From assembly GCF_964355755.1 (NCBI RefSeq), contig NC_092677.1, positions 22,555,175 through 22,619,174 on the forward strand: DNA of 64,000 nt, in the 5' to 3' direction. Positions within the stretch are counted from its first letter, which is position 1. Every line of letters starts with the position of its first letter. Made by a program: the position numbers and the translations under genes. This document shows, piece after piece, positions 1 to 64,000 of the stretch. Origin of the DNA: Antedon mediterranea. Lineage: Eukaryota > Animalia > Echinodermata. Under the pieces are notes generated by a model. The model had not been told where the DNA came from. It saw only the letters and a list, made by a program, of their open reading frames with translations, and ran no database searches.

Positions 1-420
1 ACGTATATTAAATCTATCAAAATAGTATTTTTTAAAGAAAATCGGCCTGTCTTCAACATTATGATACTGTACTCGAGCTGTTCAACCGGTTTTCAGCTAT
101 TAAAAACAATTATCGTAGGAGGAGATAGGAAAATGCGAAGCCTCCTCGCATTTTTGTGGCGGGTATTTTTCAAGATGGACATCCATTAGACAGTGTATAC
201 CACGATCGGAAAACACCCCTATCTGGGGCAAATCGTTGAACCTAAATTCGTTTTAATCGTCAATAACTAATTATCTAACTTAATTTAATTAGTAAACAGG
301 GTTACATCAGGTGGTTAAAATCAGTACCGAAAGTACGAACCAACTTTACATACCATCGAGTAAAAATTCTAAAAGTTAGCCGCGATTTACCGAATTTTGC
401 CCTTACGTAAATTTATATAT
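1..420. repeat. Dispersed repeat, second copy at ~47242-47657
   Basis: Near-identical sequence (acgtatattaaatctatcaaaatagtatt...cttacgtaaatttatatat) recurs in an intron of gene 2; no family assignable. Confidence 0.85.
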
Positions 421-429
421 AGATAATTA

Positions 430-1816
430 TATCACAAAGTTTAACACCCTTAATAATGCACAATATGGTTTCAGAAAAAACAGTTCTACTTTTATGGCCG
501 TTATAGATCTGGTTGAACGAATAACACCATCGGAATATTTATTGATTTGTCAAAAGCGTTTGACACCATCAACCATGATATACTTCTTAAAAAATTGGAA
601 CACTATGGCATAAGAGGCACGGCCTTTAAATGGTTTAGAAACTATATTAGTGGAAGGAAACAATTTACGTCTATTGATAACACAAGTTCGTGTTTGATGG
701 ATATAAATTGCGGTGTACCACAGGGTTCAATTCTGGGGCCTCTACTTTTTATTTTGTACATTAACGATGTATTTAATTGCTCAAACTCGTTATCTTTTGT
801 TTTATTTGCTGACGACACAAACATATCTGCATCTCACGAAAACTTGGATACGCTCATAGAACTAGTTAATGGTGAACTAAAAAATGTTTTGGATTGGTTC
901 ATGTGCAATAAACTATCAATCAACGTTAAAAAAACTAATTACATAATTTTCCGCAATCAGCGAAATCCAAGTAATTTAGAGAATGTAAATATTTATGTCA
1001 ACAATAAAAGAATAGATAGAGTTAAATCGACTAAATTCCTTGGAGTACATATTGATGAATTTCTCACATATAAGAACCACATCAATGTTACAGCTAGGAA
1101 ACTATCTCGATATGTAGGCATACTATATATAGTAAGACAATTTTTACCAACCTATGCTCTCTGGACAATATACAAATCACTCATTGAACCAGTATTAAAT
1201 TATTGCAACATAATATGGTGTAGCACATTTCCAAGTTATCTAGATGAGTTATTTAAACTCCAGAAAAGGGCATTACGAGCTATAACATGGTCAAAGTTTA
1301 ATGATTCAATGACTGAATGTTTCTATAAATTTAAACTTCAATAAGTACCAAATTGGGCTTTTCATGTATAATGTTACTACTAATCAGGACGTGCGTTTTT
1401 CATCGCTCTTTATTAAAAATGGTTCTTACCATAATTATAATACAAGATCTAAAGACAAAATGAGACTCAGAAAACGTAATCGTACTTCTACTAGTTTTAC
1501 TGTGTCATGTGTGGGACCCAAATTGTGGAATGACTTGAATTACGAACTACAAAGTACCAAATCAATATATATATTTAAATCATTGTTTAAAGAACATTTA
1601 TTATCATTTTACAAATAATTTTAAAAATACTTGTTGCAGGATGCTTTTTTATTATTTATGTTTTAGTTTTTTAGGCTAGTTAGGGACATAGGGGGACACA
1701 ACTAATCAAGCTCTTGTTTTTATGTGTTTCCTTTTCATCTTTTTTATGTTCTCATATATTGTTGTTGTATATTTTCATGATTGAGGATGAATAAAGAATA
1801 TTTGAATTTGAATTTG
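430..1816 (+). mobile_element. 5'-truncated non-LTR retrotransposon (CR1/L2-group LINE), RT C-terminal half
   Basis: ORF 547-1344 has SKAFDTINH, GVPQGSILGP, FADDT, KFLGV; continues 1364-1618; tail aataaagaatatttgaatttgaatttg. Confidence 0.9.
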
Positions 1817-2279
1817 TTCTTTATTCGTTGTGTACATGTGCTCTTACTGTAACATGAAATCATGGGATGTCCCAAAGGTAGACTATAGATGGCAGCAGAC
1901 ATATTAAGATGATCATCAACATCTTCCCTTTTAAAAGCAGGCATTAAACCATGCAAGGTCTCAACTAGATCAAAAAACTTATATGAACAATAACAATAAT
2001 AACTCTTACTCTTCCTTTCTCTTAAGTTAACTTAACATGGTAAAGTTTAAAGTTCATTTCTGGATGTATCTAGAATTAGGCCGTGATATTCTTCCAGAGC
2101 GTGTGGTGATTAAACGGTTATTTACATTATTGCGAGTGGGTTGGATGTCATGGTAGTATGGAAAATCTTCTCGATCGGAGGTTGTAGGTGTTATGTTGAG
2201 GCGGTCGTTGCTTTCCGAGACGGGTAATAAATGACGACGGTTACGACGATAGTCACTGCCATTAACATGGACAATATAA
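1817..2279 (-). mobile_element. Gypsy/Ty3 LTR retrotransposon 3' end (pol C-terminus, PPT, start of LTR)
   Basis: YIVHVNGSDYRRNRRHL...TTRSGRISRP typical of Gypsy pol ends; minus-strand purine tract AAAAGGGAAGA followed by TG at ~1921-1933. Confidence 0.7.
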
Positions 2280-5200
2280 TAGTAGAGAGGCCAAATACAC
2301 AAAAGTCCTCTATAAAAAGTTTGGGGGGCATTTTTTGTTAATAGCAGGCAACCATGTTGAATGTATCCTTTGTGGGGTGACAAAAACGATCGGGGTGGAT
2401 GCCATCTTCAGTTTTGGGTTTTAAGGTCAGTTTATGTGGTCAAGAGGTTAAACAAGGTCAAAATATAGGATTTTTTTTTATTCACGGAAAATCATCTACA
2501 TCATCAGATCTATCCAAAAAGGTATATCAACTGATGCTTCATATTATAGTAATTATGAGATAAACATTTAATTTTACACATAAAAACATAGGAAATTAAA
2601 TATAAAAGTGTCATTTTCTCAAAATGTTGTTTTCACATATTTCTGTAAAGTACACACAGTTTTTTAATAGGCTTTTCCCAGTCTGTTGTAAATTTGTCTT
2701 TTTCATGTTGTCCACCAGTCATCGTTTTGATTTTTGTCGGAAAAAATAGGTCAAGTGTTATATGTATGAAACGCCATATGTGCCAAAAGATTGGTCTTTT
2801 ACTATAATATTAATATTACTTATAATAATGTAATACAGTAATATTTAGAAATTTGTTTTTAGAAAAATTATTTATATTACCTATAATAATGTAATAATAT
2901 TTAGAAATTTGTTTTTAGAAAACAGAGACCCCCTATATGGCCTAATGTCGAGATGTTTTTGTTTGGGTCAGAGACCCCCTATAATGTAATTAATTAAACA
3001 TTTTTTTCATTATTTCAATGATACAAGTTTTTATTGAAGTTTGTTGTTTCAAGAAATCTCGAAAGAGAAACCTGGGTATCGAGTTTTTGTTTTCAAAAAC
3101 GCTAACTATTGGACTTTATCAAGGTTGGAAGGAGTGGTAATTGGGGACTTCTTCTTGAGGCCTTCGCAGCTATGCTATCATGGCTGACGGTGATAACAAA
3201 TATAAAACTCCTTAAGTAATTAAGAAGTCCTTTATACACATGGATAAAGACGGTTTTAACGTTATTTACAAACATTACGTTACGTACTGTGTCCAGGAAA
3301 TCCATTTCTCCAAAAAGACACAAACGATTGAAAATTTTCAAAAGATTTCGAGGGTGTAGCCAAGGAAGACTTCCTTCAAATGAGATGCAATCTAAGCAGA
3401 AATACACGAGGACATCAGCTTAGACTTTTTAAACCTAAATTTCACAAAGGACTGAGAGGAGATCCACTTTTTCACAATTATATTTATATATTTTAATAGT
3501 TTGCCAACCAAAGTCGTCATTTCTGAAACCACCAACACTTTTAAAAACTGATTGGATTCGTTGTAGAAATGAGGTTAAAAGGGTAAACAAATGTACCTAT
3601 CTAAACTATCAGAACCAATATTCTAAACACAAACAGTGGATGATTGATCAATTCAAAATAGAATCATTTGTATAACAAGAAACGCTGTAATTCATTGATA
3701 GGTTCTGCATGACATGGTCAGACTTATCACGAATCACACATAATACACAATATTCTTTCGAACTGACAGATGATAAGGAAGATCTTATATTTAAAGTAGC
3801 AACTTATTGAAAGAAAAAAACAGTAGAACTTAGAACTTCATGAGCCACTGAGAAAGCATCGCTCTAAACCTTTGCGGATTTCTATAAGGCAACTGTTTAA
3901 AGTATATAAAAACTGACTGACATCTGCTGATCAACCAATTTTAATATCTTTAACTAAATATGACTTCACATATCATGATGGATGTCGTTGAAATACCTAC
4001 AGATGTTCCAGAAGAAAACTTACAGTAAAAACATGATGGTCATGCACTATAGGATGCAGTAAACATGGCTGTAAACATTTGGTGACTATGCAAGTATTCA
4101 TGCAAGTTACCTAGATATTTTGTTGTATTTGATCATTACATTGGAAAGGGGTGGATAAAAGCAGTGACACGATTGAAAGGATAGTCCCAATGTACTAATC
4201 TGTACTTCCGTATGTGTTTTGGGCCACACTCGGTTTGGAGGAGAACAAATATCACAAAGTTTTTAGACATTCTTTATGTTAATAACAAAGAGCTTGCAAT
4301 TATACATGAAAGCTGATGTTAATTAATGATATGCACTTTGTAATAGTAGCCTTCAAAAGTATGGACGATGTTTGGTATAGTGAACAATAAAGTGGTTGAA
4401 AACCTATTAAGAATAATCTAACCAGCTTCCATGCCATTACAGGTTGCAGCACGTCATTATTTGCTGGTTATGGGAAGAGGTCATACTGGAAATCATTTGT
4501 AACGCATCCACTCCTTGTAAATGGAATTGATTAAGATTAAGACTTTCCACGTACAGTGTACACTAAAGTTTAATATTGCCAAATATATGGTACTCTTGAG
4601 CAGATAACTGTATAATAACAGACTACTCTTTGGTGCTACCTCCAACTAGACTCAGTGACCATATACCATTAACACTAGTGATATATATTTCCCTTAAATA
4701 TTAAGTATTTCACTTCACTCAATAAATATTTAAGTACCTGTATTTCTACTTCGGGAAACACTTAAAATTAAAAAAACTCACCTATGGTGAATACAGACAC
4801 CATAGAACCTAAACATACGAGCCAACTATCAGGCAGAGATCAGTATGTGGCCTAAATGAATCGGGTCGTTTGGAAGCCCCTAACCCAGTTGTCAGTTTGG
4901 AACTTGTTACATGTGTATTATATGTAAACTAAAGAGCCGATGAAGTTGTTACAGAAAGCATGCATATGTGGTTGTGATTCAATCGTTTGCCGTTACCCAG
5001 ATGGCCAGTAGGCATTATATATCAGTGCTTGAAGAAATACCCACCTCAGAGCATTACCTCCTTCCATCCCAGAAAAATTTCGAATATTGGCATGTGCCCA
5101 TGCCGCCCATTACTCCCAACCCACAAACGCTCTGTGACCGTTTTTAAATGAAATTTAAGACATTCCAGTAGGCCTCCAATTTCGTTTTTTTTTTATACTT

Positions 5201-5701
5201 TAGGACTCATCCTCTCAATTCCTTAAACACCTTCCAGGAGTGACTCAAAAAGTTTAAAATCTTCCCAGTACAATTCTGGTCTTTTTGACACCACACTATA
5301 ACCATCAGCCCCAGGCTATCATGAAAATTATATTTATTTCAATTATTAATACCGATAATTAACAGGTATGTGCTCTATTTGACCTTATGACCTTGAAAAT
5401 GACCTTTAAACTTTTAAGTTGAAAAATTGATGAACTTCACCATCTACAGCAATATGTCAATAATGATCCAATAATGGTTACATTTCTTTTAATTAGCTTA
5501 TATGTTGTTGAAAACAGCTTAAACCTCTATTTCACCATATTTGACCTTATAACCTTGAAAATGACCTTTGACCTGAAATTTGAGAGCGACATCCACCCCT
5601 ATCTTTTTTGTCATCCCATAAGGGATATATTCCACATGGTTGCCTGCTATTAACAGAAAATGCCCCCCATGATGAAAAAGCTCACATTGGCCGCCCTACT
5701 A
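2280..5701. mobile_element. Decayed TIR DNA transposon, Academ-like
   Basis: Imperfect TIRs of >100 bp beginning TAGTAG(A/G)G; 3-bp TSD TAA (2277-2279, 5702-5704); removal restores the Gypsy frame PRSYIVHVNG; TAG termini and 3-bp TSD fit Academ. Confidence 0.75.
3100..3570 (+). mobile_element. Degenerate CR1-like LINE 3' fragment inside the Academ-like element
   Basis: Frameshifted remnants resembling a CR1 RT C-terminus (TRGH-like at ~3405, N.LP..VV-like at ~3495). Confidence 0.4.
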
Positions 5702-6105
5702 TAAGATCGTGGGTGGTTTGTGTTACGAACTATAGTACCAATCTTGTTGTGGCCAGCTTTCGTTTGGATGCGTACTGTTTCATTTGGGTTGAGAGGTCAA
5801 AGAGATTTTGCGTGCTTATCATAAGACTTCTTTGTTATGGTATGACGGTGGTTTAGAGAGTTTGTAACATTAGTAATAACTTGTGTGTTGCGGTTGAAGT
5901 TGGTATTGGAGTTTGAAGTCTTCGCGACATGAGACGTTGAGCTGGTGATCCTAAACTGGGGGTGGTTGGTATGTTGCGAATATTTAATAAGTTTTTGTAT
6001 AAATCGGAGCTTTCGCGTTTGGTTTTCTGAAGAAGTATTTTTGCACGTTTGACAGCGCTTTTCGCTAATCCATTTGATTGTGGAAAGGTTGAACTGCTGG
6101 TGATA
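5702..6105 (-). mobile_element. Gypsy integrase fragment
   Basis: ITSSSTFPQSNGLAKSAVK...LLNIRNIP...SPAQRLMSRRLQT integrase core end; contiguous with 2054-2279 once the Academ-like insert is removed. Confidence 0.85.
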
Positions 6106-8023
6106 CAGGGGTAGAATTTCCTCAAAATGCTCCATCAGCAAATAGTTGCTGTGGGCCATGGCTTTACTACAGCAATTTATTTTTCTTCCATCGATCGATG
6201 CATAATTGGCATGATTCATGATTTTGCGCCATTACAACAATAAATAAATAAAAAATACTACTGATTCATTCATAAAGCTTTTTATTCAACTCTGTTTAAT
6301 TACAAAACAATGACACTAAGTGTTGAATCATGTTTTAACACTTATTATCTACTAAATCACTTATCAAAACCTTTTCAATATGACTGACTTTAGAATAAAA
6401 ATTATTATTTAAGAAAAATAAAAGGGAAAGAAATAAAGCATACATACTAAATTATGATTTAATGCTTAATGTTAAACCAACTTGTGTACAAAACAAATAG
6501 CTAAGTAGTCTTTAAAATCTGTTTGTTATAACTATGTTTTTTTAATCATGTTACAACTACAATTAATATTACTATTATTTACTCATCATGGGATTCTCTG
6601 CCACTGTCCACTTCATCATAGGCTACAATGTCAGACTGAGATTCAGAAATGATGTCGTCTATCTCAACATCATCTATAACATCATCAACTTTGGCCCTTG
6701 GTCCCTCCATCTCTCAACTACTGGTGCTGCATCAAACTTCATTGGATCTACACCCTCACTAGTAATACGCAAAAGAGCCTCTACTGTAGTTGCCTTCAAC
6801 ACGAGTCGCCAATCTCCTAGGATGCGTTTAATAGCTGAAAAAGTTCTTTCTACATTGGATGTTGAAATTGGGATAGCCATGATTATTACTACAAGATGTA
6901 GTAGGTCATTATATCGATCCCTCTTTTTTCTTATGATCATTTGCCAAAATGATGTGAATGTTGTAATGTATTTGTTGAGGGTGGCATCTAGTTTCAAATT
7001 GTTGAATTGAACAAGGACGTTGTCAATATTGCAGCCATTCATGATTAAGGAATGTCTGTAATTTTCCACTAACAAATTCACTTCATCTGCTCCATACAAA
7101 TGAAGGGCATCAATATCTTCTTCTTGCCAATTAGTAGGTTCAAATACTAACATTGCACCAAGCTCCTTTGAAGAAACAAGGTTATCAAACCGTTCACTCA
7201 AACATTGTTTGATGGTGGTGTATGTACCTTTCATGTCATGCAAACTTGGAACTTGAGCAAGAGCCAGCTGCTCATCATCTTCATCATCGGAAGGGGTCTG
7301 ACCTCCTAGCAGTCTTAATTGGATGTCAGTTTTGTTGCACAATGCATTCATCTCTGCCATGCATGACATAACCTCCACCTTTACCTCACCAACAGTTCTC
7401 CCGGTCTTCTGAAGGGATAGAGATAATCTAGCAAGGATTCGTAAAATTACGGCATAGAGATGAATGTACACTTTAAACTTTTCAGACTTTAAAGTCTTTA
7501 AATAACCCTTTATTCGGTTCTGGTCATCACCTCTGATATCACGTCTCTGTCCTGAAGCCTGATCTTCTAAATGCACAGTTATAGCATGTATGTTGCGCAT
7601 CATGGCCTCTGTTGCTGCAAGCCTAAATAAAGTTAAAGTACAGTACGTTGTTTTGGTTTTCAAATGAATCAATATATTACAGTATGTTGTTGTAGTTTGT
7701 ATTTTTGTTATCAAGACAAATACAATACTGATGGAATAGAGAAAGTGGTGAGCCTGACTGAATTACATCAAGATACTAGACTACCCACATTAAAAAACAA
7801 ACAGCGACTGGTTAATGATCATGTAACTGTGTTTATTTGGGTACAATTGGAATACAATTTGTAATTCAATGTCCTACCTGTGAGCAATCCACCGTGTTCC
7901 AGATGCCTTTGGTGGCTTTACTACCGTCTTCTCAATCCTCCTTCCTATTTCCCTCAACTCCCTTAGTCTTTTTGGTGAATTACGATACAAATAGTGTATC
8001 CTCATTAAATGTTCATCAATGAC
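6106..8023 (-). pseudogene. 3' half of a ZNF862-like hAT transposase with probable element end at 6106
   Basis: Exons 8023-7878 (YLYRNSPKRLREL...GTRWIAHR) and 7622-6674 (SNVERTFSAIKRI...LLRI, hAT dimerisation domain), matching phase-2 GT-AG intron; CAGGGGTAGAA terminus at 6106 exactly where Gypsy homology stops. Confidence 0.85.
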
Positions 8024-10789
8024 CTGAAAAAATAATAAATAACTACTACTACAATAACAATAATACACACTCTAAATCAAGATGTGAATGATCTAGGCCT
8101 GTGAGTTTGATGTGTTGCTCGTACTGACCGCTTTAATTCACGATTTCGGGTCCATGTAAGACCGAGGTTCGTCTTCAATGAAAGCAAGTCGCCTGTTGGT
8201 AGTTTTATAGGCTTGCGGAGAAGTTGCTTTAGCTCTTCTGGCAGTCTTCTGACTTCATCCGTCATTTGAAACATTGACTCACCACCACTGACCACATCTC
8301 GTACTACCTCAACTAATTTTGTACGATTTCGTACTGTCCTCTGACCAGCAAGTGATGAATCAACTCTGGCCTTCGGTATTATAATAGTTTGTAGTGTCTT
8401 AAATAAAATATAATAATTGTTTTGATTGATCTTTTTATAGTTTCTTTTAACACTTTGTTCATACACTAATATTGTTCATTATGTTTTATTTTAATTATGT
8501 AATTTTTTATATAGACTTACTTGATTCTAATAACTCTAATAGGCAATTCTTTAATGTTGACACATTTTAAGCTACTGTTTACTGTAATAAATTACCTTTC
8601 CTTTAAATGTGAAGTCTGCCGTGCGTTTCTTTGAGCTTTCTATCTTGGCTTTTATAATATGAGTTGTGTAACTGGTTGGTTTGGTGGATGGTGCAAAATG
8701 TCTTGGATTAAGTTATTGTTGTGTAAGTCTGTTGGTGTTGGCATGATATGTGGTGAAGTAGAACATGTAGGTGAAGCCAATTGTAATCATGGTCAGAAAC
8801 ACAAACATGGGTAGACGCATCTTTACATTCAACTACAGTTCGACAACATTTACAAGTCACATTTAAAGACAGATAACATTGAGCAAATATTAGTTGTACA
8901 GCAGTAATAGATGAAAAATGGACAGGAATGTTACAAACACAACACTGAACTGTGTCAGTATCCTCATAAAGAGGCTGAACACAGGTCTTACATGTAATGT
9001 GTTGACATGGAGGGACAACAGGACACTGACAAAGAAGTTTACAAATATTACATTTAAAAGAATTCATAGAATTACTTGGCACAAATGATGATGGTACTGG
9101 GGTGAGAATGGGTGGATGTAAGTTACTGAAATGTTTTGTGATGTTTTGTTTATGGCGCAATGTCTGTATGTAAATGGAAGAACCGAGGCCACGCTTCTTT
9201 TTGGGGGGTCTTCCTCCCTTTTTTTGTTCCTCAAACAAACCACACGCTTCACACGATGTTCGTTTGTGTGGTACCCACTTCAGGGGTGGCGCCAGGATCT
9301 TCCCGACGCGGGGGCTACATTCCCCGACGAGGGGGCTATGCGAGCGAAGCGAGCATCACTAGGCTGGGGGACAGGGGGCCGCCAAGGGCCCCCGGTGGGG
9401 TTCCAGGGGGCGAAGCCCCCGTAAGCAACGCGTTCTAGCGTCATTTGAGGTCATTTTAATCAGATTGAGGGTAGCCATTTTTTCCATTTGTTATAATGCA
9501 TAAATAAAATACTGCGTGCAAAAAAACGATGCGCGATGACTGTTTCAATCCATATTTTTCAATTTAAAAAATAAAAGTTCAAAGAAAATTTTGAAAAATA
9601 GAGTTGGAGGTCCCTGAAATTGGACTTATTATACTTCAAAACATGAAACAAAATATATCAAGTCCCTATCAAGAGGTTGTGACTGAGCTAAGAAATGTTT
9701 GAAAAATAGAGATGTTAGGTCCCGGAAAATGCACTTTTTATACTTCGAAATATGACCAGCTTTATTGTTGGGGCTGAGCTAAGAAACTGTTTAAAACTAG
9801 AGCTGCAGGTCTTCAAAAAATTGCATTTTATACTTCGGTAACATCAGGCCTAGAGGCTTAAAAAACGCAAGCGTAGACCTTTTTCAGTCGGGGAAATAAG
9901 TTTATTCCTCCCAAGTGTATGCGTGCGTACCATCTGGACTTCCGAGTGGTGAGAAATTCATGACATACAGGACATTGAAAATGTAATAACTTAGCTATAA
10001 TAAGATGTTGGCTAAGCGAAAATGGCATGTTTTTTTGTTTAGTAATGGATGAAAAATTTATTTTAGGTGCCCCACGGTACTTACTTACTTGTAAATTAAA
10101 AAAATTGGTGAACATACGAACAATTAACGTAATTCGTTTTTGCTGTAGTGTAGCGTACGTCGACGCAGTACACGACGTAACCGTCGGTAAACTTCGCCTG
10201 GAAAACATAGTTGCCATTTCTGGCATTATTATGCTTTTTGGCATTATTTGGAGGCCCACGGCATCTGGCATAATGCCGCGGCATTATTTAGCCGTTTTTA
10301 GCATAATCTGGCATAATTTTGTGTTTTTTGAACAACCAAAAAAATAATATTACCACAGAACAAAAATAAAATATTTTGTTAATACATATCACCTTACACA
10401 ATATCATATCGTAAAAACAGATCTGTTCGGGTTTTCCGTACAATAGTTCTTCCATCCTTTCGTTTCGGACTTCATCGACTCTTCGGATAGGAAGGCTGCT
10501 CGAAAACTACCGTGTGTGCGATATAGGCAGCACAACAAATCCGAAGAGGCTAGCTATTGGCCAATTATGTTGCTCTATTTCAGAGACCATGCAGGTTATT
10601 GGATCCCCAGATATAGAGACGATTGAACGAAAACATTATGAAAGGGGTTTTGTTTTTTCAGTTCATAATCATAAGTGGCCACACCCCTACCCCAACCCTT
10701 AAAATGGCAATTTCCGGTAACTAGAAGCTCTAATTTTAAAAAGAATTTCTTCTAGAGAATTTATTTTCCATATTTCAAATTATGTTCCA

Positions 10790-11930
10790 TTTGCATCGTC
10801 GTAGCAACCCTATATTTCCAAATGTTCTTCACCTCTCAGTGACCATGATGGGGCGAGGTCCTAGGGACTCTTATACATTTTTATAAAATTAAGTGCAATT
10901 TCCGGCCATCTAGCAGCTCTATTTTTTCAATTTGTTTTACCTCAGCCCCAACCATGGTGGGTCTGAGGTCCTGGAAACACTTAATATATATTTTTATTTC
11001 CTATTTTAAATTATAATTGGCACTTTCAAAACTATCGTGGGCTAAGATCCTGGAGGTACTAATAAATATATTTTTATTTCACATTTGAAATTAAGTGCCA
11101 TTTCCGGCCATTGAGTGAGCAGCTCTATTTTTTTCATATTTTCTTAACTCAGTCCCAACCATGGTGGGGTTGAGGTCCTGGAGACACAATTAATATATAT
11201 TTTGATTTCCTATTTTAAATTATAATTGCCATTTTCAAACTATGGTGGGCTAAGATCATGGAGACACTAATAAATATATTTTGATTTCATATTTTAAATT
11301 AAGTGCCATTTCCGGCCATCTAGCAGCTCTATTTTTCCAATTTGTTTTACCTCAGCCCCAACCATGGTGGGGCTGAGGTCCTGGAAACACTTAATATATT
11401 TGTTTATTTCCTATTTTAAATTATAATTGGCACTTTCAAAACTATCATGGGCTAAGATCCTGGAGGTACTAATAAATATATTTTTATTTTATATTTGAAA
11501 TTAAGTGCCATTTCCGACCATTGAGCAGCTCTATTTTTTTTCATATTTTCTTACCTCAGCCCCAACCATGGTGGGGTCGAGGTCCTGGAGACACAATTAA
11601 TATATATTTTGATTTCCTATTTTAAATTATAATTTCCATTTTCGAACTATGGTTGGCTAAGATCATGGAGACACTAATAAATATATTTTTTTTTCATATT
11701 TTAAATTAAGTGCCATTTCCGGCCATCGAGTAGGTATTTGTCCAAATTTTCTTATCAACCATGGTGGGGCTGAGGTCCTGGAGACACTCAAAATAATTTT
11801 TTTTATTTCCTATTTTAAATTATAATTGCTATTTTCTAATTATGGTGGGCTAAGATCTTTTCATATTTGAAATTAAGTGCAAAGATCCCGGCCATCGAGC
11901 AGCTCTCATATTTCAGTTCAAAAATTATAA
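10790..11930. repeat. Internal ~200-bp tandem repeat array
   Basis: About five diverged units containing ccatggtggg..gaggtcctgg and aagtgccatttccggccatc. Confidence 0.85.
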
Positions 11931-11949
11931 ATTTCCATGGCTGCGTAAC

Positions 11950-13571
11950 CGTATCCGGATATTCACCCCCTGGACATTTATCCCCCGGACAACTACCCCC
12001 CGGACAACCACCACCTGGACCACTACCCCCTTAGGACAACTACCCCTTTAGGACAACTACCCCCCGGACAAATACACCCCGGACAACTACCCCCTTAGGA
12101 CAACAACCCCCTTAGGACAACAACCCCCTTAGGACAACTACCCCCCGGACAATTACCCCCTAGGAACAATTACCCCCGGACAATTACCCCCCGGACAATT
12201 ACCACCCAGAAAACTATCCCTTTAGAACACCCTAACCACCCAGACCATTCAACAACCTGACTCTGCAACAGTGTATAATAGGAATTAATAACTATATTTT
12301 AATTCGTTACTTTGACGAATTACTATTCATTATTGTAAACAAAAGTAAAAGATTGAACATAAATATAGCCTGGTATAAACTGAAGATTGTCACACATGAT
12401 CATAGGATAGTCGAACGTATTATATAGTACTAATAATTTTTGCGTCAGGACAATGCTTCGATAACCACTGGTCTTAAAAGAATTAATTTTTGTCTCAAAT
12501 TTGTCATATATGTATTTTTGTACACTTGAAGAATAATATGACTTTTGATATTTGACCTCAATGTTCACTCACCGAATAAACGTCGATCTTTAAATAAATT
12601 CCCCTGAAATAAACGGTGACCATGTCACTCCCATGAAACATCATATGGAATAATCGGCGTCTATTTCCATTAGATTATACCCCCTCCCATTGAATAAACA
12701 ACTTTCTTCCAATAAATGTCCACCTAAAAACCACCTAAACAATAAACAGCCCATGCCGTTTTTTCAATAAATACGGTACTTTAAATCTAGCACATCTAGG
12801 GTCTAGCGTGCTGTTAAACAGAATAATCGGTTAAAAACGGGTGTTTTGAAACTAGAGACCCGAGACCAGAGACCAGAGACCCGAGACCCAATACGAAAAG
12901 GGAGACCTAAATATACGAAAAGGGAGACCCACGTACGAAAAGGGAGACCCCATTATACGAAAAGGGAGACCCCACTATACGAAAAGGGAGACCCCACTAT
13001 ACGAAAAGGGAGACCCCACTATACGAAAAGGGAGACCCTAATATACGAAAAGGGAGACCTAAATATACGAAAAGGGAGACCCAATTATACGAAAGGGAGA
13101 CCCAAATATACAAAATGGGAGACCCAAATATACGAAAAGGGAGACCCACTATAAGAAAAGGGAGACCCACTATAAGAAAAGGGAGACCCCACTATACGAA
13201 AAGAGAGACCACACTATACGAAAAGGGAGACCCAAATATAGGTCTCCCTTTTCGTATTGGGTCTCGTGTCAGGTCTCTGGTCTCGGGGGTCTAGTTTCGA
13301 AACACCCGTTAAAAACAGATGATTTCATTTTTACAGAAACCGGTCCTATATATTTGTCTACTTTTGGATGGGGGGGGGGGGGTAGTTGACCGGGGGGTAG
13401 TTACCCGGGGGGTGGTTGTCCTAAGGGGGTGGTTGTCCGGGGGGTTGTTATCCTAAGGGGGTAGTTGTCCTAAGGGGGTAGTTGTCCGGGGGGTAGTTGT
13501 CCTAAGGGGGTAGTTGTCCGGGTGGTAAACATCCGGGGGGTAACTGTTTAGGGGGTAGGTGTCCTAGAACC
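11950..13571. mobile_element. Foldback/MULE-type element with minisatellite arms
   Basis: (GGACAACTACCCCCC)n left arm and its reverse complement as right arm; imperfect 9-bp flanks ctgcgtaac/ctatgtaac; same family inverted at 54110-55479. Confidence 0.8.
12839..13307. mobile_element. MULE-type MITE with internal 22-23-bp tandem repeat
   Basis: TIR GGGTGTTTyGAAACTAGA; perfect 9-bp TSD GTTAAAAAC at 12830-12838 and 13308-13316; internal (TATACGAAAAGGGAGACCC..)n. Confidence 0.9.
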
Positions 13572-13899
13572 CTATGTAACAGGTTTTTTTTTTTTTTGGG
13601 TGGGGTAGGGGGGTGGGGGTTGGTGTTGGTGTCATTTGCAATTACCATTTTCGCACCCCAGATATTTAGAATTATTATTTATTACTCACAAAACTAAAAA
13701 TATAAATTTTGTACGACATGGGGATACAATTTTAGGCCCTATTTTGTGTCAGTTGGGGTTTTACAAACGTTTATTAGACATAAAACCGTTGGTGGCGCTG
13801 TTTAGGGCCACATTTTGGGGATCTGGCATTATTTTTCCCAATCTGGCATTATTTGAGACAGGATACGGCATAATTTAAATTTTATTGCTGGCAACGCTG

Positions 13900-14518
13900 C
13901 TGGAAAATAACTACAGTACACATTTTGGTCCCTGGATGGAACATGATATCACGCGTCTCGACCCAACGTTGAACGATTCGTACAAAGGGATACCGCCAGA
14001 CAAGTGCGAACCTAGCTATTGTTTAGTAGTAAGTTAGATCGCTGGCAATAATGAATGCATATAAAGTGCATAATATCACTCTGACGTACTCTCACGGTCA
14101 ATGGAACGTCGTGGTTTTCTAGGCGCTGAAGCTATATGAAGTGAACGCGAACGCTTTTTACTGTATATTATATTCCCCGACAAAAAGTACCCGTGTTCCC
14201 TTCGGTAACCGTCGGTAAACTTCGCCTGGAAAATAACTACATTACTCATCTGGATGGAACTTGATATCACGCGTCTCGACCCAACGTTGAACGATTCGTA
14301 CAAAGGGATACCGCCAGACAAGTGCGTACCTAGCTAATGTTTAGTAGTAAGTTAGATCGCTGGCAATAAATGAATGCATGAAAGTGCATAATAGCCCTCT
14401 GACGTACTCTCACGGTCAATGGAACGTCGTGGTTTTCTAGGCGCTGAAGCTATATGAAGTGAACGCGAACGTTTTTTACTGTATATTATATTCCCCGACA
14501 AAAAGTACCCGTGTTCCC
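13900..14518. repeat. ~310-bp tandem duplication inside hAT family A
   Basis: 13900-14200 nearly identical to 14226-14518. Confidence 0.9.
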
Positions 14519-15332
14519 CGACGGGGGGGCTAGACTCCCCGACGAGGGGGCTAGAGCCCCCGTAGCCCCCCCCCCCCCCCCGCTGGCGCCACCACTGACC
14601 CACTTCGCCACTCTTCCCAATGGTGTATTGTTGTCGATTTTTTTGTAGCAGAATCTACACATATATGGAGGGTGTACCCTTCAACATCGAGGGAAACATC
14701 CAGGCCGGTTATCTTGTTTTGATTTTCTTTAATTTTTGATTTTCTGTATTCAATTTTCCCATTATTTGATTTGTAAGGTCTAATTCACCACATAACCTAC
14801 ATAATAATTGAAGATTGGCTAAGTGGTCCTCCATAATTGGTCTTGTTATCACCTACATAAAAAAAAAACTAAAATTAAGCCGGTTTTTAAACAAAGACAA
14901 ACATTTAAAATGAATATTTATCAACAAAATAGAAAATGTGAATTTTTCATAAAAACTTTTATTATTTAATAAATCGATAATTTATGTATCTAACAAATAT
15001 TTGGAACTGTTTTAAAGCAATGTGCCTAGAGAATTGGAGGTCTGACTAATATCGGACCTATTTAACCTTTCGATAAACGAAACGTTTTGAAACTTTATTT
15101 CCTAGTAGATTGTTTTATTATTTATAAAATTCAATAAAAAAATTCTTACTTTTATTAAGTTATCGTAGTAAATTTTAACATTTACCGAAGTTTACCGAAG
15201 TTTTAAACTCCCCGTGGCTCGTGTCGAACGTGCGCGTACGAGCTACAAGTACGTTGCTACGGGAGCCGCTGATTACGCCCTCTATTTTTCGAAATCTCAA
15301 TTTCCAAACATCGCACTAGCGAGACGTACGTG

Positions 15333-15479
15333 CCGGGGGCTTCGTCCCCTGGACCCCCACCGGGGGCCCTTGGTGGCCCCCCCCCCCCCCCCTGCCTAGT
15401 GATGCTCGCTTCGCTCGCATATAGCCCCCTCGTCGGGGAATGTATCCCCCGCGTCGGGAAGATCCTGGCGCCACCCCTG
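15333..15479 (-). mobile_element. Solo inverted left end of hAT family A
   Basis: Reverse complement of 9281-9421; interrupts a Gypsy gag frame at 15480; no matching TSD partner found. Confidence 0.88.
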
Positions 15480-15870
15480 TATCCAGCTTCTCCTAAACTA
15501 CTCAATAATATCGCTCTTTTCTTACCTCCGTCATTGATATCTAATGCCACAAAATATTGTTCCAGCCTGTCCACACATACGCATATGTCTCCATCTGGAT
15601 GTTAAATTCCTCGAATAGAATTCTGGTATTACTATTAGCCGCTGCCATTGTACCGCGCTTCGCTCTGTACGTTCAGGGCGCTCGGAATCGTTAATTAGCC
15701 TGTGCGGTTCCTTGGTTACGGTTGCCATTGTTGGAAAGCCTAGGCCTAGCTAGAACTGCTAGCCTAGAGGCCTAGGCTAGGCCTCTAGGCTAGGCCTAGT
15801 TCTATAATAATATTATTATTATTATACTTCCGTTTCTCTATGTAAATGTGCCTGCATCCCCGTCGCCAGT
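15480..15870 (-). mobile_element. Gypsy 5' region (PBS and gag N-terminus)
   Basis: DRLEQYFVALDINDGGKKRAILLSSLG gag motif; minus-strand ...CGACA-C-TGGCGACG LTR-end/PBS signature at ~15861-15874. Confidence 0.75.
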
Positions 15871-18689
15871 GTCGTGTATCGTCGTACCGTAGGTTCGTGA
15901 CAAATTAATAACACACGTTGAGATGAGTATAATAACAATGAATGGGTTTAATGAAACAAAAATAGACAACAAGTATATGGATCGTTCGTAGGATAACCAA
16001 AGAACTTATAAGTTCTTTGGGATAACCTAGCAAGGAGCATATGCGCAGTATGCGCATCAAGCGGGGTACACAATAAAGTTAGTGTATTGAAAGTACATAA
16101 TTTTGTCCTTGTGCTGTTCTTCCTATTTTTCATTAGGTCTTCACATAAGGATAGTAGCGATTGTAAAATAAAGCTACTTATTAAGTTACTTTAACAAAAA
16201 CAGAATAAATTTCAATAAACAGAAACAATACAAAAATAAAAAGAAACTGTATTGTGTAATGGTGGTTTCGGAACTTGTTTGTGGTACAAGCTCCTCCTAT
16301 TATTAGAATGAATACAATATGCCATACGGTGACATATGGTGGTCTATGACAAAAGAGAACAAAACCCTATTTTAAAAATTCATGAAGCCAAATGATGACG
16401 TCATACCATTTTGTACGTCTATTGTGTAATATACATTATCTACAAACTCGTATAGCACTATTTTAAGTCGAAATGGACTCGAATTTGGTGAATGTACTAT
16501 AGAATGGAATTTGTACAAAAAATTGTTATTTTTTACGCTTTCTATGTACGCACGCGCAAAAACGTGTTTTTGCGCAGTAATTTTTTAAACACGCAAATGA
16601 CCTAATTCATGCTAATTGATCAAAACGTAATTTTGAGCTTTTTAAATTTTTTTTTTTTTTTTTTTTTAAAGAATTTCTAATAACAGAAGATGTTTTTTGT
16701 TGGAAGGTTTGCAAATGTATATGTGTATGCTTGTGCTTAGGCCTAGCAGCAATAGGCTGGTTAAACTATAGCTAAAATACTCTTTGTCGCACTTGTTAAT
16801 AGACTAGTAACTGGTAAACAAACCCAAGGTTTATATAAAGAGCCAGGAATTAGAAGAAGTTTGACAGATCTGTGACATCTTGTTTGTGCCCTGTCGAACA
16901 TAATAAATACATCTAACCTCGTTTAAAAACAAATTCAGCAGCATTAAAAAGATGAACTCTTGGTGAGACATTGCTTGTTTAATTTAATTTTTTTTTTTAA
17001 CAAAAAAAAAACAAATATGAAGTTAAAAAAAAAAAATTCTACAAGTCGTCAAATTATAGTATGTAAATAAAATACCACTGTAACAACATTACGATTGTAA
17101 ATTTACAGATTTTACCAGAAATGACATAGGCCTAGATTCTGTAAACCTGTAAAATCGGTACAATTTCGTCATTTACAGTTACTGGTAAATAACATTTACC
17201 GTTACCATTATGTTAAAGCTCAGGTACAGGCATGCATTTTAAATATAATATCTGGTTAATTGTACATAAATCAAATATTTGTAACAGAAATCAAAACGAA
17301 AAAATAGGATTTTCCCTTGATATGGTCAAATGCACAATTTGGCAAAATTCTGCCATAAAAACCAGGAAGACTTTTTTTCAGTAGTTAGGTAGTTTAACCT
17401 AATGTAATAACATGTCTTGTGACTCCCTAGAAGGTGAAAAAAGATGGTGGATATACGGTGGATAATTGTTGCTATAGTATGAAAATAAAAATCTAAAGTT
17501 GAATAAAAATACCGGAAATGTAAAATTGAAGTTATATTACCTATATTTAGTCATCTGATTCATCATCATTTTTTACCACACCGTTAATTTTTCATAGCTT
17601 TTTGAAATGCCTCTCTATTTACAAAATTTGTGTACAAAAGAATAGAGATTTTACTGTGTAATTTGAACTATCCCCCACTGATAAGAAAGTGCTTATTTTC
17701 AACAAGCTCGTGTAACACAAATAAAATCACAAACATTCTAAAACATAGGGGAAACTATAGATCGATAATTATTGGAATGTATGATCAATAGAAATTTTTT
17801 GCCCGCACTTTAAAATAAAACACAAGCAAAATTAATCACAAAAAAAAATGACATTTATTAAAATACCCGACATGTAAATTAACAAAAATTATGTAAATGA
17901 TGTGTTAATTTAACAAGACTACTGTTGTATATTACAGAAATCATTAAAATACAAATACTCAGAAAACATTTTGTAAGGTTGGACAGATTTATAAATACCG
18001 TACATGTAAAGTTAACATATATTATGGAGATTGTAGTTTAATTTTCAAAAACGAATGTTATACTACAAACAACCTGTTAAAGTACACACACATTATATAT
18101 GTAAAATTACAAATATTTAAATATAAATATGTTTTTTACGATAAAAACCTGTAAATAAAATACAGATGAATTTTCTCTTTCTTAGAGTTTATGAGAATAG
18201 AAATATTTAAAAAGTTATAACCGTCAATTTTAATGTAGGACATCACACTCAATGCGGATAAACGTTATTTATAAACTTGTTTATACACATAATTAGATTC
18301 TCCGTATACATCATACAGAAAAAGTGTCTATTTGGAGTGCTAAAGTAGGCCTGTATAAAGTTATAGCCAGCAATGACATGTCAATGATTACAATGTCACG
18401 CTCTTTTTCGATCATGTGACGTGAATAGGCAATTTCATAAGTGCTAGTTCAGGAAAAAGAGATTCAATAGCATGTTCAAAGACTACATCGTATCATGTAA
18501 CAAACAAAGACAGGAACTTCCTTTTACTATATAAATTCTTGTTTCATAGTCAATATTTAATGTAGGGCTACGTTTCAATACAAAAGAGCGTGATGGAACC
18601 AATACAATGCATTCTGTAAGTAATAATTATTTATAACTCTTTAAATCAAAGCTTTTAACCCTTTAAGACCTTAATCATCATGTCGGAGT

Positions 18690-18880
18690 TTGACTGTACT
18701 TCATGATTTCATTCATTGTATTGTTGTGTCAATGCGCCATGAGCATCTAATTTGTGATGGAAACCGGCGCAATATAAATAAGATTTCCTTATTAATATTA
18801 CGCACAGATCTTGGAAAACACAGCGCTTTGAAACCTTTGTCTCTTGCGCTTTATAAATGTTATTTATTATTATTATTATT
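18690..18880 (+). repeat. Two short L2-type LINE/SINE 3' tails
   Basis: GCGC...GCGC(a/t)(a/t)TATAAAT stem-loop tails ending in (TTA)n, resembling tails at 39870-39937 and 45758-45836. Confidence 0.5.
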
Positions 18881-21800
18881 CTTATTTGTCGGTTATCTCC
18901 AGTGTTCTTCTGGGTTGTTGGTCATGTCTCAACTGCTTCCCAATAACACTTTCTTAATATGTGTGCTGTTCCCAGGATGGCCGACATGTGAGCGGTCCCT
19001 ACAGAGCCGGTACATTTAAATTTTCATGCATGTTTTTGCATTTTTGGAAATTGTTCCAACAGCGCAAATTATGATTGGAACCACAATAACTTTTGCTCTG
19101 TGGATTTTATTGATTTCAAAAGCCAGATCTTGGTAATTTGTCTACCTTTTCTTTCTCTCTGTTTAGGCTATTATGTTTTGGTTCGCTGTCAGCTATGTCA
19201 ACCAATGTCCACTCATATGTGGGCCTACATTTCTTCACAATAGTAATATCAGGTCGATTGTGTTTAATTTCTTGTCTGTGTAGACTGTCATATCCCAAAT
19301 AATTCGAATGGGTTTTTTTCTGTGACTAATAATGGCTGATGGTCATACCATTTTCCAGTACAGTCGATTCCCGATGTACTCGCAATGTTACCTTGTCATG
19401 ACGCTTTCTATACCCTCTCTGGGCGAGCACCTTGCATCTACTGATATGTCTTACAGTTTCAGTATAGTCTTCACACAATCTACATAACGGTGTTTTTTAG
19501 AAGTCTTATCTATACTGTATTTTATCGCATTCGTTCTTACAGCTTGTTCTTGAGCAACTAGTATTAAACCTTCTTCACAAAACCATTCCTAAGCTACAGT
19601 ATCTACAAGAATCGTCTCCTGATACATCTGCTGTTTGTCGCACAAACTCTCCGTGTAGGGCTTTCTCTTTCCAGCCCTTGGTTTTCTCCTCTAGCCGCCT
19701 CCTCTGATAATCTATAAGATTTTTTTTTTCATCTAACACCTTCTCCTTTAGAGCAAATTGCAGCATCCACTCTGTAGTATTTGTTAGGTAGCCACGCAGT
19801 GACTTACTCTCTTTCCTTACACAGTCCTCAATGCTGATCAGCCCTTTTTCACCTTCCTTCTTCGGTACATATAGTCCCATGACATTACTTCTGGTATGCA
19901 TACTTCCAATCATTGCTATGATTTTTCTAGTTCGTCTGTCGATGTTGCCAAGTTCTTCCACCGACCAATCAATTATTGCGTGAGGCCACTTATCATGTTT
20001 CCCTCATTTAGTTTAGATTTACATAGATCTTGTCTTCATCTTGGCATTAAGAATCTTATCTAGCTGTAATATACTCATGGTATTTGTAGCCGTCTTCTCC
20101 AACCTCTCCGATATGTTGATCGTCAAACAAATGCAATCCACTACAGACAATCTGTCTACCTTTTCCATTTCTAGAACCGCACACTTCCAATATCTTGTGA
20201 AATACAACCTGAAAAATCTAGTCTAGTATATTTTTATTAAATCCATACAACTTCAGAGTCATCCATGAACAAAAGATGGTTAATTATTATGCTTCACGCC
20301 CTTTTCAAATTTATAACCCGCTCTCACCTTCCGTAATACAAGGGTCAGTGGCAGCATGATTAAGACAAACATTAACGGTGATAAGTCTCCTTGGAAAATT
20401 CCTCTTTTGATGTCCACTTCCCCGATATCTAATCCGCTTTATGTCTGTATGTACCGTTTTCCAATTCGACATGCTATTCCTTATCACGGTTATCATGTTC
20501 TACGCCCCACAACCATCTCTAAGCATTTGAAAATCCACGAATGTGGTACCATGCCATAAGCTTTTTATAGTCTATCCACGCCATTGACAATTTAGTCAAT
20601 CTTCTTCGGCAATTCTTTAGGCTTACCTTGTCTACCAGTAAATGGCCCTTTGTGCCTCGTCCTCTTTTTCTGCAATCTTTTTGTTCATCAGCTAGAATGT
20701 TGTTCCTAATCAAGATGGTACAGCTTTTTTCCTAAGATTCGGCCATATAGGCCATACTGCGTTGAAACACCGGTTCTCATCAGATCACCGAAGTTAAGCA
20801 ACGTTGGGCCCGGTTGCGTTCTGGAAATAGCGGCGGGTGCTGTACATAAGCCAGAGAGTGGCCGAGCGGTTAAGGCAGGGGCGCCGCCACAAAAACCATA
20901 GCCATACAATCGGCCCAGGTTAAAGTCACTTTTCGACCATTATTCTGGTGGTAGAACAAGTCTTCTCGGATAATGACTTAAAACTGGAGGTCCAGTGTAC
21001 ACATCTGGCTACACACCAGTACATCTTTTTCGGAAGAGTAGGGGATTACCCTGGTGTACAGGTCAATTCAGCCCCTGTCGTTGTGGACAGACGAACAGGC
21101 GCCGTTTAGTAGCAGCACTTGACACAAAGGGACCCTTAGGGGAGTAGAGAGTTGTGGTATGTGTTGTCCACACCTATGCGTAATTCAGCCCAGTAGGCTG
21201 CGAGTCGCAGGTTATTCCCACATTTACATTTACATTCCTGTGAGTAGTTTCCACATTTTTGGCAGACAGGCAATAGGACGAGTTATTTGCCTGGGTGCCC
21301 TTTGCAGGAGTTATTTTTGAATTAATACTGTTCTTCCTTTTACCATCCACTCAGGCACATTTCCTTGGGACATACAGTCATTCAGGTGTAATGCAGAGGC
21401 ATTTTAAAACCAGTATCCATGGACAAGGTCAGGTTCTTCAGCTGCCTTCCAATTTGTCATCTTATTAACTGCTGTTCTGATACCTACTATAATTATTTTT
21501 ATATCGTCTTGTATTTCAATCGCATTGAACTCTTCCTCAACCTCTTCTAGCCAAGAAGCACACTCTTCCGACCAAATGTTTTCCCAAGGGTTGTTCTAAC
21601 TCTTCTTCAGGTTGTTTTAGCTCTTCTTTTCCCTTTCCCTCCAGAGTTTGATAAAAACCGTTTCTGGTTTGTTCTAAATTGGCGGTTCTGTTTGAACTGT
21701 TTACATCTTTCATCATATCTCCTAACCTTAATTCCTCCTGCCTTGATTTTCTGCTTTAATATGTCTGAAACTTGCCTTTCTCTTCGAGGCTGTATTTTCT

Positions 21801-21960
21801 ATTCAATCTATCTTTTTCTTTGTGTTTTAATCTCATGTTTCCTTTTCGGATTTCCTCGATCTTGCTGAGATCTTTTCTCCATGTTTCAATACTTTGTTTT
21901 ATTTTTATTATTATTTTTTGTTATCCGCTTGTAGAGCGGATAACTCCTTGTGATTGTATT
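18880..21960 (-). mobile_element. Decayed R4/Dong-like non-LTR retrotransposon (RT plus restriction-like endonuclease)
   Basis: Fragments [46 protein letters not shown]...LVDIA; 3' end abuts a (TAA)n tract, as for Dong elements. Confidence 0.85.
20741..21236 (+). mobile_element. 5S rRNA-derived SINE (SINE3-like) with Deu/Nin-like core
   Basis: Head GGCCATACTGCGTTGAAACACCGGTTCTCATCAGATCACCGAAGTTAAGCAACG matches the 5S 5' two-thirds; core GAAGAGTAGGGG..ACCCTGGTGT; (ACATTT)n tail; interrupts the R4 frame with ATTC on both sides. Confidence 0.8.
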
Positions 21961-23580
21961 GGATCAATATTTTTTTTTTCTGTATATGTTCTTCTTTCTT
22001 TCTCGCTATTTTTGTGCATCGCGTTTCTCTAAAATGTGTAAACATAACATTTCATAACCTTGACAACAAGTGGCCATTTACGTAAAGTTGTGCGCCTTCT
22101 AGTTTGAATGACGTCAGAGTTGCGCAACGTGACTTAAGCGCGATTTTAGGATTTTTAATGATTGATCATAGATTAAAAACTAAGCTTTATTTTTTTTTAC
22201 ACTTGGTGAAAATCTAAGTCATATCAAGGTCAAACTTGCTATGGATTAAAAATGGCATGTTTCACAAGAAGTTACGCGCGCACGCGCATTTTAAATTTAA
22301 AAATGCGCAAAATTAATTTCTAATCAACTTTCTACGCTGATCATGACATTTTGAGGATTTCAAAAATTCCCGCGCGTGCGAAACAAATTACGCGTAAGGT
22401 GCGCACGGAGTATGAAAAACATGGTTTTTTTCCTTGGATTATATTTTTCAAGCCTTTCCTACTAATTTTAAAAACAATTTAGACCTTTTCACTTTAAATA
22501 ACGCCATACGAACACGTTGAATTAGATAATTCGCGCGCATTTTTGATGAAAAATCTTAAAAAATCGTCAAAATAATGTCTTTTTTTTTAAACAGTCATAG
22601 TTTCTAAAGTAAACCATGAACCTATTATTTTTATTACAAAATCTAGAAGTTAATGAGTTGTAGATATCGATCATGCATCAATTAGGCTAAAGAAACATTG
22701 TGACGTCATCGTATGGCCACACGAATGTAAAATATAGGATTTATGTCTCTTTCGTTACTGCTCATAACATTCAATAGAGCGCATCTCGCTTATCCGTATT
22801 CAATTTGCCCCGAGATTTTAATATTGTCTAGGTCAATCAACTATCTTTCGCATGAGTTAAAAATATTTTAATTTTTATAACGTCATCATGCCTAAAAATT
22901 GTAATTACGTGTGGCATTAATTTCATCTTTACAGTGAATTTTAATCTGTTATAGCTCGTAAGAATAAAATGTGATAATCACAATTAAAACGTTTTCTGGA
23001 AGATACGAATTTATATGCACATTTTGCCAATCTGATGTTGTGACGTCATCATATGGCCACTTGACTTAAAAAAGTCGTATTTTCATCTTTTGCGTCATAG
23101 TTCATTACATTTAAAAGAGCGCGCATCAATATTTCCCGTATTCAAATTTCTCAAAACTGAGATAATTTCCTCCCGAAATTGCTATCTTAGTGTTTCATTT
23201 TGATACGGAACCATGTTAAAAATGGCGGGTTCCGTAATTTCACCTATTCTACACTGTATGTAATATGTATACAGATTATACTGTTTATACTGTATATACT
23301 ATATGACACAAAATAGACAGAATTCAGCACTAACATATATTATAACAACGTATAATATTCTTCAGTACAGGTCATAATGCCATAATCTGTGTGCAATATT
23401 CCAACGTATGACGTGCACGTGGAGTTTGTCGTGCGGATAAATAACTCATCAAAGAGTTATTTGTATTATTATTATTATTATTATTTGAATTATATTATTG
23501 TACAAATATGTCTTTTTTATGTGATTAGTTTGAAAAGGTTTTAAAACATTTTTTTATTCTCAAATTTTCTTGTTTTCAAG

Positions 23581-24909
23581 TTTGCTTGTTTTAGTAACTT
23601 CTTCATCAGCAGACGATTGGTTGATATGGACAGAAGTGGACACAAGAAACCCATCGGTACCGGCTGTAAAAATTGTAACTATGTCTGCAAATCTATCGAA
23701 ATATGAAGCAGGCACAAAGGCAGATGTTGAAAAAACGTTAACATTTAATGTTGAACCAGGAAAGTTTGTTGCTTTAGACACTGACAATACCGATCAGACG
23801 GTATTTTTCAGTGCTAGCTTGCGCACGTCGGTATACAAAGCAAAATTATTTGCAAATAATAAGAGTGTTAGTGTAGTAATCGATAAAACCTCCAAAAATG
23901 TTGAAGGAATTGCTGTCGACTGGCTGGCAAAAACTCTATACATTATTGACCAGACATACAACTGGATTTTTCTAATCAATTATAAGGACAATCGACGCTA
24001 TGTTATTTTGGTGAGAGAAGGATTAGACAAGCCACGTGGAATAGCAGTTCATCCAGTCAAAGGGTGATATAATATTTTTTTTAATATTATTCATAGCAAT
24101 TTATTATTTAATGTTACTTTGACAAGAAATTATTAGCAATAAATATATACTGTACATTTAATTTAGTACATGTCACCTTTTCTCTACTACAACAATTTAA
24201 AACCCGACAGTTTAGCGCAAGTTAGCGAGTACTTGAAAAAGGAAGAAATAATAAACGGCGGGTAATAAATGTCAACAGAAGGAGTTGAGCAAATAATAAT
24301 CATTTTCTAAAAATGCCTTAGGCCTATTGAACGTGTATTTATTTAAAAAATCAGGAACATCTGTCTTTCTGGCCATATAAATTCTTTCTTTTACAGACTT
24401 TTATTTTGGAGTGACTGTGGAAAAGTGCCGAAAATAGAAAAAGCAAATCTCGATGGAACAAACCGAACAGATTTTATCACCACTGGTATTACCTCGCCTA
24501 ACGGGCTCTCTGTTGACTATGCCGACAACAGGTAACTTATACTGTACTAACAACAAAACAAATTGCAATTGTTCTATCGGATATATATACAAACACAGTA
24601 GGCAAAGAACATTAATTCTAAACCGCCCGGTGATATACTGAAATTTAATTAATTAATTTGAAACGATAAAGATGAGGAAATCTGTGAGAATGAGAAAAAG
24701 TCGCCCCAACCGAGACTCGAACTCGGACCGTCTACTTGATATGCAGTTGCCCTAACCATTAGACCACTGGGGCTTTCATGGTATTGTTCAAACTCGATTG
24801 GATAGCGACTCTTTAACATTCTCGGCGTGGTACGGCGGAACCAACAGCACTAGTCCTCAGTTGTACACACGCGCAACAGAGATCAAATTGATACGCCCTC
24901 ATCTTACAG

Positions 24910-24946
<37 letters not shown>

Positions 24947-27900
24947 TAATTTTATAAAATGAACATGTTGGCTCACTTTGCTGCTTTGATGTTTAGACTT
25001 TATTGGACAAACGTTGATGATGAATATTCTAAGGTTGAGTCATGTGACCTTAATGGAGCATATCGACGCATTCATTTCAGAAAGCCCAGGTTTACATCTG
25101 AGTTTTTTAAGTTAAAAGTACATAAGGTAATAATGCAGAGTAAAGTACATGGCTTAGTTAAGGAATAGTTTAATATATTACTATTACTAACTAATAGGTA
25201 AATTTTTAAAAAGATAGCGTTTGCTGCTTTTGTTTGAAGTAGTTTTAAAAGAGTCAGACTTACAAATTATTATTAATCTGCTTATAACGTTCTCAATATT
25301 TTTCAGGAACATGTTTACATAACTGACTGGAATCACAAAGTATGGGGTATTCATAAACCGTCAGAACAGGTCTATTTTTACGTAGATTTGGATTGGCGCC
25401 CATATGGAATTTCAATATCATTCGAAGATGACAGTCAAGTAAATCAACAATGTATGTAAGACATTCTAACAACGCAATTGTAAATAAAATATTGTTGGTT
25501 CATTACAAACGCATACAAATAAATCTTCCTAATTTTATGTAGGAGTAATCTGAAGATTGCATTATTAAGTTGGTAATTTCTTGTCTTCATCTTTTTAGCC
25601 CCTTGTTTGAGCAATCCTTGTTCACATGTCTGCACTAGTGCTGAAAATGATGATTACAGATGCGTGTGTACAGACTCATTTTATCTGTTGCCTGGTGGAA
25701 ATCTATGTCAGCGTGGTATGTGAAAGAAAGTCAACAGCAATAAAACACAAGTTATAGCTTGCAGTTTGTTGCTTCATAATACAGTTAGCAACAGTATTTT
25801 TAACAAGAAAAGTGTTATTAGATAAAGATGAATAAATGTAATTAGAAAAACAATTGAATTGCCTTATCAACAAAAGATCACGTTACTAAATGGTTCTACA
25901 ACTCTTTATCTCGTCCGCTTAATTTTGTCTTAATCTATAAGCTAATTGCTGTTGTTTTTTCCTAGATGGATTCTTCCCTACGCCAGCTTTACTATACTCA
26001 AATCAAACGTCTATCCGAAAACTCAAAAACTTTCCGTATGCTCTCTCACCAAACGATGCTATTGACGAATTGCTATACAACCAACATCTCATAATTGCAT
26101 TAGAAGCAGACGTCACACGACAAATTTTGTTCTTTTCGGATGAAAGTGTTAAATCAATCTTCAGCTTAGATTTAAAGATAGCTGCTAAACCAAGGCTGAT
26201 TTCTACAAATTTGGGTTCAGTGAGAGGTATATTTGCTGTATAAATCATACTACCTTCTGGTTCCGTGTAACTATTTATTTGTGCTATTGTAATGTTGTAT
26301 TAATTTCTTAGGTATTGCTATCGACTATCTATCTAAAACACTGTACTGGACTGATTTTACTAATAATCATGTCATGATGTCATTTTATGATGGGCAGTAT
26401 CGCCATGTTGTGATTCATACAGTGCAGCCAACGAGTATTGAAGTTGATCCAATTCACCGGTAATTGTTACAAAACAAGTATTATTATTTATTTAGTGTCA
26501 CATTTTAAAGCATAAATTGTTTTATAACAAAACCAATAAAATTAAGAGAGCAAATTAATTTTAATAAAGCAAAATCTGTGTCCTTTGGTAGATATATATT
26601 TTGGATAGAGCTTGGAATATATTCACATATTGAGCGTGCTAGACTTGATGGAAGTGAAAGGAAAATTATTGTGAACTCCCAACTGGGTAAAGCAAGTGGA
26701 ATGACTTTGGATTTCAAATCACAAAGGTAGAATAGAATATTTCTAACGGTAAATAGATAAGTATTAGGACGACGACTTCCACTTCTATAATCTTTTGACA
26801 TCTACTAATTCCAACAACAACCTCCACATGTTTACGAATTTAAAACATTTTTGCTTTAAGATTGTACTTTGCTGATATATCGTCTGGTGCTATACAATCG
26901 GTTGATTTTGATGGGGAGTCAAGAAAAGTTGTATACGTTGAAGCGGGCTCTGTTTTTTCTGACATAGACATTTTTCAGGTAATAACAAGATAACAAACAT
27001 TGTATTTCCTGGATGATTCCATCCCCAACAACAAGGCAACATTTCAATTAAATGGAAACTTTAGGTCAAAAGTTTAGCGACAAATACACCTTTTAATATA
27101 AAATAAAGTCAAATTTAATATAAATAAAACATAAACATAAAGTAATGTTTTTATTCTGTATAACAAATTTGTTTTAAGTATTTAAAAATAACACTTATTT
27201 CGAAGGATCTTCTGATATGGAGTGAACTCGAAAATGGTCTACATTTTTTTAATCGAGAAACTGAAGAGTTCTTGTATTCTACACCAACTCCTGGAAGAGT
27301 ATACGGAATTGTTATGCTGGATTTCACGCGGCAACCCAATGGAACCAGTAGGTTTTGTCAATCATACTCTCACATGCCATGTTATTGTGGCCGTTGAATT
27401 AAAAAAAGCATAATATCATTCTCACTCCTGAGCATATTGATCGAAACGTCGAGAAACTCAATAGTTCTTTTCAGAACTAATATACGTGGTGTACCACAAA
27501 CCTTCGAACGACATAATATCTTTAAAAAACAACAATATATGCAACCCATCTTTTCATTATATTTACCAATATTATTCAGTACCTTAACCTATGCCGCACC
27601 AAACTGTTCTTTCTATTCTTAAGATAAAAAAAAGTTTGTTTAAAATTGATAATTCTTAAAAAAATTAATAATAATAAATTAATAATTAAATCTTTAAATA
27701 GAATATCAGTAACATTTCATTTTATCTTATATGTCACATAATATGTGATGGAAACGGTCCATTTACTTTACCTCCGTCACAGATGAGCTGTGGTATTCAC
27801 CCATAGGCTAAAGAAAACAAATAATTATATCTCTAATATTTTAATAGAGAATACAGTAACATTCAAAGTTATTAATAGTTATTTATTTGTAACGTTACTT

Positions 27901-30900
27901 TATAAGCAGTTATATTGCTGTTAAATAATATCCAAGGATAACAAATATGTCTGTATTTATAATTTCTAGGTCCATGCATGGTTAACAACGGTGGCTGTGA
28001 GCAAATCTGCCTTCCTGGAACGGGGGATAGCATTACATGCGTGTGTTCTTCTGGCTTTATTTCAGATAATAATGGAGAGTGTAACAACTGTAAGTAATGT
28101 AACATTGTTTATCCTTAGATGGAAAGTGACAGAAGTCTTCATTAATTTTGATGTATTGGTATTAATAGTATATAGAGACCACATTTGATACGAGTATATA
28201 TATTTCAATCAAGTTTAGTATCTCTGTAAGATTGATAAAAGTTAAAGATAAAATACGAAAATGTTTAATAATTTATATGTATTTTGTTTTAAGATATTGT
28301 TGAAAACAACTTCTTACTGTTAATAGACACAGGTCGTAAAACTGCATACCAAATTGACCTACAAGATCCTAATTACGCTCACACAGTACTACACATGGGT
28401 CCATTGAATAACCCAATTGCAATTGGTTTCGATCCAGTCGATCGCTACGTGTACATAAGTGACGCCGATGTGCATCTTATCAAGAGATCATTACTTGGTG
28501 GCAGGGAATTTCAAATTATTATTCATAATGCATACGGTCTGTATGAAAATTGTTTCTACATAACGAAACCCATTTTTTAAAGTTCAAAGTCACGATTTAG
28601 GTGCCTATAACTGTTATTCAAGTTTTTCAAAAACTATTGGGAAAGTATCTAAATGTATTATTTATATTTGTATATACTATATTTAAAAATAAACATTGAA
28701 TCAAACAGTTACATTATTCACTTTAATAGCTCCTGGTGGACTGGCAGTTGACCATATTCACCGATTATTGTTTTGGTCAGATGGCGTCAACGGTACCATC
28801 AACGTTTCTGGATTAGATGGTAGCAGTAAGACAATACTAATTAGCTCAAACATAGAGAAGCCAAGAGCCATTGCCGTAGATTCAATAAGAGGGTAGGTCT
28901 AAATACTAATAGTTGAAGTTATACCAGAGTCAAATAATGTACAAATGATTGTATATGAGTGCAAATAATGACATGAGGTAAATGATGATGATATTAGGTT
29001 TTTCATAATATATTAAATGCTATATATTAATTTGGATTTTAAAAACATAGCTACTGTAGTGTTAATTACGTCATGTGGATTTCATGTGTCTTGAACATTT
29101 TTTTCCGTACGGGAAAAGTCTTTTTTTTTATACGCGAAAATAGAGAAACAAAAGTTCTATTAAAAAATCGTTCAATATTTTTGCACACCACGTGACCCAC
29201 ATTTGTCCAATCAAATGACAGGAAAGATAGTATTTAACAGTGGTATAATTGTACTTGTTTCCTTCATTGTTTCATTTACGAAAACAAATTTTCTCGTGTA
29301 CGAAAAAAATCCAACAGCAGCACCCTCTGTTCTCTGAAAACGGAATCAGCGATGCGCACGATGCAATCTCTCCTTCAAAACAATATCAGAACCCTTAATT
29401 AGATGTTACATGAAATAAATAATGAATGTTTTATATTCATTGGTACAAATAATTTCTTTTATTGAAATATTAAATTCTATTTAGAATTTCATCTCTCACC
29501 TCATAACATTATTTGTACCATCGCGCTCACCTTTTCATTCTTTGTGTTTTTATATTATCTTCTATCCTGATTCACTTACAATATTTCAAAAAAGCTTAAA
29601 TTTGTACAAGTAATGAATCAAATGTTTTAGGTTCGTTACATATTATGCCAATGGAATGTTTTTTATTGGATTGATTTATTGATGTTAGCTGATTTATTGG
29701 ACATTTATTTTCACACATTATAGCTTGTTATTCTGGACAGATTGTGGAACTGATGCAAAAATTGAATGTTCTTGGATGGATGGTACTAGTAAACGTGTTT
29801 TAGTTGAGAAACACATGGGCTGTGCTAATGGTCTTGCGCTAGATGCTAAATGTAAGTCATTTAATTGTTGTATTTTACATATGCATATATGTTTGACGGT
29901 AGGCTATAGTAAACTATTTAATTTTGAATAAAAACTCAAGTGTGTTTTGCTTGATTCTACAGATCAGTTCCTATATTGGTGTGATACGCAAATGAACAGA
30001 ATCGAGAGAGTAAAATATGATGGTTCTCAACGCACGTTAATGAAGCAACTTGATTATTCTGCTCATCCATTCGACATTGTGGTCGATGATAGTTATATCT
30101 ATTTTACAGACTGGAATAACAAAACCGTGTTGCGCATGAGCAAGGTCGAAAACGATCAGCCAGTCGCTGTTGGGAAGGACGTCTTTGGAAAGCTGAGCGG
30201 TCTGATTTTGTATAATTCCAGTTTGGTGCCAAATGGGAAGGGTTTTTTTCTTTATTGTTTATTAAAGATGAAAACTTACAGCTTACAATGCTTGCTTACA
30301 ATATTGAAATCCATACACATTTCCAAACTAATAATTACCCTAACGTCATCAAGTGGTAAAAACGTGCATTTATAATTTGTAGAATGATTCTAATTTTAGG
30401 TGAAACAGTTTGTACTCAAAACAATGGCGGGTGTAATGAGCTTTGCCTGCCGACGCCAACGCGACAGACATGCGCAAACGATGGTATTTTGCTAAGAGGT
30501 AAGATGCACATACTAATGTTAGCCCAGTAAAAGAATAATTCTAAAGTAGTACAGTACATATTGTGGAAAATCTAACGTTATAAATCTCACTCTTCACTGG
30601 TCGTAGCTGCCTGACCACTGGTACCAGTTTAGAATAAATTGAATAATTGTTATCATGTTTATATTTCTAAGCAAAAACTTATTTTGCTTTTAAATAAGAT
30701 TTTGTTTTTCTTGTACTTACGACACCGTAGCCGGTTCCTTCCACGTTTGCTTGCTATTGAGAACCCAGTTTTATAAACGGGATTAGTAACCTGTCCTATC
30801 TTTACACTACTATTGGATTTTACAGAGGTGGTAGTCAGTGATCTATTAACTACAAATATAAGTGACATAACCGACAGGCCCAGTAATAACCACGATTTAA

Positions 30901-32204
30901 GCTGTACAGGTACACTGGTAGGCGAACAATGTTCGATCACATGGGGAAAAGACGATGAAGTAATAATCACTCACAAAAATACACACATTTTACCTGATGG
31001 AATATTAAATATAACTCGCATTTCTACTGAAGATGCTGAAAGATATACAAGCCTCGTAATGGCAGAGGGTCAGTAAATTGATTATCATTTAATTAAACAA
31101 ATACGTGGGACTTATCTGAACGAAAACGCATCTTTCTCTTCTCCTTGTTCACTTAAAAAACAGGATAGGATTATGCTCAATCCGCGAACAATATGATGAT
31201 AATTATTGTGCATTATGTAAACAAATGTAGTTCAAAACAACAGTACTAAGATAATTGAATTAATCTAAATGCTGGCGATCAGAGAGGAGGGTCATAATTT
31301 AATAGAACAGATTCATGTCAAGAGAGTTTTTTATAATTTAAAAATAAATAGGCCTATCGGGTAACAAATACTGTTTTGTATGGTACCTTTTTAAATTATA
31401 GGATGCGGAATTGTTACATCATCAGAAGCTTTACTAGATCAGATAGAGCTAAATGAAGATAGTTTAGGCCTACGTGTGGTAGGCGAAAGATACTCCTTGA
31501 GAGGTTCGGCGCCATGGATGGTACGTCTTTACAACTTTCGCAAAAAGAAAGCTTTCTGCGGTGGATCAATTTTAAATTCAGAATGGATAATAACAGCAGC
31601 ACATTGCATAAACGGTCCGATTTCAGTAAAACAGATGAACACTCGTATCCTTGTGACCAACCATGACTCTACAATAAGAGAAGGTTAAAAAGGAAAATTT
31701 TACAAAATTAGGAAGATTGTTAGGCATGAAGATTACGATGTTTCAACTTTCAACGCTGATGTTGCCATGATCAAACTTGAAACACCAATTTCAAACTTTA
31801 CAGATTACATTAGGCCTATATGTTTACCGACAAACAATCTAACCCTTGTAATAAAAAGGCGTCAACTTGGTCGGGTAAACGGTTGGGAAACAGACGGCCA
31901 AACACCACAGTTGAAGGAAATGTATGTACCCGTTGTTCGTCAAAGAAAGTGCATCACTTCAACAAAGCGTACAGTGACACGTAAGATGTTCTGTGCTGGA
32001 TACGCACAGAAAGCAACCAATGCGTGCAATGGAGAAGATGGCGGGTCATTTTCAATTTTTCGTGATAACCGATGGTATTTGTTCGGAATAGTTAGTTGGG
32101 GTGAAGATTGTTCTCAACCAGGTAAATATAAATATTACACTAGACTTACAGAATTTCTGGATTGGATAAATAAATTAATGACAGAAAAAAGTTTATCCAA
32201 ATAA
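23581..32204 (+). CDS. Gene 1 (multi-exon, possibly pseudogenised): 3x YWTD beta-propeller/EGF, Ig-like, trypsin-family protease homolog
   Basis: Approximate exons 23581-24063, 24397-24531, 24997-25126, 25307-25451, 25599-25715 (EGF), 25966-26226, 26312-26459, 26591-26726, 26861-26978, 27206-27347, 27970-28089 (EGF), 28294-28536, 28730-28892, 29724-29851, 29963-30235, 30400-30498 (EGF), 30826-31068 (Ig-like), 31402-32204 (protease); GIAVDW, FWSD/YWTD, PRGIAV motifs; first coding exon not located. Confidence 0.88.
24702..24773 (-). repeat. tRNA-derived sequence (SINE part or tRNA pseudogene) in an intron
   Basis: GCCCCAGTGGTCTAATGGTTAGG...GAGTTCGAGTC...TGGGGCG with A and B boxes; imperfect anticodon arm; adjacent 24800-24895 resembles 42125-42192. 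Confidence 0.65.
31402..32204 (+). pseudogene. Single-exon S1A serine protease homolog domain of gene 1
   Basis: CG...R|VVGE activation site, FCGGSILNSEWIITAAHC, NADVAM, RPICLP, MFCAGY, ACNGEDGG (no catalytic Ser), GIVSWGEDC; in-frame TAA at 31686-31688. Confidence 0.9.
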
Positions 32205-34160
32205 AACTAGAAAAAATATATACTGTTAGTATATTAAGTTGGTATACGATATTAATTAAGAATAGACAAATAATTATGGTATTGATTATTTATAATATCT
32301 TGTATTTTATATAGTTTTCAAATGAAAGTATCCTGACCATAAAGTCTAAATCGTTCTTGTATATATATCCTGTGTTTTTTGTTTTTATTAATTAAAGAAA
32401 CACTTTAATAAAGGCTTACTGTACTAAAGAATAGAATGTAAAAATGTGTAAAATGCGTAGGAACATGATATTTTATTCCTCTACTAAAGAATAGAATGTC
32501 ATTGTTTCCTGATTGTATAAAGAGGCAATTTCCGTTTGTTGATTCCGTTAATCGAGGTTTAATAACATTATTATAGCCTTTTCCAAATCGTAAAACAACT
32601 TTTGAAAAAGAGCTTCCTTATACTTAACTTGTCCAAAAGAATTGTTACACCGTTTAACAATATGCATCTAACAATGGCAATACGCCGTCAAATATACAGT
32701 AAATACTTGTCTTAGTGTTACCGTAAAGTAATTTCTTCATGGTGGTACTTGCTGTCTAGTAATACATTTTCATAATCCTACTACTTACATTGACAATGAT
32801 AATGATATTGTAGTATTGCTAAAAAAAATTGGCTGTATAAATATACCAATATTTAAATATATGGGCCTAACATTGATTACAAAAAAATATATTAGAGATG
32901 ATATGAGTTGTATTGTGTTACTCTTTTCGTGATGACACTGGTTGAGAAATATTGTTTGATAATGATATTTAAAACAATGGCTGAAAATAATGTTTTACAT
33001 GTAAAATTACATTTAACGGAAAAATATGAAGTTTATGAAACAATATTCTGCTAAAATACCAATGGAAGTCACATTTTCTTATTGTATATGTTTGTACTTG
33101 AGGACAATAAAGTATCTTCATATCTTATAAAATAGCGTATTTTCCTTGTACAAAATTACAATTTTTATTTGCCAATTCCGACAACTGTACTGTCTGATTT
33201 AATTGGTGAAGAAGCGTAATGGTAGAAATTTGTGGAGGTTGGGATGAAGATTGTTCTCAACCAGGTAAATATAGATACTACTAGACTTACAGCATTTCTA
33301 GATTTCATAAATATAGTAATGACATAAACAGATTTGTCCAAATAAAAAAAAACCATTTTAATAAAGGATCATTTATATATATTTTTGTAAATTACCAGTT
33401 CTTATGGGTTTTTACACCCTTCAATTTCTTTTCGTGTATATGTAAAATGCGTAAGGAACATGATATTTTATTCCTCTACTAAAGAATATAATGTCATTGT
33501 TTCCTGGTTGTATAAGGAGGCAATTTCGTTTTTTGATTACGTTAACCGAGGTTTAATAACATTGTTGAAGCCTTTTTAAAACCGTAACAACTCTTGAAAA
33601 ACAGCTTCCTTGTACAATCTGTACTTTTCTAAACGTGTACAAATGCGAGTCTAGTGAAGAATATGCAAAGGACAATGACAAAGCTGTCAAATTACTTCGA
33701 GATAAATACTTGTCTTAGTGTTACCATGAACTAATTCCTCCATGGTACTTGCTGTCAATATTTTGATATTTCTTATTACTTCCATTGACAATAATAATGA
33801 TATTGTAGTATTTCTAAAAATGTACGCTTAGCTTTAGAAATAGACCAATACTAATGTATGGGTCTTACGTAAGAGATATTAATATTAGAGATATGAGATA
33901 TATCAACAATGCTTGATAATAATGTTTTACATGTAAAATGATATAACGGGAAATTATGGAGTTTATGAAACAATTGTATTTTGCTAAAGATACCACACAT
34001 TTCCTTATTGTATAAGTTTGTACTTGAGGACAATAAAGTATCTTCATATTATTTTTATAGCGTCTTTTCCTTGTACGAATTTGCAATTTCCGGTAAATGA
34101 ACTAACTACAGAGTAAAGTAAAGCAGTCTGATGTATGATGATAGTAGAAATGTGTGGAGG
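32095..34160 (+). repeat. Tandem duplication of the protease tail and 3' flank
   Basis: 33237-34160 is a diverged copy of 32095-33236, starting at the WGEDCSQPGKY codons. Confidence 0.85.
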
Positions 34161-34759
34161 TTTTTAATTGGTTGAGAATTTTTGCACTTAACCCCTACTG
34201 AAAAAAACTGAAAAAATTATCGGATATGGTTCATACTTGGTACTAACACCGGTCATAGTGAAACGGCAACTTTAAACTCAAATTTGATGTCAAATGTCAT
34301 CTAATTTACATATTTATTTGACTTTTTAACCAAAATATATCTGAACATTTTTCTCCCTTACTAGCCATTATTTTGTTAAAAATTTTGATACAGTCAGGGG
34401 GGAAATGGCAAAAGATTTCCTACTTTCTATGAGTTTTATCTGATAATCTATATTATTTTGACAACTCTTGTAACATGACCACAGTGCTGATTTTGCCATT
34501 CACCCTAACTTTATACATATATGACACCAATTCATGATACGGATCACCACTTTGAATTGCCATTAAAAAATTGAAAGTTAATAACTTCATGGTAGAGTTT
34601 AACCAAAATTGTCTAGGTTATTATATATATGTTGATTATGAATTTGACACGTAATCAAGTTGGTTCGCTATAGGTAAAAGTTGACCATATACAGTGTGAT
34701 ATACACCAAATAAAAGCAGTAGTCAGCAGCCCATTTAAATGATGTATGTATTCTATAAG

Positions 34760-35400
34760 TTTAAGTACACCATGCAATCCTTCACATTCATATATACATA
34801 TTTTATGTTGACATTTAAGTACACCATGTAATCGTGCACATTCATATGTTGACATTTAAGTACACCACGTAATCGTTCACATGTTCACATTTAAGTACAC
34901 CATGTAATCGTTCACATTCATATGTTCACATTTAAGTATACCATGTAATCGTACACATTCATGTGTTCACATTTAAGTACATCATGTAATCGTTCACATT
35001 CATACAGTATGTTCACATTTAAGTTCACCATGTAATCGTACACATTCATATGTTCACATTTAAGTACACCATGTAATTGTACACGTTCATATATACACCT
35101 TTAAGTATACCATGTAATCGTTCACATTCATATGTTCACATTTAAGTACATCATGTAATTTTCACATTCATATATGCACATTTAAGTATACCATGTAATC
35201 GTTCACATTCATATGTTCACATTTACGTACACCATGTAATCGTTCACATTCATATGTTCACATTTAAGTACATCATGTAATTTTTCACATTCATTATGCA
35301 TATTTAAGTATACCATGTAATCGTTCACATTCATAATGTTCACATTTAAGTATACCATGTAATCGCTCACATTCATATGTTCACATTTAAGTTCACCCGT
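34760..35400. repeat. ~40-bp minisatellite
   Basis: About 15 copies of CATTTAAGTACACCATGTAATCGTTCACATTCATATGTTCA. Confidence 0.95.
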
Positions 35401-36438
35401 TTTACTCGTTCCGTTATTATGTGTGTCCTTGTACGTTCTTGTTACAATTATATGAAGGACCAACAACCTGTAGACTAATATGCAAATTATCTCGGTATGC
35501 AATATGCAAACGCCATATACAGTAAACGATTAATAGTAATATATGAAAGCTAAATGCGAGTGTGTTTGATTTTTAAGCTTCTAATTATTTAACCCAACTT
35601 AACTTAATATAATTCAGGCATTTAGATTAACATTCTGAGGTCAAAGGTCGAAATCGACTAACTACAACTATACTAACCAACCTCTGTGACTTACATTTTT
35701 CAAACTTTTCATAAATATTGTAGTAATTTTAATATATAGAAATAATATTTTCTTTTACTTTAAATGTGTGATTCTGGATGTAGCAATGTTATGACCTGCC
35801 GAAATACCTAAATAACAACAACGAGGTTTGGATGAAATGAGCTCTTCAAAGTTACCACTAGGTAAGTAAATGTTTGGTATAGTGTTTACATTGAACGAGC
35901 TGTCATCCAAGTCAGATCCTTAGCTGTGAGGCAGTAATCAGGTCGTCATAATACGCTCATCATAATAGCAAGTATACTTTGGACTGGTTTGTGGTTTCCA
36001 TTGAGATCCAGTCACTATTTATTACCTACGAGAATTGTCATAATTTTCAATAATTTTGGATTTATATATTTAAATGTTTAAACATTTTTTTTCCTATTTA
36101 ATAGAATTCATAGAATGGTGGTCTAATGGAGTAGCGCTCTGTAGTTGCACCCAAAATACATCAAGAAATATATCAATATTGTATCAAATTTTGACATTTT
36201 ATACTGTTTGACTGTTTCCTGTCCAGTTATTAGTTTCCAGTCACTTAACTTATTCCTGTTTTATCATTTCAATTGGTCATTTCAAGTGATTTTAATTCTA
36301 CATACTTATCTAGGCTCCAGTAGCATCATTGATGTTGGTGCATGGCTGAATAATAGCATCTTACCTGCCTGTGTTTTTCAGCAATAATGGAGTACAACTA
36401 ATTTGCACATGGCTACCTGATATTTGTGAATTGAAAAC

Positions 36439-39400
36439 ATGTCACACTCTAGGCAAGCATTATTGGCCTTCAATATTTGTGCCAAACCAGGATTGCCCCT
36501 TGCCTTATTTCATCATGTTTGTTCATTGGGATTGTACAGAGGTAAGCGTACCCGAAGGGGTATTAGAGCCCAAAGGAGACTTGTAAACAAATCATTACAG
36601 GTGTCGATACCTGTAGTTGATAACAAACATTGTGATAATAGCAATCTAGTGAAGATACAGTTGCAACCTCGTAACAATTCACGTATACAACAACCCGTCA
36701 ACTTTGCTGCCTGGAATGCCAGGTCTATAAAACCTAAGACTGCTTCTGTCTGTGACTTTATAATTACTAAGAAATTAGATATCTTTGCTATAACCGAATC
36801 ATGGCTGACAAATGATGATCGTTCCAACCGTGCTATAGCTGATATTAAAAATACTCTTCCTGACTTTGAACTTCTTCACCGATCCAGAAATCACTCAACA
36901 GGTGGAGGGGTATGTGTGATCTTGCGAAAAGGCTTCTTAGCTACTGCTAATAGTGGACCGATATTTAAATCATTTGAATATATAGATATCACCATCACTG
37001 CAAAGTCGTCCTCTTGTAGGCTGTACATTATTTATAGACCACCTTACTCAAGAAACAACAAGATAACAACTAAGATGTTCTTTTCAGACTTCTCGACTCT
37101 TCTTGAGTTGATCAATAATGTTCCTGGTCGTGTTCTACTGGCAGGGGATTTTAATCTACACATGGACGACGTGCAAAACAGTGATGCGATTACTATGAAG
37201 AACCTTCTATCCATCTCTGGTTTCACTCAGCACGTTACCGGACCCACTCACAAGAGTGGTCACACACTTGACTTGTTAATCTGCAGAGATACAGATGAAC
37301 TTATAACTGATATTAGCATCCATACTGATCAGCCTTCTGATCATTATCCAACTATGTGTCATTTGAGTATATCACGCCCGGATTCCACTAGGCATCGAAT
37401 TAGTTTCCGTAAATTGCGCCAAATTGATATTAAGTCTTTTAAGAATGACATTGTGAAATCTGAGTTGATTACGAACCCTGCTGCAGGAATTGACACACTT
37501 GTAGCTCAATACAACAACGTCCTTTCTCATCTTTTGGATTTGCATGCCCCGATAGTTACCAGGTCCATAATACTGAGACCTCACGCTCCCTGGTATAATG
37601 AGAACCTGCGTAAACAAAAGAGAGTCAAACGCCGCTGTGAAAGGAAATGGGCTTCATCTGGTTTAGAGGTACATAAACAACTGTACCACAGCGAATGCAA
37701 CACATACAAACAGTTACTTGAAAAGTCGAAGACCGACTTCCACAGATGCCAAGTATCAAAGTGTGAGCAGGGCAAGCTATTTAACCTGATTGACAATCTC
37801 ACTTCAGCAAATCATAAGCAGATTCTTCCTCTACATGAGTCTTCAGATGATATGGCTTGTCAATTTTCTGAATTCTTTCGTGATAAGATTCATAAAGTTA
37901 AAATTGACTCGAGAATGACCCTTACAGTGTCGGTAGTGTCATAATAAAAAGGCTGATGTACACTCTTTCAATACTTTTGCTAATGTGTCTCACGAGGATC
38001 TACGCAAGATAGTAATGGCTTCCAAATCATCTACTTGTCTTCTAGATCCTATACCATCAAAGCTTTTGAAGGAATGTCTCGATGAACTCATTCCCACCAT
38101 ATGTGACATTGTCAACAGATCACTATCATGTGGAACAGTTCCTGATATCTTTAAGGCTGCACGTTTAACACCACTTATTAAGAAACTCTCTTTAGACCCA
38201 GAAATATTGAAGAATTACCGTCCAATCTCCAATCTATCTTTCATTTCAAAAATACTTGAGAGATGTGTTGCCGCTCAGTTAACTAAACATCTTGTAACAA
38301 ATGACCTGCACGGCAAGAGACAATCAGCCTATCGTAAACACCATTCTACTGAAACCTCTCTGATTCGTGTCATTAATGATTTACTTCGCGCTGTTGATGT
38401 ACACAGTGAAGCAGTACTAGTGTTACTTGATCTAACTGCAGCATTTGATACCATAAATCACAAAATATTACTGCAGAGACTATCAAATCGGTATGGAGTC
38501 GATGGCACAGTTCTCAAGTGGTTTCAATCATACATGCTCAACCGCACTCAATCCGTTGCTATTAAAGAGTCAACATCGAATCCGTCTCCGCTACTGGATG
38601 GTGTTCCACAGGGGTCTGTACTGGGCCCTCTGTGTTTCACGCTTTATACATCGCCATTAGAAGATATTGTTAGTTCTTATGATGGAGTTGAGCTGATGGT
38701 GTACGCGGATGATACACAACTGTATATGATGTTTAATCCTTTGCAAACAGATAGTGCTATTTCACAACTTGAATCTTGCATCCAAGAAGTCAAGAAATGG
38801 ATGGTAGTCAATCAACTCAAACTTAATAGCGGCAAAACAGAGGTACTTCACATCACCTCCCGGTCTTTGCGGAACAATAACCAAATTGACCAAATTCAGG
38901 TTGGCTCGGAGTTTGTTCTAACGGTTCCTTCTGCACGCAATCTTGGCATTACAATCGACAACAAGCTAAGTATGTCGGGACACATTAATAACATCTGCAA
39001 GTCAGCTAACTTTGCGCTCAGGAAAATCGGTCAAGTTCGCAAGTACCTTGATAGAGGATCTGCTAAAAAGCTCATTCACGCGTTTGTTAGCTCGCGTCTT
39101 GACTGTTGTAACAGTCTTTTATGTGGCTTACCTGACTATGAGATTGCAAAACTCCAGCTAGTTCAAAACACTGCTGCAAGGATGATCACTTTGACTAAAA
39201 AGCGGCACAGTATTACACCGGTGTTGAAAGAGCTTCACTGGCTGCCAGTGTGTAAGAGAATAACGTTTAAAATCTCGCTGATCACTTACAACGCGTTACA
39301 TGGGCTTGCCCCTGATTATATTCGCGAGCTCATTTCTGAATACATCCCGTCGCGCTCTTTAAGGTCTGGTGATCAATTTCTTCTAACATTACCAAAATCA

Positions 39401-39937
39401 TCCACTGCTTGGTAGAAGGTCTTTTGCAGCAATAGCACCTTCATTATGGAACAAACTTCCACTCTTTGTGAGACTTGCTCCTTCAGTCAGTATTTTTAAA
39501 TCACGACTGAAAGCCCATCTGTTCTCATCCGGTATTAATTAACTTATTCATTCATTCATTTATTCCTTCCCCGAAACCTTGACTCAGAAATACCGGGATG
39601 GTGTCCGGCGGGGGATAGTTTAACCCTAGCTTAAGTTGTGCATGCTTCATTTACTCTCTATTCTTAATTCTGGCCCCGAAACCTTGACTCAGAAATACCG
39701 GGATGGTGTCCGGCGGGGGATAGTTTTACCTTAGTTAAGCATAGTTAAGCTTAGTTACATTTTTTTTTTTTCACATTATTGATTGTCTCCATCCCCGAAA
39801 CCTCGACTAAGAAATACTGGAATGGTGTCCGGCGGGGGATAGTTTATTACCATTAGTTAAGGTACTATGTAAAGCACCTAGAGGGGTCAGTGATCCATTA
39901 GGCGCTATATAAATACTGTTTATTATTATTATTATTT
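36439..39937 (+). mobile_element. Near full-length L2-clade LINE ORF2 (APE endonuclease plus RT), frameshifted
   Basis: WNARSI, AITESWL, AGDFNLH, GHTLDL, SDH in 36439-37944; NYRPISNL, DLTAAFDT, GVPQGSVLGP, YADDTQLY, LHWLPV in 37985-39415; stem-loop plus (TTA)n tail. Confidence 0.93.
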
Positions 39938-42329
39938 AATATGTTGTTTCTTCTATTTAATAACATTCAAATAATATAAATATTTTTGTAATACAATTAT
40001 ATTTATTGCAAAATTCTCAATATGTAAATTTAAGAACAGTAACCATAAAAACCATCTACTTAATGTCTTTTATAATGAGCTAATCATAAGGAACGTGTAC
40101 AATTTGTACTAGCATTTGTAACAGATTTGGACATGCTTTCTCATGCAATGTTTGCTATTCAAGTAAATATGTAAAAATGTTAACCAGAAGGTAAAGAAAG
40201 TTGAAAGTGGTACATAATTAAAATAAATAGCAATGTTAAATAAAATATTTTAGTTTGTTTAAATAGTTAGTAAGTAATAATTATTAATAAAAGAGATAAT
40301 ATGCATTTTTCAATGATTATGTTTTTGAAAGAAATGCAACTCTAATAGTAGACTACTATGATTGTAAATAAAAACAAAAACAACATATATACAAATTTGG
40401 GATAGATACATATATAAATCTAGACTTGCCCCAAGTCTGTATTATCTTTTTTTTTATTTATTTGTTTTTATTTCGACCGCGAATTTTGTCTGAAAATACA
40501 GACTTGTGAAACACGTATAGAAATCGATTTGCAGACCGCAAACATCCGATAAGAATGACGTAGGTTATCATACCGTATTTGGCTATATGGGGCGGGCGGT
40601 ATGTAAATATGGATTTCGAATCAACCACCAATGATCATTTTGTTTCAAAATGAAAAAGATCGAGTACGTACAGTGTGCTGAATGTACGATCGAGACTGTT
40701 GAAATATAAAATCGTGTTGCCAAGTTGTTTTGTTTATTAATTGTTTAGTCCTTGGCCTAGGCCTCCTCCGTAGGTCCTACTCAACTTGCACGTATGACCT
40801 GCCAAATAAAACGCCAATAAAGTAGGCCTAGCTACATACCACCACCGGCACACAACAGGGCTAGGTCTACACCATTATACAGAACAGGACAGGGTCTGGG
40901 TGGGAATTAAATCAAAATTATCTCCGCGTAATAAATGATCCATTCAATGTTTGATTTGCGGCGAAGCTACCCTATCATATCAAGACGAGTTTTCATGTTC
41001 TTGGGAAAAATCCCATCAAATGTTTACCAGACTACTAGGCATATAAAATCATTTCTAGCCTTCAGAAACTGTCATCAATGTACACATTGTCTAAACGTAA
41101 CATAGCGCATGCGCATCATCTTAGTTGTTGAGGCTTTGAAATTTTGAAATATGAATATTAAAACAGTGTACGAGTGAGTAGCCAATCGCATGTAGCTGAA
41201 ACTAATCAACCGGATAATCGTATGCACCAAGAATTCTTGGTGTCAAACCACGTGACTTGTGCGTGTTTCCCCAGACGGAGTATCCAAAATCAAGTAGTAT
41301 ACGTATGAAACGCCATATGTGCCAAAATATTTATCTTTTTACTAATATTAAGACAAAACTCCGTCTGGAACCCAGACTACATCGCGTCAAGCATTAATTC
41401 TTTTCACGCTGCTGCTTTAGCCAGCTAACGTCCCAAGAGGACTACTCATTTAGAAACTGGAAGCAAGCAGCATTTATAGTACTAGAGGCCGACGTTTTTG
41501 TTTTTTTGTAAACTAGGACACGTCATGCTAAAATTACAAATCCCAAAGCATTTCTGGTATTTATGAGTCCCATTTGACTGTCAATATAGACCGATATATA
41601 TAATACTGTAAATCCCTGTCAGATAATTATTGAATTATTATCAAAACAGTCCATTAAAGTTTTTGTTTGTAATAGGATACTTCACACTTAAATTATTTAG
41701 GTGTGATAAAGTGACCCCCCCCCCCCCCCCCAGACTTGACCTTAGCAATAAAATAAACTAAAGTGACAGAAATTGAGTCTGTGTTTCATATCAAAGTTAT
41801 TCACTTCTGTAACAATAATATTTATTCACGTATAAAAAGAGAAAAGAAACGTTTAATTATAACCCAAAAACCATTGTCTGACAGACAATTTAAGTATTTT
41901 TGCTTTAAATTACATTTTTTTTCAGGTAAAATAACTATTATGTGACAATAAAATGACACATTAAAAAACAAATTTGAAATAAAAAATATTGTTCAGAGGG
42001 ACAATATATCTTTAAAACTGTTACGTCAATTTGTAAGAAATATTTCTTGTTTACTCTTGTTCCATGGACCTAGGTTTAGATTAGGTTCATGCTATACTAA
42101 GGCTTTTTTGGTATTTTATTGCATGGCGATTCTCCAACGTCCTCGGCGTGGTCTCAGTTGTACGAATGCACTACATAGGACAAATTGATACATACATAAA
42201 ATAATAAAGTGTTAAAAAATAGAAAGAAGATGAGCGTGCGGAACATCATCTTTTTCTTCTTTTTTTGTTTCCCTGACTAGTGATTCAGCTTACGAACTAA
42301 TTTTTTTTTTTTGTCTTGTTGTTTTTAAG

Positions 42330-45300
42330 GTCACTTTTGATAATTACTTCATCAACAGCAGATTTGTTAATATGGACAGAAGTGGACACAAGTAACTCAC
42401 AACCTAATTCTAAACTCGCAACCTTTAACATGAAGACAAACATACCTGAAGGGACTAACACAGCCACTATGAAATACAACCTTACACCAGCTAAGTTTGT
42501 TGCACTAGATTATGACTATAGTGACCGTCTAATATTTTTTAGCGCCAATGTCCGTGCGGCCGTATACAAAGTAAGAATGGACGTATCCAGTGGCGGTACT
42601 AGTGTAATATTTGGTGGAACCAAAAATGTCGAAGGCATTGCAGTCGACTGGTTAGCAAAAAATCTGTACATAATTGATCAGACGTACGACTGGATCTTCG
42701 TCATCAATTATAGAAATAATACCGGTAACAATCGTATTTTAATGAGAGAAGGGTTAGACAAACCACGTGGAATCGCAGTTCATCCAATCAAAGGGTAAGG
42801 TGACGAAATAGATTGTAAACTTGTAATTGTAACTTCCAACTATCAATTATCTGTTTTAATGTACAATAACATGTTGAACACGTTCCTACATTCCCGGAAG
42901 ACCATTCTCGTATCGCATGTACAGCAGTCAGGTATTAAAATGGCCGTTCTAATTGTTGGTTATGTAATAGGAAATTGACAATAGGGAGCTTTCGCATCGG
43001 AACGGTAATTAACAGAGCCTGGTGGTTATGGCAAGACACACGTGATGGCGGTCATCTCCCCCTGACATAGCAATAGATTGAAAGTAGTGGAGAATAGGTT
43101 GATAATAAGTTGATTTCACTTATACTTGTTGTGCTTGACCTGAGAAAAAAATTGAACATATGCAAAAGGGTCATTTTTAATTATTTGAGGTAAAAAAAAT
43201 TATGGAAGTACATTTTTTTAATAGCTGACAGACCCTGTACACCCGGAGTTTCTACAAAAAGAGGCGTGTAAGCTACGAGGATACTTTTTTGTAAGGAATA
43301 TCTAGAATACTGTAAGCAAATTCTACACATACTATATAATACATATGATGTACTGTAGTTAATTTTACCAAAAAAAAGTAAAATAGAAAACTACCGCGTG
43401 CATTTGCTTCGTACTCAAACTCAAAATAACGTCATAAACGTTGCTCCTCTTTTAGATCGAACGTTAAATCTAGCAACTATAGTCGCAATGAGAACGGAGT
43501 ATACTGGGCTTGTACACATGCGCAGATTAATATTCTGTATAAATTATCGTATCGGTCCCTTTCGTCTAACGTCCCGAAGCGAATTGGAATCTGCCTTGAG
43601 TCCATTTTTATTTGTTGTATTCATACATGACATGTTTAATAATAAATAATATCAGCTTTTGTGATGCATTTCATTCGATTTAAATTCATGTACTTCCTTA
43701 TGTTCTTCTAATAGTTTTAATTCCAATGAATCTAAAATAATTTCTATAGGCCTATGTCCAAAGTTTGTAGTACTGAAGACCAGTCTACTTTAAATTTAAG
43801 CAATAATTAGTTTACGAGTATAATTACGAATATAACTAGTCTTTTTTACGAACATCTTTGAATTGTAAATAACAAGTTCTTCTGTCAATAATGAATTCTC
43901 TCTTTTACAGTCTTTTATTTTGGAGTGACTGTGGAAAAGTGCCAAAAATCGAAAAATCAAATCTTGATGGAACAAACAGAACAGATTTTATCACCACTGA
44001 TATTACTTCGCCTAATGGACTCTCTATTGACTATGCCGACAACAGGTAGCCTATCACGTATTTTCTATCTATATTAAATTTTCTCTAATTAGCCCTGTCA
44101 ATCGACCAAACAAGTTTTCTAGTACGAAATGGGTATTTCTCATTAAAAAAAGTACCAATATTTGAAAATATTACCAGGCTGAAAAGAAACCGAAGGATTT
44201 TCATCAATTGTAGATGAAACGTTCAACTCTTTTCCTGAAATCCTAACGGTATATGTGTCTTTCTACAATACACACATAAGTTAAGCATGTCCAAACTGCC
44301 ATTATTTGAGTTAAATTATGCTCGGTGAAAAACAAAAATATTGCCGTGCACAACATTTCACACGGACAGGAGATGAGGAGGAGAAGAGGTCTTGTTGGCA
44401 TTAATCAATCAAAAATGATGAAGGCATTGCAGTCGACTGGTTGGCAAAAAATCTGTACATAATTGATCAGACGTACGACTGGATCTTCGTCATCAATTAT
44501 AGAAATAATAACAATCGTATTTTAATGAGAGAAGGGTTAGACAAACCACGTGGAATCGCAGTTCATCCAATCAAAGGGTAAGGTGACGAAATAGATTGTA
44601 AACTTGTAATTGTACCTTCCAACTATCAATTATCTGTTTTAATGTACAATAACATGTTGAACACGTTCCTACATTCCCGGAAGACCATTCGTATCGCATG
44701 TACAGCAGTCAGGTATTAAAATGACCGTTCTAATTGTTGGTTATGTAATAGGAAATTGACAATAGGGAGCTTTCGCATCGGAACGGTAATTAACAGAGCC
44801 TGGTGGTTATGGCAAGACACACGTGATGGCGGTCATCTCCCCCTGACATAGCAATAGATTGAAAGTAGTGGAGATGGCATTAATCAATCAAAAATGATGA
44901 ATACCTTGACGCACAAACTTCTATAACGATTGACTAGATGGATTTCCTTGGTTTTCAGGGGAATCGAACTATAGGAGGACAACTTTTTAAAATGTCTTTG
45001 TTTTAGATATGAAAAATGCATATTTATCTTTTACCGTTGATCGTTATCGCCCTAGTGTAAATTGGTCTTTAAGCTTAGCTCCCCGGCCTAGCATTCGTTA
45101 ATTTATGAATAAAAGTAGGTGTGTCATGTTATAAAACAAATATGATTTGAAATAAAATGTTTGTATTCGTTAGGCCTAAATGGAGAGAATATTACATTCG
45201 ATGAAAAAAGAGAGAGAGAGAGTACTCTATGTTTCAACTTATATACTTAAGTATTCTCACCATCTTTCTCAACAACTAGTTCAATCGCTCGTGCTGTCAC

Positions 45301-48300
45301 ATATTGATTACGCCAATGCATTGTATTATGGTCTACCTGCTAATACCCTTGCTCCAATGAAGAGGTTACTGCACCAAGCTGCGAAAATAATTGTCAGGAA
45401 AGGTCGGTATGACAGTGCAACTAACGCCATGCGATCCTTGCACTGGCTTCCGATGTCTCATAGATGTCAATTCAAAATAGCGTGTCTTGTATGGCGTTTG
45501 CTTAAAGGTTCCGCTCCAAGTTACCTGAGAGATATTCTTACTGTGCGGAATGTTTCTCGCAGTACTCGTTCAAGCACCAGCAATTATAACCTGACAATCC
45601 CACGAACTAAACGAAAGACATTTGCTGACCGTTCGTTCGCCGTAGCAGGACCCAAAATTTGGAACAGATTACCAAGTCACATTAAACACTTAGACGACTA
45701 TAATCAGTTTAAAAAACATTTAAAAGCACTATATTTCAAACAATGTTACTAATTGATGTGAAGCGCCGCTGATTATAATTAAATGTTGTATAAATGTGCG
45801 CTATACAAGTAATAATAATAATAATAATAATAATAGTAAACATTCAATATTTGTATAATATTGCCTTAGTATTATAAATTAGAAATGTTAGCTTATATAC
45901 AACAAGGACTACATAATCATTACAATATTTATTATTTAGACTTTACTGGACAGACGTGGGTAATGGGTTTTCTAAAGTTGAGTCATGCAACCTTGATGGA
46001 TCCGATCGACGCATATTTTACAATGAGTCAGAGGCAACTTCAGAATTCTTTAAGTTAAAAGTTTATAAGGTAATTCAGAGTGAAATTAGATTGATTTTTC
46101 ATAGTAAACGGGGCTAAATTAGTGCTTGTTTTCTTCGAATCCTCTAATGCACGTTCAGCTTCCTGTAAAGATTTTGAGAATTTTTTGCCACGCTACGTTT
46201 ACATTCGCCAATGATTTACGATGGATACATTGAATAAAAGCATATGTTTTACTTAAAAAACAATGAGCGTTTTGTATTTAATGAATGGATAGAATTCATA
46301 AGATTACAAATTGATTGCTCTATTTTTCAACTCATGAAATATTCTCACCGTCCAACTCATAAACATTCATTAATTTTATAATACTTTTCTCGCGTACCAT
46401 CTAGGTCGTGCCCACAGATAGTTCTCGAATACATACAGTAGTAATTGCAGCGTAAAAAAACTGGCGATTTCAAATGTACGTACCGCAGGACTATATATAT
46501 GTGGACTCATTTAAACAAACCCAATTTGTGTTTTGTATCTAACATTAGGGTTGAGTGGGTTGGGGATTAGGATAGGTACAAAGATGAACAATTTTTTAAT
46601 ATATTCTTTATATTAAAATTATTCTTTATATTTCTTTATTATCCACTCAGTAACAAAATATTTTTTTATAGGCCTATAAATAATATACCACTAAATAGAG
46701 TAAAACATTTCCGATTTAATACTTTGTTAAAACTGTCACTGTCATAGTCGATTGAAATAGTAAAGTACATGTAACGATACACCACTACGACGTTTATATT
46801 TTTTTGTAATTATTAATTAATACAAACGTTGAGAAGCAACTGTCAGTAATAAAGTATTATATTATTATGTGTTTATAATCTAAAAGTAGGGGCTACCCAC
46901 ACTCACAGTAATAAAGTTTATTAGTATATTTGTTTATATTATATCTAACAGTACCAACACTCAAATGGCGATCAAAAGTGGTTAATACCTATTTACAGTA
47001 TTGTATAGCATTACAATACTATTTATGTTTATTCTCCAAGGGTCCATCAATTTACCTACTTGTGTTAAACCATAGAGTTCACTATAATATCTCTATGGTT
47101 AAACCATGGAGGTATGCAACCATGGTTAAACCAGGGAAGAGTTAAATTACAATTTTAATTATTTAATTAATTTAACTCTTCCCTGGTTAAACCAAATAAT
47201 TTAGAATGTTCCATTCATCACAAATCAATACATTTGTAAAAACGTATATTAAATCTATCAAAATAGTATTTTTAAAAGAAAATCGGCCTGTCTTCAACAT
47301 TATGATGCTGTACTCAAACTGTTCAACCGGTTTTCAGCTATTAAAAACAATTATCGTAGGAGGAGATAGGAAAATGCGAAGCATCCTCGTATTATTGTAT
47401 GCGGGTATTTTTCAAGATGGACATGCATTAGACAGTGTATACCACGAAACACCCCTTTTTGGGGCAAATCGTTGAACCTAAATTCGTTTTACTTGTCAAT
47501 AACTAATTATCGAACTCAATTTAATTAGTAAATAGGGTTAACATCAGGTGGTTAAAATCAGTATCGAAAGTACAAACCAACTTTATATACCATCGAGTAA
47601 ACATTCTAGAAATAACGCGCGATTTACCGAATTTTGCCCTTACGTAAATTTATATATATTATATTATAAATATTTTTCTTCTCGTTTAGAATTACGTTTA
47701 TATAACTGATAGGAGGAGCAGCATTATATGGTCTATTAATAAAACAACTGAAGAGGCTTACTTTAACATGGACTTGGATTCACCCCCTTATGGAATTACA
47801 ATATATGGAAACAATGGTCAAGTAGAACAGACATGTAGGGAAAATTTGTTTATCATTTTCATCATTACCTTTTTACTTCACCTAGGTTTACTTAATGGAG
47901 ATAATGATATATCTCCCTACTCTCGTGAAATTAATGCATTTGTAAATAAATAAATAGTTATCTTAAATGTCAACAATACAAAAGAGATCATCGTCTATTT
48001 CCGAAAAAAAGTGTCCACTGTCCTATTATAATAGATGATACAGATGAACAAGTTAATAAATTTAAATATCTAGGTGTTACTTTTAATGATCAACTGACAC
48101 GGTGTGACCATATTGTATCAGGTAAAGGGTTAATTCTTTACTTTCTGGAAATTGATTCTTTCAATGTTGATGTTAAAATCATTACTATCTTTTATATTAA
48201 AGTCATATGTCGAACCTGGAAATACTGTATTTCTGGTTGGGCCGGGAATACAAATACAACTGACAGAATTAACGATGTTGTTAAGAAGGTTGAGCGGACA

Positions 48301-51300
48301 GTTGGTTGTTGCCAGGGGTCGTTGTCCGAGGTTTATAATAGTAACAAATCCAGAATATTTCAATCTATTTTGAATGACACCGGCCACCCTCTTTACAATA
48401 CTTAACTCCCACTACTTAGTCCGAAGCGGGTCGCTTCTGGACACCGACCTCTTGTTTGAGAGCTTGTTAATGAAACGATTTTCCTTTTGGACCAATAAAT
48501 TTCTGTATTCTGTATTCTGTATTCTGTATTCTGCACCAACCGGTACCTTCTCTCCTTCCTTCCACAAGTCATTTAACTTTTTAATAAACATTTTAAACGT
48601 AACTAGTGGTTTTCAATAAGTTTATTGTTAATTTTTTACTCATGTTTTTGGCGTTTTGTAATTGTTTACATTTTGTATTGTTACATATTTTTATATGTTT
48701 GTAAAACGAGCAATGAATTTCCGAAAAGATTAATAAAAGGTTATATAATCATATATGATTAATAACTTGTAAAATGCTGCTTCTATTTACTTTTCATCAT
48801 TTTAGCTCCTTGTTTAAGTAATCCGTGTTCGCATGTTTGTACTAGTGCTGATAATAATGGCTACAGATGCTTATGTAAAGATTCATATTCTCTTTCGTCT
48901 GATGGTGTGTGTCAGCCTGGTACGTATTAAATTATTTATTTAATTAAAGTTAAATTCATAAGATAACCAAGGCAATCAAATAAATCAAATATAGATGTTG
49001 TTCGGTGCAACGCGATTGATAGACATTCACAAACTAATGATTCCAATAATGGCTCCTATAATAAATTAAATGAACACAAATTAAAATAATTTCTATAAAA
49101 AATATGAATAAAAAAAAGATATAATTAAAAAAAATTTAATTGTATTCGAAACATGGTCACGGCATATTTAAAAGTTGGTAAAGGACAACTACTACAACAA
49201 TCCAGGACAACTACTACAACAATCCAGGACAACTAGGGTAACTGTTAAACTACGAATTTGTAAAATAGATAACAAACAGGAAGTTTCTCAAATCAAGAAT
49301 TAATTAAACGTGTGTACCACGAACCTTAAAAACAAATTAAAAGAAGTAAATATGCATTTCTATGCTTTGAGTGGTGATTATCAATATACATGGCACGGTC
49401 ATGATAATAGGGCCTACTAGTCCATGGGCTGGGAGGGTTCCGCCTGCACCCCACCCCCCATTCCCTACATTTTTGGTATTGTATGTACCTATATATCCGG
49501 TGAACTAAAAAATAGATGTTAACACCAAATATCCTCATTCCCTAGATGGTTTTTCAACGGATTTTTAAAAACGATTTATCAATGTATAGAATTTTGTTTG
49601 CTCTACAAGTTGATATATGTGGTAATTAAAATAATTAATGACATTACAAAGGGTCAGAAGGTCACAATTGTTTTTAAATGGAAAAATTCTGGTATCTACA
49701 AACATGTCAATTATACTACATCTTTTAAATATGCCAACATTTTTGTCTACAAATTGGCTAAAATGATTCATATATGATAGGTATATAAATTCTGATTCAT
49801 ATAATTATGTTTAAGTACATGTATATAGCTATAAATAAGTACACAACTTAATAAAACAATCAGTTTCATTATTTTCCCTACATTTTTGGGGTAGGGGTTA
49901 ATAGCAATAGCGATAAAAAGTATACTTTTCCTTGATCAAATCTTTACAAATAGATATTATTTAGGATAATCAATGACGTCACATTAGGTCAAAAGGTCAC
50001 ATTAAAAAAAATTAGGTACTGTATCTACAAACATGTTAATGTATAATTAAAATACCTAAATTAATCTTTATCTGAACCACTCTCTTCATCTTCCTGGAAT
50101 TTTGGATCATCAGGTTTATCAAGAATATCAATATAATATGTTTTGTGGTAAAATTAGTTAGATGTCCATTGTGGCTCTGATCCATTTTCTGTTGCAGTCC
50201 ACCTAGATTATTTGTTGGTGATAGAATTATAGGTTTTGCTATGTTAGCGCTTTTCCATATTGCCACTTGATAGTTGGCTCTCTTTATGTGTTCCTTTAAA
50301 CAGTTTTTACATGGGGGCAATGTTGAAATATCAACATTTTGATGGATTTAACAAACCTCCATCCAATCCGCATTTCTCTTTTCGAGAATACCTCATCTCA
50401 TTTACACTCCTAAATATTGGTTTTCCATATATAGCACAGGTAAAATATTCAAGTTCATCAACAAATTCTTTGTCAACATCCCAGTTGTCTCCAAGCTTGG
50501 CAAATGCCCTCTGAAAATTAGGTATTTTTGAATGAGTTATATATATTACCAATTCCTTTGAAGGCACTATCACACCCTGTAAATGCGTGTAGAGCCAATA
50601 ATGCTGAACCAGTACTGCTGTGAGTACACGTAGTATGCAATCTTTGAAATATTGATACATCTACTTTTGTTGCCTGTTCCAGTCTAATTTGTATTCCAGG
50701 TAACTGAATGGACTCCTAATTCTAGCCTATTTAACACGAATACACTTTACGGATATGAAATGGGGATCAGCTCAAAAGTTTCAGAATGTGTGACGTATCC
50801 GTTTTCGTTATCGTAATCGTCAGGTTGCGAAAACTCCCTAATAATATTACGGGTCCGTTCTAAGGCGTTGATCCCAATAGTCTTCATTTGCATTTTATGT
50901 TTGTATTTCGAGTTTTAAAATTATTGAATAATGCTGATTACCGTTGATTTTTTAGATGGATTCTTCCTCCCGACACCAGCTTTGTTGTACTCATATGGGA
51001 CCTCCATTCGAAAAATGAACAACTTTCCACACATTCTCTTTCCAAAAGAACGTACCTCTATTGACCAATTACTGAACAACCAACATAAAATCATTGCCTT
51101 AGAAGCAGACGTTACACGACGCATTTTATTCTTTTCGGATGAAAATGTTAAATCAATATTCAGTTTCGATTTAAAGGTAGGAGGAAAACGAAGAAGAATG
51201 GTTTCTTCAAATTTGGGATCAGTGCGAGGTATGTTCACCTACTTTATAAGTCAGGTTAGATTTTATTCTGAATAACAATTATTTACTTCCCCATATTGCA

Positions 51301-54300
51301 ATTCCTTTTTTTTTAGGTATTGCCATCGACTACCTTTCTAAATCATTATATTGGACAGATTATAGTAATAACCATATTATGGTATCATCATATGATGGAC
51401 AATACCGCCATGTTCTAATAGATACAGACATTGTGCAGCCAACAAGTATTGAAGTTGATCCAATCCACCGGTAATTGTTGAAACTATTTTGATAATCATT
51501 AAACCATTTTAAATAACGGTTTTTTTTCTTCATTTTAGCGATCATGATTATACTAAAATACTCATTCTGTAATTGGTAGATATATGTTTTGGATAGAACG
51601 TGGGTCTTCTACACACATCGAACGTGCTAGACTTGATGGAAGCAACAGAACAATAATTGTCTCCGATCTAAGTCAAGCAAGTGGAATGACTCTTGATTTC
51701 AATTTAAAAAGGTCAGATAATCTTTATAGAATTAACTTTATAAAGGTACAATAGAACAATTATGGGTTCAGAATCAAGTCATCATTTGCCTTCTATAGGC
51801 TACTCCTATTCCGTTGACATCCAGTTTTATAGGCATACACATTTGACGTACTTCGGTAATTACTTAAGTACTTTATTTAAATAAAAGGCATGAATAAACA
51901 CTGATCTACCGGTATACCAACAATGAACGAACGTGTATTTACCGTTATAAATACATCGTCAGTAGGTTTAATTACCATATCCATCGAGGGGCACATTATC
52001 CCATCCTCCATAATCGATCACAAATGTAAATATCTTTTTAAAGTGTCATTTACAGTATATTACCAATTATATTACCGTATATTCCTGGTACACTTTGGAT
52101 ACGATTAATGGTTACCCTGGTGTAGCCTACTAGTCAACTCAGCCACTGTCACACAGGCGACTAAGCCGGTACCCACATTAACTTCTGTATAATGTAGTGT
52201 GAAAGGTGGTTGGACAAGGACGTTGGTTCAGGCGAACCAACGATTGCCATCCAGCAAAAAACCCACCAGATCGGAAAGGAGATATAGGCACCGTTGGGAT
52301 ATGGCTTATGCCTGTGTATCTCATCTGCTACTCATCATCATCCACGATAATCTAGGTCATGAGACAAAACTAAAACTAGATATTACGTTCCAATTATTAT
52401 TTATATGTTTTGTTTTTCTCAGTTTCATACGCTTATTATCTCTATGTTTTTTTGTTTTTTCTCTATGTTTAGACCCATTAATGTTTCTGTTATTTTCATA
52501 ATATTTACATTATGAGTAACACAAATATATTTTTGCTTCAAGATTATACTTTGCTAATTCTGGTACTATTGAATCGGTTGATTATGATGGAAATTCAAGA
52601 AATGTTTTATACGTAAACAAGAAAGCAATCTATTTTGACATGGACATTTTTCAGGTAATAACTTCACTACATAAACGAATCAGATAGGCCTACATGTAGT
52701 TCCTATTGGCATCGTCTTCCAAACTCACGAAGCACAGTTTTAATTTATAAATGTTTTATTTCCATCAAGCTGTTCAATTATGGTGGCGTAATTGTATACA
52801 ATGTTTTCCACATTCCCTGTAAACCAAGATTTTTTTCAGAGAAAATTGGCATCGTCTTCCAAACTCACGAAGCACAGCTTTAATTTATAAATGTTTCATT
52901 TCCATCAAGCTGTTCAATTATGGTGGCGTAATTTTATACAATGTTTTCCACATTCCCTGTAAACCAAGATTTTTTCAGAGAAAATTGGCATGGTCTTCCA
53001 AACTTACGAAGCACAGCTTTAATTTATAAATGTTTCATTTCCATCAATCTGTTCAATTATGGTGGCGTAATTGTATACAATGTTTTCCACATTCCCTGTA
53101 AACCAAGATTTTTGTATTGCTTTGAATAAGCTCTCATGAACGAGTTAACTTTTTTCGTGAGCCCTGATTGGTTATGCAAGACATGTTTCATTAGGCTTTT
53201 GATTCGCGCGACAATAATTCACCTAGTGGAAAATAGGCTTTAAATAGAATTTTATTAATTGAGTACCGTACTATCTAACAACAAATGCCAGTCTTTTTAC
53301 CAAGTGGTAGTCAACACTGATTAAGCACAGTTTTAATTACAAACGCAAGATCACATACATATAAAATGGATGTCGATTGATCACAGAAATAAGTTGTACA
53401 TTATAGAAAATACTGTACACTGTACTGTATATTGTATAACAATCGATTTAACAATATTATATTAATCAACGTTTTTCTGAAAGGATTTCTTATTGTTGAC
53501 TGAAAACGTCAATGGCAGTCTGCATGTGTTAAACCGAGAAACTACAGAGTTTTTGCATTCTTTACAAACTTCTGGACAAGTCTATGGAATTCTGACGTTG
53601 GATTTTACTCGTCAACCCAGCGGAATCAGTAAGTTGTGTTCAATATCACCACTTTTAGAGAGAGATTCTCAAACCCTGAATTCAACTAAATAATAAATAG
53701 CAGGATATCGTTTTGATTAATCAGAGACTCCCGCTAACCCTTTTATTATTTTTCACGAGGAGTGACATCTTATTTTATGTGGTCTCTGATTTTTTTTCGC
53801 TACGCCAAAAAAGTAGAAGCTTTGAAATACTAGATTTGTTGAAATAAAAATACTCAAGGAATTCGTCGGGAATTGGTAAGATTAGGAATACGCATGCGGA
53901 CACTTTCGAGGATCGCGATAATAAATCGCCTAAAGTTTAAAACAGGCTTTACATAATATTTTACAACAACATAGGCCTAATAATCTGTATTATTACGTAG
54001 CTATGGTGAACTGTTGAGCCGTGAAATGTGCAAAAATAACCACATTTGCGAAAACATGTTGCCTTCAATTCTGTGCAAACAATAAACAAAGGATTGCAAT
54101 GGTATGGAAGGTTCTAGGACACCTACTCCCTAGACAGTTACCCCCCCCCCCCCCTCCCCGATGTTTACCACCCGGACAACTACCCTCCGAACAACTACTC
54201 CCCGGACAACTACCCCCTTAGGACAACTACCCACTTAGGATAACAACCCCCCGGACAACTACCCCCCGGACAACTACCCCCTTAGGACAACTACCCCCTT

Positions 54301-57300
54301 AGGACAACTACCCCTTAGAATAACTACCCCCGGGTAACTACCCCCCGGGTAACTACCCCCCGGGTAACTACCCCCGGTCAACTACCCCTTAGGACAACTA
54401 CCCCCTTAGGATAACTACCTCCGGGTAACTATCTTCCAGTCAACTACCCTCCGGTCAACTACCCCCGGACAACTACCCCCTCCCTTAGGACTATATTTAT
54501 GTTCAATCTTGTACTTTTGTTTACAATAATGAATAGTAATTAAAATATAGTTATTAATTCCTATTATACACTGGTGCAGAGTCAGGTTGTTGAATGGTCT
54601 GGGTGGTAGTTGTCCGTCCGGGGGTAGTTGTTCTAAAGGGATAGTTGTCTGGGTGGTAGTTGTCCAGGGGTTAGTTGTCCTACGGAGGTAGTTGTCCTAA
54701 AAGATTATTTGCCCTCGGAGTATTGTCCAGGTCCAGGAGGTAGTTGTCCGCAGGGTAATTACCCGGGAGGGGGGGGGGGAATTGTCCGGGGGTAATTGTC
54801 AGGGGTTAATTGTTCCTAGGGGGGTAATTGTCCAGGGGGTAATTGTCCAGGGGGTAGTTGTCCAGGGGTTAGTTGTCCTACGGAGGTAGTTGTCCTAAAA
54901 GATTATTTGCCCTCGGAGTATTGTCCAAGTTCAGGAGGTAGTTGTCCTACGGGGAGTATTGTGTCAGAGGTAGTTGTCCGCGGGGTAATTACCCGGGGGG
55001 GGGGGGGGTAATTGTCCGGGGGTAATTGTCAGGGGTTAATTGTTCCTAGGGGGGTAATTGTCCAGGGGGTAATTGTCCAGGGGGTAGTTGTCCAGGGGTT
55101 AGTTGTCCTACGGAGGTAGTTGTCCTAAAAGATTATTTGCCCTCGGAGTATTGTCCAAGTTCAGGAGGTAGTTGTCCTACGGAGAGTATTGTGTCAGAGG
55201 TAGTTGTCCGCGGGGTAATTACCCGGGGGGGGGGTAATTGTCCGGGGGTAATTGTCAGGGGGTAATTGTTCCTAGGGGGTAATTGTCCGGGGGTAGTTGT
55301 CCAGGGGTTAGTTGTCCTAAGGGGGTTGTTGTCCTAAGGGGGTAGTTGACCGGGGGTATTTGTCCGGGGGGTAGTTATCCGGGGGGTAGTTGTCCTAAGG
55401 GGGTAGTTGTCCAGGTGGTGGTTGTCCGGGGGGTAGTTTTCCGGGGGTAAATGTCCAGGGGGGTGAATATCCGGATACGGTATGGAACTCTCCTTCTCTC
55501 CAGCAAGCAGCGACCACGTGTCAGTCCTGCATCGCCGGACACGATTGTGGTTTTTCAAGACAGATTAGTTCAGCCTGTACTACAATTAAATATGTAATGC
55601 TCTATTTTCAAAATATTGTTAGAAAAACCCTGACTATTTAGAATTATATTTTAGTAATAATAATTTTACAGATTTGCACATTTAAAGGCAACATGTTTGC
55701 ATAAATGTGGTTCTTTCCACAAATGTGACTTTTTGCACATTTCACGGCTCAATATGAACTACTTTTTCTAAATCTATTATGATTTCCAGGTCCATGTATG
55801 AATAACACTGGCTGTGAGCAAATCTGCCTTCCAGAGAGCGAAGAGAATTTTACTTGCGAGTGTTCTATGGGGTTTATTGCAGAAGGAAATGGAAAATGCA
55901 ACAGCAGTAAGTAGCCGAGTAATTTTCCAATTGTTTAATGTGGAGATGCGTAGTTACTTGTCAGGTAATATGGATGTTGTATTTTTACAGGGACATAAAT
56001 TTAATATAGCTTTTGAGTGTGAGAAGTATTGAAACAATGAATATAACGACTCCTTTAAACAGTTTAAATCTCATCTTTTTTTCTCTGTCTTTCGTGGAAT
56101 CTATATTTTAAAGAATGTAATAGTAAATTTTTAAGAATGTAATAGTAAATCTCATCAATATTGAATGATGATGGATGATTGTAGATTTGTATACTTTTTT
56201 TTCTCTTTTGTGGCGCAAACACCACTTTTATTCACATTCATATTATCTCATATTACATAAAATCGTATTATTTAACTTGTAAATGTAGTTACAGTTCATA
56301 AGATTTGTATACTTACTTAATCATCAGTGTATATATGGTGCGTTTCTTTTTACACCGGTATTTAAATACAGCATGGAGGATATATTTCTTCCATGAGTAC
56401 AGTGATGTAATTGTTCTAGGATAATCTGACTTCTATTCACAATAATCGTATCAAAACAACTTTGGAATAAATAACAATTGTGTTTGTTTTGACGAGGGTT
56501 TGAGCCAATTGATATGTAGCGCTTATTTTAGTTCGAATTGGTAAAGTGTATTAATGTTTGCATAATCCAGAATATTGAGGCAGCTTTCATCAGATTCCAT
56601 CCGTCGTTCAATAAAGATGAAATCTAAACTGCTTATTATTAAACGAGTCGTTTTTCATTAATAATATAGCTTCTTTACAATTATAGTAATTCAGTTTGTA
56701 TTACATGAGTTTCGAATACAATGCACAACAAATATATGTAAAATAATAAAGTAAATGTGTTCTTATATGTGTAGACCTATTCATAGTTAACATTTTTATT
56801 GTTGGTACTTTGTAAGCTATTGTTGAGGACAACTTTATACTGGCGGTAGACACAGGGCGTAAAACTACCTACCAAATTGATTTACAAGAGGCTAATAGTA
56901 GGGATTATGCCCACACAGCACTATACATAGGTCCATTGGAAAATCCAATTGCAGTTGGCTTTGATCCAGTCGATCGCTACGTGTACGTGAGTGACGTCAA
57001 TGCGCATCTTATCAAGAGATCATTACTTGATGGCAGAAAATTTGAAATTATTCATCCTGATGTATACGGTAGGCCTAATCACATTTGCAATAATTGTCTA
57101 TAGATAATTTGAGTAAATGCAGCGGCGGATAAAGGGAGAACGGGGGAAATCCCCTCCCCTCCCTTAACAAGGTATAAACAAATTGCAATATCAGTATGTT
57201 ATTGGTGAATGATGCCCGCGTATACCTTACTAGTTTACAAACATGGAGTTAGAACCAAAAAAAAAACAAAGCGGCTACAAAATACATTATTTTCTTGCTT

Positions 57301-60300
57301 TTCGGTGAAGAAAATAGAACAAATAGATATAACCTACATTGTAAATCATATTTTGTTTAGTCTCGCATCAAATTAGTAGTTAAAATTTATACCAAACAAG
57401 ATTTATGTGCCCGTAAAGTGAATCGAATGACCTAAACTACTCTAAACTACTCAGCTTCTATGGGGCTTTGCCCACTTTGCTCGAAAGGCCCCCTCCATCC
57501 TAAAAATGTATAGATCCGCCCCTGAACTGTCCTCACTAGTTTTTACTGCAATGAAATAAATATCACACAAAACAATCTCACTAACAGCGGTCAGATAAGT
57601 ACGAAAGGCCAAATGAATTTGGCTGTAATTCTGTACTATTACTGCTACGGTAAAAAAATAACAAGTTAAAGTAAATAACAGTAATATGCTGTGTCTTACA
57701 AAATCTCAACAGTCTGCCTGTCAACGGGTTTTTGGTTAAGTTAAACGTTTTAGCCTGCCTTTTGAAAACTTTATTTTCCTCCGTTTTTTACGAAAGTGAT
57801 TAACTTTATTAAACTACATAATAACTATTCATAGGCCTAATATCTTCATTTTTTATGTCGTTGGAGGTACATTAGTAGTAATTTCTACAGACACATCTGT
57901 AGCTATATACCGTCTATTATGTGCTTTTGTATTATTACCGTATCCGTCAAGATATACCATTTCCTCCAGAAATTAAATAACATTCACATGGTCAACACAT
58001 TTGGTTTGAATATGTTTTATATGAAAATGAAATTAGAAAATTATTATTGGAAATGTAACAATTAACTTTCCTTATATAATACTTATAGTACCTGACGGAC
58101 TGGCAGTTGACCATATTCACCGATTATTGTTTTGGTCTGATGGTGCCAACGGTGCCATCTACGTTTCTGGATTAGATGGTAGCAGTAAGACGATACTGAT
58201 TAGCTCAAACATAGAGAAGCCAAGAGCCATTGACGTAGATCCAATAAGAGGGTAGGACTAAATTAATATATGATTTTAAAGTTAGCCCAGGAGGACAATC
58301 TGAATAATGTTTAGTCCTAAACAACCGATGTAGAAGGATTCACAATTTTAGCCTACATGTTGAAAAAACTGTTATATTTGACGTTTCCAATTTAATCTGT
58401 TTGTACTTTTGGGCTAGCTAAGGACCGAGGTTTAATTTTGGTGCATGTAGTTATTAACAATCCTGTTGGCTCAGTAACTTCTGCTTGAATCTAACCCCAA
58501 TCCATCAGCGCAATCTCTGTGGTCCAGAGGTATGAAAGCCAAGTTAGTGTTCTGGCGGTCGTGGTTCCGAGTCCCATCAAATCATAAATCATGCCCAGCA
58601 TCCTACTAGCTTTAAAAACAACATACTTAGCATGGTTACTGAAATTTAATGTATTGTCTATTGTAACTGCGGCCTCACTGGCCACTTCTTTGAGTTGAGA
58701 TTAATACGTAATAAAGAACACGGAAGGCTTGTATCATGCAACATCGAGATATTTTATTGTCTACTTCTCCATATAGTGTAACTTCTTTATACTAATAACT
58801 AAGACCTCCGGTCTATACGCTGGCATCATCTCAACTAGCCACACTAGCCAGTGAGATTCTATTATACGTCGCCTGGTCTGGCATTTATGCAAATTAACCC
58901 AGATACAACAATTACGTAATTGTTACATTTATAATATAAATATCCAACTGTTTATGAAAAGATATTAACTCAAGATATTGCATATTTACATTATAGCAGA
59001 AAACAATAGAAAAGGTAATAGACATACATTTTCATTTCCGACATTGGGAAGAGCTTTTGCCCAAGACGTGACGTGAAGAATGTTAATCATTACGTCATCG
59101 GCAATAAAAAGTGAATCAGATTATTTAAAATAAATGAAAGATTGTTCATAAATAAATAAATAATAAAGGACCCAGAATCGACCCCCATGTGACACCCAGC
59201 ACTAATAAGCAATACCGAGTGAAAATCAGTACTATTATGTCACGTTTCACACAGCGTGACAATACCACAGTGATTCATCGACATATTATTATTAATAATA
59301 CATAGTTCAACTATACAACAAAACAAAATTGTGCACATTATGGTAGTAAACAGATTCTTCCCCGACATAAATACTGTACGATTAGTAAAAATATCTGGAA
59401 CAGGACATTTCCACATAACGAGTGTGAAATGACTTTTTTAAGTATTCAGAAAGACTCAACAATATTGTTCGTGTGCGCATCAAACATTAGGCCTATGTCA
59501 AATGAAAGCATAGCATACACGTGTGGTGCTATTTTATTTTTGGCTGTGATGTGTTAATGTAGCCCAGTTATTGAGACGTTTTAATTTCATAAATTGCAGC
59601 TTGTTATTCTGGACAGATTGGGGAACTGAAGCAAAAATTGAAAGCTCTTGGATGGATGGATCTAATAGACGTGTTCTGATTGATACAACGATAGGCTGGC
59701 CCAATGGCATTGCACTAGAAACTAAACGTAATTATGTTGATTTTGGCTTTAAACTATACAGTTGCTTATTTAACGTTTTCGCTATAGCTGCTTTATTGGT
59801 GAACACAATAAGTGAACAACCTTTAAAAAAGAAACATTAGTCTCAGCCTGAAAAAAAATATAGCATTTACTAGACTAGCCTACTATTTAAACAATAATAT
59901 TTTGACAAGATGGCACTCTGAAACATGACAGATTAAGTAGAATGTGTTTTGCTTTAATTTCTAGATCAGTTCCTATATTGGTGTGATGCGCAAATGAACA
60001 GAATCGAGAGAGTAAAGTATGATGGTTCTCAACGCACGTTAATGAAGCACCTTGATTATTCTGCTCATCCATTCGATATTGTGGTCGATGATAGTTTCAT
60101 ATATTTTACGGACTGGAGTAAGAAGACACTTATGCGTATGAACAAGGTCGTAGACGATGAGCTAGTTGCTGTTGGGGAAGATGTTTTTGGAAGGCTCAGC
60201 GGTTTGGCTTTGTATAATTCTCGTGTGCTGGAAACTGGGAAGTTGCTTAATGGGTTTTTTATAGCTTTTTCTTCGTTGTATTAAAAACTACATGTCGCAA

Positions 60301-62248
60301 AGTAGGTGATAGGGAAAGTGTTAACTTAAATTGATTTCCAAATTTTAAAAATAGAAACCGTAGAATTACAAAGAAACTGTGCCATTCTCATTTTAATTTT
60401 AGGTGAAACATCTTGTACTCAAAACAATGGCGGGTGTGGTAAGCTTTGTTTGGCAACACCTAAAGCACGGACATGTGTAGACGACGGTATTTTGCGTAGA
60501 GGTAAAAGTATTATTGTTGTTATAAAGTTTGCGGTACAACACGGAAATGACCTGTTGAGTTCCTTGACGTTTCGATTAACTGCATACACGTTGTGTACCT
60601 TAAATGTTTTATATATTTGTTGTTGCTTTAATAAGGTAGAATGTTTAAGTGCGTTTTTCTGCATGACGATTTCTGTTTTTCAATTCGAGTGATAACACAA
60701 TCTGCTTGATAAGGGTGTAATTGATCAAAACATGTTTTTTTAATTTTCTGCTATTAAGTAATTCCAATGGTGTTTTTTCAGTCGTGGTATTAAACAGAAA
60801 TCTTTCGACTTTTTTTTCGATAAATCCATTGCTTCTTTAACTCTGCGTAATACACATTCCGCAAGACCATTTGATGATGGGTGGTATGGGGCTGTTAGAG
60901 AATGTCTTATACAATTTTTTTCTGAAACTATTCAATACTCCAATTCTATTCAATACTCCAATTCTGTCCAGAATGTTTTATCCTTGGGTTTTTGTGATGT
61001 AACCACATTTCGTAAGAGCTTATATGATGGGCAAATAACTGTTAACAGTGTTGCTCATTTCTTATCCTCTGTAGTAATGTTTGCCTTGAAATACAAGTCT
61101 AAACGCTCAACATTGTTACCAATCTTCAATACATTTTTCTGCCAATAATGGCCATCGTCGTTACCAGTGCAATGTACTGGTTTTATCGTTTTGAATTAGT
61201 ATTACAGAGTGAAAGATACAATATTTTATTCTTTCCAATTTATCTACTATAGGCTATAACAATATTTTGTTAATGTAGGCGTCTAGGCCTACATTATGGG
61301 GTATCATCATGATACTCACTCAACATGACTGGAATTTGTACTGGGAAGTTTTTTAGCACATCACCGAGTACGGTGTTTTGAAAGATGGGAGTAATGAAAT
61401 ACAACATGATTGGAATTTTATTAGAACATTTACTACTCTACTGAGGGAGTCGCCTGGGCTGGGCAGTAATGGGGTTCAAAGTGATCACCTTAGTATACTG
61501 AAAAAGTTTTTTGGGGTTCAGTCGATCAAGTAATTGAGTATCTTGAAATTACTAGACTTGTACTGGGAAACTACAATTGAAAACTTTTAGAAAAAAAATA
61601 ATGCATCCTGGACGGGTATAATTGCTAGTAATATATATGACAAGAGGTGAAGGAAGTAAAAATAAATGGTAGAAATTGATATTGATTCAGTTCAGTAATT
61701 CAGTAATGACTTATATTTATATTTCAATTTGTTTTAATAAGGATGTTCTGTTGAGATACCTAATGGAAGAACAAGTGGTTGTGACAGAATGGCCAATTCA
61801 GTATGTTTGATAGTATGCAATTCTGGTTATCAGACGTTATCGAGAACCAACGTCACCTGTTTGCCTTCCGGGGAATGGGAAGGTTTTGTAGATCTTTTTT
61901 GTATCGGTAAATAGCATTATCTTTTTATTTTAATAGTGAATAATTTTAACTATGAAAAAAACATTATTAGATATTTGAGAAATATTACTTAGGATTTATA
62001 TTAGGCCTATATTTGTAACTAAGTTAATTGCTGTCTATTTGACTTTATATGACTGTATTGTATCTTAGAAACACTTTGTCCACGCTTAAAAGCACCAGTT
62101 AACGCAAATGGGTACTGCAATAGTTTGAAAAAAACTGGGGAAGTATGTAACTTTCAATGTTTAGAGGGTTATGTAAATGTGATTGGTGACGTCAGGCGTG
62201 TATGCCAAGCTGATGGGACTTGGTCAGGAAATGATTTATTATGTGGAG
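42330..62248 (+). CDS. Gene 2 (paralog of gene 1, probably incomplete in window): 3x YWTD beta-propeller/EGF followed by CCP/sushi domains
   Basis: Approximate exons 42330-42794, 43911-44045, 45940-46069, 47690-47834, 48806-48919, 50956-51228, 51317-51470, 51580-51711, 52543-52654, 53484-53628, 55790-55906, 56817-57068, 58089-58251, 59600-59727, 59965-60237, 60403-60501 match gene 1 exon for exon; then 61742-61906 (CSVEIPNG...CNSGY...TCLPSGEW...C) and 62069-62248 (CPRLKAPVN...FQCLEGY...CQADGTWSG...C). Confidence 0.9.
44423..44874 (+). repeat. Intragenic copy of the 3' part of the first visible exon plus downstream intron
   Basis: Near-identical to ~42634-43093; flanked by 27-bp direct repeats at 44396-44422 and 44875-44901. 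Confidence 0.92.
45224..45836 (+). mobile_element. 5'-truncated L2 LINE
   Basis: [40 protein letters not shown]; stem-loop and (TAA)n tail. Confidence 0.9.
47990..48532 (+). mobile_element. Degenerate LINE 3' fragment
   Basis: FKYLGV motif at ~48061; aataaa followed by (TATTCTG)n tail. Confidence 0.55.
49415..50710 (-). mobile_element. Academ-like transposase C-terminal fragment with one terminus
   Basis: [12 protein letters not shown] (frameshifted), [32 protein letters not shown], an XPG/PIN-like region seen in Academ proteins; TAG-start terminus near 49415. Confidence 0.7.
52705..53111. repeat. ~140-bp tandem repeat, 3 copies
   Basis: Units start at ~52705, 52845, 52984 with ATTGGCAT(C/G)GTCTTCCAAAC. 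Confidence 0.92.
54110..55479. mobile_element. Foldback/MULE-type element with minisatellite arms, second copy in opposite orientation
   Basis: Termini and core 54490-54605 are the reverse complement of parts of 11950-13571; TSD (G)GTATGGAA at 54101-54109 and 55479-55487. Confidence 0.88.
60700..60920 (-). mobile_element. Degenerate Gypsy integrase fragment
   Basis: Minus strand encodes [14 protein letters not shown] at ~60857-60900. Confidence 0.6.
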
Positions 62249-62299
62249 GTAAGTTTGTAAAATGAATTTATTAATTATACTTGTGAACAAATACGATAA

Positions 62300-63670
62300 C
62301 CAAATGGTGTTTAAAATTATTGAAAAAGTAAACCAAAAATCCACCATATCCTGGTACTCTTTAGAATTCCGCAGTATCATATAAGCATTCATTAGTACAA
62401 TATCACTCACAATTTTAAATTTATTGCCTACAATAAATCTAACTTCAATCATGTAACTTGTGGTGTTCCCCAAGGCTCCTTACTCGGTCCCCTTTTATTT
62501 ATTCTGTACATTAACGATATCTATCTTTCTTCCCCATTACTTGATTTTTACCTATACGCTGACGACACAACTGTCACTTATTCTCACCCTGAAATCCAAA
62601 CTCTGTTTTATACTACCAACTCCCACCTAGAGATGTTGTCCCAGTACTTTGCTGCTAATAAACTTTCTATGAACCATAAAAAATGTAACTTCATCCTGTT
62701 TGGGACTCCCCAGAAGTTAAAAAATGTTGACCCATCACTATACAATATTACCATTGAAAATATAAACATCCCCTCTGTTCAATCAGCAAAATTCTTAGGT
62801 GTCCATCTTGACTCTGGCCTGACGTGGAAAACACACATTAATGTAACTGAAAACAAAATTTCCAAAAGCCTTGGTATTATTTTTCGTTTGTCTTCATATT
62901 TACCCCCTAATATCCTACGCATCCTGTATTGCTCTATGATTCTTCCCTATTTGAGTTATTGTAATATTGTTTGGTGCAACACATACCCCACAAACCTTAA
63001 TAAATTGCAAACCCTCCAAAAGAAGGCTATCAGAATTATATCTGGCGCGCCTCCGCTTTCCCATTCCTCTCATTTATTTTCTAATCTTAATCTCATCAAA
63101 CTTAATGATATCAATTTAATTCAACAAATCATTTTTGTCTACTCTGCCTTAAACAACATCCTTCCTCATCATCTTGGTTATCTATTTACTTCCAATTCCT
63201 TCTATCATTCCCATCACACACGTACTAAAAATAAATTATTTATACCCTCCCATAGAACAAATTCTTTCCAACATAACATTCGATACTCTGGACCCACCCT
63301 ATGGAACAACCTACCACCCTCCATTTTAAAATCTGCTTCCCCTAAGATACTTCTCTCAAAATTAAAAAAATACACCTTTTCTACTTATTAAATTTTTATT
63401 AATCGTTCATGTCTCGATCTGCAGTACCAACAGATTTTTGTTTTCTGTTATTCATATTTTAGATTATGAAATTTATTATGATTTTCTTCAATGCATTTCT
63501 TTTCTTTTTTATTTGTGTTAAGGCTCGCCCAACACAAGATGTTACAAACATCTTTCAGGGCTTTTGCCTTCATTTTCTGATATACTTTATAATTCTGTAC
63601 AATCCTGTTTCTTGTTTTCCTGCTGTATGTATTCAGATTTTGTAAGTAAATGTCTATTGAATGAATTGAA
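62300..63670 (+). mobile_element. 5'-truncated CR1/L2-group LINE in an intron of gene 2
   Basis: GVPQGSLLGP and YADDT at 62460-62570, ORF 62633-63391 with KFLGV and YCNIVW; related to the element at 430-1816. Confidence 0.9.
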
Positions 63671-64000
63671 ATCATATAACTCATAGTCTGATATAGTGCA
63701 CAATTTTTACCATTGGTCTTAATATGATTTTTGTGTGAGACATACGTTGATACATCTAAAACCTGAAATTAGGATCAATGTAAAGCTGATAAATCATACT
63801 ATACATTGATTTAAAGTCATTTGAGTCATTATTTTACAAGATATATGGAAAATAATCTCATTTTTACCATTTTTGGTAAAATTTCATTTTTTTTATTTTA
63901 ATGAATAAAAAATATTTTTGTAACATACAGTACGCTTGAATTTTTAAAACTTTTAAAAACTGCCGTAACTATATGGAAGTGGATATCAAAAAGAATAAAA

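Follow-up and report, generated by a model that had tools for sequence, protein, structure and literature searches.

An inactive 5' part of a DNA transposon, likely a RING-bearing Chapaev element, split by a hAT-type insertion in Antedon mediterranea

Chapaev transposases, to which DUF1280 corresponds (PMC3985635), include subgroups with a published layout of Chapa domain, RING and finger (PMC4411706), and the link between such Chapaev elements and the N-terminus of RAG1 has likewise been reported (PMC4411706; bioRxiv 10.64898/2026.01.24.700457). As described in these two sources, the RING-bearing group with a type I Chapa domain (Chapaev-1/2_BF and Chapaev-1/2_NV) displays the motifs H...C-x2-C, HP...C-x2-C and W-x-P-H...C-x2-C, together with a KGGRP-KK patch, the RING, a second finger ending in H-x-C, and a CAC start, all of which recur at the locus examined here. 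Aplysia N-RAG-TP is another transposon with a RAG1-like N-terminal region (PMC8355894), and the cores of RAG1L elements are about 27–33% identical to vertebrate RAG1, with wide differences among RAG1L families in the NBD region (10.1101/100735).

We analyzed a window of 64,000 nt from Antedon mediterranea (contig NC_092677.1, forward-strand positions 22,555,175 to 22,619,174), in which an earlier note had proposed a RAG1-related transposon remnant interrupted by an insertion. The minus strand between 15332 and 8104 very probably holds what is left of a DNA transposon, likely a RING-bearing Chapaev element: its inactive 5' part, with a probable left end at 15332 and some 400 initial codons of the transposase gene, split by the insertion and cut before the catalytic core. 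The features are as follows, with P0001 and P0002 denoting related proteins with DUF1280 cores, and labels in X denoting sequencing runs.

15334–15479, minus: 146-nt terminus belonging to the hAT-type family of the insertion, 91% identical to 9281–9421; the Chapaev element starts directly after it
15303–15332, minus: likely left end of the Chapaev element, which opens with CAC, placed to ±1 nt (end of flanking hAT-type similarity, depth, X5 contig start)
14606–14834, minus: start codon plus the opening portion of the Chapa (NZD-like) zinc domain; deletions of 4 nt and 1 nt set it apart from other copies (Chapa profile, indels at 14783 and 14676)
14598–14605, minus: upstream copy of the 8-bp target-site duplication, identical to 9280–9273
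9281–14597, no strand assigned: non-autonomous hAT-type insertion, 5317 bp (15-bp terminal inverted repeats, repeats, depth of its end)
8596–9280, minus: remaining exon, with duplication copy 9280–9273, zinc motifs, basic patch, RING, finger and linker (P0001 similarity, RING matches, indels); compared with other copies, the window copy has 2 extra nt at 8781 and is 19 nt short at 8658 (contigs)
about 9277–9242, minus: W-x-P-H...C-x2-C, placed by hand from the corrected frame
about 9217–9188, minus: basic patch, placed by hand
about 9052–8933, minus: C3HC4 RING (RING matches), placed by hand
about 8854–8801, minus: C-x2-C...H-x-C finger, placed by hand
8398–8595, minus: predicted GT-AG intron, 198 nt, phase 0 (corrected frame)
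8129–8397, minus: conserved Chapaev segment preceding the catalytic core (P0001 and P0002 similarity)
8104–8128, minus: opening 25 nt of an intron, predicted to be of phase 2, in which the element breaks off at 8104 (breaks in related loci, contig ends)
6677–8023, minus: separate 3' half of a hAT transposase, predicted exons 8023–7878 and 7622–6677 (Dimer_Tnp_hAT, 1.9e-8; splice sites by hand)

The left end is placed where similarity to the high-copy hAT-type end ceases (15334); the X5 contig starts at 15333, and X1 depth falls about 100-fold below 15332. This is the one CAC-starting end in the window: no second (right) end was found there, and no exact match of the 24-nt terminus was found in the metagenome contigs. 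CMC elements generate target-site duplications of 2–4 bp, RAG1L/ProtoRAG elements duplications of 5 bp. For the hAT-type end at 15479, the 8 nt in front of it are not repeated on the minus strand, which leaves this end unpaired.

The insertion that splits the head shows both an 8-bp duplication, from which its hAT type is inferred, and short terminal inverted repeats, features that, along with the uptake of extraneous DNA, are described for non-autonomous hAT elements (PMC3014272). It resembles those elements in all three respects and is assigned here to the hAT type rather than to a named family. The 15-nt end motif occurs with zero mismatches at 9281 (+), 14597 (−) and 15479 (−), and, allowing up to 3 mismatches, yields 5 matches against 0.34 expected. 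Its interior is made up of tandem arrays and probable nested elements, no transposase was found within the 5317 bp, and the summed sequencing depth at its end is very high. Excision of 9281–14605, said in the earlier note to join two minus-strand pieces, does bring the HPPYMCRFC frame into register with the WVPH frame, in agreement with a 1762-nt contig of run X5 (study P2) that covers 15333–14598 and then 9281–8269, with the insertion absent. The join was correct, but the excised span comprises the insertion (9281–14597) plus one copy of the duplication, since 14605–14598 equals 9280–9273.

The frameshift correction also held, because four indels in other copies open the frame. Contigs of all four runs aligned carry 4 more nt at 14783 and 1 more at 14676, run X1 having both forms; downstream, other copies lack 2 nt at 8781 (4 of 4 runs) and have 19 more at 8658 (3 of 4). 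With these indel lengths filled with N, and the insertion and the GT-AG intron (8595–8398) taken out, the frame from the ATG at 14834 runs for 410 codons with zero stops and X at the breaks; with the indels left uncorrected, the best frame has 8 stops (the acceptor used there being 10 nt off). In the reconstructed peptide, the C3HC4 RING was confirmed by RING matches, and the finger called ZFA-like does follow the RING, but its pattern, C-x2-C-x12-H-x-C, is not that of a classic C2H2 finger. A profile of 31 homologous Chapa heads placed the two upstream fragments first and second among 2809 six-frame pieces, with E values of 2.6e-4 and 3.1e-3 against E 0.36 for the top match in the reversed window; RAG1_imp_bd against the 14606–14834 piece remained under the cut-off (E 0.03). 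The ligand pattern of the type I Chapa domain, as given in the published descriptions, is present in the joined frame, judged from motifs, profile matches and comparison by eye, and both a RING and a second zinc finger come after it. The order of W-x-H...C-x2-C, KGGRP-KK, RING and finger is that of Chapaev-BF and Chapaev-NV in supplement 5 of PMC4411706, likewise compared by eye. At the predicted intron, 15 of 92 homologous proteins end soon after the position equivalent to GQ|V, as expected of read-through. The X5 contig retains this intron, X5 being only guessed to be RNA.

The assignment to Chapaev comes from relatives of the joined peptide. The alignment of the peptide with P0001 (951 aa) spans 411 columns at 41% identity, scores 300 bits and is collinear between Met1 and residue 396; the 8596–9280 exon on its own gives 46% identity (E 2.7e-36), and the 8129–8397 exon 54% over 92 aa (P0001 residues 305–396) and 41% to P0002. 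The P0001 core matches DUF1280 (7.5e-23), and three full-length relatives, the best of them 41% identical and collinear over the whole remnant, have a DUF1280-type D-D-E core with CxxC and H-x(3-4)-H motifs. The core of these relatives is a further likeness to Chapaev. The window copy is interrupted and lacks both core and right end; the class is read from the core of relatives that are 41% identical in the head, with only 30 letters visible past 8104. A tblastn search of the three full-length proteins against the whole 64 kb gave nothing past residue 444, so the window contains no catalytic core. Relatives are encoded at 65 metagenome loci, with head and core together in 7. Related loci are interrupted at P0001 residue 393, with boundaries of AG|GT type, and 18 alignment starts and 7 ends fall at residues 386–400, the site of the window's intron. 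An exhaustive protein search recovered related proteins; three word-index searches limited to longer proteins (RING ORF, hAT ORF and post-finger exon) gave no matches, which is weak evidence. In the 16 of 66 related loci inspected, a search for inverted ends returned nothing clear: matches reached only 13 of 16, and no duplication was apparent.

Past the cut at 8104, the hAT 3' half lies 105 nt from the head on the same strand, which raises the possibility of a single chimeric element or gene with donor 8128 spliced into the hAT exon, an arrangement we regard as very improbable. Over 48 + 316 codons the hAT frame has no stop, and of the eight AG sites from 8103 to 8021, four would keep the reading frame across the join, but the strong polypyrimidine acceptor, at 8024, would not. 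Moreover, X5 has a loose end at 8104, contigs of three runs continue past it into other DNA (those of X7 and X9 with 206 and 204 further letters not aligned to the window), and in X5 the depth changes sharply at this junction, the hAT half being far lower than the Chapaev part in both X5 and X7. The hAT piece begins after its N-terminal half, none of which was seen, shows no similarity to P0001 and no match to the 66 related loci, and carries a 204-nt deletion in organism B, while the head is frameshifted at codon 17 in the window copy. That the deletion at 8104 nonetheless made a true chimera, with a RAG1-like Chapa-RING head spliced in frame to the hAT C-terminal half through one of the weaker acceptors at 8070–8043, is an outcome to which we give very little credence; if true, it would catch the RAG1 N-terminal module swapping between transposase superfamilies.

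With the locus read as a Chapaev remnant, its relation to RAG1 lies in the N-terminus. A profile of the three full-length relatives matches mouse RAG1 102–379 (3.4e-20) and the NZD structure 21WB (7e-9), and RAG1 and RAG1L/ProtoRAG (TransibSU) resemble the remnant in homologous NZD, basic patch, RING and zinc finger. In the account of PMC4411706, TransibSU lacks a RING, as do the Aplysia Chapaev rows of its supplement 5, whereas the remnant has one. These Aplysia rows probably represent N-RAG-TP. The remnant differs from RAG1 and RAG1L in core identity as judged on its relatives and in its post-finger exon.

That the remnant is of RAG1L/ProtoRAG type with a divergent nonamer-binding domain is a most improbable reading, even with the homology to RAG1 102–379, the CAC start, and a core known from relatives and not from the window family itself. 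In sequence, the cores of the relatives do not match solved RAG1 cores significantly, their identity to RAG1 and BbRAGL is 10–12% in structure alignments with a low-confidence model, below the 27–33% of RAG1L cores, and the Pfam RAG1 core family is absent from the 6 of 7 long matches scanned among the 92 homologues. Structural comparison lends weak support to a shared fold between these cores and RAG1 (TM 0.51–0.56 normalized by query, Atlas model; Foldseek E 8e-6), the AlphaFold model of P0001, built from 3 sequences, being of low confidence (mean pLDDT 45.6). The label NBD-like, given to the 8129–8397 exon by the earlier note, was not sustained: with E values up to 10 allowed, the exon had no match among RAG1, BbRAGL and Transib chains, a weak test as RAG1L NBD regions diverge (10.1101/100735), and resembles the pre-core segment of DUF1280-core proteins. 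No RAG2-like kelch gene was found among the 22 window frames scanned with Pfam, where the propeller ORFs are Ldl_recept_b and the 3' part of the element is deleted. The idea of a RAG1-related remnant stands for the non-core N-terminus; the core in the relatives is that of Chapaev, one of the groups the earlier note had named as candidates. Its suggestion of a little-described family near RAG1L finds no support in the relatives' cores or in the already published layout. Novelty, which that note would have given up for a catalogued family, is lost at the level of the group. On sequence grounds, a new RAG lineage is not supported.

A host gene (a domesticated RING ligase) damaged in one haplotype or mis-assembled is an extremely improbable source of this sequence: the insertion-free frame is open, and at 8658 and 8781 the X3 contigs carry the alternative indel forms exclusively, but in X1, X5 and X7 the summed head depth, a rough guide, exceeds that of adjacent low-copy DNA several-fold, internally deleted variants appear as contig joints, both indel forms occur within X1, and the sequence begins at a CAC end within another element.

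The data demonstrate the insertion with the duplication of its target, four indels, a form free of the insertion in another sample, truncation at 8104 and homology with full-length DUF1280 transposases; the history of the Chapaev remnant is a proposal. A hAT-type element would have interrupted LTR-retrotransposon-like sequence, and the Chapaev element would then have landed in its end; a deletion beyond 8104 may have brought the head beside the hAT 3' half, and a high-copy non-autonomous hAT-type element presumably entered the Chapa domain, with small indels piling up. The relative order of the deletion, the hAT-type insertion and the small indels is not fixed by the evidence. Intact members would encode a cut-and-paste D-D-E transposase of about 950 aa that acts on CAC-type ends and carries a two-zinc Chapa domain and a basic patch for nuclear targeting, and their RING might serve as a ubiquitin ligase, by analogy with RAG1. 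The window copy yields at most the 41-residue peptide of its uncorrected start-codon frame, and its own mobility is impossible.

The locus itself is of little importance as it stands: it is very probably a dead RING-bearing member of Chapaev, compared at the level of groups, and likely ordinary genomic debris. It also offers a clean example of nested insertion. From its sequences, the family looks young, and near-identical contigs are present in two organisms, so intact copies may survive. One of these would provide material for studying the roles of the NZD-like domain and the RING in a real transposase, which bear on the origin of the regulatory N-terminus of RAG1. A viral scan returned one locus, which matched in the RING only.

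We examined the minus strand of the window from 2400 to 19600, translating its coding parts in three frames. This is AT-rich, intron-bearing animal DNA, parts of which are present in nine public sequencing runs (three studies, two organisms), the best-matching of which may come from the window's own sample. The best reading, in which we place high confidence, takes the locus as the dead 5' part of a Chapaev transposon of the RING-bearing kind, lying within a nest of mobile elements; the core is read in relatives rather than in the window family, and neither the element's right end nor its target duplication appears in the window. The features on which the following turns are:

9281-14597 (5317 bp), insertion with a 15-nt end motif at both termini and identical 8-nt flanks
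8595-8398, minus strand, predicted first intron, GT-AG
downstream of 8104, 3' half of a hAT transposase (Dimer_Tnp_hAT, 1.9e-8)

An earlier note had rebuilt the head of the transposase, the N-terminal part before the catalytic core, across the insertion, and this observation is confirmed. A single 1762-nt contig from run X5, from another study, has the insertion-free arrangement, covering 15333-14598 and then 9281-8269, and, relative to the window, other copies show +4 nt at 14783, +1 at 14676, -2 at 8781 and +19 at 8658. With those indel lengths alone restored and the predicted first intron removed, 410 codons are open from ATG 14834; the uncorrected window copy meets a stop after 41 codons. 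The rejoined frame encodes the zinc motifs H-x7-C-x2-C, HP-x3-C-x2-C and W-x-P-H-x4-C-x2-C, a basic patch, a C3HC4 RING and a C-x2-C-x12-H-x-C finger.

The insertion itself is genuine, although the span proposed earlier, 9281-14605, includes one duplication copy too many. Its end motif occurs without mismatch at 9281 (+), 14597 (-) and, a third time, at 15479, and the 8-bp duplication with short inverted ends matches the hAT signature given in PMC3014272. The interior is packed with tandem arrays, and the insertion end is extremely abundant in all four runs compared. A 15-17-nt GC-rich tandem array (11948-12230, 13370-13570) reappears at 54110-55480; 11946-13567, with inverted arrays, has the look of a nested element, and 12822-13324 resembles another inside it.

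An exhaustive protein search with the RING-bearing ORF returned 92 proteins, the best two being full length (951 and 975 aa). Against P0001, the closest full-length relative, the joined peptide shows 41% identity, spanning P0001 residues 1-396. In P0001 and the homologs P0002 and P0036, the head is followed by a DUF1280 core carrying D-D-E plus CxxC and H-x(3-4)-H motifs. DUF1280 corresponds to Chapaev transposases (PMC3985635), the latter two motifs are listed for the CMCT clade (PMC12730594), CMC elements make 2-4 bp duplications (10.64898/2026.08.26.747230), and the head motifs were first listed in PMC1131882. Metagenome contigs encode a relative in 65 of 434 candidate stretches, 7 of them with head and core together, a family context that agrees with the Chapaev reading. 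Another homolog, P0005 (1239 aa), lacks the DUF1280 core and instead repeats Chapa-RING modules in alternation with CXXC zinc fingers; it is possibly a fusion or gene-model artefact.

Sequence comparison also appears to support both predicted splice calls: 15 of the 92 proteins end just past the position of the first intron, and alignment breaks in the metagenome relatives concentrate between residues 386 and 400, with 18 starts and 7 ends, many of them showing boundaries of the AG|GT type; this stretch corresponds to the exon end at 8129.

The RAG1-related lineage proposed earlier is supported for the N-terminal region but not for the core as read in relatives. Compared with solved structures, P0001, P0002 and P0036 match RAG1 significantly in the N-terminal region only (by profile, RAG1 102-379 at 3.4e-20; 21WB at 7e-9; a core stretch at -0.5 bits). 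By fold their core resembles RAG1, but remotely, with TM 0.51-0.56 in an Atlas model and 10-12% identity in structure comparison of a low-confidence predicted model. The exon 8129..8397 (-), previously labelled NBD-like, is by itself 54% identical to P0001, with its DUF1280 core, and matches none of RAG1, BbRAGL and Transib. The RAG1L features for comparison (core identities, 5-bp duplications, RAG2L pairing) are from 10.1101/100735, and N-RAG-TP is described in PMC8355894.

These three full-length proteins, searched against all 64 kb, matched nothing besides the head. The break at 8104 lies 25 nt inside the second predicted intron, and contigs from X5, X7 and X9 continue there into DNA absent from the window. 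A chimera of Chapaev head and hAT half has a small chance, because 4 of the 8 AG sites between the two would give an in-frame join; the strong hAT acceptor does not keep the frame of the Chapaev donor, and the hAT half has far lower depth than the head, is unrelated to P0001 and was not found among 66 related loci. At 6704, shortly before the hAT frame ends, run X3 contains an additional 35 letters, which makes a frameshift in the hAT C-terminus of the window probable.

For the Chapaev fragment, the head in a second organism (8104-9281, 14598-15318; X6, X7, X9) is nearly identical to the window; X7 shows 0 differences over 8104-8598 and about 5-6% in the adjoining hAT half. This pattern suggests recent activity or transfer, but could instead come from collapsed contigs and paralogous copies.

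Upstream, the Chapaev element begins CAC at 15332, immediately following a 146-nt end of the insertion's hAT-type family. That end breaks a gag-like frame, and X1 and X5 contigs extend about 3.6 kb from 15478 with DNA missing from the window. The nest is bordered by the gag-like frame (15480-15660) and an integrase-like frame (about 5700-6190), both on the minus strand and presumably an LTR retrotransposon; a Pfam scan gave no relevant match for the gag-like/retrotransposon sequence. Inverted arms of 112 nt (2322-2433 and 5558-5669; 81% complementary, 3.1 kb apart) are probably a further DNA element interrupting the integrase-like frame.

Elsewhere, long, overlapping LINE endonuclease and reverse-transcriptase frames lie at 36430-39415, with further reverse-transcriptase fragments at 517-1344 and 62396-63391. 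Exons for LDL-receptor class B repeats and a trypsin-like domain (23534-32204, 42301-42798, 50928-51275, 59958-60692), apparently tandemly duplicated, are likely the window's host genes.
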